Assembly (NCBI GenBank): GCA_958009085.1 | Contig: OY253677.1 | Span: 372,001-436,000, forward strand | Source of the DNA: Protoeuglena noctilucae | Taxonomy: Eukaryota | Length of the DNA: 64,000 nucleotides | Direction: 5' to 3' | The notes under the pieces: model-generated | The model's database searches: none | What the model was told of the DNA's origin: nothing | The model's input: only the letters and a program-made list of their open reading frames with translations | Shown: piece by piece, positions 1 to 64,000 of the stretch | How the letters are laid out: each line of letters starts with the position of its first letter | How positions within the stretch are numbered: position 1 is the first letter of the stretch | Made by a program: the position numbers and the translations under genes

Positions 1-3000
1 AATCCCCGAAGTGGCTTGCCTGAGGGAGGAGGTGGGCACGGGCACGGGTGCCGCGGGGTCCAGGTGCCAGGCACGAGACGACTCTGTTGCATGGCCGGCC
101 CCCTCCACCCCGGCCCTTCCCATCTTGGTTCCCTCGCCCCCTCTCGCCTCCGCAATCGCCCTCTCCCTCTCTTTGTCAACTTCCTGCTGCGCGCTCGCAC
201 GCACCGCCGCGCCCGGCAGTGCCTCGCTCGCCGGCACCTCCGCCCCCGCGCCCCCCACCGACCCCGCCACCGCCAGGCTCAGCGGCGGAGTGAAGGGCGC
301 GTAGTAGGGCCCGGCTGGGAACCGCCCGCCCCACGCCTCCTGCCGATTCTCAAACTGCCCATGCGCAGTGTCGTGACCTCCATGCTCATCGCCCCGAGAC
401 GAAGCCAGGCCCAGGAGCGCCCCGTACGGCGTCCACCCGTCCGCGTGCGCGTGGCTGCCACCCTCTTTGCTCCCGCTCGCGCCCGCGTCGCCGCCGTCCT
501 TGGCGATGGGCCCCGCGTGCCCAAACACCCCCGCCAGGGTGTCTGGGGGATACCCCAGCTGCGCCATCCGCATCATCCACTCGCGCTCCACCGGGTTCGC
601 GGAGTGGGGCACGCCGCGGGCCCACGGCGGCGCGGGGGAGCCCGAGGAGTGCCAATAGGAGGAGCTCTGGGGGTGGGGGTGGGGTGGGGTGTGAACAAGG
701 GCGAGGCAGGGACAGGGGTGGGCGTTGGTGGCTGCGTAAGGTTCATGAGTGGGGCTGGCATCTACAACAGAGTTCCATGCCCTCCTCACCAGCGGGCGCG
801 ACCCCGGCAGCGGCCCCCACATGCGTGCCCCATGCGTGTCCCTCGCCCCTCCCTTGCTCTCCGGGCTGAGGCGACGCATGACCTCGTCCATCTCTGTGAC
901 AATCGTCGCGGTGACCTCGGAAAGGGACGGCCCGGGGCGCCAGCGAGGGTCCATCCCCATCTCGGCCCATTGCGGCCCACCCAAGGCCCTTGGGGCGCTC
1001 GGCATCAGCCGCCAGTCGCCCCCGACCCCCGCCCACTTGGCCACCTCCCACGGCGGCAGGTCCATCGGAGCCACGGGAATGTGTGGGTCGTACCCGTAGC
1101 CGTGGCCACCATAGCCGTGGCTCGGCATGTGGGAGTGACTGGGCGCGGCGTGGCCCGACGCATGCGACGCAGGCGACGTGGGCCCATCCCGCAGCGAGGG
1201 GTGCCACCCCGCTGGGGGCACCGGGCCACCTCCGGGACGCCAGAAGGGCGCGGCGGCGGCGGCAGTGGCGGCAGTGGCGGGGTCTCTGCTCGCGGCGGGG
1301 GACGGGGACCACTGCGGCCCTCGCAGGGGCACACCCGCCGCATCGTAGAGCACTCCGTCGGGGCCTACGATGGGCGCGGACTTGCTCGGCGCGTACCCGT
1401 GGCCTGCATCCGGGAGGCCGTAGCGTGGCACGTTGGGCGCGTGGGCGTCAGCGTGGTGGGCGAGGGGCACGCCCATGTCGCGCAGGGAGGTGGCGAGGGG
1501 GGAGGTGGCTGGGACGAGGCGGGCCACGTCGGGGAGTGGCATCGAGGCCAGGTGACCCATGTGGGCATCTGAGGGTGGATGAAAGTGGCAAGTGTGACAG
1601 CGGATGGTACGTAGCAGCCAGCAACCTGACAGAGCAGGCAACCGAGCTCATGTCGGGTGGGCGACTGAATTGTAAGTGGCCGATAGAGCTGCCTTGCTCC
1701 GCGACTCACCCGCGTCCATCTGCTGCCTGGCCGTGCGTATCTGCGAGGTCCATTGGTCGAGCGTGAAGTGGCGGGTGGGGGCCGCGGGGGCGTCGGTCTC
1801 TGCGGAGAGGTACAGAGCGAGAGAACAGCATTGGGAAAGTCGAGTTTGAGAGCAAGGAGGGAGAGAAGCTAGTGGAAGAGAGAGGTGGGAAGACATGCTT
1901 GCTGCACCATGCGCATGCCGTGGCAACTGTGTCTGCTGTACTTGCATCAGCCGCGGTGACTGCACTGGCAAGTCGTCACCTGACTCGGGCAGTTCCTCGC
2001 CCGGCGACGTCTCCAGGGCCTCCACGGCTGCGATGGTCAGGGGCACGCCCAGGGCAGAGAAGACGTCCGCGGCAGAGAGGGACCCGTCGCTGTGGTCGGA
2101 CGTCAAAGCGTTCTCCAGGCCAGCGGGGTTCGAGCGCACCTCCCTGGGGGAAGGAGGGAGGGTGGGTCCAATGGGGACTTACCAAGCTAGCAACACACAA
2201 GCCACCGCGGCTGGTGGTGCCACCATAGGCATTAATTTGCATAGCCACTCACTTGACGAAGGTAGCCAGCGTGTCCACGACCTTCTCGACCGGCAGATGA
2301 TCCAAAGCAGCCGCTGCCTCGGCCCCATCGGCCCGACCGTCGCCCTTGCCTGCACCCCTCTCCGCCGCGCCCTTGCCGCCCCGCCTGGCCCTCGCGGCGC
2401 ACCGCCTCTGGAACGCCCGCACGAACGACACAGGGAACTCTGCCAGGAAACGCGCGCTGGCGTCCACGGAAGGGACCCCCGTGGGCCGGGGCAGGTCCCT
2501 TGGGGGCGGGGCGCCTGCCATCGCAGCGAATGCCCATGGGACGTTTGTGAACGGGCCCTGGGGTGGGGCAGGGAGGGGCAGTGGTGAGAAGGAAGCCGGG
2601 GGTGCGAGGGAGGGTCACTGGGCTGCGATAGGGACGTGTCACATGTCCCGGCATGCTGGTCAGATGGTACCGAGACACCGCACCACCTCTGGCACCTCAC
2701 CTCACCACCTCTGATCACCTACCCATTTCGACCCCATCCGCCATCGCCTCACCTCCGCCACCAGGCTCCCCACGGCCAGCGCCACCGCCTCCATCTCCGC
2801 GCTCGTCCGCTCCACCGCCCCCGCCGCCACCCGCGCCCGCTGCAGCGCCGCCTGCGACTCGTGGTCGTCTGCGGCTGGGGCCTTCCCCGGTGTCGCATGC
2901 GCGGGGCCTCGCGGGTCCGCGACAGGCACCCTGTGGCCCTTCAATGCGCTGGGAGGGGCCGGGGCCTTGGCTGGCGACGCTGCGGCAGGCGCCCCTCGCC

Positions 3001-5160
3001 CCTTGGCCTGCAGCGCTTGTGCGGTCGTGGTCGCTGACGCCGCCGCTGCCGTGGCGGTGGCCGCCAGGCGCCGCGCGGCCACCACGTCGGCCATGACCTC
3101 CGCCGCGGTGCTGGGGGAAGCTGTGGCAGGTGCAGAGGAGCTGGGGACCGATCGCGGCTGGGCGGCTGACGGTGCCACGGTCGCAGTCGCGTTGCCGAGA
3201 TCCGCGTTGACGGGCCGGGCGGGCGCAGCTTGGGAAGGCTTGGGCGGCGCGGGGGGCCTGCCGTTCGCGGGATGGAGGGGCGCCTGGGCTCGTGAGTCAG
3301 ATGCGTCTCGTGACCCTGCAAGGCCATGGCAAGTGCTGAGAGTGGGTCAGTTCACTGGAGGCAGCACCAGACGAGAGAAAAGGGTGACGAGTGGTCGTGA
3401 GGGAGGTGGCAAAGAGTGCCGGGTCACGCGTGCCTAAGCCCGCCCTCACGCGCAAATGTCATCTGCAAGTCACTGCTTGCCAAGGCTACCACCGCACCTG
3501 CCGACCCGGCGCGCGCGCCTCCCCGGGACGCCAGGGAAATCTCCGAGTCCGTCGACGGCCGCCGCCCACTCGCTGCCCTCTCTGCCCCTCCCGTGCCATG
3601 CGCCCCGTCTCGAGCCTGTCCTGTGCCGTCAGCGCGGCCCCCGGCCCCCTCAGCCGGCCGCGACGCAACAGCATGACGACCATCATATTTGTCATCATCA
3701 TTGTCTTCGTCTTCGTCGTCTTTGTCATCGGAAACGTCCCCCTCCCCAGCCACCTTCTTGATATCACCCTGATTGGGACGCCCCGCCCCCTGACCCCGCG
3801 CCCCACCCTCAGCGACACCCCCGCCCCGCTTGCTCTCCTCCCCGCCCCGCACACCCCGCTTCCGCGCCTCTCTGTTGCTGTCGCTCTCCTCTTCGCTGTC
3901 GCTGTCACTCTGTGCGTCGTGCGTTTGATTCCTGCCACGCCCTGTTTCCTCCTCGAGCACCGCCTCGGGCCCTGACCCGTACATGTCCTCGTCTCCCGCC
4001 CCATCCTCCCCCAGCACCCGCGCACTTGTTGCCTCAGCCCCGCGCCCGGCCGCACCGTCAGAGGACCCACGCCTGCCCCTGCCAGGCCCAGCCGAGGCGC
4101 GCCGATCCGTGCCCTCACGCACGCGGGGGTCCGGGTAGGCTCGTCGGTGCCACGGAGACGCGCGCCGGCCCCCGTCCAGGTCGATGAAGGTGGGCCGGCC
4201 CAGCGACGGGTCCAGGCCGGCAGCGGGGCGGCGGGCGGGGAGGGCATCCCCCATGCTGGCGTCCGTCGCATCTGCAGAGCAGAAGAGGGGAGCATGCTGG
4301 AGTTCGACCACCGACCACCAATGTAGAGCGGTGTCGGGGCGAGCGAGCGCGTGGTGCATGCCTGCAAGTGCATGCCTGTGGGTGCATGCGGGTGCCAACC
4401 ATAGGGACGCACCTGGGGCCTCGCGGCGGTCCGCGGCGGGCGTCGGCGTCGCGCCGCGGAAGTCGAGGCGTCGCGGCTGCGCGGGAGGGGTCGGGCCGCC
4501 ACGGGGCGCCACAGCCATGGCAGCTTGGGGTGGCCGGTGTGCATCGCCCGGCAGAGAGTCGCGGCTGCGGCCGCCCGCGCGGGCGGCGGAGGAAGCGCGG
4601 CTGTCACGGCCCGGCGCACCTTCTGCGTCCCGCTGCACGAGGTCCACGGCCCACCGCGTCTGAAGGTGGGTACAAGGGCGTAAGGGGGGGGTCGCATATC
4701 ATGGGCGGCCAGACACCCTCAACGCAGTGCTCAGCGATGAGCGAGTGCAAGCAAGCGCTCACCTTCTGCTCGGCGCGCTCGACGCCCCTCCCCGCAGCGC
4801 CTGCGTGGATCGGGGCCGGCCCAGGCGACTGATGCCGGTGGGTGTGGATGAAGGCGGCATGGAGGCGAGGGTTGGCGGCGGCCAGGCGACGCATCGCGGC
4901 CTTCGAAGCGGCGGTGTAGCGAGCGGGGTCCTCGCCGCGCGGGGACGCCGGCGCTGCACGAGGGGGAGGTCGGGAGTGACGCTTGCGACCATAGACAGAA
5001 GGCCACGCATGCGCAGGCGTCCGCGGCGGCACAGGCCCTCACCCGCCGCGCTGGCTCCGGCAACCCATGCGACGCCACCAGAACCCGCACTGAGGCTGCC
5101 GGACGACCTCCTGCGTGGGACGGGACGGCCGGGCAAATGGGCGACAATGTTGGGGAGCAT
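1..5160 (-). CDS. Multi-exon hypothetical low-complexity protein; 3' end lies beyond the window start
   Basis: ATG at 5160, with several GT-AG junctions in consistent phase (e.g. GCG G|gtgagg ... ctcgtgcag|CG CCG; GCG G|gtgagt ... ccctcag|AT GCC). The frame antisense to the 16..1572 ORF stays open to base 1. No recognisable domain. Confidence 0.55.
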
Positions 5161-6124
5161 TCAACACGCCGCAGCCTCCCCGATGCCCCGCGGATGGTCC
5201 CACCGTTAAACTCATAGCAAATTTTACTACAATGACATCTCATAATGACGCCAACGCTGCCACAACAGTCACGCGGGCCTCGTCCGCGCGGTCCGCATTT
5301 TCGCTTCCCTGAAAACATGTGCGAAGGACGCTCGCCGGAGCGTCGCCCTCACCTATCCACCCGCGGTTTCGGCGGTTCGTTTTTGAAACGAGCGATGTAG
5401 TCCCTCATGGCCGAGGAACCCGGCGCGGCGGACCTGGGGCGCTCCGTTGTCATCTCTGCCGTGGTTCGTGGCGTCTCCACGCCGTCAGGCGTCGATCGCG
5501 TTTAAGCGAGGCGGCCAGTGGAATAACGTCGACCACATCACTTCAGACCCGCTCTGCTAGTCCCCAGTGCGCAACGGCGCTTAGGGAAGGCGCTGCGAAC
5601 AACACCCGACCCCCGCTCTGCAAGGGAGGACCTGGATGCGCACGGCGAGGGCACGCAGATGAACACTGCCCGGGGGATTGGCTGCTTGGGACTGGTGCAG
5701 GCGCCTGGTGCCATGGCACGTGCTGACTGGCGCAGCTCTAGCTTCTCCCAGGCAGCCACGGCAGCCTGGGTTCCGGACAAGGGTCCCTGAGACCTTATTT
5801 CGAGCGCAATAGCGAGCCCCCACCGCCTGAGACGATCTGACCGTTCAACTGCTCAGCCGTTCCAGGAGATGCAGCTGGCACCTCCTCAAGCAGCGAACCC
5901 CCATGCTCCTGCCAGCAAAGCAGCCAGCCACAAGCGCTTCACGCGGTGTCCCCGATACACACGCATGCGGCGCCAGCCATCTGGTTGACGGCACAACTCC
6001 CACAACCGTGACCTGCACAGTGCGGTGCGGGAAAGCATCGTCACGAGGCCTGCCGGCACCACGAATGCCCGCCGACGAGCCCCTGGCAGCGTTGTGTCAC
6101 CCCTCGCTCGCCTGTAAGACACAT

Positions 6125-6876
6125 TTACGCCGTCTTCTTCTGGGCGACGGTGTTCTCGCGGAACCCATTCTTCGCCCGCCGCGGCATGTGGCGAAGGTGC
6201 CTGCGCGCGGGAACGACACGCTGGATCGCAACAAGCGCAGCGCCGGAGCCGGGCGGGCAGGGCGCGGCAGCGGGCGCGCGCGGGGCCGCAGCCCACCTCA
6301 GGCGGCCCGTCCCGGTGGTCCGCCTGCGCTTGGCCTTGGCAGACCAGTTGAACTTCCGCAGCCTGGCCCCCGGGTACCCGCAGGAGGCGCACACCTCCTT
6401 CTGCTTGTGCCACGCGCGCTCGCCGCAGCGACGGCAGAGGCCGTGCGACTTGGAGCGGCCCCGAAGACCTGTGGGCGCGTTGGTGGGGCTCTTCGGTAAG
6501 TCCCCGCGAGTCCCTCACGCGCCTTAGCGCATCTTCTTGCCAGGCAAAGCCCCTGCGGGCCTCGGGACGGCGCACGAGCCCCTCTGGCGGGGTGCCCAGG
6601 TGCCCTGGCCCGCGCCAGGGCCGCTTGCGCGCCGTCGGCCCTCAGAGAAAGCAACAGAACAAGCTGGGCCGCTGGCGTCCGCGGCCGTCGCGGTCCGCGA
6701 GCGAGGGGGCGGATCGCTGGCCCGCGCAATCGCCGGGGCGAGGCGCCGAATTCCGCGGTCGACCGGAAGCTACATTAGCTCAGCGCTTTCCGCTCGGGCC
6801 ATAAGCGCGGGCGGTGTGTCCCCTGGCCGCGCGGGAACTCACCGAACGAGCCGGTACCCTTCCCGCACTTCCCCAT
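6125..6876 (-). CDS. RPL37: 60S ribosomal protein L37 (eL37), 3 exons (6876-6843, 6468-6299, 6200-6125)
   Basis: The spliced product [85 protein letters not shown] has the C2-C2 zinc finger and the TTGTGR motif; introns are GT-AG. Confidence 0.97.
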
Positions 6877-7094
6877 GGTGCCGCTCGGGAGGAAAGAAAG
6901 GGAAAAAGGACGAGTAGGTGCTCGCGCGGGACGGCAGAGCCCGGGTTGGCCGCCCGTCCGACCCTGACTCGACGCAGCGCCAGCCACCGCGAGCAACCGG
7001 CGCGGCGCTTCTCGCACGACGCACTTCCGCGCTGCACGCTAATCGATCGGCGTTAGACTCATCCGTGCGCTTGAAAGTTACCGCGGAGGGCCAG

Positions 7095-9325
7095 ATGTCC
7101 TGCCCCGGAGCCTGCCTGAGGGCGACGGCCCTCGCGTCCTGCTCGTCACGCGCGACGGCCGTGCAGCCCTCGTCTACGCGAGCATGTCATCCCACGCGGC
7201 GGGTGCGGATGCCCTCGCAGCCCTGGGGCTCTTCCCGGGTGGCGCTGGTCCGGTGAGGCGTCGGCCCCTTTGCCTGGGAGGATGGAGGGCCGGGGGCTTT
7301 GATGCGCACTATCATTACATGTTAGACTTCCGAGCAACACTCTGCGGACGACCAATTCGTGCTGAGCCCCCCGCTGCGCCGAGCCTTGCTGCCGCCACCA
7401 TCGCACGGGTGATGCCTGCCCACCTGCGATTGCTCTCCTTCGCAGAGCCCGTGACTTGGCTCTCCTCGCGAAGCTCGCTGACACAGCGTCGGTCTCCGCG
7501 CGGGACGGCGCCATCCCGGACGCTCCCGGCGTCTACGCGGTCTACAATGCGGACGGGGCGCTGCAGTACATGGGGCTATCCCGCAAGGTGGCCGCGTCCG
7601 TCGAGCTCCATCGGCAAGATCTGCCGGAGGAGTGTGCGACCGTCAAGGTGCGGCCCCATGCTCGCGCTCGGCGGGGGTGGCACGAGCACGCTCTCTTCCC
7701 AGGCGCTCGGTGTGGCAGAGGCCAGCGCCGCTGTCGGTTGGCCATGAGTCGCTGTGATACATCACAATGCTCAAGCGTTTTCTTGCCCGAGCGTCTCCTC
7801 GACACGCTCGTGTGTTGCGTGACCGCAGGTGCGCGTGGTGGGGAGCGGATCAAAGGAGGACCTCCAGGAGGCCTGGAAGGAGTGGATGACGGAGGTGAGG
7901 GGGGCACAGAGTGCGATGTGTTGTTGTGGAGAAAGAAGCACGTCTGATGGCAGCGTGATGCGTCGTGAGAGACATGCTGACGCGCTGACAGACATGGGGT
8001 GCCCGTCGCCGGTGACGATTCGCATCAAGTCACAGGATCAACCACCTGAGGCCACGCGCCCAGGCTGACACTCGGCTTCCCGAGGCGACGATGTGCTTGT
8101 TCTCTTGTGTCATGGCGCCCCCTATGATGACATGTGTCCCACAGCCGCTTCAGCCACACCCCAGCCCTGGCACTCCTGCCAGGCACTGTCTGTCAGTGAC
8201 CTTTCCATTGATGCTCCTCCCTTTGATGACGCCATCTCGCATCACCATCTCGTAACACGTGCTCCGTCCGCAGTACATGGAGCAGGCGGGGGACGTGCCC
8301 CCTGGCAATGCCCCGGGGGAGAAGAAGTGGACGACGCGGAGGAAGGCAGCCAAGCCGGACATCAAGCTCACGGCCGGCAAGGGCATCCAGGTGAGGGCAA
8401 GGAGGGCAGATGAGTCGGACGTGGTCGCCGTCCTCTCTCGGGCTAGCTCTGGTCCCGTGGGGTGTCATTCTACCAAAACGCACCGCTGTTCTTGGCCTCC
8501 TCGATGCCGCCCCGCCTCCCCCGCTGCCCCAGGACGTGACGGTTCCCATCTCGGATCTGATCGACATGGTGGTCAAGTCCAACCGCGTGGTGGCCTTCGT
8601 CAAGGGGACGCGCAACGAGCCCCAGTGCGGCTTCTCCTTCCGCATGCTCAACATCCTCAACACCCTCAAGGCAGACTACGAGGTCGTCAACGTCCTGGAC
8701 GAGGTGAGACAGCGAGTTACACCCATACCACCCCTGGGCCTCTGTTGCCCGCACGCCACCCTCGCGCCATGTCCCCTGTACCTGTGGCTCCCACGCCACG
8801 GCGGAAAGTGCCTGGGCGCCTTTCTCTCCCATGGGGGGCGCCCCAACTTCAGCCGCCCACAAGGACGCGTGGATGGCGGCCGCCCTGGGGTTCGCCCCAG
8901 ACGCGGCCGCGGACCACGGTGGCTGACACCCTGAGCCCCCTCCCACGGACGCCCGCGCCTCACGTAGGCGTCGTCGCGGGACGCCCACTATGTGGGGGCC
9001 ACATTCCACACGCCGTCGCCTTCTATGCATGAGTCACACGCCTCGTCACAGTCGCTCCCATCAGTGGGGAATAGTACCCCACCTCAGCGCATCTCCCCTG
9101 ACCCTGCTTCATGCCCCATGGCGCAAGTTTGCACTGCCACCCCACCTTCGCTCTGGCCTGCACCCTCAGGTGTACAACCCCGGCCTGAGGGACGCGATCA
9201 AGGAGTACTCAGCATGGCCCACCATCCCGCAGCTGTACGTGGATGGGGAGTTCGTGGGGGGATGCGACATTGCCGAGGAGATGCTCGGCAACGGAGAGCT
9301 CGCCAAGATGCTGCGGAAGGACTAA
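7095..9325 (+). CDS. GRXS16: Plastid monothiol glutaredoxin with N-terminal GIY-YIG-like domain (GRXS16/CXIP2 type), 6 exons
   Basis: Ser/Arg/Ala-rich transit peptide, GVYAVY...QYMGLSR motif, VPPGNAPG linker, and [17 protein letters not shown]...[19 protein letters not shown] glutaredoxin domain. Confidence 0.93.
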
Positions 9326-9782
9326 TGAGATGTTTCCCTGGCCCAGGCGGGATTACTGGGGCGTATGGGGGCGCACTCACTGGGGGTCGTGACACGTGTC
9401 CCAGTCACAAACACGGCAGAGTGCCGGGGTGTTTTCGGTGATCATGTTGCAATGGCTGATGGCATGTGAGTCTGTGAAATTCCCAAAGAGTTTCTTGTTG
9501 GAAGCTCTCAGTTCAAGTGGGAACGGTTGTGTGAATGATGGTGTGCCAATGTGCCACCCTGCCCTTGCTGGGGCAGGGTCATGGTCAAACGAAACGATGC
9601 TGACGAGGGAAGCATTCGAAAGCGCTGCCGCCACATGCCACCCATACACAAGCGAAGCAGCAGCAGAGCACAGTGGGCCGTCGATGTTGTGAAACGCAAG
9701 ATGGCGTCGCCATGCAGGCACGCCCCACTCCTCGCAGACCCTGCCCGCGGTCGCCGCCCCTCGCCCCTCGCGACCCCGCCCC

Positions 9783-12700
9783 TCAGGATTCCGTCCCCTG
9801 CACCTGCATGTGCCTTAACTCCGCCACGCGTAAAAGGAGGAAGCGCGCCAGCATGCCCTGCAGTTCCTGGTTCCTCGCCATCATCGCGTCCTCCGACAGC
9901 CACATCCGCCACCCGTCCGGGGCCTCCAGCAGGCACAACAGGGTGCTGGGGAGGAGCGGGGCGGGCGCGATGAGCCGTGCGCGGGTGAGCGATCACAAGC
10001 AACCAGAACATATACATGTAGCTGGTTGTCACTCATTCACGTTGTATGCATACGACTGCCCGTCTGTCTGCCCACCTCCATCCCTCACCGTCGGTCTGTC
10101 CCAGGCAGGACTTTGTGTATCGCCTTTAGGCAAGTCAGCTCCCTGGCCCTCCCCTCCAGCAGCCACTCCAAGTCCCGCCGCTCCACCTCTCGCCCGTTGA
10201 TGACCGCGAACGTGCTCTCCAACTCCGCGCGTATCAAGTCCAGCTCCGGCTCGGCCCACAGCGCCGCCAACTCCCCCGCTGGGTCCGCCCCGCCCTCCAC
10301 CCCGTCGTCGCTGGCCCCGCCGCCCCCGTCGTCGCTCCCCACCACCTGCGTCTCGGGTAAGCCCCCGGCCCCGTCCCCATCGCCCGCCCTGGCCCCGCCC
10401 TGGGCTCCCCAGTCCGAATGGGTCGGGGAACCGGCTCCCACTCCCGCACCCACTCCCGCAGCTGCAGCCTGACCCGGCCCCGCACCCACTCCCGCAGCCG
10501 CTCCCCGACTGGTTCTCGCACCCGGTTGAGCGTCAGCTGTCGGCATCAGACGCACGGCACGCACGGGCGCGGCCTGGTTGCCGAAGCCGGGGGGCAGCGG
10601 CACAGAGACGTCGTCGAAGATCTGCGAGGATTTAGCAGGCGTAGGGCTCTGATGAAAACACCCCATGCAGAGCATCTGTGGAGGTGTGAAGGTGGGAAAC
10701 GACACAGTCACGGTGTGCGGGTGCGGCAGGCGGGGTTGAGAGGAGAGGTGGGTGCGAGCGCGCACCTCGAAGCGGCACTGGGGCGTGCGCAGGACCGTCT
10801 CCGCGTGGCGCGCCGCCTGGGGGTCCAGGGAAGGGTCTGCGGGCGGGCAGTCGTTGACGGGTGCTTTGAGAGAGGCAGGCATGAGAGGGGTGGGTGTTGG
10901 ATGCGTCACCCATCACCGGCCTCTACAGTCCACTCAGGGCATCCCACACGCACCTCGGAAGAAGGGCGCCCCTCCCGGCGCCACCGGCCACCGCCCCCGC
11001 GTCCCCGGCCCCGCCCCTGCCCTGGTCGCCGCATTTGATGGTGCCCCCGCAGGTGCCCTACCTGTCTCGTCCCCGCGCTCAGCCGCTCCCCTCTTCAACG
11101 CCGCCGCCTCCGCCCTGATTGCCGCCTCGACCATTGCCGCGTCCTCCTCGCCCGACTCCGCGCTCACTCGGCCCCCTTCCCCCTCTCCCGCCCCCGCCTG
11201 CCCCTCTCCCGCACCTCCCTGCCCCTGCCCCTGCCTGGGACCCTCCCCAGCCCCACCCTCCCCAGCACCACCCTCCCCTGCATGCTGCCTAGCACCCTGG
11301 CTCGGGTCACCACTCGACGCCGCCTCGGACTCGTCAGAGCTGTCCGTCAGGGATATCAGCGGCAGCTTGCCGGACCTCGAGAGCAACGCCGCAGATGGGG
11401 ATGCCCTGGGCCCCGCGCCACCCCTGCCGCCTGCAGCCTGGGCCCTCAGCCGACCCGACGCCTCGTCGGCCAGCAACATCAGCCCAGGGGCCTGGCGCGG
11501 GCGGCGTGGGCGGAGCGACCGGGCTGGACTCGGAAGCGCGGCTGCTGCCAGCTCGTCCAACGCGGCCCCCTCCATCGCCCCACCCGCCGCGCTCCGCCTG
11601 CGCTGCCCCTCCTGTCCCGCGTGCTTCTGCCTTCGGGCCTCAGCGGACCCTGGGGCACCCGCGCCGTCGCGGTGCGTCGCAGCACGTTTGCGAGACCCGG
11701 CCACCCTCGGGGTCGTCGACAAAGTCTCATCTGCCGCGTCCGCCGCCTTGGCAGCACCACCACCACCACCATTGCCGCCATCGACACCCGTGCCACTGCC
11801 CCCTGACGGCGTGCTGTCAGACCCACCAGCCCCGTCCTCCTGCGACGTGTCGCGGTCCCACGACCTCCTCCCGCGCTTGCGCTTGGAACCCCACGTGGCG
11901 ATGCCCGGCTCTTCCCTCGCCCCCTTGGCCTGGGTCAGCCGGCGCCGCTTCCGCGTCTCTGTCTCTCCATCCGCAGGGACCTCCTTCCGCTTCCTCGCAC
12001 TGCGCCGCATTCCACCGCTGGCTCCAACTCCGGCCACCCTGTCCGCCACAGCCCCATCCGCCCCCGCTCTGCCCGCCGCCGCCTTATCCGTTCCCGGCCC
12101 CTTTGCCACCTCCGACCCCTGCGCACCCACTCCGTCCGCCTCCGCCACTCCCGGCGACTCCGCCACCTCCGCCGCTTTCGCCCTCTCAGCTGCCCTGCGC
12201 TTCCGCTGCGCCCGCGCCCGCTCGGCTTTCGCCTGCGCAGCCCTCTCCTCAGCCTGGCGCCTCTGCCGGGCCTCGTCCAACATCCGCGCCTCATCCAGGG
12301 CGGCGGGGGTTGCTGGGTGGACAGCGGCAGCAGCAGATTGCCCAGGGGCGAGGGCAGGGAGGGCGGAGGTGAACGGCCAGGCAGGTAGGGCGGGGTGGGG
12401 TGCAAAGTGCGGTGCGGAGGGTACGGCAGCGGGTTGGCGGGGGGTGAGGGCAGGGAGGGCGGAGTTGTATGGCCAGGCAGGTAGGGCGGTGGGCATAGGA
12501 GTGGGGTGCGTGGCGCGTGGGGTGCGGAGTGCGGCCCAGGCCGCGTGATTGCTTGGGTCGGGGAGGGACCGGAAGAGGTCGCTCGGGTGCAGCTCTCCGC
12601 AGGCCCTCTGCAGGGGCGAGACGGGGAGACACGGATGAGAGGCAGGAGCAGAGGCGTTGTGGGGCAGGAGATGGAGACTACTGACCCATGGGGGCTTTGG

Positions 12701-15529
12701 CATGTGCTTCTAATAAGAGCTGAGTCACAGGCAAGGACAGGGCACCATTGTCATCGACTGCCGCAATAAATGTCTACGACAGCTGCGCCACGGCGCTGGT
12801 GCCACCCTGTGCCTGTCAGCTAGCACTCGCCTGCAGTGCCACCATGCGTGGTCCGAGGTTGGCGACGTGGCGGGAGAGATCGGGGGGAGGGCGGAGGGGC
12901 ACGTAAGAGCCGTCCTGGGCCGGGGGCGGGGAGAGGCCGGGCCAGGGTGCAGGGTGAGTGCGGTGAGGGGCATGGCCGAGGCCGGACTGGACGGCAGGGG
13001 TGGTAGCTGCAGGTGCACCGGCGCTCGCGGCAGCTGGAGGGTGTGCGGGGGCACTTGGCGGATGCGCCGGTGCGGGCTCGAGGGCGAGGGGGGCCGCCTT
13101 GGCGGTCGTGTGGCTGGCGGCTTGGTTGCGACCTGCCATGTCGACGCCCGCTGGCCTGTCAACACCTGCTGGTCTCTCGATGCCCGCAGGTCTCTTTTCG
13201 GACGGCCCATGGGCAGGGGCCACGCCACGCGCCTCCTGGCCCGCCTCCTGCGCGCTGGGCACTGCAGCGTCTGCGGGGTGCTGCTGCGATGCGGGTTGCT
13301 GAGAGGCAATGGGGAGAGGCCCCAGGGTCGCGAAGAGGGGCTGGGACGGGCCGCGGTAGCTGAAGACTGGCTGCGGCGCAGGGAGAGACGGGCGGTGGTA
13401 CGAATGGTGCTGTCAAGCACCCGCAAGAAAGGTGTTGGACAAGCACATAGCAGAGGGGTGGTGCGGCAGGCAGACACCGTCGGCCAAGCTGCGCCAGTCG
13501 CAGTCCGTATGGCAGCAGGACCCCAGCCACCGTCACCTGACTCAGGAAGGCGTCCGCCAGAGACCCCAGCGCCGACCCCACGCCAACACCGGCATTCTCG
13601 AAGTCCAGCACGTCCGCCGCCCTCGTCGGCCCATTCTGTCCGTTCTGCCCCTTCCGGCCCTGGCCTCGGGCCTTGCGCCGGCGCCTACGACCCCTACTCC
13701 CGCCCCTGCCTCCCCCGCCCTCTCCATCCCCCGCCCCCTCGCCACGCTCCATCTCCTCCCCGGTGGTGGAAGCCCCGGCCACCGCCGCAGTGCCACCACT
13801 CGCCCCAGCCTCGTCACTCCCATCCCCTTTGCTCTCCTGGCCACTCGCCTCTGGCCTTTGCTGCCCTCCTGCCACACCCTCCACCTGCTGCACATCCCCA
13901 TCGCCAGCCTCCCGCTCCGTCACTGCTACCGAGTGCTCGGCTGCCGGACGTGTCTCAACAACTGTGGGCCCATCGCCTTTCTCCCCCACCGCAGTCGCTC
14001 TTTTCCTTCCGTCGGCCCCCACCCTCGTCCACACCGCCAGTGCTCCCGCCTCCATCTCAGCCATCCCACCTGCACCCATGACCCCAGCCTCGCCCGCTCC
14101 CTCACTCTCCCGTCTACCCGCCCCCGCATCCCCTGCACCTGCCCTCTCATTGGCCACTCCACCCACCCCCGCAGCTCCAGCACCCGCCCCCTCGCTAGCA
14201 CCCCACGCCGCCCCCCTCCGCCGCATCCCCTCCTCGATCAACGCCCGGCCCTCCTGGAGTCGCGCCAGGGCAGACTCAGGCGTAATGACGGACACGCCCC
14301 CACTCCCGGGCATGCCGAGCGCGTGCTCCGTGAACAGCACGCGGTAGGTCGCCATGGCTGCCCGCCTCGGTCCACGATGCCGATGCCCTCTCAGGCGACC
14401 TCTTCAGGGTGCCCCACTGCAAAGCGAGGGTGTCTTCACTGCCGCGTCCCCTCGCCCTCTCGGGAAGGGCCCACGGGGATCGCCAGGGCCCGCGGTTGCC
14501 GCCCTGGGACAGGCGCGTCTGCCAGACCCTGCAAAAAGGGAAAGGACCACGAGCGGGTGCCAAGGGACAAAGGTGGCTGTCCATGTCAGCAGCGAGCGAC
14601 AGCAACTGCGCATCGCTGCCCGGCGCCCGCATACCACACCCTCCGCTCTTGCTTGAGAGGCCTCTCCTGTCCCCCCCCGCACCGCACCTGAGGCAGTGCT
14701 CCGCACACCGCGTCCCTCAGCTCCAACACCACGTCCGCCTTGCCCAGGGGACTGAGCGGCTCCAAGGCCGCCCGCTCCTGGTCGTCCTTCGCCTGCCGCA
14801 GCGCCAGGTCCCAGTTCGCCTGGTAATTCTCCAGCTGCAGAGGGGACCGTGGAATCGGTTGTTTGTGGGCCATAAGGGCAACATCCGGCTATCCAGCGCA
14901 GGGATGGCTCCACAGTGGCGCAGGTGCAGGACGGCCAGAGGAGACCCCCGTGAAACTGCGGCCACGACACGGCCGATGTTCCCCGCACCCTGCGCACCTG
15001 CTTCCAAAAGATCTCCTGAACTTGCTTGTGCGCCCACTCGACCGTCAGCCCCAGCGAGGCCTCCGCCTGCGCCGCCAGGCCCACCTCCTCGCAGACCGAA
15101 GCCCACCCCGGCCAGTCCAGCGGGGGCACCACCACCGTCTGGTCGGAGAGCTCGAAGGCCTTCGAATACCGGGTCGTGCTGCAGCGACGGGAGCGGGTGT
15201 CCGAGCGTCAGCGGGCGGGGAGGGAGCGCAGCGCAGGGACGCTGTGGGAATTTGCGCCAGGGCGGGCGCAGCGATCGCCGAGCCGCATCTCGTGACTCAC
15301 AGGAAGGCGTCGAAGAGGACCTTATGCACAAGGTTCTTGTCGCGGACCTGTCCCTGCATTCGAAACCAGGCAGGGGCAGCGGGCGATGGGAGAGGACCGG
15401 GAGCGCGGATGCGGCCGGCCAACCCGTCAGGGCTCGGGAACAAGACTGCTCGGGTCGACTCTGCGCCCCTGGCGGTGGCGCAGGCGCGCGAGGCTCCCCC
15501 CAGCGCACCTTTGCGGGCGGTCCCGCCAT
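9783..15529 (-). CDS. Large multi-exon hypothetical protein (low-complexity, basic NLS-like stretches, MLCMGCFH motif); boundaries approximate
   Basis: A chain of minus-strand coding-like exons (e.g. ELDLIRAELESTFAVINGREVERRDLEWLLEG; LENYQANWDLALRQAKDDQER; RKRRRL) separated by GT-AG introns. No family recognised. Confidence 0.5.
12350..12494. repeat. Imperfect ~45-bp direct repeat within coding exon
   Basis: gagggcagggagggcggag(g/t)tg(aac/tat)ggccaggcaggtagggcgg occurs at ~12350 and ~12447 and encodes ALPAWP(F/Y)(T/N)SALPAL twice. Confidence 0.8.
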
Positions 15530-15830
15530 GTTCGACGGACGAGCAGGAGGGCTGGTTCGATCTCGCTCGCTTGGTGCACCGTCAGCTCGCTTGGGTCGTC
15601 CGCTGAGGCGCGGGGGTCGTTCTCGTCGGGCCGGGCTTAAACACACAAACGGGCCGGCGTCGCTGCCGGAAGTGATCTGAATAGGAAATCGACGATCGGA
15701 AGTTGGCTGCCTGCCGCTGCCACCGACCTTCTGACAGTTTCAAGCACAAGTCCGCCGGCGCGAGCCGAGGGCACGCCGCCTCGGCCCGCGCCCGTCCTTT
15801 CCTTCCCTTCTTCGTTACGGTGGCGGCAGG

Positions 15831-16860
15831 ATGGTGACGAGTGAGTGGCCCGCGAGTCGTTTCGCTGGGGATGCTCGGCCCGGCGCGGTCCCCGGGCCGC
15901 GTTGGTGGCGCAGGGGCGTCGACTGCGATCCTCGTTATGCAGTCCAGACACGACTGGCGCCCCGGTCGCGGCGTTTGCATTTCCCTGCTGCCCTGGGGCC
16001 TCCTTGCGTCACCGGGGCCCCGGAGGCCGACCAGCGCCGTCCCCTTTTATACGTGACTTATTTGAGGGCTTCTGCCCGCCGCGGGGCGCCCTCTCGCCCC
16101 CGGTCGCCGCTCCTGGGCCTCCTGGGGCCGCGCGGGCGCGCCGCGCCGGGTCCCTTGACTCTCGCGGGCATTTCTGAGCTCGGATGGTTTGCTGGTTTGC
16201 TCATCGGCGGCGGTCGCGCCCGGACGTGGGCGCGGCGGCCAGGGCAGCGCCTGGCCGAGATGCGACGCCCGGGGCCTCAAGGCGCCCCGCCCCTTCCGCG
16301 ACGCAGGGTTGAAGAAGACCCGGAAGCACCGGGGCCACGTGTCCATGGGCTATGGCCGCGTGGGGAAGCACCGGAAGCACCCCAGCGGCCGCGGTAACGC
16401 GGGTGGGCAGCACCACAAGCGCATCTGGATGGACAAGTACCACCCCGGTTACTTCGGGAAGGCGAGTCGCGGACGCGCGGACGGGACCCCGCCGTGGGCT
16501 CCGGGCGGCTGCGCGCACGTTGCTCTTGGGTTGCTCGCGGGCGTCCGCTCGCGACCCCGGCTCCCCGAGGCCCCGCAGGTCGGCATGCGCCACTTCCATC
16601 TGAAGAAGAACCCCATCCACTGCCCCGTCGTCAACCTGGACAAGCTTTGGTCGCTGGCGGGCGGCGACGAGGCCATCAAGGCGGCCGAGGCGCAGAAGGG
16701 CAAGGCCCTCGTCATCGACGTGACGCAGCACGGCTTCTTCAAGGTCCTCGGCAAGGGCGGGCTCCCCAAGCTGCCCGTGGTCGTCAAGGCCAAGTTCTTC
16801 TCCAAGCTGGCCGAGCAGCGCATCAAGGAGGCGGGCGGCGCGTGCGTTCTCAAGGCCTGA
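15831..16860 (+). CDS. RPL27A: 60S ribosomal protein L27a (uL15), 3 exons (15831-15840, 16307-16461, 16579-16860)
   Basis: [62 protein letters not shown]...KVLGKG...[25 protein letters not shown]. The second intron (16462-16578) is GC-AG. Confidence 0.97.
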
Positions 16861-17191
16861 TCGTGCGCGGGGCTTTCGCGCAGCTCGCGGGGCGGGGTCG
16901 CGAGCCGCGCCAGACAGCCGTCCGCGGGGCGGCGTGGGGGTGGGTTTGACACGACGGGACGCTGGTGCGTGCACAGGAGCGCGCAGCGGCAACAGGGCTG
17001 GGGTGTAGGGCTTGCTGGCCGGCTCTTGAATCCATGGTCGGCTGCACCTCGCGCCTCAGCAATGCTAGCGTGCTGATTTGAGGCGGCAGAAGTGGCATGG
17101 CGCATCGACAGAGAGACAGTCAGCACACGGGCTAGAGGCCAGGACCAGGTGTCGCTAGCGGCTTTGCCGTGGGTCGCCGTGAAATGTTCAC

Positions 17192-18738
17192 CTAGGACGC
17201 TGCCGCGTCGGCCACCTCCCTCGCCACCTCCGGCTTCAGCTCCCGGCTCATGACCTCGAGCGTGACCTTGTTGGGATCCTCGCCCATGTGCAGCACGCGG
17301 AAGATGCCTGGGACGAGCGAGATAGCACTATTCAGGGGCACGGCACGTGCTCCACCATCAACCACCGACCCAGGTAGGGCACGCGGATCGCCCCTTATGT
17401 CGCTCACCGTTGATGATCGGTGCATCCACGCCAAGCTTCCTCGCCAGCGCCTCCGCGCTCCTCGCCGTCACCACCCCCTCCGCCACCGTGTGCGTCGAGG
17501 CCAAAATGTCCTCCAGGCGCTCGCCGCGACCGATCCTGCGCACACGCACCTCATCGCCGTGCGCACGGGCGCGAGCCACGCCCGCTGCTAAACCAGCCAA
17601 GCGCCCCGCGCCCTTCCCATCACCTCAGTCCAACGGTGCGGTTCCGCGACAGGTCCCCCGTGCACGTGAGGACCAGGTCTCCCATCCCCGACAGCCCCAG
17701 GAACGTCAGGGGGTTGGCCCCCCGCGCCACGGCCACCTTGGTGATCTCCGCGAGCCCGCGCGTGATGAGGGCGGCGCGGGCGTTGGCGCCGTAGCCCAGG
17801 CCGTCCGAGATGCCGCACGCGATGGCGAGGACGTTCTTAAGCGCCCCGCCCAGCTCCACGCCCGCCACGTCGCTGGTGCGGTAGCAGCGGAAGTAGGGCG
17901 TGGACAGGGTCTTCTGCACCTGCTCGGCGACGGCCTCGTCCCTCGCCGCAATGGTCACGACCGTGGGCTTGCCCGAAGCCACCTGGGCAGGGCAAGCGAG
18001 GGGCACAAGGGGGTCAGGTCGGGCCCACGAGGCGTGGGAGAAACGAAGGCGGGATACGCGAGCCCGGCCTGCCCGGGATGCGCGAATGGCGATCGCACCT
18101 CGGCTGCGAAGGAAGGCCCTGACAGGAAGCTGGTGCGGTTCCGCATGTGCGGGGGGAGCACGCGGTCGAGGATCTGGTCGCACGTTTCGAGGGTGTCATT
18201 CTCGATGCCCTTGGCGCACGAGCAGAGGATGTGGTCAGGACGGAACAGCTGGCCGACCTGCGCCATCGTGGGCACCACGAATTGCGTAGGAATGACCATC
18301 AGGACCAGCTGCGCGAACCCGACGACCTGGGCCATGTCCTGGGAGGCGAGGAGACCCGCGGGGCACTGGTGGCCTGCCAGGAATGTCCTGTTCTCTCGGT
18401 CTGGTCCGTTGATACCGTCGACCACGTCCTTCTCCCTGCAGCAAGGACGATAGCGTGGAACTGAGCTCGCTGCGGTGGGCCACAGCGAGCAAATCTCAGG
18501 GAAAGTTCTCGCGCGGACCCCACCTGGCCCAGATCATGACCTCGTGACCCATCCTCGCGCAGTGGATGGCGAGTGCGGTGCCCCACGCGCCTCCGCCGAG
18601 GACCCCGACCTGTGTCCGCGGCGCAAACCGTGCTGACGCGAAATCGCAGGCCTCGCGCGCAGACGCGCGGCATCCACCGCGTTCTTCAGAATACCAGTCG
18701 ACCATCAACGCTCGCATCGGCCTTAGGTATCGCTTCAT
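17192..18738 (-). CDS. NAD(P)H-dependent glycerol-3-phosphate dehydrogenase (GpsA-like), multi-exon; start uncertain
   Basis: GxGxxG fold [67 protein letters not shown] and VAEGV motifs. Confidence 0.93.
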
Positions 18739-19333
18739 CACGCTGAGCAAGAGCCCTGAAGGTCCCACAAGCTCATGCTTGCAGCTCCCTCGCCTTCACC
18801 CTCGCGGAACCCATAGTGGCGGTCATGACGCGATTTCGTGTGAGACGCTGATGTGCTGGGGGCGAGGGAATGTATGCTTGCTCAGCGCGGTGTCGCCCAC
18901 GTCGATGGGGTCACCGAGGCGCCGGTCCAGTCCATACAGGGTTACGCAGCGCGCGCTCTTTGTGCCTGTCTTGCCGGATAAGCCCGCGGGGCCCCAGGAC
19001 CGGGGTGGGTAACGCGACTTGCGTCTGGCCCTGCGCCGGGCTCTCCGATCGCACGCTCGCGGGTCTGACGATCGAACAGACTTAGCTGTCACCAGAGTGC
19101 GCTACGCCGGGCCCGAGCCCCGCAGTTGATGCCCGCATGCGCGGGGAAGACCCCGCCTTGCGTGTCGCCAACAGTCAGGCCCTGGCATCTGGGCCGCCAG
19201 CGAGGATGGTTGCAACGCGTAAGTAGAACTCGCAGCTGCTTGGCAGGTCGTACCCGGCATTGAGGCCTTTGACGCTGCGCCTGCGCTGGTTGAAGGGGCC
19301 GCATGCCTGGACTTGTGACGGTGCGCTGTGGGC

Positions 19334-20949
19334 ATGTCCGCAGACGAGGCCGCTATGACGGGCGGCGAGAAAGCCAAGCGGGCGTTGAAGGCCGAGCGTA
19401 AGGGTCCGCGCGTGGGTGAGGCGCTGCGGCGAGGCCGTCTGCGTTGTCACTTCGGCCTGGTCGGGTCGTCTTGGCACCCCGCGTGAGCCGGCCGCGCGCG
19501 CAGGATGGGACAACCTGCCCGGAGAGCTGCATCGCGAGATCCTGCGGCTGGTCCCCCTGCGCGACGCGACGGCGGCGCATGCGGTGTCGTGGGAGATGCG
19601 TGACGAGGTGGACGAGGTGGACGAGCGAGTGGGGCATTCGGGCCGCGGAGGAGGACCATCTTGATGCCATTTTCGACCACTTCATGGGTGACGGTTCTGA
19701 TGTGGAGTTCGTCTTGGGCCCTCTGGCTGTGCACGTATTTGGCGGGTCCCATGCGCACCACCTGGCGAGCTTGGGGCTGTGGTGGCTGGCCTTGCTGGTG
19801 GCGGACGGGCCGGACATCAACGGCTTGCCGTGCGCCGTGCCTGAGGACGTGGACGTCGACCAGTCGCCGCTGATGGTGGCAGTGCGGGCGACGCGGCCGG
19901 TGGGGCGCGGGGCGGACGACGAGGTGGAGTGGGCGTACGCGCTGGGGGACGAGGAGGTGGCGCGGATGGTGCGGGTGGCGGTGGGGATGGGGGCGGACGT
20001 CAACCGGCGGCTGCAGGGAGCATGGCCGCTGATGACCTACTGCGCGATGCGGGGCTGCCTGGAGGCGGTGAAGGCGTGCCTGGCAGCGGGGGCGGAGGTG
20101 GATGCGGAGGGAGACGACAAAGATTGGGGCTGGTGGACGGCTTTGGTGAATGCCGCACATGGGGGTCACGAGGCGGTGGTGGAGGCGCTACTGGAGGCGG
20201 GGGCGTCGGCCACGGTCGGTTGGGAAGACGAGGATTGGACCTTGGCAGCTGTGTGCGATGGACATCAGACGCCGAGTATCGTGAGGCGGCTAGCAGAGGC
20301 GGGGGCGAACGCTAACGCCCCAAGACTAAGTGGTGTCACGGCCATCCACGGGGCAGCAATGAAAGGCAACGTGGCCGTCATGCAGGCGCTGTTGGATTCG
20401 GGGGCCGACGTGACAGTGATGAACATTGATGGAGATACCGCGATGCACCTCGCTGCGACCGGGGAGGTGGTCCGGTGGTTGGCGGCGCGTGGGGTGAGCG
20501 TCCAGGGCGATGGGGTCAACACTTTCCCACTCATGTCAGCGTGCATTCGCGGCCGCGTGGAGGCTGCCCGCGCACTGATCGAGCTGGGCGCGGATGTCCA
20601 CTACAGGGACAGGAAAGCAGCTCAAATGGCTCTCCACTGCGCGGTGGAGCTTCGCAGAGCGCAAGAGGCCCTTGGGATGACGCGGCTTCTGCTGGCGGCG
20701 GGGGCGGACCCTGATGCCGTGGATGGGAAGAGGCAGACGCCCCTGCACGTGGTCAGGCATGCGCCGTGCGTCGACCTGCTGGTGGACGCTGGGGCGGAGC
20801 TGGAGGCCCAGGACAGCCGGGGCAGGACACCGCTCCGTGCCGCTGTCACCCAGTCGCCATGCCGGGTCGAGGTGGTGATGCGGCTGGCCGACTGCAGAGT
20901 GGAAGTGGGAGTGGAGCGGGCCCTGCGCAGCGGCAGGCAGCCGGGCTGA
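19334..20949 (+). pseudogene. F-box + ankyrin-repeat protein gene with an apparent frameshift near 19605-19630
   Basis: Exon 1 (19334-19415) splices in phase to an F-box (GWDNLPGELHREILRLVPLRDATAAHAVSWEMR) whose frame stops at 19664. About 8 ankyrin repeats (TALVNAA, TAIHGAA, TAMHLAA, TPLH, TPLR) lie in the +1 frame. Confidence 0.7.
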
Positions 20950-21721
20950 CTGCGCATGCCAGGTGAAGGCGCGGGGCAGGGGTCGGTGCCGAGTCGGGGC
21001 ATGGCGAGTTGCAGGCGTGAGTATGACGGCGACTCGCTGCTCTGCTGCGTGCAGGCGGGCAAGAGACTGACGCCGGCGCAGAGGTGTGTGGTGCGGGGAG
21101 GGGGATACTAGGAGGCGTGATGTGCATGAGGGAGTGCACTCCGAGAGAGCAGCGGATAGGCGGCAGCCGATGAGAGAGAGAGGCATAGTGCCCGACGCAG
21201 GAAGGCGGGGTCGCAGGTATGGGGTTAAGAGCAACTGCCCTCCCTGGCCGCGCATTGAAAAAGAGGCACCGAGAGCACCGAGATGGGCCCACGTGCCCAC
21301 GGCACTCCAGCTTTCGACCCGGTTAAGTGGCGCAGCTAGCGACAGAAAGCACGTGGTGTGGGCCAGCTTGGCCCCATCTGGAACGCACAGCACATGCAAC
21401 GGCTGCCCTCACTCAGCCCCCCTGGGGCCGAGCGGCCTCTGCTCTGTCCGTTGCAATCCCACTGCACTCTTCCTGCGCTTGGATGCTGTTCGTGCTAGCT
21501 CCGATCTAGTGCTACTTAAGTCCCCCGCCTGGCGGCTTCTGTGGGCTGTGACTCTTCTCTTTCTTTGGCCCTTCTTGCACGTAGGGCTTTGACGGTGCCC
21601 TACCTCAGTCCTAATCTTCTTTACTCCTTAGGAGCAAGACGTTTGTGTCCAAAGATTGCACTCGACGATTGGCACCTGCGAACCGTGTTGCCACGGAGCT
21701 GTACTTCGACCTGGAAACGCG

Positions 21722-23720
21722 ATGGAAAACGCCGGGCTGGAGTTCCTTGCGGAGGAGGTGCGTGTCGACTTTGACGCTGCCGCTGGACGTAGAATTATGT
21801 TTAGAAAGCGCTGTGATGCGGGGAGGCCGGTGCGACCCTTGCGCTCGCGCGCCGCTGTCCATAAGGCTGTTCCCGCGGCGAACGGACACGGGGCCCGCGC
21901 GCGCCGCGCAGGACGACGGCGGACTCGGCGGCCTCGTCATGGACGCGCTGGGTGAGTTGGACGCTTCCTGTCCCATGGGCGACGCCGGAGGAGCAGCGGG
22001 GGGCGCGGCCTCAGTCCTACTGCACCTGGTGAGGAGGGTGGAGCGCTAGCCATGCACCCCACTTGCCCCACGGCACCCCCGCTGTGGCTAAGCGACACAC
22101 GCGACCGACACCTCACGCGCACTACGCAGAGCCCCTCGGAGCGCCAGGCATGGCTCGCCCGGGAGCTCGTTGCACGCCCAGGTGGGGATCGCTGCAGCAT
22201 GTCCCTTCAAGCCACGGCTTCGCTCGAACATGACATGTGAACGCGACGCGCGCTTCGTCGATTCCCGCAGAGCTCGATGGCGTCCTCGACGCCTGCTTCG
22301 ACTGTCTCTTGATCGGGGCCTCCCCCACGCCTGCGGCCAGCCTGGAGGCCAAGCGCCGCAAGGCCCAGGGGTCCCTGGCAGAGAAGCGGCGCGAGATGGC
22401 GACCCCGCGGGGTACCCCGACAGCCTGGGACCGCCAGCTCTCCGAGAGCCTCGGCCAGGCCTTGCAGGCGCAGGCAAGGACAGCATTGTGACGGCCTGCA
22501 GCCAGCACAGTGGCCCAGCGAGTCTCGCCACGCAGCTGGGCAGCCATGAGTCTCACTTTCACAACATGCGCGCAGGAAGTGGCCCTGCGCGACACCTGCG
22601 TGGAGGTGCAGGCAGTGCACCGGGACCTCCAGCACACGGTGGCCGCGCTCGAGGAGGAGCTGGGCCGCATCCTGGGTGCGCAGGCCCCACTGCAGCGCAA
22701 GGGCCGCGTGGGCTTGCTGGCTGGCACGCCCACCCCGCGCAACTCCATGGCCCGGCGCAAGGGCCCCGACCCGCTCCTCGCGTCAGGCGGGGGGCACCTG
22801 GGACCGCTGGTGGAGGCTACGGTTGAGGAGGACCCGCCTGCGGAGACGTACGACGACAAGGGCGCGCCGGGGCGCATGGAGGTCGATGAGCCGGCGGGGG
22901 GCGAGCGGCCCGGCCTCGCTCAAGAGACGGGCGCGGCGCCGACCGGGAAGCCCACCCCGGCGTGGGCGGCTCTGGACCACGAGGTCGTTGCGGCAAAGAA
23001 TGAGACCACCATCCGCCGGTGAGGCCTCGAGGGGCGGCGTGGCCTCTCAGAGCAGCGCAAGCGGTGTTACGGGGGCGTGAATGGCTGCATGACCCCACCG
23101 GGCGGCGCCTTGGGGTGCTGTAAGCGCGTTCGTGCCGGGGCCCCAATCTTGCTTGCGACCTCCCGGCGCCCGCAGGGAGCTCAAGCGTCGCTTTGCCGAG
23201 CGCATCGTCGAGATGGCGGACGAGATGGCCCAGAAGCGGCCCAAGAGCTGCATCGCACCGGCCGCGACGCAGGTCCTGGACAAGTGGTACCGCGACCACT
23301 TCGCCTTCCCGTACCCCAGCGATGGGGACAAGGCGAGTGTGCTGGGGCAGAAGAGGAGCGCTGAGGGCAGCAAGCATGACGCAAGCACGGCCGGGAGCAA
23401 GGGTCGACGAACCATTCACTCCTGCAGGAGGCACTGGCGCTGCGCACCGGGCTGAGCCTGGACCAGGTCAACAACTGGTTCATCAACCGGCGCAAGAGGC
23501 ACTGGATCAAGGCCTTCCAGCACAAGAAACCGCAGGCGAGAAGGGCACGGAGGCAGTGATGCGCCGCGGCGATCCCCGGGTCACCCAAAGCAGATACATG
23601 CAAACATTGTCGCCTATGCAGAGTCGGGAGGAGGCCCTCCGGGAGCTCAAGGCCCTCGGCATCGTGGACCAGCGGGGCCGCTGCATCGCGGCCATCGACA
23701 GCGAGGCAGCGGACGCCTGA
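21722..23720 (+). CDS. KNOX-class TALE homeodomain transcription factor (GSM1-like), 8 exons
   Basis: KNOX1-like [25 protein letters not shown]-like [26 protein letters not shown] homeodomain ...[42 protein letters not shown], and C-terminal [11 protein letters not shown]. Confidence 0.88.
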
Positions 23721-23919
23721 TGCGCCAGCAGATGCCATCGATGCGCAGCTTTGTGACGCTTTTGAACGTGTGCGACCTCGGCGACGGTCGCGGCCGCTTG
23801 TGCTTGCGCCCGTGGACTGACGTCAGTACGCCGCGGTGTGATATCGACGCTGCCGCGCCCGCCCACCCCCAGTTGCCCCCTGTCCGGATCCAGGTTGTTT
23901 TGTACACCCTCTAGTGATC

Positions 23920-25989
23920 ATGCAGGCGGTTCTCCGTGCCCAGGCCCCCGTGGCCGCGGCCCCCCTCAACAGGCGAGTCGTCACGCCGCGTCCGGGCCCC
24001 GCCAGCCCGCGTCCGATCGTGCGCTCGCCTATGTGTGCGATATATCCCGCTGGACGCGTCCTACGTCCCCGGGGACCCCTGGGCGCGCCGGGACCCGGGC
24101 ACACCGACGCGCATGGGGAGGCGCCGCCCCGGGGGCCCCACGTCGCGCGCAGGCCCGCTAGCGCTGTCAAGGTTTCCAGATCGTGAAAACAGGGCCATCC
24201 GTCTCCCCGCGCGCTCCCCCGGCGCGGCCGGGAGGGCGCTCGTTCCGATCAGGTCGAAACCGGCCTCCTCCCCGCCCGCAGGGGCTCCCGCCTCGTGGCG
24301 CTCGCCTTCCGTGCCGAGTACATCTGGTGAGCGTCGGAGGATGGCGCGCGGGTCCCGGGGACCGCTGCCTGGTCGCGCAGAGCCCTGCCCAGGGCCGGGA
24401 CCTGCCCCCGCGCGATCCCCGACGGATCCCGCCCCCCGCAGGTACGATGGCTTCGAGGGCCACCCCAAGAAGGGCCTGATGTTCAACGAGATGCGCTCGA
24501 AGACCAAGTGAGCCGCCGGATAGTCGCGCTCCGATCCCGATAGGCGCCGCGAGCGATGGGGATGTGCATTTCTTGCACGACGCGACCCGGGGAGACGGTG
24601 TCGGGGCGCGCGCGCTGGGCCCTCCGCCGCGGGGCCGGAGGCGTGACTTGAGGCTCCCTCCGGCCCCTGCGCCACGGCCCGTGCGCTGTTCCTGGAACGC
24701 GCCGTTCGTCGCACTCCGTTTCTCACCCCACACCCGTCTCGTGCGCCGCTGCACGTTCTGCGAGGCCGGCGCGCGGCGGGGAGCCCGTCGCTGGCGTGCC
24801 CCTGCACCCGCGCCCGACGGCGCGGCCTCCCTCCCCCGCGCAGGGTCATCCAGAAGGACAACGCCTCGATGAACCCCTCCGACTACCCCGAGTGGTCCTA
24901 CGACGGCTCGTCGACGGACCAGGCCCCCGGCAACGACTCGGACCTTGTGCTCAAGCCCCAGTTCGTGTGCGCGGACCCCATCCGCGGCGGCAACAACGTC
25001 CTCGTCATGTGCGACGTCTACAAGAGCGACGGCAAGACCCCCGTTGACTCCAACCACCGCGCCAAGCTGGCGGCCGTCGTGAACGACAAGGTCAAGTCGC
25101 TGGACCCCTGGTACGGGTTCGAGCAGGAGTACACCATGATGGCCAGCAACGGCCGCGTGTACGGCTGGCCCCAGGGCAACGCCTTCCCGGCGCCCCAGGG
25201 CCCCTTCTACTGCGGCGTGGGCAACGAGGCCGTGTACGGCCGCCCCCTGGCCGAGGCCCACATGGACGCCTGCATCAAGGCCGGCCTGTGCATCTCGGGC
25301 ATCAACGCCGAGGTCATGCCTGGCCAGTGGGAGTACCAGATCGGCCCCGTCGGACCCCTCGAGCTGGGCGACCAGGTCATGGTGTCCCGGTGGCTGCTCC
25401 ACCGCCTGGGCGAGGACTTCGGCATCGTCGTCACCCTCGACCCCAAGCCCTCGACTGGCGACTGGAACGGCACGGGCGGCCACACCAACTTCTCCACCTC
25501 GGACATGCGCAAGGACGGCGGCATCAAGGTGAGGGGGGGAGAGGGATGTGCAGGATCGGGTGAAGGGCGGGAATGCGTGTGGGATGGCCCCTCACGGGAG
25601 GTAGGTAGCGTGGGTGACACACACAGCAGGAGCTTATACAGAGCGGGGCCCACTTATGGAGAGCAGGAGAGCCCCCCGTGATAGCTGACGGTCCCTGCCG
25701 CGCCGCGCCCTCGCAGGCCATCGAGGCGGCCGTGGAGAAGCTGAGCAAGCGCCACGCCGAGCACATCGCCGCCTACGGCATGGGGAACGAGCGCCGCCTG
25801 ACGGGCCGCCACGAGACGTGCGACATCAACACCTTCCGCTCGGGCGTGGCGGACCGCGGCTCCTCCATCCGCATCCCCATCGGCGTCTCCCTCGCCGGCA
25901 AGGGCTACCTCGAGGACCGCCGCCCCTCCGCCAACTGCAACCCTTGCATCGTCGCCCGCATGCTCCTCGAGACGGTCGTGCTCAACTAA
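23920..25989 (+). CDS. GLN2: Plastid glutamine synthetase type II (Chlamydomonas GLN2-like), 6 exons including a 30-nt exon at 24153-24182
   Basis: Transit peptide [28 protein letters not shown], then [81 protein letters not shown] and [11 protein letters not shown]. Confidence 0.95.
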
Positions 25990-26427
25990 GGGGCGCACCG
26001 CTTGGGGTGGGGCTCCGAGGGGTGCCGGGCGCAGTGCCCGCGTGTGCCGCTCGGGCCCGCGACGGCCTGGCTCTGGCGGTGCGTCTGTTAGCGCCGTTAT
26101 TGACCCGGGTCGGCATGGATGGTCCACCGGCGCAGCTGGGCTGTGCTGAGTGAGGGCGGCGTGCGGGCAAGTGCACGCCACAAGGTCGGTTGGCGAGGTG
26201 TGGCCGTGTGCCTTTTGATTCGCGATAGCGCAGCCGGTTAGGGCAGCAGCGACTCTTGAAGGCGACCGGCGTGATGGGGATCACCAGACACTGCGGCCAC
26301 AACGCGCCACCAGTCCAATCGCGCTTCAACGGCCGCTTGCTTTTTAACAATGGTCGCGAACTAGGCGTGCGCGCGGTGGTATGATTACGACTGCCCCACC
26401 CTCTAGTCTCCAGTCTCCTCCCAGCCC

Positions 26428-28751
26428 TCATGCGTCCTTGTCCTTGTCCTTCCCCCCTGCCGCCAGGCCCCCAGATCCCTCAGTGCTGCCAGGCAGCGAC
26501 GGGCAGAGGAAGTCGAACAGGGGGCGGGGCAGGCACTGCTCCGCGAACCCCGGGAGCGGCAGAGAATCGTCAGGGAGCGCGAGGCTGGGGGCGTCAAACG
26601 CGGGGGAGGGCAGCTCCACCTGCGATGGCACGGGTGATGGGACATCGATGGTGGGCAAAGTCGGGGTGGTGACGAGACTTGTAGGGCGACTCGTGTACAG
26701 AGGTGGCAACAGCGATGGTAAGGGGGACAGCTGCGGTGGGGTGTGCCGTGTTAGCCACCACCATCAAAAGCGCTCACCTGGGCGATGAGGGGACGCTTGG
26801 GGTCGGTCCCTCGCAACGAGGGGGTCCCGACCAGCTTGGCGACGTGTGAGAGGAGGTACTCGGCGAGAGTGTGGGCCACGCGGAGGCTCGTCAGGTGCTG
26901 GCGGGTGCTAGCCAGGACGGCATCAGCGGACTGGGGGTGGGGGCGGACATGTATGGGGTCTGCAACGGACATTTGCAAGAGAACGCGCCAGAAATGCGCC
27001 TGACTCGCTTCTTAGTAAGACTCCCGCGCGATTCACCTGCCCGCTGCCATCGGCGAGCCCACGCCCGCTAGCCGCCTGGGCCACCGTGCGGCACGCTGCG
27101 GCGAGGCACCGCTCCGCGAACTGCCTGGCGACGGCAGCGGGGGCCGGTGCGGGCCCGGACCCGAGAGAGCACCGCACGCCGCCGCTGCGAGGAGAGTCGA
27201 TGCATGGTGAGAACGAGCGAGTGGACCTGAGCCTGCAACAGGCGGACCAGCGCCTTGTGTCTCACCTCAGCCTGCGGAAGACGTGCCCGGCATGGGTGTG
27301 TCCATCCGCCCTGCAAGAAAGACATGGAATGGGTATGCCCATGCTCAAATAAACCGACCGGTGCAAGCCTGGTCAAAAACCGTTGCATCTGCGGCCCCTC
27401 CCCGAGCACAGCTCGCAGCTCACGAGGCGCGTGTGCATGTGCGGTCGGCCTTCGAGTCAGACCACGTCTGCACCAGTCCCAGCAGGGAAGAGGACCACGC
27501 GAGCCAGAAGCACGATCCCCGGACGTCCTCGGAGGTCTCGCACACGCTCACGTCCCTGGGGACGCAGACTAGAGGGGAATTTGAATCTCAAATCTGCCGA
27601 GGGCAGGGTCAGGTCTAGAATCACACGGACAGCATAAACCAGCGTGGCATGGCCTGCCATGTCCAACTCGCCACCCCTCTGCCTGCCCTGCATGGCTCGC
27701 CTGGTCAGTGCGGCCAGGACGTCCGCCAGCCAGGCGGCCTCCGCGCACCCCTCCGCCGCCAGGGCCGTCAGGGTCCGCGCCAACGCCACAGCGGACGCGG
27801 GGGTGCCTCGCACCCACAGAACGCCACCCTTACCGCCCAGCTCCCCCGCCCGCTCCTGGCAGGCAAGCGCAGCCAGGTGCCGCCCGCAGCTGCGCACGGC
27901 CTCCAGGGGCCCCTCTCGCACGAGCAGCGCGCGCAGTGCGCTGTCGCCGCTCTGGGGGAGGGGGATGCCGCGCCTGCGGGCCTAGAGACGGCATGCGAGT
28001 GATGGCAGGGCATGCGGGGGATGAAGCGGGGAGCATAGAAAACTGTAGCATCTCTCACCTCTCAAGCTCTCTCTCCAGCACCTGCACCCTCCGCGCACTC
28101 TCCGCCGCCGCCACCCGCAGCTGCGCCGCCTCCCTCTCCGCCTGCGGCAGCGAGGCGTGCAGGTCCCCCGCCGCGGACTGCCGCTGCGGGCCAGGCGCAT
28201 CCGATATCACGCGACCGCGGACGACTTCCTGCGCGAGTAAGGTAAGAGTGGGGCATCGACGCAGGCTGCCCCAGTAGCTTTCGTTCGTGCTGCGCGACGA
28301 AGGACGCGCGGGCACCTCGCTGCGAGAGCCCAGGAGGGACGCGGTTTCGCTGTCCTCGTCCGCGACAGCTGTAGACGTCCCATTCAAGGAGACCCGCTGG
28401 CCCACAATCTGCAGAAAGCCGGCGAAGTGTGCGGTTGGTCCAACGACGGAGTATCTCGGCGCGGTCGCGAGCCCATAGGTTGATACTATCACGACGACAA
28501 GCGCTCGCCTTATTGGACGGCCTCCAGGCGGACTTGGCGGGCGCCTTCGGCTGCACGAGCTGGTCCAGTTGGTTGGTCAGCCAGTCGTCGCTTCCCGCGT
28601 CGCTTCCCGATGATACCATCCCGGGAGCTCCATAGTGTGCTACCCCGTCACTGGAGCGCCCGACGGCGAGGCCCGGCATCGCGCGTTTGGCCGATGCGTT
28701 CCCTTTTCGCGCTTTTTCTGCTGTTGCTCTCGCAACTGGCAGACGGGGCAT
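26428..28751 (-). CDS. Multi-exon hypothetical protein with a short coiled coil and helical region
   Basis: Successive coding-like exons (SDDWLTNQLDQLVQ; AEREAAQLRVAAAESARRVQVLERELER; LTSLRVAHTLAEYLLSHVAKL) end in a Pro-rich last exon. No family recognised. Confidence 0.5.
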
Positions 28752-29036
28752 GCACTGATCACGCCCAGGGCAAGACAGGACGGGAAATAAGACATGTAAG
28801 TGGCAACTGGTCTTTTATTCAGAACAGCTGGCCCACTGGCACTGTGCCAGACTCCCATGGACATATCCGTCACCAGCGCGCAAAATGGCAGCAACGTGAC
28901 GGCTGCGTGCGAACACAAAGAGCGTGCTGCTATGCCAACCGCGCACACTGGGTGCAACGACTGAACCTGAGGCTAAAAGAAAGCTGGAATGTGCTTGCAT
29001 GCGCAGAGCCGAACTCCCTGCGCCAGTTTCTCTCGC

Positions 29037-30132
29037 TCAATAGTAGCCCTCGTCGTTGCCGTCGTCATCGCCGTCATCATACCCCTCGTCATCGTCGTAG
29101 TGCTCCCCTTGCAAATACTCGTCATCCTCATCGTACTCCTGCAGGTGTCGGTGGAGGCAGAGTGCACGGTAAGAGGTGCACGAGCAGAGCGATGCAACTG
29201 GGACGCTTGCCCTGACGCAGCATGAGGGACGCAGCCAGAGAGCGCGGCGCAGAGGCGACCACCACTGCAGCACAGGCCGTGGCGCTCCCGCCCTCCTCTC
29301 GCCTCTTCCTCCTGATCCTCCTCGCGCTCCTCCTCCTCGTCGTTGCGCTGGCGCGCCTTCTCATCCCCCCCGCCTTCCTCGGCCCCCTCCGCCGCCACTG
29401 CACGCTCCGGCTCGTCCTCCGGGTCGTCCTTCACGGCCGCGGCGTTGATGATGTGGTCCAGATCGCGCAGGCCGCTCGTCGCTTTCGATTTCTCGACGAC
29501 CTTGGCGGCCGCTCGGTCCCCCGGGCCCCGCTTGCCCAAGAGGTCGGCGGGGAGGTAGTACGGGTCGCCCGGCAAGACCGCAATCAGCGCCGCGCGCTTC
29601 TCCCGGTCGAACTCCTCCGCGGAGCCTAGATGAAACGCCGACTTGCGGAATGTCTCGGCCAGCGAGCGCTTCCTGCGCATGAGAGACGGCACGGGACATT
29701 GGCACAGCTTGTAACGCAACCCGCAGGCCTTCCCCAACAAGCCAGAGATGCGCAGGGACGCGCATGCATACGCGAGCGATGTGACAGTGCTCAGGGCTCA
29801 TCGCCAAACCACGCGCCTGATGAGGAGGCCTTTCTCACGCTGCCCGATCGTCGGCGGCTGCGGGACTTCGACTTTCGGGAAAAGCGGGGGAGGACCCTGG
29901 CCCAGCTGGACGTTCTGACCCTCATCGTCCTTCAGCTGGTCTGGAAAGAGGCGAGCAGATGCAGCGGAGTCGGTTGCGCCCGGCCAACTTCCACAACAGT
30001 GTTTGCTGGCCCAGGTGTGACGATGCAAGGGCGATGGCGTGCGCGAGCTCATCCTTCGTACATCAGGTTCTCACCCAAACTCGAGACGGGTCCCCTGCCG
30101 CGGCCTCTGCCGCGCCCACGCCCACGAAACAT
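29037..30132 (-). CDS. RPC31: RNA polymerase III subunit Rpc31/RPC7 (POLR3G-like), 4 exons
   Basis: N-terminal RGRGRG repeat, GPPPLFP motif, YLPADL, and an acidic C-terminus (EYLQGEHYDDDEGYDDGDDDGNDEGYY). Two introns are GC-AG. Confidence 0.85.
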
Positions 30133-30773
30133 CGCTCCCTACCCCTCAGGCCCCAGGGCCCCTGCCCACGCGCCGATGAACGCAATTGCTAGTCTCCGAT
30201 GGCACAGGATACACACAGGCTGACCGAACCGGTGGCCAGGCGGCAGCCGGGCTCGCGGGCCGGCCGCACCGGCTCGATGCAACAAAGATGCGCAATCGCC
30301 GTTGTCTCTCAGCGCAGAGGCCAGCTAAGGTGCAACTGTTGTTGCTGGGGGAGGACGTGCCACACAGCTGAGCACATGAGTGTGGAATAAGGGCAAGGTG
30401 CCACTGGCAAGGAGCCACGAGGGGTCTGACCGTGCGTGACGTCCCTCGCAACCCCCACATTTGCCGTCCTCGTGACATGATTGTTCGTGCCCCGCAGCTC
30501 CTTGTTCCTTGCGCTGGCCCCCAGGCTCGCGCTGCGTGTCCTGGGGTTTCAAAAGCGCAGTCCTTGCGCCGAAGCGCCGAAGCCCAAGGTTCAGCCCAAG
30601 GCTTCGAAATTGTATTCCTCGACCCCTTCCCTACGCCTGGCTGTCATTCTGACGACGCCCTCGCCCTTCGCTCGGACTCGCGAGGACCGTCGTCACCCCA
30701 CTGCGTTCGCCCCGTCGCCCGGCGCGGGGGCGGTCGGCGCGCCAACCGCGGCCGCTGATGCTTTTGTGGCGCC

Positions 30774-33700
30774 ATGGAGGATAGCGAGAATGTCGACAGC
30801 CCCCACGTGCGGCGTCCCGACGACCCCGACGACGACCGTTTCGCCAGGTGAGCGTCGCACGGCCCGCGGACCCTCTCCGGAGCCGCTCCCGGCGTTATGT
30901 AAGCAAGAGCCATGCCATTTCATCATCCCAGTTCCATTGCGTCTGCTTGAAGTGAGGCCGGCAGTGGCCGCTTGCGTCCACACGTTAAGTGCGACAACAT
31001 CCCATCCCTTCCCCCCAGGTCGATGGCCGCGCCCCTTTCGCCCGCCGAGTTCGACCCCTCCCCCGCACATCACGAGCGCAACCTCTCCGCGGACATCCGG
31101 ACCGCCGAGCCCTCGCTGACACGGGCAAGCGACGCATTGCGAGCCGCGCCCCACCACTGCTCCACATCTCGCATGCTTTCCATCGCCACTGAGCATTCTT
31201 CTGAATTGTCTCTCGCTCCCACCCCGCCGATGCACCCCTCCTGACCGCAGCCCAAGCCGCAGCTGAGTGTCCTACGCCGGGGCCGGGTCCGCCCCGCCCA
31301 GCGCCCAAGCATGGAAGGCGACGCCGCGGCGATTCGCGTCGCCGGCCTTGGCGCCCCGGGGACCTCGAGCCGAGTCCCGGCGAGGGCGTCCGAGAGCGGC
31401 GGCCTGGCAGCGGGGGCGGCGGGAGGGGCCGCAGGGGCGGAGGGGGCGGAGGTGGCTGCAACCGGGGTGGACCCGGACTTGCCGGGGCTGGCGAGGGAGA
31501 CGGAGGTGAGATGAGCGGTGGGGCGATGGAGCGGCTGCCGGTGCGAGCCTGCGACAGACCCTGCCTCTTCACCACCATTAACACCACCTGCTCCCTGCCC
31601 TGCACCACCACTACCACCCCACACGCATCTCCCCGCAGGTCCTGCAGCCCCAGTCTCGCAGGCGCATCAACGTGGGCCTCATCCTGACCGAGCTGGAGCG
31701 CGGCGGCGTGCAGCTGCCCCCGCCCCCGACCATCGTCGCCGGCGATCCCCAGGCGGCGGCCGAAGCCCAGCGAGCGAAGGAGGCGAGTCGCTCACATGTG
31801 ATGGATCATGGATTATGAGCGACGAACGAGCTGGGCTGATTCGTGGCGCAGCCATGGATGAGCGGAGGGCGTGGGTGCTGCTGCCACGCTCGCCAAACTG
31901 CCCCAGCCCACCGCCCCTATCTGTGGTGATGTCGCCACGTGCCCGCAGAGAAAACGACTGTAAGAATAAGACATGAATCTCTCTCTGCGTCCCGCAGCGC
32001 CTCGCGAGCGCCGAGGCCGACCTCCGCCGGGCGCGCGAGGAGGCGGCATTGGCGTCAGAGCACGCCCGCTCGGCCACAGCGCAGGCGGCGGCCGCGGAGG
32101 CGCAGGGGGACGCCCTGGCGAGGCGGGCGGAGTTCTTGGAGGACCTCGTCGCGCGGCTGAACGCGGAGCTGGGCGCGGCCATGGCCGGCGACGTGGCGGC
32201 GGGTGCGGCGGGGGGTGCAAATGCGGGGTTGCATGCGGGGGGGTCCGGTGGGCCCCCCGCGCCGTGGCTATCGGACGGGGAGGTGTTGCCGCCGCTGCTG
32301 GCGGCGTACGACCGGCGCATTGCGGAGCTGGAGGCGGTGGTGGGGGCGGCGGAGGCGGCGGCGGGGGCGGCGGAGAGGGCGGCTCGTGAGGACGGGGCGG
32401 CGCTGGCGAGGGAGGCGGAGACTCTGCGGGGGAGGCTCGCGGGGGAGCTGGACGTGCTGAGGAGGAAGGCGGCGGAGTGGGGGGCGGGGGGCGCGGGGGC
32501 GGGGGCCACGGCGGAGCGGGTGGCGAGGCTGGTGGAGCGGATCGAGCTGCTGAGCAAGGAGGTGAGAGGGTGGGGAGCACACGTCACGTGCAAGGCACGA
32601 CCCTTGCTCTCTCGTAATACGTACAAAACGAGCCCACCTGATGGGTGTCACGTAGATGAACGAGTAACAGCTATTAACAACCACTGTCGCCCCTCCTTTT
32701 GGCTTCTCAGAACGACTTGGTGACGCAGCAGCTGGAGGAGAGCGAGGGGGAGGCGGCGCGGCTGCAGGCGATGCTTCGGCAGGCGATGGCGGAGGGGCGG
32801 GAGGCGGCGAGGGCCGCGGAGGAGAGAGGGGCGGAGGCAGCGAGGGCGCGGAGGAGGGTGGCGGGGCTGCAGAGGGCGCTGGAGGCGGCCACGCAGGCGA
32901 GGGGGCGGGTGGGGGCGTGGTGGGTGGGAGTGCGGCTGCGAGGGTGATGGGGCGGATGGGGGTGTGATAGAGAGGGGGGTGGGTCTGTGGCTGCATCGTT
33001 TCGCTCCCGTCACCTCTCCCCCCCTTTCATCTCACTCTCCCACTCATTCCTCTCCCCCTCATCTCTCTTCCCACTCATCTCTCCTACCCCTCCCACCATC
33101 GCAGGAGCGGGACCGCCTCGCCCACGACCTCCACCACAGCCGCCCAGCTCCCCAGCTCCCCCCTCCCCACGCACCCGCCGCCGTGGGTCCCGAGGGACCC
33201 CTGCCTCCCGCGGGCATGGCCCATGCGGACGGGGCTGGGGTGGAGGGGTGGCGGGAGCGGGCGGGGCGGGCGGAGGCGGAGGCGAAGGCGGTGCGGGTGC
33301 AGCTGCTGAGGGCGGAGGCAGCCAAAGTGCAGGTGAGGGGGTGTGATTGGGTGGTGGTGGAGACAGGTGCAGGGTTGCGGGTGAGGGGATGTCTGTGTGG
33401 TGCGTGGATGCAAGCGGTACAGGTGATTCCCTCACGGCTCTCTCACCTCCACTGCCCACCTGTCTGCCCGCACACCCCTGATGCTGTCGAAGCATCCACC
33501 TCACTTATCTTGACTATCTCTCTCGCTCCCTATCCGCCCCTTCAGATGCTGTCGGACCTGTCTGCGGTGCGTGACCAGGCGCTCGGCCTGGCTGCCGAGA
33601 ACGTGGCGGTGCGGTCTCAGTTCGAGGACATGAGCAGGGCCATGGCGGCGATGCTGGCGAGGATCGAGGAGATGGAGGGAAGGGAGGGGCAGGTGAGGGG

Positions 33701-35674
33701 GGATTGGGTGGGGGCATGTGGGGAAATGGGGAAGCAGGGAGGGGCAGGGTGGGGAGGGAGTCAACGTCTCTGCAAGGGGTTCACAAGAGAAAAGGGGGGA
33801 CCGGAGATCAGAGGGACGCACGTCACATCACAGCACGCCCCTCCCACGCAGGTGGCGGTTCGCGAGGCGAATGCGGCGGCGGCGGCGGACGCGGCGGTGG
33901 CGGAGAGGGACGCGGCAGTGAAGAGGGCGCAGGTCATGGCCGGGGAGCTGCAGAGGGCGCACGCGGCGGTGGTGGACGCCAGGGCAGAGGGGCGGGCAGA
34001 GGTGCATGGGCCATGGGCAGTGAGATGACCGTCACACTCACCCTCACTGCCACCCCCACCCTCACTGCCACCCCCACCCTCACTGCCACCCTCACCCTCA
34101 CTGCCACCCCCACCCTCACTGCCACCCTCACCCACACTGCCACCCTCACCCTCACTCCCAGGCCCTGAAAGAGCTGCGCCGGGAGGTGGAGGCGGCCAAG
34201 GCAGCGAAGGAGGAGGCACTGCGAGCGGCAGCATCGTCCGCAGCCGAGCGTCACCGCCTGGCGGGGCGGGTGCAGCTGCTGGAGGCGGAGTGCGGGGCTG
34301 CGGGGGAGGAGCTGCGAGCGCTGCGGGAGCGGCTGGCGGGGGCGACAGAGGCGGAGGTGGCGGCGTTAGAGGCGGCGCTTGCAGAGGCAGACGCAGACAG
34401 GGTGTCGCTGCGCGCGAGGGTGGAGGTGGCGGAGGGGGAGCGGGAGCGGGAGCGGCGGGTGGCGGCGGCGCAGCTGCGGGCGGCGGAGAGGCGGGCGGAG
34501 GAGGCGGAGGGGCGGGCGGCCAGGGCGGGGGAGAGGGCTGAGGCGGCGGAGAGGGAGGGGGCGGGTGAGGGGGGAGGGGAGGGGTGGCTGGGTGGGGGGG
34601 GCGTAGTGGGGGTGTGAGGAGTGAGGAGGGTTGCGAGGCCCTCACCCGCAGCCGCTGCCCCTCACCTCACCCCTCTCCTCGTCACTACTCTCCTTCTTTA
34701 TCTGTATCCATCACCCCTCTCCCCTCCTTCGCAGAGTCTGCCAAGTCCCTGGGTCTCCTGCAGGAGGAGGTGGATGCGTTGAGGGAGGACCTGAGGAGGG
34801 CGCAGGTGGAGCTGAGGGAGACGGAGGCGCGGATGCAGGCAAGGGGGGGGGAGATGAGAGGGGGGTTAGTAAGAGAGGGTGGGGGGGTGAGGTGTGGGAG
34901 GGAGACGGAGGCGCGGATGCAGGCGAGGGGTGGGGAGGTAGCAAAGGGAATGAAATGATGGGAGAGGGGGTGTGGTTGACGGTGAGGGGGGTGGGGAGAT
35001 GGGGAGAGCAGGGGAGGGCGGGCGACCGTGAGGCCTTGTGTCAGGTACATTCCCTCACCAACCCTCTACCTCTATCTCACCAGCTCTTTTTCATCCCCAC
35101 CTACCCTCCCTCGCCCCCAGGCTCAGCTGGACGCGGCACGGATGGAGGCCGAGTCTCACCGCGCAGCCAAGACGGCAATGGTGGAGGTGAGATGAGAGAT
35201 GGGGGAGGTTGGGGACGAGAGGGGAGGTTGGCAAGGGTGAGGTGTTTCTTTGTCTCTCATCTGTGCTCTAAAGGAGGTTGCCGAAAGGCCACTTATCAAT
35301 CCCTGTCGTTTCTAATAACCCCCCTTCACTGCGCTCAGCCAAGGACGAGGCTGTCAAATGCCATCTACCAATCCCTGTCCTTTCTCTCGNNNNNNNNNNN
35401 NNNNNNNNNNNNNNNNNNNNNNNNNNNNNNNNNNNNNNNNNNNNNNNNNNNNNNNNNNNNNNNNNNNNNNNNNNNNNNNNNNNNNNNNNNNNNNNNNNNN
35501 NNNNNNNNNNNNNNNNNNNNNNNNNNNNNNNNNNNNNNNNNNNNNNNNNNNNNNNNNNNNNNNNNNNNNNNNNNNNNNNNNNNNNNNNNGAGGGCGAGGG
35601 TGACCGCCCTCGCGAGGACGCGCGCGACGACAACCGCCTGCGCTAGGGGGCATTGCAGGGGCCGCGCTGAGTAG
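30774..35674 (+). CDS. Long coiled-coil protein, CEP89/SCLT1-like (centriole distal appendage); 3' part interrupted by an assembly gap
   Basis: Multiple E/A/R-rich coiled-coil exons. PWLSDGEVLPPLLAAYDRRIAELE...IELLSKENDLVTQQLE resembles the recalled CEP89 PWLLD.KYLSPLLLAYED...ENKLLLEQLE segment. The stop position is uncertain. Confidence 0.5.
34035..34158 (+). repeat. Intronic 18-bp minisatellite (ctcactgccacc[cc/ct]cacc)n, about 7 copies
   Basis: Directly visible tandem array ending just before the ccccag acceptor. Confidence 0.9.
35390..35589. other. Assembly gap (200 N)
   Basis: Run of N, preceded by two copies of ta(t/c)caatccctgtc(g/c)tttct about 73 bp apart, suggesting a collapsed tandem repeat. 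Confidence 0.99.
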
Positions 35675-36448
35675 AACCGCAGAACCCGCCAGTGAAGTGT
35701 GTGTTTGTGTGTCCTGGCCGTTCCTGGCTCGCGCGCAATGTCCCGACGGGTTGAGTTTGATGCACTGGGTGCCTGAGATCATCGCCCATCTGCCTGATAC
35801 CTCGTGCCTGGGCCTCGAGGGGCAGAGAAGGCTTGCGTCCCTCCGCCTTCTCCCCGGCCTGCCCTCCCCGACGCGGCGCTGAACGCCGCGCAAAACCGTT
35901 GCGTCCGAAGCGTGGCCAGATGGTCACCGCCAGCGACCTGTGAGTCTTTTGGCTTCTCCCCGAATTTTCCTCCCTCCCTGGGCCGCCGCTGCGCCCGGTA
36001 TGCTCCTCGCGGCCTTTTTGGTTGCGAAATGAAGCCGTGATTGTCTCGGCGCACCCGTCGTTGCTTCGATGGGCGCAAATCGATTTCAATCGGTTTTCGA
36101 TGGGCCTGTGCGGCATACGTCGCCTGTCGCGGTGTGCCTACAGCTTAATTTCGTATCCCGAGCTCGACGGCCGTGCGGCACTCGCTGCCGCGGACGGCCC
36201 GCGTCGCTGGGAGCCGCTGCATCCTTCCTCGAGGAGGGGCGCCCCGCGCCGGGCTCTGGGGCAATGGGCCCCGGCGCGCGGCACATCCTCACGTCGCGTT
36301 CAGGGGCCGCAGTTTCGCTGCCTGAATTCCCCCTGGGCGGCCCGGAAGCGAGCTACCAGCCCCGGAATCCTGTGTCGCGCCTGCCGCTGCTCGCAGATGG
36401 AGCCGCCGATGGAGTCGCTACCATGGCGCCCACGATGACGTCGAAATC

Positions 36449-39400
36449 ATGTCTGCTGCGCCCGTGTGCCGGACCAAGGCGCCGCACTGGATGAGCCCGT
36501 GGGCGTACAATGCGTCGCTGACGCCGCTGCAGACCAAGGAGGCGTTCCACACGCCGCGGGAGCACATGGACGACCAGGCCTCTCCGCACACGGGGCTCTT
36601 GAGCGTCTGGGTCTGGTACCTGCTCGGCCCGACGGCCGCCTGGGCCCTCCAGGCTTCGCGGGAGGTGGGCCCCACGCTGGGTCGGTGCGACAAGCCCCAC
36701 ATGGTCGACGCCGTCATGGAGGACGGCAAGCTCGTGGACGTGGTCATCAAGGAGTCGACGCAGGTGCGCTGCGGCGGGACGATGCCGCCGACGGGGCGAG
36801 GAATGCTGCAAGGGGTCACGGCGCAGTCTTCGATTGCCGCGCCTCTGTTAGGCACATGCCTCCCTCAACCCACCCCATCCCTCTCTGCACTCTGAGCGCC
36901 CCATCCGTGCATCCCAGCACATGCTTCCATCGACCCACCCATCCCATCCCTCACTCCACCCCAGGACCCCGACGAGCGCGCCCGCCTGCGCCACAAGGCC
37001 CGCGCCATGGCGACCGAGATGGCCGCCCACCTCCAGCTGTGGATGCACCGCGTGTGGGGCTACCTCCTCACCAAGGTCTTCCACGTCTTGCTCGCCGGGG
37101 AGGTCTACGCCAGCCCCCACAAACTCGACAAGGTGCGAGGAGTTCGTTCCGTCGCCACCATGGATGGTGATATCATCCATGCAAGGTGTAGTATATTCCC
37201 CCGGCACTCCTGTCGCTCTACTGACCCCACCCCTCACCCCTTGCCATCCACCCCAGCTCCGTGACATGGAGCGCTCCCACACGCTCGTCTACGTCCCCAC
37301 CCACAAGTCCTACTTCGACTTCATGGTGTTGCCCTACGCCCTCTTCGCCTGGGGCCTCAAGGTGCCCCACACCGTCTCCGGGCAGAACCTGCGCATCCCG
37401 GGCGTGCAGTTCATCATGTCGCGCAATGGAGCCTTCTACATCCGGCGCACCATGAAGGGCTTCACGGACGGGGCGGTCTACAAGGCCGTCCTGCAGCAGT
37501 ACGTGAGGGAGATCCTATTAAGGTGCCTCTCCTTCTGCGTGTACGCCGAGGGGGGTCGCTCCCGAGACGGCCGCGTCCAGGCCATCAAGATGGGGCTGCT
37601 GGCGTACCTCATCGACGCCACCCTCGACGCCGGACTGCCGCAGCCACTCGCCTTCGTGCCGTGCGCCATCAGGTGAGAGAATGGGGCGGTGCTGGGTGGG
37701 GCAGGACAGGACGTGTACCAGCTGGCTACCTAGAGCGGGGCTCTTTGCATTACGCACGTCACCCCACACGTCACGTCACGATCGCCGCCCTGCGTCACCA
37801 AACGCGCTCCCCTGCCCCCCTCGCAGCTACGACCGCGCTCCGGAGGAGGTGACGATGATGAAGGAGCTGACAGGGAAGCCGAAGAGGAAGGAGACCTTCT
37901 GGGCTCTGCTCTGGAGCACGTTGATGCTCCTCGTCGCGGCGCTCCTGCCCTCAGGTGCGGCACGGGCAGCGCAGGGGCCCCTCCACGCTAGCATGTATCC
38001 GCATCGGGCCCCACGATGATCATAAGCGAACTGTTAGGATGGTTGCTGGGTACCCCAGCATCTCGCTCGACTCCCTTACTCCCCTCGTCCCTGGCTCAGG
38101 CATCCGCCCCACGGTGGGCGGCCGTTGCGGCCGTGGGTACGTGTCAATGGCGGACCCCATTGTGCTGGACTCTGTGGTGGCCGACGCATGCGACGCAGCC
38201 GTGGCCAAGGGCGACCTGCCCTCCCTCGACTTCGACGTGCGAGCGGTGCCGGACGCTGTGCGGGCACTGCGGGGTGAGGGGCGGGAAGGGCGTGGCGTGT
38301 GCACGCAACAACCCGAACACCGAGGCATTGCGTGTTGGGCACAGGGTCTAGCGAATGCGGAATGCGGGTGTCGCGGGCATGCCATCAAAACATGTGCAGT
38401 GCACACTCCTCTCCCCATCTGTCCCCATCCTTTCAAGCACCCCATGCCCCTCCGACCCCAGGCCAGCCGTCGTCGATGACCCGTGATGCAGCCATGTCCC
38501 TGGCGTCCTCCCTCCTTCCCCATGGGTCCACGGCGCGCAAGAACCTCGTTTCAGCGATGGCCAGGGCCATCCAGCCGCGCCTCGTCAAGGCCCACGTGGT
38601 CCCCAACTCAGCCGTCGTTTCTGGCGCCATGCTGGCGGCGGCGTGCGGGCTGCTGGGGGCGCGCGCGGGGTCAGCGGGGAGGGCCGAGGGGAACGGGAGC
38701 AACGCGAGCGCTCCTGGGGGCGGCGAGGGGATTGGGGCGGGGCGGGGAGGCGGTGACGAGGGCAGTGCGTGCGCGGCGGGGGAGGGCGCAGGGGCGCTGG
38801 TGGCGGGGGTGGGGGTGGCGGAGATTGGCCGGGCGTGTCGCGCCTTGGAGGGGGAGCTGCGGGCGCGGGGGGTGCTGTTCACATCGCTGCCTGAGACGTG
38901 CGGTAAGGGCTGTGGACGTACAAGCTGTTGATGTAAGAGGACCATGCATGAGTCACTGCATGGGTCACTTGCGTGATAGTGCTGTTAACAACGCTGTTAG
39001 CCATCCACTCTGCCCCCCCGTGTGTCTGCGCAGGCAAGTCTGGCACCCAGGACCCCACCACGATCCTGGAGCACGCCAAAGTGGTGCCGAGCATGCTAGA
39101 GGCGGTGCCGCCGCCCTCTGCGCCGCCCTCGCCTCCCAAGAACAGCGACGGGAGTTCGGGATCTGCGCCAGCGCAACCAGCGGCATCACCGGCGCCCGTG
39201 GGGTGGCTGAGAGTGCGGGGCACGGCGGAGTCGTGGCTGCATCTGCAGTACAGGCTCAACCAGCTGCTGCCTGCCTTTGCAAAAGAGGGCCTGGTGGCAG
39301 CGGCGGCGGCGCGGGCGGCCGCTGGGGCGAAGGACGGGGCGGTGGCAGTGGGGGAGGTGGCGGCGGGGGCGGTGGAGCTGCTGGCGCTGCTGCGGAGGGA

Positions 39401-40557
39401 GCTGGACGGGTCGGCGTTGGCGCCCGAGGAGATGGGGACGGAGGCGGAGGCGCGGGAGGTGGTGGAGGGCATGGTGGCATCGGGGGCGCTGGAGAGGGTC
39501 GGGGGTGGGCGGGTGCGGCTGGCGGCGTCCGGGGCGGCCCGGGACGCGGCACTGCTGGGGGCGGCGCTGCTGGCGCCCGCGATCAACACGTACCTGGCGG
39601 CACTGGACGCCGGGGTGTGCGAGCTGCGTCGGCAGGGGCGGCTGTCCGAGCGGCGCCTCCTGCAGCACATGCAGGGCACGGTCATCGCGCGGTCCTGCGG
39701 TGAGCTGCTTTGGGATGCTGGAGCCGCGGGGGCTCTCGTGACGTTACGAAGCATGCTTCGCTACTGTGACTAACCCAACCAGCCTTATGCAGCCTGCCGC
39801 CCTGCACGGTCCTCTGCTAGTACTACTGCGGACCCTTTGCAGCCCAACGCAGCCCACCACACCACAGCCCCTCTTTAGCACTTTACCTTTCTCAGAAAGG
39901 TAGAGGACATGCTCGCTCACCGCTTCTCACCGCTCCTCACCTCCTTCTCCCGCCACAGTGACCGAGGCCCCCCCTGAGGACGTTGCCACGCTGCCCGGCC
40001 CCTTCCTGGTGCCCTCCGTGGTGGTCGTGTCCAACGCCCTGGATGCTTTCAAGCACTTGGGAATCTTCACCGCCGAGGACCCCTCGGATTCGGAGGCAAG
40101 CGACTCCCCAGCAGCCACGCCCCTGTCCGGCCAAGATGGGGGGGCAAAGGTTGACGGGGGCGAGCGGGGGCGCGACAGCGAGGTGGTGCAGATGCCCAGA
40201 GTCGAGTCGAGCGTCAACCTGACGTGGTCGGTGTTCGGGCACCACGGCAGGGGAGGCGGGCTGCGGCGGGGGCGGGGGGCCGAGGGCGACGGGGCACGGA
40301 GGGGCAGTGCCATGGAGGCGGTGCCTGAGGGGGAGGACGGCAGCGCGGAGGGGGCGGAGGAGAAGGAGAGGGGACCGAAGGCGGACGGGGGCGCGTCGGG
40401 GGCGGCGGGGAAGTTCGCCAGCACGGGGGGCTTGCGCGTGGGGGGCAGCGAGGAGGCGGTGGTGCTGGGGACGCAATTTCAGGCACCGGACGAGGCGCAG
40501 CGGGTGTTTGACGCGACGGCGGCGTTCGTCAGCGCCGCCATGGGCGCACGGGGGTGA
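36449..40557 (+). CDS. Glycerol-3-phosphate / dihydroxyacetone-phosphate acyltransferase (PlsB/GPAM/GNPAT family), about 8 exons
   Basis: Acyltransferase blocks PTHKSYFDF (HX4D), GAFYIRR, YAEGGRSRDG and FVPCAISYD, followed by KELTGKPKRKET. Confidence 0.88.
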
Positions 40558-41343
40558 CGGGAGCTGGTGGGGATGGAGTGGCGGGGTGGTATGTGTGCTT
40601 TTCCCCCCAGCGCGTGCTGACGAGCGTTTTTGGGCGGGGTAGCCTGAACCGGGTCTGCAGCCTGATGGGGCCTTGCAGTCGTTCTCTTTCCTGGCAGTCG
40701 CCACTCGCTCAGGCACCCTCGCCACGCTTGGCCCCATCGTTCCCGGATGCACCCTGTCGATCCCAGCCCACGCTCCTCTCTCCGTGTTTTCCTACATCCA
40801 CTCGTGCTCAGACCCGTCGACGTTGTCCCTTCGCAATTGATGCCGCTCACTGTGCCATGCCTTCTCTCATCCCACGCCCATGCCTCATGCCATGGTGCCT
40901 TTCCGCGTAACCCTCACGGCGCCTCGTGCGTGCGCCGGCCCTGTTGCGTCACAGCGGCCGATTTTTGAGAGCCACCGCGGGCGAAGCACACCGCAACATA
41001 ACGCAACATGTTGGGTCAGTGCTCGCGGCTCATCGGCACGCCACGTCTCTTGCCCCGTCAGCCCACCACTTCCCAAGCGATGCCGTAGTGGCAGCTTTCC
41101 GCGCGCTGCTCCAGTATTGAATCTCGAGTCACGAGTCAAGAGAAACCTCTTTTCTAGTGTCTACTTTTCCCCATCCTTGAGCGCAACAGTGGATAAGGTC
41201 ACCTAGAGAGCAACGACTACAGGTGGTGTCGGAAAAAGGACGCCTGGAGGCAAGGCTAAGAACCTCTAATGCCACTTGGGCGACTACGAGTGCAAAATCT
41301 AACTTGGTTGGCAAAAACCCGACTTCCCTCTTCGGAAACACTC

Positions 41344-44300
41344 TCAGAGCACGGCCAGGAAAAGGAAAGCAGCTAGGGTTGCATTGCTCGCCGCAATCAC
41401 AACTGAACTTGACTGTTTCGTCGGCACAGGCGTGGACGGAGTGGATCCAGGGACTGAAGAGGGTGCGGAAGTGGTGCTGGTTGCAGCGGACGCCACCACG
41501 GATGGGACTGCGATCTGGTAGAGTGCGGAGGTGGAGTCGGCCGCCGCGGCGATGAGGGCCGATTGGATGTCCGTGGCCAGTGCCGAGCCGGTCCCGACTG
41601 CCGTCACCAGTGCCTGGGCTGCTGTGTCGGTGGCAGCAGCCACAGCAACGTTGAGGTTCACCGCCACCTGTGAATAGGAATGGACATCAGGATATGGGAA
41701 TGCAGCTCTTCACGACCAAGCACTTTTTGCAAAAAGCGCATGCAAGCACTTTCAGCGAGCAGCAGCACTCACGTCGAGGAGGGCACGGCGCGACGTGGAA
41801 GCCGTGACGACGACCGACGAGGTCGGCACGCCCAGCTTGGCGGCTACGGTGCTTTGGACCTGGGCCTCGATAGCAGCCAGCACGATGCTCGAGGGCTGGG
41901 TCCTGAACGAGAGCGTGACCGTGAACTTGGCCTGGGGAGTGCCCGAGGCGATGGGCGTGGGGCTCGGGAAGAGGTCGTTGATGACGATGTTCATCGAGAA
42001 CACGTCCGAGGTCTGGTAGCCCGAGCCCGCCGTCTTGGGGCTGCACGACAGCACCAGCGTTGTGGCTGAGCCGGTGACGCTGGGCATGGCCGACAGGTAC
42101 ACGGCCGTGGAGGACGTGGTGACGGCGATGTCGGGCGTGGTGGCCGTGGAGGACGCCAGGACCGAGCCGGTGTAGGCGGGGGAGTTCTTTTCGTTGGTCA
42201 GCGTGCAGTGGACCGTGACGGCCTGGTTGAGGGCCTGCAGGTTGATGAGGTCGCCTGCCGCATACTGCGTCAGCTCGATGGCCTGGATGGACGTGACCTG
42301 GGAGCCAGCCGTGAGCGCCTTGCCCTTGGAGTCGGTGACAATGGCCTTGGTGCCCGTCACGAACACCACCGTCTGGTTCCGCACATAGACGTCGAACTTG
42401 GCCGTCTCGGTCGTGTACCCGCCGGCCGACGACGAAGGCGTGCATGGGTAGGTCACCGTCTTGTCGGCGCTGATGGTCAGCGAGGTCGGGATGGTGACGC
42501 TGACGGCGCTGCCGCCCACCAGGTTGCTAGTCGTGGACATGGAGAGGGCTGATGTGATGTTGGGCAACGTGGCAGTGTCGCTCGATGTGCACGTCACAGA
42601 GACGGAGGCCGTCGGGGGGACCGTCGTGTAGAGCTTGACCAGGGCACCGGACGTGCTGCTCTGGAGCTCAAATACGGCCGGCGTGAGCGAGGCCGAGCCC
42701 GAGGCCAGGAGGGTTCCGCTGGCGACCGACGTGCCGCTGGCCGTCGTGGCCGATGAGCCGGCCACGGCCACGAGGGCGCGAGCGAGGACCACGACGTTGA
42801 ACTCGACGCTCTCAGTGCCCTTGTAGGGCGCGGAAGCGCACACCACCGAGCACGTGTAGGTCACGGTCGTGTTCTTGGTCACGGCCGCGGGGTTGCGCAG
42901 AGACAGGGCCGCGCCGGCGTTCAAGAGGCCCGAGACGGTGACGTCCGTCATCACGGCCGTGTTGCTGGACGCGCAATAGACGTCCACGGCCACCTCTTTG
43001 TTGGTCGAGTCCAGGGCGGGCGTCTTGGTCATCAGCTTGACCGCGTCGCCGCTGCCAGCGTACATGATGAGCAGCGGCGCCAGGGGTGCGGTGGTCGTGC
43101 GGCCAATGTTGGTGCCGGCCGTGATGGACAGGAGCGTCGAGCTGTCGAGCGAAGACGAGCCCGCCAAGGCCATCAGGCCGTAGTAGTATATGTAGATGTT
43201 GAACGTGACCACATCAATCGTGCTCAGGCCGCCAGCCGTAGTTGTCGGGGCGCACAAGTAGGTCACAATGTAGTCACCACTCAGGGACCCCTTGGGCGTG
43301 GGGATCTGTATTTTGACCGGCGTGGTGCCTGAAACGGAAAGGCCCGTGATGTCGGCCAGCACCGTTGAGGCGCTGCTCATACAGCCGAACGCGACCGTGG
43401 CGGTGGCCGTGGCGTTCAGGCTGATGGTCGCGACGGCACCCGAAGTCGTCGACTGGCCATACATGATGGCGGGCGTGATGGCGAGCGAACCGCCACCCGA
43501 GATGTCCGTGCCGGAGGCAAGCGCCAGGTTGGTGTCCGCGCGGAGGGCGGAAGAACCGGCCTTGATGGTGGGCTTGAGGGCCACGACCTTGATGTCAAAG
43601 AAGACCGTCCCTGTCACCGTCGTTTTGGCCACAGCTGGGGTCGTCGGGGCAGGGATGGCTGCGGAAGTGGACGTCCTCGTTGGAGTGGATGTAGGCGCGG
43701 GCGTCGAGCTTGGCGTGGTGCCAAACGGGGTCCCGGAGGGCGCGGGCGGAGCTACGGAGCCGGGGGTGCACGTGTAGGTCACGGTGGTGTCAGCAAAGAC
43801 GGATGAGGCCACCGGGATCGTGATGGGCACGGCGGTGGCGGTCGAAAGGGACACGTTGTTGATGTCAGCGAGCACGGTCGAGTCGCTCGATTTGCACGAA
43901 TAGGTCGTTGCCTTTTGGGGGGCCGCCGTGGCCTGCAGGGCCACGATGGTGCTGGAGGCCGCCGCGCCCTCGTACACGACAGGCGTGCGCGAGGCGATGC
44001 CCGAGCCGAGGATGGAGCCGCCGGCAGTGAGAGTCGTGGTCCCGTCGGCGGCCATGCCCGCAGCCGAGCCCGCCACGACCTGGGCGGTGGGGTTGGAGAC
44101 GAACACGTCAAAGGTGACGCTCACGGTGGTCGCGAAGCCCCCAGACGCGGCGCTGGGTGCGCACGTGAAGGTGACGAGCGTGCCCGCCGAGACGACCGCG
44201 GGAGTGGGGAGGACCAGGTTGACGGCGGCGGTCGTCGAGACGGAGGTGGCTGCCACGTTTCCGATGACGGTCTTGTTGCTCGACGTGCACACGTAGCTGA

Positions 44301-47300
44301 CGGCAGCAGTGGGGGCCACATTAGCCTTGAGTGCGACCGTGGAGCCCGCAGCATAGGTGAAGCCCGCGTAGAGCTGCACCGTCTTGGCCAGGGACCCACC
44401 GCCGCTGATCTTGGTGGACGTGGAGAGCCCCGTGTGGCCGTCCGCGGCCGTGAGCGCCACGCTGGGGTAGACGTCGACCATGCGGGGCACGACCGTCACG
44501 TCGAACGTGAACGAGTCGGCCGTGGTGAGGCCGCTCGCGTTGGCCGTAGGGGCGCACGTGAAGGTGACCGTGGTGGCCGTCGAGACGTCGCCAGCAGCGC
44601 CGAAGGTGAGGCCCACGGCGGTGGTGGACGACACGCTGGCCGTTTCGTCCGCGAGGGTCTTGCTGTCGAAGGACATGCACTTGTAGGTCACGGCGTCCGA
44701 GAGAGTGCCGTTGGCCACCAGCTGGACGAGGGCGCCGGCAGCGGGGGTCACGGTCGTCACGATCGAGGGCGTCTTGGCAGCGTTGCCCGAGGCCAGGGCA
44801 GTGCCCTGCGCCAGCATGGCGCCGGCGGCCGTGGTCGCAGCCGTGCCGGCCTGGGCAGACACCGCCAGGGGCACGACCGTCACGTCGAAGGTGGACGTGT
44901 CGGAGGTCGTCACGCCGCCCGCAGCGGCCGTGGGCGCGCACGTGTAGGTCACCGTCGTTGCCTTGTCGATCTGGCCGCTCTGGGGCAGGCCCACCGATAC
45001 GGCCATGGTGCTGTTGACCTGGACCGACGACACGCTGCCGAGCACGGATGTGTTGGAGGACATGCACGAGTAGGTGATGGTCGCCGTCGGTGTAGAGTTG
45101 GCCTGCAGCGCCACCACATTGGAGATGCTGCTCGCCGCCGCCAACTCGATGATCTGCGGGGTGGCCGATGCCTTGCCCGACACCAGCATGGTGCTGGTCG
45201 TCATGGCCGTCTTGCCATCCGCGGCCGTCTGGGCGGTACCGCTGTAGGCCGCGACCACGATCGCCTTGACGTGGACCGTGAAGGCCACGCTCTCGGACGT
45301 CGTCAGGCCACCCGCGCTGGCCTTGGGGGTGCACGTGACGATGACGTCCGTGTCCGCGTTGATGGAGCCCGGGATCGGCAGCGTGATGGCCGCCTTGGTC
45401 GACGACAACGTGACATCCGAGATGGTCCCGATCACGCTCGAGTTGTTGCTCGAGCAGGCATACATGACCGACACGCTGGCCCCATTGTTGGCCGGCGTCG
45501 TGTTGGCCAGCAGCTCGACGGTCGTGCCAAGGCCAGTGGACTGGCCCTCATAGAGAACAAAGGACTTGCTCGAGGGCAGGGCCGTGTCCGCAGCCAGGGT
45601 CGTGCCGTCGCTGAGGGTCTGCGAGGAGGCTGCGGCTGCTCCAACGCGGATGGCCACCACGTTGATCCAGAACATGACCGAGTCCGTAGTCGACAGGTTT
45701 CCGAACGCTGCGGTGGGCGCGCACGTGTAATTGATCTGCACGTTGGCTGTGCCCATGTTGGTTGGGGCGGGGAGTGTGATGGCGTTTGCATTTGTGTCGT
45801 TGGTGATGGACACAGAGTCGATGTTAGGCATGATATTCGTGTTGTTGGACGTGCACTTGACCGCGCCCGTCCCACCCGGTGCCACGTTCTGCTGCAGCTT
45901 TACCTTAAAGCTATCAAAGCCTGCGCCCTCGAAGACCTGCATAGCTAGCGCAGCGTTGAATGCCCTGCTTGTCAGGTCAGTAGATCTGCTGCCGAAGGCC
46001 GTCCCGTTGCCGTTCAGAACAGTGGCAAAGGCGGGCACTGGCATCAGCTTGGCGCACATGACATGCACATCGAACTTGACCGTGTAGTTGGACGGGGCCG
46101 TGCCCGTGAAGACGAACCCGCCGCCGCTGGTGGGCGAGCAAGTGTAGGTGACAGTGGTGTCGGCCGAGATGCCCGTCACCGCCGGGATCGTGAGGGTTGT
46201 CACGCTCGTGTCCGTGATGTTGAAGGCCGCCACGGCAGGGGCGATCGTCGTGTTGCTCGAGCTGCAGGAGAAGGACACAGTGCCGGCAGGGGCGTAGTTG
46301 AGCTGGAGGCCGATCTGGCCGGTCGACGAAGACCCCTCGTACAGCACGGGCGTCATGGACGTGGAGCCGGTCGTCGAGTAGCTAATGGAAGTGCCCGAGG
46401 CGATCGCGGTGCCGTCCGACTGGCGCGTCAGTGTGGATGCGCTGACCACCGCAGAGACGGAGCGCGGCATGATCGTGACCTGGAAGCTCACGGCCTGGCC
46501 CGCCAACACGCCCGTCGGCGCGGGCATGGACGCAACCGTGCACGTTACGGTGACCGGAGCAGCCGCACTGGTTGTACTAGGAGCAGGAAAGTCAATGGAT
46601 GCTGTGGTAGCGCCACTGACCGTCACGGTGGCGGGACTGGCCAGGACCGAGGGCATGTCAGTTGTGCACAAGATGGTGGCCGTGGCCGAGTTGCCAAATT
46701 GGAGCGTGGCAACAGCGCCAGAAGCCGTGTCCTCGCCCTCAAAGATGCGGGGCCTGAGGCACGTGGAGGTACTCAGGACGGTGCCCGCCATGATCTGGGC
46801 TGTCGGCCTCGTGCTGCGGTAGGCAGCAGAGCCCGCGACCGCCTGCATCTGAGGCGTCACGTCGACGATGAAAGCCGTCTTGATGTTGGACCAGCTGCTG
46901 TCACCGCTGGGAACGGTGCACTTGACGTAGATCTTGGTCTGCGTCGTCACGTTCTGGATCGTGATGGTCGTGGCCGTCCCGAAGATGCCGTGCGCGGCGA
47001 TGTTGTTGGCGGTCGACCCGCTCGTGTTGGCAGTCGTGGCAAACGTAAACGTGTCCGAGGTCGTCCCGCTCACCGTAAAGGCCCTCGAGGCTTTGGAGGA
47101 GAAGGCGGCATCGCTGTACGCTGTGCAGGATACAATGCTGCCCGCTGTTAGAGGAGTGTTGGCAGCTCCGTTCTGGAACTTGAGCGTCACCGAGTCCCCG
47201 CCGACCTGGGACGCAGTACCGAAGGCCGTGCTGATCATCGGGTTGTTGGGGGCCCAGACGGACGTGGTGTTGCCGCTGACCTTGAGGAGGACGATGTCGC

Positions 47301-50300
47301 CGTCCGCCACAGACGGGTAGGCTGTGCCGAGGGTCAGGTTCTGCCCCATCGTGGCTCCGGAGGTGCCGAACGACTTGGTGTAGTCGGTCGAGGTGGCGGA
47401 GTCGGGGAGGTTGATCGTGTTGCCGCTCGTGCACGTGACGCTGATGGAGGCACCCGCGTTGTCGCCGTTGAGCTTCACAGCGAACAGGTAGCCCGCGGTG
47501 GGCGCGAGGTACTCCTTGTCAACGACCTTGACCGTGCTAGGCACGATGGTGCTCGAGCTGAGGGAGCTCCCGCTCGTCAGGGACGTGTTGGACCCGGCCA
47601 CAATCAGGATTTGCATGGGCTGGATGACAATGGTGACAGAGAAGCCGTCCGTGGTCAGCAGGTGGTTGGCCGCCGTCGTGACCTTGCACGTCAGCGTGAT
47701 GGTCTTCGAGGTCGTAATGGAGTTCGGGGTGTTGAGGGTCATGTTGACGGCAGTCGTGTCCGTCACGGCAGCCGCCGTGGGGGTCGCGCTGAAGTCGCTC
47801 GTCCCCGACTCGGTGCAGGTCAGCGCGTTGGCGCCACCCGAGTTGCCGTTCAACGCAACCTTAAGCACCGTTCCACCCACGTCAGCCTGACCCTCCACCA
47901 CGACCACCTGGCCGAGGGAGCTGCTGCCGATCGTCGACACGATGGCCGTGTTCGCGCCATACGCCGTCAGGTTGCCCGTGCTGTCGACAGACTTGTACGC
48001 GGCCGACTGGGCATACACCACAAAGGCCAGCGGCTGGAGCGTGATATTGAGCTGGAAGCCGTCGGACGTGGTCAGGTGGTTGCCAGCCGTAGTTACCCTG
48101 CATGTCAGCGTGATGCTGACGGGGGAGCTCAGGTCTGCGACCGTCTTCATGTCCATTGCAACCTGGGTCGTGTCGGTGACGTTCGCAACCGTGGGCACAG
48201 TGCTGCTTGCGAAGCTGGAGGCAGTGGCCGTTGTGCACGTGAGGGCGTTGGCGCCCCCCGATGCACCATTCAGCGAGACCTTGATCGTGCTGCCCGCCGT
48301 GTCAGTCTGGCCCTCCAGCAGGTACACCGTGCCGTTGGACGCCCCGCCGATGGCAGCGGTGATGGCCGTGGCTGTGCCAAACGTGGTCAGCGCGTTGGTC
48401 GACGCCACGCCCTTGATGGCGCCCGACTGGGCCGTCACGATGAAGCCCAGCGGCTGCAGGGTGATATTCACACTGAAGCCGTCGCTCGTCGTCAGGTGGT
48501 TGCCCGCCACCGCCACCGTGCACGTCAGCGTGATGGTCTTGGCCGTGGACAGGTCGGCAACGGTCTTCATGTTGATGGCCACGTCGGTTGCGGTCGATAC
48601 GGGGGCCACCACCGGCAGCAGGCTGTTGGAGAAGTCGGTCGGGGTGGTGGTCGCGCACGACAGGAAGTTAGAGCCGCCCGAGTTGCCGTTCAGCTGCACC
48701 TGGAGGACGGAGCCGCCGGGGAAGTTGCCGACCGTAATGCCGCCGAGCGGACTTGAGAGAGCTGATGCCAGACCCAGGGAGACCGCGGCTGCGCTTGTCG
48801 AGCTGACCGTGTAGGTGATAACAGTCGACACGTACTGTGAGAAAGGCCATGTGAAGGTTATTTTGTCGCCGGCAACAAACGTGCCACCAAGGTACACAAT
48901 ATCCACGGCGGGACCTGGATGGCCTGCAAGCACAGCATTAGCATTCTTGCCAAAGCCTGTGCTGCCTGTCAACTGCGTCACAGTAACCATGTAATTTGGG
49001 AAAAATTTTGAAAGACCAACGGGAAATTCTGTATTTCCATCTGACGCCGTGATGGTGAAGGCGTTCGTCGTGCTGAGCGTGGCTGAGCCGTTGAGCACCT
49101 CAGAGAGCAAGGAGGCGAGGACGCTCGCAATAGTGGTGGTCGTCGGCACGGCCTGGGCATTAAGCGTCAGAGTAATCTCCACATTCCCTTGGGTCACTGC
49201 GATGACGTTGCCTCCCGCAGGTGTCCCGCCGATGGTGATTGTGTCGATCTGCTTCGTCCCCGACGAGTTGGCCGTCCTCGTGGCCTGGGCAGCCGTCGCC
49301 CCACCCCCCGTGGTAGTGACCGTATAGGTCGGCAGCGCTGTGCCGGCCGTTGTGGCGGTGATGGTGACTACAGCCGCACTGCTGGAGATCGCGGCCCCAT
49401 CAAGCTGCGGGCCCAGCGCGGTCTTGAGCCCTGCAACGACCTGCCCCAGACTGGTCCCGTCCGTCGAGTTGACCGTATACTTCCACGACACGGCTGCCCC
49501 GGTATTACTGTCTTTGCCAGCTATCGTGATGGTGTCGGTCGCTTTGAACGTCCCGCCCAAAGCAATCCCGACAACCTGTGCCACCCCGATTCCGTCGACG
49601 ACCAAAGTAGCCATGCCCCCCATGGCGCTCGAACCGACACCGACTTGGTTAACGGCGACTGTGTAAGAGTCAATTGGCGACCCTGCCCCGGTGGCGTTGA
49701 GCAAAAGCACGTTGTCACTGGCAATGGTGACTCCACCCAAGGGAAACGCCAGCGCGGCCCCGACCCCCGCACCCACGTTGATGGAAGTAGTCCCGTCTGT
49801 TGAGTTCACCTTGTACGTCACAGAGGACGTCACGCTGGCACTCGGATTGAACTCCACAGCCACAGAGTCTTGATAAGCTGCCGAAAATGTACCACCCAGG
49901 ACCAAGAGATCCTGCTGGGCGCCAGTTGCACTCGCCACGTTCACCGTCTGCTTGGTGGCTGTGCCATTGGTCGAAGACACCGTCACCTTGTATGTAAACG
50001 GCGTGTTCACCGCGTTGGCCGACAGCACGATGATGGTGGCGTCGGCGGTCCCGGAGTCCACTTGGCCCTCCAGCAGGTACACCGTGCCGTTGGACGCCCC
50101 GCCGATGGCAGCGGTGATGGCCGTGGCTGTGCCAAACGTGGTCAGCGCGTTGGTCGACGCCACGCCCTGACTGACTGACTCTCTTCACAAGGCTCACAGC
50201 TAAGATCGCGGATCTACCTCTTGCCACTATCGCCCGGGGCCCTCGAGCAGTGGCTTCAGCCGCTTTGGCAGTGCCAGGGCCAGCAACTACCAACGCCAGG

Positions 50301-53300
50301 GAAGCTTGCATCAGCGGTGTAGAGTACATCACCACCGCCTAGCCACAAAGAAAAAAGGCGTGAGACATGAAGCCGTCACGCCGCTCAAGGGGGCACCCCC
50401 TTGGGAATGGAGCGCCCCGGGGGGCGGAGAGAGACAGCCCAGGAGGGCGGCAACACTCAGAACGAGCGGAGCAACACCCACCGGGGAGGCCCGGCGGGGG
50501 AGGAAGGCGCCCCGTGGGGCGGGAGGAGAAAGCCCAGGAGGGCGGCAGCACCCGAGAAGGGAGGAGCAACACCCACCGGGGGGGCCCGGCGGGGGAAGAG
50601 CGGCTGGCAGAGGGGGCGGGGCTGCGTAGTGGGCAAGCCGGACGAGGCGCTTGCCCCGAAGCAAACCACGGCCGGGCAGGCACGCAAAACGCAACCACAC
50701 CAGCGCTACAGGCCGCGGAGACACACAGGCAGGCGGGAAAGAGGCGAGGCGCGGCGGCGCATCGGGCGCAGCACCACAAGCTGGGCGGGCGCGGCCGGGG
50801 CCAGGCAAGGGGCCATGGCGCTCAACGGACACGCGCGCGGCCGTTTCTAACCTCTGCATGCGGGAGGAAGGGCGCGCGGGGGCGCTGGAGGGGCGGGCGC
50901 GCGGGGTCGCGCGCCGAAGATCTCGGCCAGGCCGGGACGAAAACTCGACGGAGCGCACGCAGATCGCGGCGCCGCTTCGGGAGACGCTCTTGAATGAAGA
51001 GAAGAAGCTCGGGAAGGCGAGGAAGACTGCCCCCCACGCCGTATGAGACGCCCGTGGGGGGGGATGGCCGACCAGGGGTCGGGAGCCGCGCTCGCCACTC
51101 AAGGCGCCAACACGCGTTGTTTTTGGACCGGCTCTTAGCCACCGGGCTGGGGCGGGGCCACGGTGTTTCCAGAGTTCGCCACGGGGAGGCGGCCGGCGGG
51201 ACACGAGCCCGAGAGACTCCGGTCGACGCCACGCCCTTGATGGCGCCCGACTGGGCCGTCACGATGAAGCCCAGCGGCTGTGCCACCAGGTTGAAGCTGA
51301 AGCCGTCGCTCGTCGTCAGGTGATTGCCGGCAGCGGAGACGTTGCAGGTGACGGTGACGCTGGCCGCCGTGTCAATGTCCGCAACCGTCTTCAGATCCAC
51401 GGCAACCTGTGTCGTATCCGTCACAGCAGCCACAGTGGGGACCGTGCTGCTCACAAACTTGGTAGCGTCCCAAGCCTTGCACGTCAGGGTGTTGCTGCCG
51501 CCCGAGGGAGCGTTGAGCGCCACCTTGAGCGTGTTGCCAGGCGTGTCGGCAGTGCCCTCAAGCACGATGACGGTGCCGTTAGAAGTCCCGCCAATGACGG
51601 CAGGGATGGCGGTCGCCGACCCGTACGTGGTGAAGACGTTGGTCGAGGCGATTGACTTGTTAGCCGCTGCCTGGGCGTACAGCACGAACTTGAGGGGGTC
51701 GGCAATGACCGTGAAGGTCACGCTGTCGGTGGTGCTGAGGCCGCCGGCGGCCGAGCTGGGGGCGCACGTGATCGTGATGGACTTCTGCGCGCTAATGTCG
51801 GCGACCGTGCCGATGGTGAGGTCGAAGGGTGTGCTGGAGGAGATGGTGCTGGCGACTGTCACGCTGGGGATGACGGTCGTGTCGCTGGGCGTGCAGGTGA
51901 TGGTCACCGCGGCGGTCGGGGCCGAGTTGGCCTTGATCGTGACCGTGGCGCCCGCCGTGTCGACCTGCGCCTCGATGCGGACCACCCGGTTGTTGCTGGA
52001 CGTCAGGTCCGTGTCAGCACTAAACATGGTATACCTGCCGTCAGTGTTGATGGACTTGATCGCGCCCTTCTTGGCCGTGATGACCAGCTTGAGCGGGGTG
52101 GCGACTATGTACGTCGACGCCGTGCTGTAGACGCGCCCAGCGCCGTTGGTGGCCGTGCAGGTGAGCAGGACGTTGGAGGCAGCGCTGATGGGCTGCACTG
52201 CAGGGAGCGTGATGCCCATGGCTGAGGTACCCGAGCCGCTGGCGATCGAGACCGTGTAGTCGGTGCTGGTCGTGCTGTTGGCGAGGACGCTGCTCATGGA
52301 GCTGTCCACCAGGCACGTGACAGTCAGGGGTTCGGGTGCGCTCCGGTCGAGGATGACCTGGACGAGACCCCCCGAGCCGTAGGCGTAGCCCTCGACAGCG
52401 ATTATGCTCGTGCCGGGGAGGATGGAGAGCACCAGCGGGGTAGCCGTGACCGTGACCGTCGCCGTGTCGGTAGGCGTGGTCTTGGCCGAGGAGAGGTAGG
52501 CGCCCGTGACATCTGCAGCAACGGCGCACGTCAGGGTGGCGTCCGCAGTCATCAGATTCCCAACGCTGGCCGTGGGGGCAGGTGTGGCCGTGGGAGCAGG
52601 GGTCGAGGGCGGCGACGGGGTGGCAGCCGTGGTGGGCGCGGGGGTGCCCGCGGTCGGCGTGGTGGGTTGGGTCGGCATGGCGACACCGGTGCCTTTCTTC
52701 AGCGGGAAGGCCGTGTCGACGGTCAGGGCCCCCGAGTACGCGGTGAGCTGACCACTGGAGGACACGGTGTAGAGGGCAATGTCGATACCAAGGATTTGAG
52801 GGAATGACGTGCCCACTTGGTCACGCCCACCGGCGTAGATCAGCATCCACGTGTTGGTCTGCGGAGGGAGCTGAGTTGTGCGGTGATGCTTACTGCTAGT
52901 GGAAGCAGTGGAAGAGGCAAACTCGGTAGCAGCGCTCACCACGATGGCAATCTCGACTACCGAGGCATGAGGGTTGCCAGGGCAGGCACTCGACGTTCCG
53001 TTGGTAGTGATGTCCGGCATGTCGTCCGCACATGCGCTGGCGGTGCCGATCGCATCATTGACGGGGTCGTAGGTGAAGACACTCAGCACCGTGTCATACG
53101 TGCTGTTGCAGGACGTAATCAACGCCACGCACTGCTGCCCGCCGCAGTCGGAGGTGGCTCTGGGGGACGGCGTGGAGACAGCAATCAGACATAGCGGCGC
53201 GCTCGCATACGCTTGGGCTGCAAGCATGGTGGCATGGCCACACTCACTGGAAGGCGAAGTAGGCGTCAGCCCCAGCAAAGGAACCGAGGGTTTGCTGGCA

Positions 53301-56300
53301 CGCCGAGAGCACGTCCACGTTGTAAGGCCACTCCTCGATGCGGAAGGCCGCCGAGTAGGGCAGCTGCGTGACCACGATGGGATTCTGCATGGTGTCACCC
53401 AAAGGGGCCCGGGTGTCCGCCAGTCGCACCGAGTAGACACCCCCATATGCGGGAAAGAGGGGCAGCGGCACATTCGTGGAAGGAAGCATACGAGAGCTGC
53501 ATCGGCGATCGCGGCGTGGCATCGCGCAGCGTGGCCCCCCACCAAAGTTGTCGTCTGATGAGGACGCCACTGCGTCGATGAAGACGCTGGGGGGGCCAAA
53601 ATAGGCCGCGGAGGTGGGCTCCACCACCCCGGTCTGCCCCGTGGCGTTCCCGGAGGCATCGTATATGGGCCGGGCCAGGGCGCCATAGTCCATGCTGACG
53701 TTGACATTAACCGTCTGAGCCTGGTTCCAGTTGCCTGCAAGTGAGCAGGCGCGTGCGTGGCATGCCGAGGGGCGAGCAGGCAGCGAGGTCGTTCCCACCT
53801 GGCACACCGATCCAATGTCGCACGGAGATCGGCAAGGCAAGGGTGGCATGACTCACCCGGCGTGAAAGTGAGCGAGCTGGTGCTGAGCGCGACACCGGAC
53901 CAGGTGCTCGAGACGGCCACCGTCACGTCCGCGGCTGGCTGGGCCGCCAGCTGCAGGCCCACGCTGGTGCTGCCCACGCGGGTGGTGATGTCCCACAGCT
54001 GGACTGTGGCGGTGAGGGCCTTCTTGGTCAGCGCCCGGGAGTACACGAGGTTGGTCGTGCCCTTGGACGCGTGCTGCGTGATGGCGCCGGACGTGGCCGT
54101 CAGGCATGCGGGGAACGGGGGGTGGGCGCAGGGTGCGGCGGCGAGGGAGCGAGGCAGTAGATGGATGTGTAGACCTGCTCTGTGAACGAAGCACCAGAAC
54201 ATCTACCAGAACATCTATGCCTCGCTCACTCTCGACGATGTGCTTCAACGCAAGGATGTCGATCTCCGTGTGCAGGGCCAGGTAGGCTGCTGCCGCCCCT
54301 GCCACGATGGGCGCGGACATGCTTGTGCCACTGAGGATGTGCCAGGGGCCATTTCCGCACTCGGCCACACGACCGAACTGAGGGAAAGAGGCGGGCGGGA
54401 GACACTGGGATGATGGGATGAGGTGGTGGCATGCAGGTGACAAGGAAATGCTTGGGTGGCCCCACAGTCAGGAGAGGGTGCATGGCAACTGTCGTCAAGA
54501 CGAGGCTCCTGCGGCCTCACACCTCGTTGCACGCGCCAAGGATGAAGACGCCAGGTGCAAACAGATCGACGCAGCTGCCGACATCAGAGAAGCTGGCGAG
54601 ATTGTCCATGAAGCCCGGGTAGGTTATTGAGGCTCCAACGGTGATGCCCCTGCATGGCGTGGAGGACGCAGATGGAAACTGACATTAACTCCGCGCCGTC
54701 CTGGCAAGGTCGACACCGCAAACTCTGTCGCAATCTCACCACGCAGAAGCGGCCGGAGACCCTGCGCACGCGTCCTGGGCCTCATTGCCCGCTGCCACGA
54801 CCGGGAGGATGCGCGACTGCACTAACTGATTCAGCAGGCGGCTCTGGTCGGAGTCGATGGTCGGAGAGCCATGCAGGGGCGGATTGTTGGGGATTAATGA
54901 GGGCATGGCCGCAGTCTATGTACAGTGCAGCACCTCCTTTTAAGCAATCTAGTAACTCACGAAAGACATGTTGACGACCGCCGGCGCGACGGGTGGGCTT
55001 GCAGCCGCCATCTGGAGCATGAGGTCTGCGGGGCCAAGTGTGGGGGGTGCAGCGGTAAGGCTCATGCACGAGGGCACCTTGATGCCGCGCTTCTGCACTG
55101 CGCCGCACGGCTGTATGGTCTGCCTTTGCGCCCCTCACCCACGGCTTGTGTCAAGGCAGTGCTGGCCAACGAGCCACTGTCGTCCGCCACCTTGAACGAG
55201 TAGATGTTTGCGCTCTTGGCCACGCCAGCCTGGTTGCCCGCCGCGAGACTCGCAACGTGCGTGCCATGGCCTACCCAGTCTGGGAGCCCATCAGGAACAC
55301 AGAGACGAGTGAGTTGTGCTTTAGCACCGATAGCAATGGGGGCAGAAAGGGACACTTGCCAAGTGTCACCGTAGTCATCGGGTCTTTCGCTTGAGGAGTA
55401 GGCGTTGAACGACAGCGTGACGCGGCTGACGCTGGCGTCGGTCTCGCAGTCGGCCTGGGTCGACCCCGACTGGAGGAAGTCGGGGTGACACTGCGTAGGG
55501 AGGGAGAGAGGCACAGGAGCATATCGCTTCTCATGACACCCTCGGCGCGCTGGCATGGGACGCAACACGACTGTCCTAGCCATCTCGATGCTCTGACAAG
55601 CCGCAGCGCCGCATTGACTGGGCACCTGGAACACGCCCGTGTCCGCGATGAAGACGTTTGCCCCAGTGCCCTGGGAGTAGTAGATGTACTTGAAATCCAG
55701 GGGAGGGTTTCGCTGATCGATGCGGTCCAAGTGAGTGAACTGCGAGACAGGATGCTCCGGGGGCATTGTGGGGACATGCATCGCGGCGACTAGTCGCTCG
55801 CGGCAACGTGCATGTAGACGGCTGTCCTGATAGCTCCCCAGGACAGGCAGCGAAAGCACCCGCGAGCGGCAGCCCGCGCCCTGCTCTTACCGCTCCAATG
55901 CTGCTCCCAATGCTTTCGATGGGCTGCGTTTGGGCGTTGGAGTTTGACGTCTGCCGCAGGACTCGGCCCAAGATGTGCAGCTCTCGGTCCTCATACACCC
56001 CGATAACTGCATGGCAAGGGCAGGAAATGCTCTTACCCCGCTCCCTACTCTCACTGCCAACCGCAACAGATCCAACTGGCCAGCGCCCCTCACTGTCGTC
56101 AGAAAGGGCGGCCAGTCCGCCGTGAAGGTCACCCTCGGCGCCCTGCACGACCATGGCCGGCCCCACGCGCGTCAGCACGCCGTGGCAAGCCAGGCCACCC
56201 TGCCCCGCTGCGCTCCCCGACCCCAGCCGCCCGCACAGCGCCTGCGCCCGCCCCTCGGACCCGGGCTCCAGCGTGACCAGCCACCGGGCAGAGGAAGCCT

Positions 56301-56622
56301 CCGAGAGGTTCCTGGGCCGCGCAGGCTCCAAGTGCCGCTTGTAAATCGTGAACCCCGACGGACTGCAGGACCAGGGTGGGTTGGGTTGGGTAGAGATTTG
56401 GAAATTTATGCCACGTCGCGCCGCCTGTTGTCCGGGCCGCGCAGGGCGCCAGGCCATTATTCCGTTGATTTATCGAAACCGTGTGACGGGTGGGGCAAAA
56501 GCGAATTGCGGCGCTGCGTACCTGGCCACGGAGAACATGGCGGCACGGGCAGCTGCTGCGAGGCAGAGAGCGGCCAGGAGCCCGAGCCCGCATCCGCGGG
56601 AAGCATGAGCGAGCGTCCTCAT
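41344..56622 (-). CDS. Giant (~4,200 aa, 16 exons) secreted S8A subtilase with I9-like prodomain, ~19 Cys-paired beta-repeats, SEA-like domain and GPI signal; interrupted by a retroelement
   Basis: Signal peptide MRTLAHASRGCGLGLLAALCLAAAARA. Catalytic motifs HLDRIDQR, ADTG, GHGTHVAS, VVNMSF, VVAAGN, VDLFAPG and SGTSMSAPIVAG. ORFs 50822..54202 and 41752..50163 join in frame once 1,069 bp are removed. Last exon 41667-41344 ends SSSVVIAASNATLAAFLFLAVL*. Confidence 0.85.
48308..48456. repeat. ~149-bp identical internal repeat of the giant gene; carries the empty version of the retroelement target site
   Basis: 48308-48413 equals 50063-50168, and 48397-48456 equals 51221-51280. Confidence 0.9.
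50412..50595. repeat. ~95-bp tandem duplication inside the retroelement
   Basis: gcgcccc...agcccaggagggcggca...ggagcaacacccaccgggg(a/g)ggcccggcggggg occurs at ~50412 and ~50507. Confidence 0.85.
51128..51220 (-). ncRNA. HDV-like self-cleaving ribozyme (nested double pseudoknot)
   Basis: P1 GGAGU(C)UC/GAACUCU with G1-U wobble; J1/2 hairpin CGGG..CCCG; P2 CCGGCC/G(A)GCCGG; P3 GCC/GGC with L3 UCCCCGU; P1.1 CC/GG; P4 CACCG-UGGC..GCC-CGGUG; J4/2 GCUAA with catalytic C at 51138. Confidence 0.88.
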
Positions 56623-57257
56623 TGTCGCTGACGGTTGAGGACCCCACGAGCGGTGATCAGTCACCCTTGGCGAGCTTAAAAACCCCCAGCGCTGCGTACA
56701 TGCGCACCCATACGCGCAGGGCAGGTGAAAGAGCCAAAAAGGAGCGGGAAGACTGCGCTGCGGTCGCAAAGATCGCAGGATGACGACGAACAGTTGAGGT
56801 TAAATGTTGTCAGATGGCAAAGAGCCGCCTTCGGCCAGAGCGTCCAGCGGAGACCAAAGCTGAGTAGTGCGCCTCCGAGCCGGACCTGTTGTCGGGCAAC
56901 CAACGCCGCTCGGCCATGCATGCTTCAGCCCTTCCGAGGGGGCGATGGGAGCCGGGGTTCCAGGGTCGAGGACTAGCTTCTCCGGACGGGCGTGGAAGTT
57001 GTTAGCACGGGGGCTTGCGTGTGGGGGTAAGCGAGGAGGCGGTGGTGCTGGGGCTCCGCGGCTAGGGAGCCGCGTCGTCAGACGCATGCTGTGTGCAGGG
57101 CGCTGCAAGCTTTGAGCAGGGCAGCATCCCCAAGCGAAGCCGAAAAGGGCCCATGCAACGGCTTTCAGGTTAAACTCTCTAGCACCCTGAGCAACTGCCC
57201 GGTGAGCGAAAGCACGTCTCTATTCGGCATGACAATGCGCGAGGTGAAGCCACGTCT

Positions 57258-57791
57258 TCATCCCTTCGACGCGTCCCCATGGCTCGCCCCTTTGCTCTTC
57301 GCCGCCCCACCCTGCGGCTTCTTGACTGACTCGGCCGGCCGCTTCAGCTTGTCCGTCGACGCCTTCAGGATCGTCACGTACGCGTCCTGGAACCGTGCCT
57401 GCCGCGGGTGCAGAAAGTATGTGAGATACATACCAAGGCCGGGTGGGGATGCGCGCGGAGGAAGCGGCGATTGGCTGCCCACCTGCTTGCTCGCGGGCAC
57501 CATGGTCGAAATCTTCCGCTTCCCGTCTGTGGCGCGGACCAGGCACACGTAGTCCTCCTCCTTCGCATCCAGCTGCTTCTTCGGGGTCTGCGCAGACGCG
57601 GGGCCGCGCGCAAGCCGTGAAGGGCCGCAGGGCGGCAAACGGAACGGCACACCTCTCTGCGCCGCGCGCATCCCGCCACCCACCCGGCACGAGGAGCGCT
57701 TCATCGTGACGACGACGCTTCCCCGGACACGGTTCCCCTTGTACATCGCCATCAGCTCCGTCAGGAAGGGGTCGGCCTCGAGAAGAACCAT
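57258..57791 (-). CDS. SRP14: Signal recognition particle 14 kDa protein, 3 exons
   Basis: MVLLEADPFLTELMAMY...GSVVVTMKR...CLVRATDGKRKISTMV...RFQDAYVTILKASTDKLKR. Confidence 0.95.
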   Translation of the reverse strand: MVLLEADPFLTELMAMYKGNRVRGSVVVTMKRSSCRVGGGMRAAQRGVPFRLPPCGPSRLARGPASAQTPKKQLDAKEEDYVCLVRATDGKRKISTMVPASKQVGSQSPLPPRASPPGLGMYLTYFLHPRQARFQDAYVTILKASTDKLKRPAESVKKPQGGAAKSKGASHGDASKG

Positions 57792-58495
57792 GGCTTCGCC
57801 CCGATGCGGCGCGCGGGGCCTCGAAGAGGCCGTGCGTAGACAGCGGAAAGCTACCTCTTCGTTGCAACGGGATAGCGCTGGCCAGACACGATAGGGAGGC
57901 GGGCTTTGGGGAGCACGCACACGTCACAAGCCCAGACGACGCGTGGTGGGGCGGGCGGGGCTTCCGGGTCGGTCCGCTAGTCGCAGGGTTCGAAGTGAAG
58001 CTATCGCTAACGCAAGCTGCGGGATTAAACCGTCGCTGCTTCGACAGGGGGCAGGGACAGGGTCTCGTGCACGCCTTCTCGCGAAGTGGGGAAGGCACAG
58101 GGCACAGGGGGGCGGAAGGCGCATACGGTGCCGCAGGAGCTATTTGTGGCCATGTTTGCGGCGCCAGGCGAAGGAGCTCCTGGCACAGGTCCAACTGACA
58201 CGGGCACCACCGGAGATTCCTGGAGCGAGGAGCTCCACCGAGTGCATATGGACAACCACTATGCGCGGAGTGTCCTGCTGCGCGAAGGAATCGCCGTTTC
58301 CTCGAGTCCTTCGCGGGCCTTTTTGGAAACCGCATAGATTCGTCGCTCGCCGGCGTCCTCGCGTGCTTGTGCGCTTCTTATTTGAATTTCTGACGACAGT
58401 AGTCCCGGACAGGCCCTGCCCGGCTCTGGCTGCCACGGTGCAGGAGGTGGCGCCGAGGCAACGGGCGAAGGCGTCCCATCCGAAGCGCAGTTGAG

Positions 58496-61400
58496 ATGAT
58501 GACCGTCGGAAGCCTCGACGTGAGTATCTAGGAGGACGGGGAGCCTCTAGCGGTGGCTAAAGCATCTCCTCGCGGGGCTCAGTGACTGCTACAGAGCCCC
58601 TCGCTGCGCTGGGCTCAAGCGGCACGGAACGACGCTCCAGCGGGATCTGGGGCGGATGATTGCGATGCGTTGGAACTGAACCATGCACTGCTCCCCCCGC
58701 AGGGTCTCTTCGAGGCCCTCCAGGACCCCGCGGTGGGCTCCCAGGTGACAGCCCCATCGAGGTTGATTTCGACCCCGACAACGCGCTGGCTGCTTCGCGC
58801 CGACACTCGCGACCGCGCACAATGGTTTTATGCGCCATGCAGGGTGGTTTAATGGCCCTGGCGCAGCGCCCGCCTGACCAGGAGATCGAGGAGGAGGAGG
58901 ACGTGGCGACCGTGTTCAACACCCTCCGCGTCCTCAGGCGAGCGCCGCCGGAGCAATAGCTGTCAGCAATCGTCTGAAAGGATGTCTATTGAGGTTTCGA
59001 GGTGCTTAATCTCCGGTCAACTCCGTGCCCATGCCCGCAGCGAGCGTGCTGAGTTGGACAGCAACGACGTGGAGCTGCTGAAGGCCATCTTCGACAAGCT
59101 GACGGCGAGCTACACGTGAGCAGCCTGCAGATGCATCACACGCAGGGCGCAGCGAGTCCGGCGCGGCGCTGGCTTGGCGCGAGCGCACGGGCTGCCCAGC
59201 GCTGCCGCAGGTGCCACCTCACCTCGCAAGTCCCTTCTCTGAAACGCGCAGGGAGGAGACAGTGGCCAAAGTCGTCGGCGCAGGAGGTCCCGAGTCCCTG
59301 AAAAGGTGCATGCGGGCTCTCTTGCGTGTTGCGTGCCCATCGGTCTTGACGGCCGCAGCCTCGGTCCAGCAACCACGCCCCCTATGTCTGCCGCATCTGA
59401 TGCCTTGTGGTCACGATTTCGTTTTTGCGACTGTCACTCACAGCAGCCTTGATCCCCACCTGTTGTCCCCCAGGCTCTTTCGCCTCGTGAGGGACACACG
59501 GTGCCTCCAGCAGGACCCCGATGGTGCCAACGCGTCCCTCTCTGTCCGCAACAGCATCCTCCGCACGGTGCAAGACATCGCCATCGTCAAGGCGAGACGC
59601 GGGGGCCTGCGAGAACTGTGGGGCGCACCGCTGCCTTGTCGCCCGTATCTGCGGAGTATCACCACCCCATGCCACGTGCTTGGTCAACGCAGGAGTCGGC
59701 GAGCAAGAAGCGCCCCGGCCAAGAGGCCTTTGCTCCGATATGGATCCCCTTCACCATGGACGTCATCGAGCGGTGCGTTGCGCCGGCACTGCATGGGGAG
59801 ACCGCTCGTCAGCAATTGCTGAGGTCGCCTTAGCTAGTCACGCTTGCTGGGAGCGTGGCGTGCGACGTGCGATGCGGTGCCCCCTGCGCGCTCGGCCAAA
59901 CGCTGTTCGCCGATCTCAGCCAGTTGGGAACTGGGCAAGTCACGCGGGTCCCGTTGTCACTGGCACCGCAGGGAGACGAGCCCCTTGCACTTGCGCGAGT
60001 GCACGCGTGTCCTGATGGACCTGGTGTGCCGCAACGAGGAGTCGATGCGCACGCTGCTGCAGCTGCGGCGCCAGATGCGCACGCTGCTGGACGTCACGCT
60101 GCCCTCCATGGGGGACTTCAAGTGAGCCAACGGACGGTGTACTATGCAATATCATGAAGTAATTGTATGTGTAGTATAGCGGGGGGCTTGGATGGAGTCG
60201 ATGGCATGGAGGGACGGTGAGTGCATCACACGTGCGGTGCGAAGGTGCCGCTTTCATGCTTTGCCCGCCCGCAGCGCACAGGAGAACGTGCTGGAGCTCC
60301 TGGTGAACCTGGCGAGGAAGAAGCTGTTTGCCCTCGATGGCCCCCACATGAAGGGCTTCCCCCCCGCGGCCATCGACAAGATGCGGCAGGCGAGCGAGAC
60401 CAAGGTGAGAGGGACGAGGGGGGGGCGAGAGGTCAGACTGGGGGTTATGCGGACACAGCATGTTGGACGCATGTGCCAGGATGAGGCAGTAACAACCAGA
60501 GTCACGGACTGAGTTCACTGCATTTCACAAAGCGCCCCCCCATCTCGCTCTCTCACCCTCTGACCACCCGCTGCCATCTCTCTTCCCCAGATTTCCTCCG
60601 ACGGCCTCTCCCGCGCCGTCCGCGAGGCCGTCATGGCTTACAATGCCTCTCTGGGCAAGGATGCTAGTGTCCTGACCTTCGCCGTCTCTGCCGTCCGCAT
60701 CAACGGCCACCCGTCGGCCCTGGACCCGCCCTTCGTGGACTTTGGCAGGCAACTGGGGGCGTGCAGCTTGCATGGTCCATCGTTGCTAAGCTGCGTGTTT
60801 ATATGCACATTCCTGTGCACATTCCTATGCTGTGATCCATCGAGTGGTGTGGTTCCCAACAGATGCTGAGCGCTCCAAGCGACACCCTGTCCTGTCGATG
60901 CAGGACGGCCTTCACTTTCTTTGGGACCTGGGACACCGAGGATGGCGACCCGGACCTGCAGGAGCACTGCTACGAGCACCTCGCTTCCGCCAAGGCGAGG
61001 ACGGCTGACGGTTCACAGCGCCGGTGTGCTGTTCACACCCACACCTGTTTTCACGCAGAGAAAGCAACTGCTGTCGGTTACCTTGGTCGTTCTTAAAGCC
61101 AATGACACCATGACAGTCCAATCTCTCTCTTTCGATGTGCTTGACCGCAGGTGGACGTTGACGCGGGCGTGCTGCACATGGTGACGACGTGCCAGGTTCA
61201 AATTGCGGTGGAGACGACCCCGGAGACCGCCAAGGAGATGGCCGTCGCGCTGCCCCGCATCAGCCGCCTCAAGGTGAGAGAGAGGTGCGATTGACGCTCT
61301 ACAATCCTTCGCCATGCTGGCTGTGCTCGTCAGCTTACTTGTGTACCTTCGCAGCAACAGCAGCAGCAGGTGCATGTGCTCGCAAGCGTGCTCGCCTTCA

Positions 61401-64000
61401 TTGCTGCCTCTCCTGCCCGCGTCTCACTGCCCACTCTCACCATTGCTTGTCATTCAATCCCACCATGCTCGCTCAATCGAACCCAGGACCTCCTGGCCGA
61501 GTCTCTCGGCAATGAGCGGCAGCCACGCATGCCCAAGATGTCCATCGGCATGGTGGCTCGCTCCCAGCAGCAGCCCCAGGCAGGGCAGGACGCGAGGCAG
61601 ACCCAGGTGAGGGCGAGGGGTGTGTGCGCGTGCAAGCCAGCGGCTGACTTGCCAGTCAGCTAAGAGTGGATAGATACCACAGCTCGCATTGCTTGCTGCT
61701 AGCAAATTGCCTATGCAACATGACACCGTCTGCCGCACTCACAGGTGCCTGGGATGGCGGCTGCCGACCGCAGCCATGCCGACGATGGGGACCTGTCACC
61801 AGGTGACGGGGGGGCTTACAACATGGCAAATGAACTGCAATTGTGCTACTATATTGACTAAGGGGGGCCATGCTTTGCTGCCACGGAGCGCGTTCCATGC
61901 CATTAGTCATTGTGATACCTGTCTTGGCTCTTCCTAATACATGCGTGCATGTCGTAAGTAGTAGCATCGAAAATGCGTCCTGCCGCTTTCGTTTCGTGCA
62001 GATGAGACGCAGGACGGGTTCCCGCCGGCCCGGGTGCCTCGCAGCGACGCCGCTGCCCAGGACGGCAAGGGTCAGAAGGGGAGGGGGGGAACCAAGGCGA
62101 GTCCTGGATGCATGGGGCATCAGAGCAAGGGCCAGAGGGGGTATGCAAAGCAAGCCTACCTGTATTTTGCAAACCTAGGACACCCTTGTACCTCAGCGTT
62201 CCCGTTGCTGTCCCATGGTGGTGGTGGCCAGTGACATACCACCCTCACGCTGTACCACACCGTCGCTCGCTTCCAGGCCCCCAGCGCAGCCCCAGCGGGT
62301 GCCGGTCCAAGCCGCGCTGTTCACGCGGATCACGACGATGCTGGGCACGACTCTGAGGCGGACGTGGACATGGATGGCGGCACGGACGCTGGCCCAGAGA
62401 CGGACGATGACGTGGACGACGTCGGCAGGACGCACGGCGGCAACGGTGGCATTGGGGCAGGCGGTGGCGCGGGGGAGGGCCGCGCGGGTGTGCTGCGGGG
62501 TCGGCCGGCCAAGGGACCTGTGCTGGGTGCCAATGTCCAGGCCCGACAGCGGTGAGTCAGCCGCTGCATGGCATGCAGGGTCAATGGGGATGTTGAGCTA
62601 TGATGGCTGGGCTGGAGGCAAGCTTATTGGCTGTCGATGCACAGTCACTCTCGTGCCCGTTCATGCGGTGGCAGGAGACACAGCTGCACATGCTGCACCC
62701 CACCACCGATCGTCACCACCCTCGGTCCCCCGTGCTTGGCAGGAGGGGCAAGCAGTCCCGTCTGCAGGCCCTGGCACCCAAGGATCCACCCAAGGCCTCA
62801 GATAAGGCCCCTTCTAAGGCATCCCAGCGAGCCCCGACTGCCGCTAAGGGCCACAAGGCAGGCGCTTCCCCCACGAAGGCTACACGCGCCCAGCCCGCTC
62901 CCTCCAAGCCCGCCCCAGCCAAGGCCGCTGAGGTGTCGATGGGACACGAGGATGACCCCTACTACGCAGATGGAGACGACGCCTATGCACTGGAGACGAC
63001 GCAGGCAAGGGATGGGATGGGACGGGTAGCTGGGCATAGGTGCAGACATCACGCACGCAGGCAAGCCATACGTGACATGCTGCGTGTGACATTGACGTTG
63101 GGTGTCAAGACAGGAGCTAGTTGCATTGGTTTGTTGTAACTTTTACCCTGTCGCAGTAGCACTCTGCTCCCAATGGTCGGCCACCATTCCATGTCGGACA
63201 AGAGCACCGTGGCCCCACCAACCCCCTCCCCTGCTTCCCTTCCCCCCAGCCTTCCCAGGACGCCGTCCCCGCAACGGTTCCCGTCCGCTCCCAGCGTGCC
63301 GCTGCCAAAAAGGCTGCTGAGAAAATCAAAGAGGCCGCGTCACCCGCCTCACAGAAGGGTACCAGCCCCAAGACACCCGCAGCGATTGAGGGCGCAGGGC
63401 ACGCCGGGAAGGGCGGGGCAGCGGCGGTGGGGCGCGCGCCGGGCGGCAAGGGGCGGGGCGGTGGTGCGAAGGGGGTGCGGTCACCGAGGGGTGCCAAGGC
63501 GGGGGCGGGTGCGGGTGCTGTGGCGGTGACGCCGGTGGCTGAGGGCGGCAGGCACCGCTCTGCTTTCCACGGCGCTCTGTTCCCCGGCGATGGCGTGAGG
63601 GGCGGGGCGCCGGAGGTGCCCGGGCGCGGGCCGGAGGTGCCTGTGTTTGAGAGCGCCAGGAAGGCGGCGAAGCGACAGGAGGCGGCAGGTGAGGGGATGG
63701 ATGGGGTGGGGAATGGGTGAAGTGTGGGATGACTGTGACTGTGCTAAGGGGTCGTTGAGTGGGTGGGGGGTGTTGAGGTGTTGTGGCGCTGGTATGACTG
63801 ATGCACTGTGCTGCCGTCACCCCAACACCGAGATGCACACGGCTGTCACCTTGCTGCACTCTCATGTACGTCCTGTGCGAGTCACCGGTGGCCCTTCGTT
63901 GCCCTTGCAGCCAAGTCGGCCCGCCCAGAGGTTCCCCACCCCAAGGGCCGCACCGCAGCGGCGGACGGCCTGGGTGACTACGGCGGGGCTGCTGATCAGT
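58496..64000 (+). CDS. SYCP2/Red1/Rec10-like meiotic chromosome-axis protein (ARM-like + PH-like N-terminus); 3' end beyond the window
   Basis: Phase-consistent small exons give ...SMGDFNAQENVLELLVNL...YNASLGKDASVLTFAVSAVRING...PFVDFGRTAFTFFG. This matches the recalled SYCP2 pattern GDYxxQxxxxExL...NxxLGxxxxVxTFP...WxDFN and is followed by a long disordered region. Confidence 0.6.

What the first reader, a model, noticed from the sequence alone, without database searches (positions are those of the whole stretch)
50152..51237. Ribozyme-headed non-autonomous retroelement with a perfect 17-bp TSD
Seen: a 1,052-bp insert flanked by identical 17-mers, with the same 17-mer present once (empty) in a paralogous repeat at 48397-48413. 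On the minus strand the insert begins with an HDV-like ribozyme fold and a 9-bp hairpin (CCCCCCACG/CGTGGGGGG), contains a ~95-bp tandem duplication, and ends with a stem-loop (GCCACTGCTCG/CGATAGTGGC) plus (AGTC)3. No tRNA A/B boxes or RT/endonuclease ORF are visible. Known: R2, RTE-clade and L1Tc retrotransposons and R2-derived SIDEs use 5' HDV-like ribozymes to cut themselves out of co-transcripts, and RTE/RTEX/L2/CR1 elements end in short tandem repeats. Inference: this is a full-length, promoter-independent SIDE-like family mobilised in trans by an algal LINE. I do not know of a described green-algal example.
Basis: partly seen in the sequence, partly recalled or inferred. Interest (0 to 1): 0.92.

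Follow-up and report, generated by a model that had tools for sequence, protein, structure and literature searches.

The report
Ribozyme-headed retroposon in algal gene
A 1,052-base mobile element that seems to cut its own RNA free with a hepatitis-delta-like ribozyme has landed inside a giant gene of a green alga. This is a known trick of animal and trypanosome jumping genes, and I found no report of it in green algae.

Summary
A 1,052-bp insert (50169-51220) lies between two perfect copies of a 17-mer. The 17-mer occurs once more, uninterrupted, in a paralogous repeat (48397-48413). Removing the insert plus one copy restores a 3,793-codon open frame on the minus strand.

On the minus strand, insert bases 1-94 can form every helix of an HDV-like ribozyme: P1, P1.1, P2, P3/L3, P4 and J4/2 GCUAAG. 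The predicted cleavage site is exactly the first base after the duplication. With the core kept and the flanks shuffled, all three helices appeared in 4 of 20,000 trials. Rfam's curated models score far below threshold (15.3 bits against 44; 14.1 against 50).

The core motif retrieved 60 metagenome loci. Three have endonuclease and reverse-transcriptase ORFs just downstream. Two are copies of an ~870-bp element that begins at the ribozyme's first G and ends in a short tandem repeat.

The insert has no protein domain, tRNA or B box and ends in a stem-loop plus (AGTC)3. It is best read as a non-autonomous non-LTR retroposon that is released from host transcripts by its ribozyme.

Untested here: self-cleavage, the autonomous partner and copy number. 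Only three near-identical variants turned up in public assemblies. Verdict: a new member of a known kind, of moderate interest.

The parts
50169..51220 (-). The insert, 1,052 bp. Element base n corresponds to window base 51221-n.
   Evidence: Bounded by the 17-mer copies. It has no other copy in the window.
51221..51237 (.). Target-site duplication, the copy at the element's 5' end.
   Evidence: Exact 17-mer.
50152..50168 (.). Target-site duplication, the copy at the element's 3' end.
   Evidence: Exact 17-mer.
48308..48456 (.). Paralogous uninterrupted ('empty') site. The 17-mer is present once, at 48397-48413.
   Evidence: A 149-bp patch identical to the two flanks of the insert.
51127..51220 (-). 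Predicted HDV-like ribozyme, element bases 1-94. Predicted cleavage is 5' of G1 (51220).
   Evidence: Descriptor and shuffle tests. The core motif is unique in the window, with 0 of 100 shuffles matching. Weak Rfam HDV hits.
51214..51220 (-). P1 5' strand (element bases 1-7). It pairs with 51171-51177 (bases 44-50): 5 contiguous pairs, 6 of 7 in all, with a G1-U50 wobble at the cleavage site.
   Evidence: picked this position as the best P1 partner within 70 bases upstream.
51198..51213 (-). J1/2, 16 bases. It could form a 3-bp GGG/CCC mini-hairpin (a possible P1.2).
   Evidence: Read from the sequence. Its length explains why the Rfam alignments misplace P1.
51192..51197 (-). P2 5' strand (bases 24-29). 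It pairs with 51127-51132 (bases 89-94), 6 bp.
   Evidence: P2 of 6 bp or more arose in 248 of 20,000 shuffles.
51178..51190 (-). P3 (GCC/GGC) and 7-base L3 (UCCCCGU). The GG at 51169-51170 can form P1.1 with the L3 cytosines.
   Evidence: It closely resembles the conserved catalytic stretch that primers target in R2 ribozymes (passages of PMC3414825).
51140..51165 (-). P4 hairpin (bases 56-81): 5 bp, then 3 bp after a one-base bulge.
   Evidence: P4 of 5 bp or more arose in 1,005 of 20,000 shuffles.
51134..51139 (-). J4/2, GCUAAG. The candidate catalytic C is element base 83 (window 51138).
   Evidence: Invariant in all 61 metagenome matches by construction of the pattern. Aligned to J4/2 by both Rfam HDV models.
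51030..51061 (-). 9-bp GC hairpin downstream of the ribozyme.
   Evidence: Present in the MFE fold. Function unknown.
50412..50596 (-). Internal tandem duplication: period 95, 1.9 copies, 88% matches.
   Evidence: All three public ORF variants are collinear through it.
50223..50254 (-). 3' stem-loop: 6 bp plus 3 bp around an internal mismatch.
   Evidence: Present in the MFE fold. Inferred to be the recognition structure for a partner reverse transcriptase.
50169..50180 (-). (AGTC)3 tail at the element's 3' end. The next two bases, AG, belong to the duplicated target and give 2 bases of microhomology.
41752..50184 (-). Host giant ORF, the part downstream of the insert (2,810 codons stop to stop).
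51221..54202 (-). Host giant ORF, the part upstream of the insert. In the window it runs 133 codons into the insert and stops at 50822.
   Evidence: After excision the frame is continuous.

Best explanation
The insert is a non-autonomous retroposon of the non-LTR (LINE-dependent) type, and its first ~94 bases encode an HDV-like self-cleaving ribozyme.

Inferred life cycle. The element has no recognisable promoter, so it is transcribed as part of a longer host transcript. Here it lies in the sense orientation inside a giant gene. The ribozyme cuts immediately 5' of its own first G, which gives the RNA the exact 5' end seen in the DNA copy. The 3' stem-loop and (AGTC)n tail are bound by the reverse transcriptase and endonuclease of an unidentified autonomous LINE. 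Target-primed reverse transcription with staggered nicks 17 bp apart then produces a full-length copy flanked by a 17-bp duplication.

Shown here: the insertion, the duplication, the restored frame, the lack of coding capacity, the complete ribozyme fold and its coincidence with the insert boundary.

Inferred: self-cleavage, co-transcription, the partner LINE and current activity.
For: - Insertion: a perfect 17-bp duplication, an uninterrupted paralogous site, and a frame of 3,793 codons with 0 stops after excision. A 3,458-aa homologue (P0133, 81% identical over 2,830 aa) runs through the same point without an insert.
- Ribozyme: the core motif has 1 hit in the window and 0 in 100 shuffles. 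The best P1 partner within 70 bases upstream starts exactly at insert base 1. P2 is 6 bp and P4 is 5 bp.
- Shuffling the flanks while keeping the core gave all three helices in 4 of 20,000 trials, and an adequate P1 at that exact position in 46 of 20,000.
- On this 131-base stretch, the only minus-strand Rfam hits are the two HDV ribozyme families.
- The same core motif retrieved 60 metagenome loci. Of the 58 analysable matches, 28 pass the three-helix test, with 18 different complementary P1 pairs, which is covariation.
- Of six loci tested with Rfam, five scored 27-45 bits against HDV-F-prausnitzii.
- Of the 13 loci with at least 1.2 kb downstream, 3 (L009, L019, L045) have endonuclease and reverse-transcriptase ORFs right after the ribozyme.
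- L025 and L041 are 88%-identical copies of an ~870-bp element. Their similarity begins exactly at the ribozyme's G1 and ends in a (TTCTGA)n tail.
- Non-autonomous: no Pfam family, tRNA or B box.
- Not an assembly artefact of the internal repeat: three public contigs carry a collinear 291-aa reading frame across it.
- The mechanism is established for R2, RTE, Baggins and L1Tc elements and their non-autonomous derivatives (passages of PMC6765202, PMC3414825 and PMC4908430).
Against: - Rfam's curated models are far below their thresholds (15.3 bits against 44; 14.1 against 50) and misplace P1. The gathering-threshold scan of the whole window found nothing.
- P1 has only 5 contiguous pairs.
- Fold energies of both ends are no better than shuffles.
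- The core pattern was derived from this sequence, so its match here is not independent. Only the helices and the boundary coincidence are independent tests.
- No autonomous LINE or reverse transcriptase was found in the window (50 of 59 long ORFs scanned).
- No second copy in the window, in viral contigs, in GTDB genome contigs or among the 60 metagenome loci.
- Only three ORF variants >=98% identical exist in the protein collections, and there are no more distant relatives. That number equals the number of assemblies that seem to hold this organism, so a real multi-copy family is not demonstrated.
Confidence: 0.7

Rival explanations
1. It is a one-off or very low-copy retrocopy. A host (or LINE-derived) transcript that happens to begin with an HDV-like ribozyme was reverse-transcribed once by a LINE machinery. 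It is not a dedicated non-autonomous family.
For: Only three variants >=98% identical were found, matching the apparent number of assemblies of this organism. No diverged relatives were found. The short contigs (2,734 and 2,676 bp) that hold the ORF suggest a sequence that is not highly repeated.
Against: The 3' stem-loop plus tandem-repeat tail and the exact full-length 5' end are what a dedicated element needs. P0125 sits on a 1,066,337-bp contig on which the neighbouring glutamine synthetase is never recorded. This suggests a second locus, but the inference is indirect. The L025/L041 family shows that such short ribozyme-to-tail elements do multiply.
Confidence: 0.12
2. It is a retroposon, but the HDV-like fold is a decayed or fortuitous motif that does not cleave. 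The 5' end is then set by a promoter or by chance.
For: Sub-threshold Rfam scores, a 5-bp P1 with a mismatch and unremarkable fold energy.
Against: The joint chance of the helices plus the exact boundary coincidence is very small. The core equals that of sequences scoring up to 45 bits. The translated ribozyme stretch is unchanged in all three variants, which is weak evidence given the low divergence.
Confidence: 0.1
3. It is a spliceosomal intron created by the insertion (introner-like), and the gene stays functional.
For: It is in the sense orientation in an otherwise intact 3,793-codon frame. The element end plus the first two duplicated bases read CAG|G. A GT inside the upstream duplication copy would give a 1,066-base intron that leaves 3 extra bases in frame (read).
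Against: That donor (GTGGCG) departs from the two glutamine synthetase introns mapped here, which read AAG|GTGAG...CGCAG|G. The acceptor has no pyrimidine tract. An intact frame is equally expected from a very recent insertion. A ribozyme in the pre-mRNA would compete with splicing.
Confidence: 0.04
4. It is a DNA transposon, another kind of insertion, or an assembly chimera.
For: There is a weak 7-of-8 terminal inverted match (GAsTCTCT) between the ends, read.
Against: A 17-bp duplication is longer than those of DNA transposon superfamilies (recalled, not from a call). There is no transposase and no real terminal inverted repeat (one search lists none at the ends). The internal sequence is reproduced on three public contigs.
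Confidence: 0.04

Closest known systems
R2 SIDEs and R2/R1 hybrid SIDEs of Drosophila (Eickbush and Eickbush 2012, PMC3414825; passages read)
   Same: Both are short elements without an ORF and are not Pol III transcribed. Both have a 5' HDV-like ribozyme that frees the RNA from a co-transcript, and a 3' end that hijacks a LINE's target-primed reverse transcription. The hybrid SIDEs have 14-bp duplications. The conserved catalytic stretch is nearly the same.
   Different: SIDEs are specific to 28S rDNA sites and are co-transcribed by Pol I. Their ends are demonstrably identical to R2 or R1 elements of the same species. Here the target is a protein-coding exon, the tail is (AGTC)n, the host is a green alga, and no parent element is known.
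RTE and Baggins elements with drz-Agam-2-type ribozymes (Ruminski et al. 2011, recalled; summarised in PMC6765202, and peripheral J1/2 domain in PMC4908430; passages read)
   Same: They are dispersed non-LTR elements without their own promoter. An HDV-like ribozyme at the 5' end carries an enlarged J1/2. They are transcribed from host or neighbouring units. Short tandem-repeat 3' tails are recalled for RTE.
   Different: Those are autonomous, with endonuclease and reverse transcriptase, and are found in metazoa. This element has no ORF, and its clade cannot be assigned.
NARTc and SIDER, non-autonomous relatives of L1Tc/ingi in trypanosomatids (PMC3383444 and PMC4035085, abstracts only)
   Same: They are non-autonomous derivatives that keep the 5' HDV-like ribozyme of their LINE and are released from long co-transcripts.
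   Different: The first 77 bases there double as an internal promoter (Pr77). Their tails are poly(A) (recalled). The host lineage is unrelated.
Metagenome element L025/L041
   Same: It is ~870 bp and GC-rich (63-64%). It begins at the G1 of an HDV-like ribozyme with the same core and ends in a hexamer tandem repeat, with a hairpin some 45 bases before the tail.
   Different: There is no sequence similarity outside the ribozyme core. Its host is unknown. No duplication is visible. It was not tested for coding capacity.
Retrozymes and Penelope-like elements (PMC4918200 listing only; PMC8557442 passages)
   Same: They are ribozyme-bearing retroelements reported in plants and the green lineage.
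   Different: They carry hammerhead ribozymes, not HDV-like ones. They have LTR or pseudo-LTR architecture, and retrozymes have 4-bp duplications. None of these features is present here.

Membership tests
HDV-like self-cleaving ribozymes | Nested double pseudoknot with P1, P1.1, P2, P3 and P4 in the canonical order (PMC4908430). | tested here: met
   P1 5 contiguous pairs (6 of 7), P1.1 GG with L3 CC, P2 6 bp, P3 3 bp, P4 5+3 bp (and by hand). All three variable helices appeared in 4 of 20,000 flank shuffles.
HDV-like self-cleaving ribozymes | The cleavage site is at the first nucleotide of P1. For retroelements this equals the 5' end of the element. | tested here: met
   The predicted G1 is base 51220, the first base after the duplication. 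This position is independently defined. An adequate P1 at that exact position arose in 46 of 20,000 shuffles. Actual cleavage was not tested.
HDV-like self-cleaving ribozymes | Catalytic core from L3 and J4/2, with a conserved C. | tested here: met
   L3 is UCCCCGU and J4/2 is GCUAAG, with the C at 51138. Both Rfam HDV models align them to L3 and J4/2.
HDV-like self-cleaving ribozymes | Score at or above the curated Rfam gathering threshold. | tested here: not met
   RF02682 scored 15.3 against 44 bits and RF00094 scored 14.1 against 50 bits. The gathering scan found 0 hits. The alignments force P1 onto bases 15-22 because J1/2 is 16 bases long.
HDV-like self-cleaving ribozymes | Self-scission in vitro or in vivo. 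| not testable with these tools
Non-LTR (target-primed) retroposon | A target-site duplication of variable length of about 5-20 bp, no terminal repeats, and a 3' tail (poly(A) or short tandem repeat). | tested here: met
   A 17-bp duplication, no inverted or direct terminal repeats at the ends, and an (AGTC)3 tail. The expected length range is recalled.
Non-LTR (target-primed) retroposon | Several copies with the same termini and different duplications. | tested here: inconclusive
   No genome is held. Three ORF variants >=98% identical lie on three public contigs. One of them is probably at another locus. This is an inference, because no flanking DNA could be retrieved.
SIDE (short internally deleted element) | 5' and 3' ends identical or similar to an autonomous LINE of the same genome. 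| not testable with these tools
   No reverse transcriptase was found in the window (50 of 59 ORFs of >=250 aa scanned). No genome is available.
SIDE (short internally deleted element) | Not Pol III transcribed, and dependent on co-transcription. | tested here: inconclusive
   No tRNA-like part or B box. The element is in the sense orientation in a giant ORF. Transcription itself was not observed.
SINE | An internal Pol III promoter derived from tRNA, 7SL or 5S. | tested here: not met
   ARAGORN found 0 genes. The B-box consensus with up to 1 mismatch has no match in the insert. Rfam found no 5S or 7SL hit.

The most novel reading that the evidence does not exclude
Green algae harbour a currently or very recently active, promoter-less retroposon system that depends on an HDV-like ribozyme for its 5' end. 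This copy jumped into the coding exon of a giant surface-type protein gene in the sense orientation. It would therefore both exploit that gene's transcription and cut its pre-mRNA. It would be the first HDV-like ribozyme retroelement outside metazoa and trypanosomatids that I could find. Its unknown partner LINE would extend the ribozyme-processing strategy to Viridiplantae.
Probability: 0.45. Interest if true: 0.65.

Novelty: new member of a known kind. Interest (0 to 1): 0.55.

Why it matters
HDV-like ribozymes at the 5' ends of non-LTR retrotransposons have been documented in animals and trypanosomatids. In the green lineage, the ribozyme-bearing retroelements I found described carry hammerheads instead. 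A clean, apparently young example in a chlorophyte widens the known range of this processing strategy.

It also gives a compact candidate, about 94 bases, for a self-cleavage assay. Its 5' ribozyme and its 3' stem-loop and tail give a handle for finding the partner LINE in the host genome.

The case also shows why curated covariance models miss such ribozymes when J1/2 is long. The insertion probably inactivates, or at least interrupts, a gene of about 3,800 codons, so it may be a strain polymorphism of functional interest.

Tried and rejected
- Whole-genome search: no genome is held for this window.
- Earlier findings of this scan: nothing by place, sequence or words.
- Protein Atlas on the host repeat: best score 0.80, uninformative.
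- Element-specific DNA patterns: 0 hits in viral contigs and in GTDB genome contigs.
- None of the 60 metagenome loci resembles the insert outside the ~29-base ribozyme core.
- The 400 aa upstream of the insert, searched against longer proteins, gave no identical protein. It gave only a 69% homologue (only proteins of 701-2,000 aa were searched).
- Exact look-up of the 1,126-aa host frame that runs into the insert: not in the collection.
- A covariance model from 15 metagenome ribozymes was prepared, but MAFFT put the P1 strands out of register. No model was built.
- Intron reading: judged weak from the splice sites.
- MFE folding as evidence of structure: not significant.
- P0133 was first read as an orthologous empty site. 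I downgraded it to 'homologue without the insert' because four window ORFs are found letter for letter on a contig of the same length as P0133's contig. P0133 may therefore be a linked paralogue.

Full report
**The observation**

None of 100 dinucleotide shuffles gave three matches, even with two mismatches allowed. The copies at 50152 and 51221 flank a 1,052-bp insert, 50169-51220.

The flanks are identical to an uninterrupted paralogous stretch for 106 bp on the left and 60 bp on the right (48308-48456). The 17-mer is present once there. Outside this 149-bp patch, ungapped identity drops to 35% and 63%, so the patch is probably a gene-conversion tract between repeat units.

The ~95-bp tandem duplication is confirmed (50412-50596, 1.9 copies, 88% matches). 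So are the 9-bp hairpin and the 3' stem-loop (both in the MFE folds) and the (AGTC)3 tail. The fold energies themselves are not better than shuffles, with z = -0.14 and +0.56.

**Context**

The window is eukaryotic and green-algal in character.
- A glutamine synthetase gene is split by introns. Its best named relatives are Chlorella, Pedinophyceae, Trebouxia and Chlamydomonas at 62-70% identity.
- There are also ankyrin, acyltransferase and subtilase fragments.
- GC content is 60-71%.

The insert lies in the sense orientation inside a giant minus-strand ORF made of ~140-residue Thr/Ser-rich repeats with no Pfam family. Removing the insert and one duplication copy (1,069 bp) gives 3,793 codons without a stop. 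In the window as it stands, the upstream frame runs 133 codons into the insert and stops at 50822.

A 3,458-aa homologue in the public collection, P0133, is 81% identical over 2,830 aa. It is collinear with both unique flanks and runs straight through the insertion point. It is recorded on a 330,167-bp contig. Four ORFs identical to the window's, including glutamine synthetase (P0128), are recorded on a contig of that same length. P0133 may therefore be a linked paralogue rather than an orthologue. Either way it is a second comparator without the insert.

**The ribozyme**

On the minus strand, element bases 1-94 (51220-51127) can be drawn as a complete HDV-like ribozyme:

| Part | Element bases | Notes |
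|---|---|---|
| P1 | 1-7 with 44-50 | 5 contiguous pairs, 6 of 7 in all, G1-U50 wobble |
| J1/2 | 8-23 | 16 bases, possible GGG/CCC mini-helix |
| P2 | 24-29 with 89-94 | 6 bp |
| P3 | 31-33 with 41-43 | 3 bp |
| L3 | 34-40 | UCCCCGU |
| P1.1 | 51-52 | GG, pairs with L3 cytosines |
| P4 | 56-81 | 5+3 bp |
| J4/2 | 82-87 | GCUAAG, candidate catalytic C at 83 (window 51138) |

A core pattern taken from this sequence has one match in the window and none in 100 shuffles. This is not an independent test. The independent tests are the variable helices and the boundary.
- A simple script chose, among all positions within 70 bases upstream, the first base after the duplication as the best P1 partner.
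- With the core kept and the flanks shuffled 20,000 times, an adequate P1 appeared in 3,563 trials, P2 of 6 bp or more in 248, and P4 of 5 bp or more in 1,005.
- All three appeared together in 4 trials. An adequate P1 at exactly that position appeared in 46.

Against this, Rfam's curated models do not recognise the motif.
- HDV-F-prausnitzii scores 15.3 bits (threshold 44) and HDV_ribozyme scores 14.1 bits (threshold 50).
- Both alignments put P1 on bases 15-22, apparently because of the long J1/2.
- The gathering-threshold scan of the whole window found nothing.

**What the same core finds elsewhere**

The pattern found nothing in viral contigs. In metagenome contigs it found 60 loci with 61 matches. 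Three matches lay too near a contig end to analyse.

Of the remaining 58, 28 passed the three-helix test. They carry 18 different, mutually complementary P1 pairs, which is covariation. Most of the failures belong to one large family for which my script's P1 register is probably wrong.

Six loci were tested with Rfam. Five scored 27.4-45.2 bits against HDV-F-prausnitzii, and L019 gave nothing at E<=1.

Thirteen loci have at least 1.2 kb downstream. Three of them (L009, L019, L045) have Exo_endo_phos and RVT_1 ORFs on the same strand just after the ribozyme. The others look bacterial or carry no family.

L025 and L041 (GC 63-64%) are 88%-identical copies of an ~870-bp element. Their similarity starts exactly at the predicted G1 and ends in a (TTCTGA)n tail. 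This is the same architecture as the window's insert. None of the 60 loci resembles the insert outside the core.

**Nature of the element**

The insert has no tRNA. No Pfam family matched any of 10 frames at E<=1. There are no terminal inverted or direct repeats at its ends.

With a 17-bp duplication, a 3' stem-loop and a tetranucleotide-repeat tail, it fits a LINE-dependent retroposon. The ribozyme at the 5' end fits the co-transcription and self-cleavage strategy described for several elements:
- R2, RTE, Baggins and L1Tc (passages of PMC6765202);
- the non-autonomous R2 and R2/R1 SIDEs (passages of PMC3414825);
- NARTc and SIDER (abstracts only).

The primers that target the conserved catalytic region of R2 ribozymes in PMC3414825 differ from the window's P3-L3 stretch at only two positions.

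**Copies**

As a substitute, I searched the 309-codon open frame that spans most of the insert against the protein collections.

It hit a single 90% cluster of three 291-aa members, and nothing else among 1.84 billion representatives:

| Member | Difference from the window | Contig length |
|---|---|---|
| P0123 | identical | 2,734 bp |
| P0124 | 1 residue | 2,676 bp |
| P0125 | 4 residues, one shared with P0124 | 1,066,337 bp |

All three are collinear through the internal duplication, which argues against a mis-assembly there.

The glutamine synthetase ORF lies 25 kb from the insert in the window. It shows a parallel set of records, on contigs of 3,469, 3,403 and up to 330,167 bp, and never on a 1.07-Mb contig. 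I infer that several assemblies of this or a very close organism exist, and that P0125 lies at a different locus. This is indirect. The data are also compatible with only one or two copies per genome. A large or old family is not supported.

**Rivals**

- A one-off retrocopy of a ribozyme-headed transcript (0.12) cannot be excluded without the genome.
- A non-functional or chance motif (0.10) is unlikely given, but only an assay can settle it.
- An insertion-made intron (0.04) is conceivable. CAG|G forms at the 3' junction, and a GT inside the upstream duplication copy would leave +3 bases in frame. The donor is poor compared with the two introns mapped here, which read AAG|GTGAG...CGCAG|G.
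- A DNA transposon or assembly chimera (0.04) has little support.

**Novelty**

Four full-text searches found no HDV-like ribozyme retroelement reported in green algae or plants. The terms were HDV-like/ribozyme/Chlamydomonas; HDV-like/retrotransposon/algae; Chlamydomonas/ribozyme/non-LTR/transposable elements; and delta ribozyme/Viridiplantae.

In that lineage the searches returned only hammerhead-bearing retrozymes, plus Penelope-like elements, whose green-lineage clade is described as lacking canonical hammerhead motifs (passages of PMC8557442).

The library lacks most subscription-journal papers, and Dfam and Repbase could not be consulted. 'Not described' is therefore provisional.

**Verdict**

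This is a new member, in a new host lineage, of a known kind. Interest is 0.55.

Noticed in passing
window 41752-54202 (-), with 55065-55886 (-): A giant gene, about 3,800 codons once the insert is removed. It is built of ~140-residue Thr/Ser-rich repeats with a recurring 'LTC...AGNHLTTSDGF' motif and has no Pfam family. A subtilase (Peptidase_S8) fragment lies just upstream on the same strand and may belong to the same gene.
   Followed up: partly
window 48308-48456 vs 50063-50168 + 51221-51280: A 149-bp patch of perfect identity between two repeat units whose surroundings are only 35-63% identical without gaps. It is probably a recent gene-conversion tract within the giant gene, and the insert landed inside one copy of it.
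   Followed up: partly
L025:853-939 and L041 (metagenome contigs), whole loci: Two 88%-identical copies of an ~870-bp GC-rich element. It starts exactly at the G1 of an HDV-like ribozyme and ends in (TTCTGA)n. It is an independent example of the same architecture. Its host is unknown, no duplication is visible, and coding capacity was not tested.
   Followed up: partly
L059:1585-1648 and 1940-2003; also L004, L013, L015, L023, L029, L036, L040: A family in which HDV-like ribozymes recur 355 bp apart in tandem, with conserved sequence upstream of G1. It looks more like a ribozyme-bearing satellite or a source of small circular RNA than a retroposon 5' end.
   Followed up: no
L002, L006, L008, L011 and about 30 further loci of the same few samples: A large multi-copy family shares the ribozyme core and a long 11-bp P4. 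My script could not place its P1, which may indicate a long J1/2. It is probably a high-copy eukaryotic repeat in those metagenomes.
   Followed up: no
L009, L019, L045: Apurinic-type endonuclease and reverse-transcriptase ORFs begin 500-800 bases downstream of an HDV-like ribozyme with the same core. These are autonomous LINEs headed by the ribozyme. In L019 the ORF is 842 aa and runs off the contig.
   Followed up: partly
window 50169-50186 vs 51211-51220: The two ends of the insert share a weak inverted match, GAsTCTCT, 7 of 8 bases. The 5' end also contains the AGTC unit of the tail. This may be chance, or it may relate to priming or template switching.
   Followed up: no
window 35390-35589: A run of 200 N, which is a scaffold gap.
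   Followed up: no
window 10937-12703 (-), 13162-14355 (-), 24869-25678 (+), 55579-56457 (-): Four ORFs of the window occur letter for letter in the public protein collection on a contig of 330,167 bp. That contig also carries P0133, the 81%-identical homologue of the giant gene. Linked paralogous giant genes are therefore likely.
   Followed up: partly

What the first reader, a model, noticed from the sequence alone, without database searches (positions are those of the whole stretch)
51128..51220. HDV-like self-cleaving ribozyme whose cleavage site coincides with the insertion boundary
Seen (minus strand): GGAGUCUC UCGGGCUCGUGUCCCG CCGGCC GCC UCCCCGU GGC GAACUCU GG AAA CACCGUGGCCCCGCCCCAGCCCGGUG GCUAA GAGCCGG. 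All HDV elements occur in the correct order (P1, P2, P3/L3, P1', P1.1 GG, P4, J4/2 GCUAA, P2'). G1 (51220) is the first base after the TSD, as expected if the self-cleaved RNA was the reverse-transcription template. Variant features are a bulged C in P1, a bulged A in P2 and a J1/2 hairpin.
Basis: partly seen in the sequence, partly recalled or inferred. Interest (0 to 1): 0.88.

Follow-up and report, generated by a model that had tools for sequence, protein, structure and literature searches.

The report
Self-cleaving ribozyme heading an algal retroelement
A 1-kb mobile element that recently jumped into a protein-coding gene of a marine green alga begins, at its very first base, with a sequence that folds like the hepatitis-delta-type self-cutting RNA that other jumping genes use to trim their own RNA: a well-supported new example of a known trick, not yet tested at the bench.

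Summary
The 93 nt are the first bases of a non-coding insertion of about 1053 bp (51220..~50168). It has a 15-17 bp target-site duplication and an (AGTC)n tail, and it interrupts a giant repeat-protein ORF. The empty site is shown by a 100%-identical paralogous repeat and by a collinear homologue, P0003. A second, identical copy at another locus, with its own 17-bp duplication, starts at the same G.

Rfam gives no hit at gathering score. However, the two best sub-threshold hits on this strand, out of 4227 families, are the two HDV models (15.3 and 14.1 bits). My own post-hoc HDV descriptor finds one site in the window, starting at 51220. It finds 0.04 per shuffled window, with 11 of 300 shuffles giving any hit.

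Weak points: an irregular P1, identical copies so no covariation, no unusual stability, and no cleavage data.

Verdict: a probable HDV-like 5'-processing ribozyme of a SIDE/SINE-like non-LTR retroelement in a green alga. It is a new member of a known kind.

The parts
51221..51235 (-). Upstream copy of the target-site duplication (GGCGTGGCGTCGACC, encodes GVAST of the host protein). It may extend to 51237 (AG).
51128..51220 (-). HDV-like ribozyme candidate, 93 nt. The predicted cleavage is 5' of G51220, between 51221 and 51220.
51213..51220 (-). P1 5' strand GGAGUCUC (C51215 bulged or mismatched)
51197..51212 (-). J1/2 with a 4-bp hairpin (CGGG/CCCG)
51191..51196 (-). P2 5' strand CCGGCC
51178..51190 (-). 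P3 (GCC/GGC) enclosing L3 UCCCCGU. This core matches the consensus of both Rfam HDV models with high posterior probability.
51171..51177 (-). P1 3' strand GAACUCU (U51171 wobble-pairs with G51220)
51169..51170 (-). GG of P1.1, pairing with two C's of L3
   Evidence: the register is set by analogy with HDV (recalled)
51140..51165 (-). P4 hairpin (8 bp, one bulged U)
51135..51139 (-). J4/2 GCUAA; candidate catalytic C at 51138
   Evidence: aligned to GGCUAA of both HDV models
51128..51134 (-). P2 3' strand GAGCCGG (A51133 bulged)
50350..51127 (-). Non-coding body of the element. No Pfam family was found for the two longest frames through it. It contains a 95-bp unit repeated 1.9 times at 50412-50596.
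50181..50349 (-). 3' module. About 91% identical contigs of higher depth exist in run X1 (depth 215 against 117) and diverge upstream of 50349. This is the likely recognition end shared with another, possibly autonomous, family.
50167..50180 (-). (AGTC)n tail. It reads (AGTC)3AG here and (AGTC)2AG in the second copy. Its last two bases overlap the possible extension of the duplication.
50152..50166 (-). Downstream copy of the target-site duplication
41752..54202 (-). Host gene: a giant Ser/Thr/Ala-rich repeat protein with no Pfam family, split by the insertion. The upstream frame runs into the element and stops at 50822. The downstream frame is open for 2803 codons.

Best explanation
Window 51220..~50168 (minus strand) is a non-autonomous non-LTR retroelement of about 1.05 kb, of the SIDE/SINE kind. 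It has a 5' ribozyme module, a non-coding body, a 3' module shared with another family, and an (AGTC)n tail. Its first 93 nt form an HDV-like self-cleaving ribozyme.

Inferred mechanism:
1. The element has no promoter of its own that I could show, and it sits in the sense orientation inside a host gene, so it is transcribed as part of a longer RNA.
2. The ribozyme folds into the nested double pseudoknot. C51138 in J4/2 catalyses scission of the bond 5' of G51220.
3. This releases an element RNA whose 5' end is exactly the element's first base.
4. A reverse transcriptase and endonuclease supplied in trans then copy that RNA to its end by target-primed reverse transcription. This yields full-length copies with 15-17 bp duplications and tails of variable length.
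5. At this locus the insertion breaks the host reading frame, and cleavage would also sever the host transcript.

Shown: the fold is possible, the insertion is real, its ends are exact, and a second identical copy has the same 5' end. Inferred: catalysis, co-transcription, and the partner element.
For: (1) Sequence and pairs are verified.

(2) The insertion ends are fixed independently of the fold.
- The duplicated 15-mer flanks the insert.
- The two flanks joined give a sequence 100% identical, without a gap once the coordinates are corrected, to the intact paralogous repeat near 48397.
- The homologue P0003 (1172 aa, 62-68% identical) runs straight through the site. The upstream part ends at its residue 684 and the downstream part starts at 681, and the overlap is the duplicated VAST.

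(3) A second copy exists. In RNA run X10 a 2467-nt contig matches 50171..51220 with 0 differences. It continues on both sides into other DNA that repeats AGCTCTCAGCAGGCAAC, a 17-bp duplication, so a separate insertion has the same 5' terminal G and a tail shorter by 4 nt (one AGTC unit). In run X1 a 990-nt contig ends exactly at 51220.

(4) Of 4227 Rfam families, the two best hits on this strand in a 121-nt search are RF02682 (15.3 bits, E 0.63) and RF00094 (14.1 bits, E 4.7). Both align L3/P3, GGAAAC, P4 and GGCUAA with high posterior probability.

(5) My descriptor finds 1 locus in 64 kb on both strands, starting at 51220. Shuffles give a mean of 0.04 hits, and 11 of 300 have any hit. The core with P4, J4/2 and P2 but without P1 occurs 0.30 times per shuffle.

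(6) The deviations lie within what active R2 ribozymes show (PMC3774820, passages and section 16).
- P1 is 6-7 bp, and about a quarter of elements have 1-2 mismatches at its top.
- About a third have mismatches in P2.
- J1/2 reaches 216-498 nt.

(7) The architecture of 5' ribozyme plus 3' end is that of R2 SIDEs (PMC3414825, abstract). HDV-like ribozymes at the 5' ends of promoter-less RTE, baggins and L1Tc elements are described in PMC6765202 (passages).

(8) In X10 the element has depth 50.7 while the host-gene flanks of this locus have depth 0. This is a weak hint that the element is present there as RNA rather than as contaminating DNA.
Against: - No Rfam family reaches its gathering score in the window (0 hits). 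The HDV models score 15.3 against 44 and 14.1 against 50 bits. Both place the P1 5' strand wrongly, in the J1/2 hairpin, with non-pairs marked.
- P1 is irregular (a bulged C or a C.A mismatch) and P2 has a bulged A. PMC3774820 states that P1 mismatches are uncommon in HDV-like ribozymes. It links them to absent in-vitro cleavage in horseshoe crab R2, sunflower and Anopheles funestus.
- There is no covariation. Across 50350-51220 the laid contigs of X1, X10 and X13 show no difference. X3 shows one (51065 T>A), outside the ribozyme.
- The 93 nt are not unusually stable: z = +0.98, and 163 of 200 shuffles fold at least as well. The nested MFE uses an alternative 5' hairpin that ties up the P1 strand.
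- The X10 contig crosses the predicted cleavage site by 19 nt, so some uncleaved RNA, or DNA, exists.
- The descriptor is post hoc. It found 0 sites in L001, which carries an HDV-like 5' half.
- The shared 5' end rests on two loci only. Depth of 117 against 73 for unique flank suggests about two copies.
Confidence: 0.72

Rival explanations
1. The fold descends from an HDV-like ribozyme but this version is inactive or very slow, because of the irregular P1 and the bulged P2. The exact 5' end would then come from something else, such as a transcription start at G51220 or processing by a host factor.
For: - P1 mismatches are linked to loss of in-vitro cleavage in three cited cases (PMC3774820).
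- The HDV covariance models score far below gathering.
- An RNA-library contig crosses the site.
- The MFE prefers a competing 5' hairpin.
Against: - The two copies are identical over 1050 bp, so mobilisation was recent and there has been little time for decay.
- The irregularity lies at the top of P1, far from the cleavage site. About a quarter of R2 ribozymes carry mismatches there.
- No promoter evidence was sought or found.
Confidence: 0.17
2. Chance resemblance: a GC-rich 5' end of a retroelement happens to allow HDV-like pairings.
For: - The window has about 66% G+C, and helices form easily.
- The fold is not more stable than shuffles.
- 11 of 300 shuffled windows contain some site that passes my relaxed descriptor.
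- L002 shows that the typed core pattern can match by chance.
Against: - A chance site (0.04 per 128,000 strand positions) would also have to start at the one base fixed by the duplication and by a second copy, on the element's sense strand.
- The only Rfam families aligning to this strand at E<5 are the two HDV models.
- The L3/P3/P1.1/J4/2 letters match the conserved letters of those models.
Confidence: 0.07
3. The insert is an intron or introner-like element that is spliced out, and the structured 5' end serves splicing rather than self-cleavage.
For: - The insert sits in sense orientation inside an exon, and the downstream frame is still open for 2803 codons.
- Contigs that skip 50152..51220 exist in X1 and in RNA run X13.
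Against: - Those skipping contigs differ from the window at 15 and at 8+3 positions, so they come from paralogous repeats or other strains, not from splicing of this locus.
- No GT..AG pair lies in a register that would restore the frame (read).
- The microsatellite tail of variable length and the 15-17 bp duplications fit target-primed reverse transcription.
Confidence: 0.03

Closest known systems
R2 SIDEs (short internally deleted elements) of Drosophila; PMC3414825
   Same: Non-autonomous and non-coding, built from a 5' HDV-like ribozyme joined to the 3' end of another non-LTR element. The 5' end is made by self-cleavage of a co-transcript.
   Different: - Not rDNA-specific: two different targets are seen here, one of them a protein-coding exon.
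- (AGTC)n tail and 15-17 bp duplications.
- The host is a green alga.
- The partner element is not identified.
- The whole ribozyme, including P1, lies inside the element.
L1Tc / NARTc HDV-like ribozyme (L1TcRz, Pr77) of Trypanosoma cruzi; PMC3185411, PMC3383444
   Same: An HDV-like ribozyme occupies the first bases of both an autonomous element and its non-autonomous derivative. It frees the element from longer transcripts, and insertion shows little site specificity.
   Different: - 93 nt here against 77 nt.
- No evidence here for promoter activity.
- No sequence relationship was tested.
- Poly(A) or other tails there (recalled) against a tetranucleotide repeat here.
RTE and baggins HDV-like ribozymes (Ruminski et al. 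2011, as summarised in PMC6765202)
   Same: Promoter-less non-LTR elements are transcribed within host transcripts and processed at the 5' end by an HDV-like ribozyme. RTE elements are associated with microsatellite tails (title of ref. 123 in PMC6765202).
   Different: Those elements encode a reverse transcriptase, and this one encodes nothing. Assignment of this element to the RTE clade is untested because no RT-bearing partner was available.
HDV genomic/antigenomic ribozymes (Rfam RF00094) and the F. prausnitzii ribozyme (RF02682)
   Same: The same order of P1-P2-P3-L3-P1'-P1.1-P4-J4/2-P2'. The letters of GCCUCC.CG.UGGCG, CUGG.AAC and GGCUAA are shared.
   Different: A 16-nt hairpin in J1/2, an irregular P1, and a bulge in P2. 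Scores reach only about a third of the gathering thresholds.

Membership tests
HDV-like self-cleaving ribozymes | Nested double pseudoknot with P1, P2, P3/L3, P1', P1.1, P4, J4/2 and P2' in this order | tested here: met
   All helices pair. The descriptor hit starts at 51220. P1 and P2 each need one bulge or mismatch.
HDV-like self-cleaving ribozymes | Cleavage-site G paired as G.U at the base of a 6-7 bp P1, directly followed by the GG of P1.1 | tested here: met
   G51220.U51171, then G51170 and G51169. The P1 length of 6-7 bp is taken from PMC3774820.
HDV-like self-cleaving ribozymes | Catalytic C in J4/2 followed by purines that dock on P3 | tested here: met
   GCUAA at 51139-51135 is aligned to GGCUAA of RF02682 and RF00094. 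The role of the C and of the A's is recalled knowledge, and catalysis is not testable here.
HDV-like self-cleaving ribozymes | Score at or above the gathering threshold of an Rfam HDV-type model | tested here: not met
   0 hits at gathering. Scores are 15.3 of 44 bits and 14.1 of 50 bits. A second HDV-like site, L001, also stays below threshold at 30.2 and 29.1 bits.
HDV-like self-cleaving ribozymes | Pairings kept by compensatory changes among relatives | tested here: inconclusive
   The copies are identical in the ribozyme. No relatives were found in metagenome contigs (2 loci, both unrelated) or in viral contigs (0).
HDV-like self-cleaving ribozymes | Mg2+-dependent self-scission giving a 5'-OH at +1 | not testable with these tools
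   Only assembled contigs of public runs were available, and they cannot show RNA ends.
Non-autonomous non-LTR retroelement (SIDE/SINE-like) | Insertion flanked by a target-site duplication of variable length, with an empty site known | tested here: met
   15-17 bp here and 17 bp at the second locus. Empty paralogue and collinear homologue.
Non-autonomous non-LTR retroelement (SIDE/SINE-like) | Simple-repeat or A-rich 3' tail whose length differs between copies | tested here: met
   (AGTC)3AG against (AGTC)2AG.
Non-autonomous non-LTR retroelement (SIDE/SINE-like) | No reverse transcriptase or endonuclease of its own | tested here: met
   No Pfam family was found in the 291-aa frame through the element or in the host frame that runs into it. 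All frames read as low-complexity Pro/Arg/Gly-rich sequence. No tRNA-like head.
Non-autonomous non-LTR retroelement (SIDE/SINE-like) | 3' end shared with an autonomous partner that supplies the RT | tested here: inconclusive
   The 3' ~120-180 nt occur at about 91% identity in contigs of higher depth that diverge upstream. Whether that family encodes an RT is unknown. No RT was found among the 73 window ORFs scanned, and no genome is held.

The most novel reading that the evidence does not exclude
This is a currently active ribozyme-headed parasitic retroelement in a marine green alga. It would be the first HDV-like 5'-processing ribozyme documented for a chlorophyte-type alga. Its ribozyme is wholly self-contained and tolerates a C.A mismatch or bulge in P1 and a hairpin in J1/2. 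Because it lands in transcribed exons in sense orientation, it acts as a natural self-cleaving gene trap that severs the host mRNA at the insertion point.
Probability: 0.45. Interest if true: 0.5.

Novelty: new member of a known kind. Interest (0 to 1): 0.4.

Why it matters
HDV-like ribozymes at the 5' ends of non-LTR retrotransposons are established in insects, other metazoans and trypanosomatids, and a plant example is cited (PMC3774820, PMC6765202).

My searches found no paper combining 'HDV-like' with 'Micromonas' (0 papers). Among the 15 papers that hold 'HDV-like' and 'alga', none reports such a ribozyme in an alga, judging by title and abstract. This covers the open-access library only.

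If the ribozyme is active, this element extends the mechanism to marine green picoplankton. It also gives a compact, evidently recent and therefore probably functional variant, with its J1/2 hairpin and irregular P1, for ribozyme biochemistry. And it shows a retroelement disrupting a very large cell-surface-like repeat gene in a natural population.

It does not open a new question. It is a clean, testable addition to a known class.

Tried and rejected
- Whole-genome search for further copies: no genome is held for this window.
- BLAST of the element against the window: only itself, its internal 95-bp repeat and a 25-nt chance match.
- Metagenome scan with the ribozyme core pattern: 2 loci.
  - L001 is an unrelated AT-rich contig with an HDV-like 5' half. 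Its GGCTAAG lies in a different hairpin.
  - L002 is a chance match.
  - Neither is a relative, so they give no covariation.
- Viral contigs with a 26-nt core: 0 matches.
- Earlier scan notes by place, sequence and words: nothing.
- ARAGORN: no tRNA-like head.
- Pfam on the element's frames and on 70 further window ORFs: no RT or endonuclease.
- ESM Atlas on the host protein: best score 0.89, no lead.
- Thermodynamic stability as evidence: rejected, z = +0.98.
- Positive control for my descriptor on L001: 0 hits. I had no accepted way to load published ribozyme sequences, so the descriptor stays uncontrolled.
- Splicing of the insert: the skipping contigs carry 11-15 differences and are paralogues.
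- Parts of the stretch without cover in X10 and X13, and the contig that ends 19 nt upstream of the site in X10: hints only, because contigs cannot show RNA ends.
- A published HDV descriptor was sought in PMC4035085. None is in its text.
- One literature search was badly framed (any 2 of 6 terms) and gave nothing relevant.
Full report
**What is there**

I checked every proposed pair against the sequence.
- P1 is G51220.U51171, G-C, A-U, G-C, U-A, then either a bulged C51215 followed by U-A and C-G, or a C.A mismatch followed by U.G, which keeps seven positions.
- A 16-nt J1/2 holds a 4-bp hairpin.
- P2 has six pairs with A51133 bulged.
- P3 is three G-C pairs around L3 UCCCCGU.
- GG (51170-51169) follows P1' directly and can pair with two C's of L3 to form P1.1.
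- P4 is an 8-bp hairpin.
- J4/2 is GCUAA, with the candidate catalytic C at 51138.

**The surroundings**

The window has about 66% G+C and is eukaryotic. It carries SRP14, ribosomal L27A, ankyrin, acyltransferase and glutamine synthetase fragments, some plainly split by introns. The closest named glutamine synthetases are from chlorophyte green algae at 62-70% identity, and closer hits are unnamed. The stretch occurs in marine metagenomes and metatranscriptomes: 16 of 23 listed runs hold part of it, 12 hold at least half of its words, and 7 are on record as RNA, from 6 studies. No whole genome is held.

**The insertion is real and its ends are exact**

- The 93 nt are the first bases of an insert of about 1053 bp inside a giant repeat-protein ORF.
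- The 15-mer GGCGTGGCGTCGACC lies immediately upstream (51221-51235) and immediately downstream (50152-50166) of the insert. Up to two more bases (AG) are shared with the element's tail, so the duplication is 15-17 bp.
- I first placed the downstream copy 4 nt off. The alignment exposed this through a 4-nt gap. With the right coordinates, the two flanks joined are 100% identical to the intact paralogous repeat near 48397.
- A homologous protein from another assembly (P0003, 1172 aa) is collinear across the site. The upstream part aligns up to its residue 684 (…VAST) and the downstream part from residue 681 (VASTN…).
- The element ends in (AGTC)3AG. This motif occurs nowhere else in the window.
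- It has no Pfam family, no tRNA-like head, and only low-complexity frames. It contains a 95-bp unit repeated 1.9 times.

**A second copy**

I laid the contigs of four public runs on 49900-51500.
- In RNA run X10, a 2467-nt contig matches 50171..51220 without a difference. It then continues on both sides into unrelated sequence that repeats AGCTCTCAGCAGGCAAC. This is a separate insertion with its own 17-bp duplication, a tail shorter by 4 nt (one AGTC unit), and the same 5' terminal G.
- In run X1, a 990-nt contig ends exactly at 51220.
- Depth in X1 is 117 for the element against 73 for unique flank, which suggests about two copies.
- The last ~120-180 nt of the element also occur at about 91% identity in contigs of higher depth (215) that diverge upstream of 50349. 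The 3' module is therefore shared with another family.
- The contigs that skip 50152..51220 carry 11-15 differences. They are paralogues, not spliced RNA.

Together these are the marks of target-primed reverse transcription of a non-autonomous element, built like the R2 SIDEs with a 5' ribozyme plus a borrowed 3' end (PMC3414825, abstract).

**Is the HDV likeness more than chance?**

- Rfam at gathering thresholds finds nothing in the window.
- With permissive settings on 121 nt, the two best hits on this strand, out of 4227 families, are HDV-F-prausnitzii (15.3 bits, E 0.63) and HDV_ribozyme (14.1 bits, E 4.7). Both align L3/P3, GGAAAC, P4 and GGCUAA with high posterior probability. Both misplace the P1 5' strand, because the models have no room for the J1/2 hairpin.
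- An unrelated HDV-like site fetched from a metagenome (L001) also stays below gathering, at 30.2 and 29.1 bits. Sub-threshold scores are therefore not unusual for divergent members.
- I wrote a descriptor with these requirements:
  - a 3-bp Watson-Crick P3;
  - an L3 of 6-8 nt with CC at positions 2-3;
  - a 7-nt P1' ending in U, followed by GG;
  - a P4 stem of at least 4 bp;
  - C-N-R-A in J4/2;
  - a P2 of at least 5 bp abutting P3;
  - a 7-bp P1 starting with G, within 25 nt upstream.
- Without bulges it finds nothing. With one bulge allowed in P1 and in P2 it finds one locus on both strands of the window, starting at 51220.
- In 300 dinucleotide shuffles, the mean is 0.04 hits per window and 11 shuffles have any hit. 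The core with P4, J4/2 and P2 but without P1 occurs 0.30 times per shuffle.
- A chance site would also have to begin at the one base that the duplication and the second copy define, on the sense strand.
- Caveats: the descriptor was written after seeing the candidate, it has no positive control (0 hits in L001), and I could not load published ribozymes.

**What speaks against it**

- The fold is not more stable than shuffles: z = +0.98, and 163 of 200 shuffles fold at least as well. The nested MFE uses a competing 5' hairpin.
- P1 is irregular. PMC3774820 says that such mismatches are uncommon and links them to failed in-vitro cleavage in three cases. The same paper also reports that about a quarter of R2 ribozymes have 1-2 mismatches at the top of P1, that about a third have mismatches in P2, and that J1/2 reaches 216-498 nt.
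- The copies are identical in the ribozyme, so there is no covariation. No relatives were found in metagenome or viral contigs.
- One RNA-library contig crosses the predicted site by 19 nt.

**Mechanism**

The element is transcribed within a host transcript. Here it lies in the sense orientation in an exon. The ribozyme cuts 5' of G51220, and the released RNA is copied to its end by a partner's reverse transcriptase. This gives full-length copies whose first base is G1. All parts of the ribozyme lie inside the element, so cleavage does not depend on the flank. This fits the two different upstream flanks seen. These steps are inferred from the known systems: R2, RTE, baggins and L1Tc/NARTc (PMC6765202, passages; PMC3185411 and PMC3383444, abstracts).

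**Verdict**

It is a new member of a known kind, probably the first described for a chlorophyte-type alga within the reach of my searches. Those searches cover the open-access library only and were judged on titles and abstracts. Bench cleavage and RNA end mapping are the decisive tests.

Noticed in passing
window 41752-54202 (-): A giant Ser/Thr/Ala-rich repeat protein gene (2803 codons downstream of the insertion and roughly 600 or more recognisable codons upstream). It has no Pfam family and no Atlas lead. Two of its repeat units are 100% identical over about 170 nt around the insertion site, which suggests recent duplication or gene conversion. The first ~390 codons of the upstream ORF look out of frame or intronic.
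   Followed up: partly
window 50412-50596: A 95-bp unit repeated 1.9 times (88% matches) inside the retroelement body.
   Followed up: partly
L001 1235-1334 (-): An AT-rich metagenome contig carries an HDV-like P1/P3/L3/P1.1 core with a perfect 7-bp P1 (RF00094 30.2 bits, RF02682 29.1 bits, both below gathering). A short P2 partner lies right after P1.1, so it may be a minimal HDV-like ribozyme without P4. It is unrelated to the element studied.
   Followed up: partly
window 35390-35589: A run of 200 N (assembly gap).
   Followed up: no
window 50181-50349 (-): The element's 3' module exists in run X1 in a roughly 91% identical variant at about twice the depth. Another variant also ends in an (AGTC)n tail (loose end at 50187). 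At least one more family therefore uses the same 3' end.
   Followed up: partly
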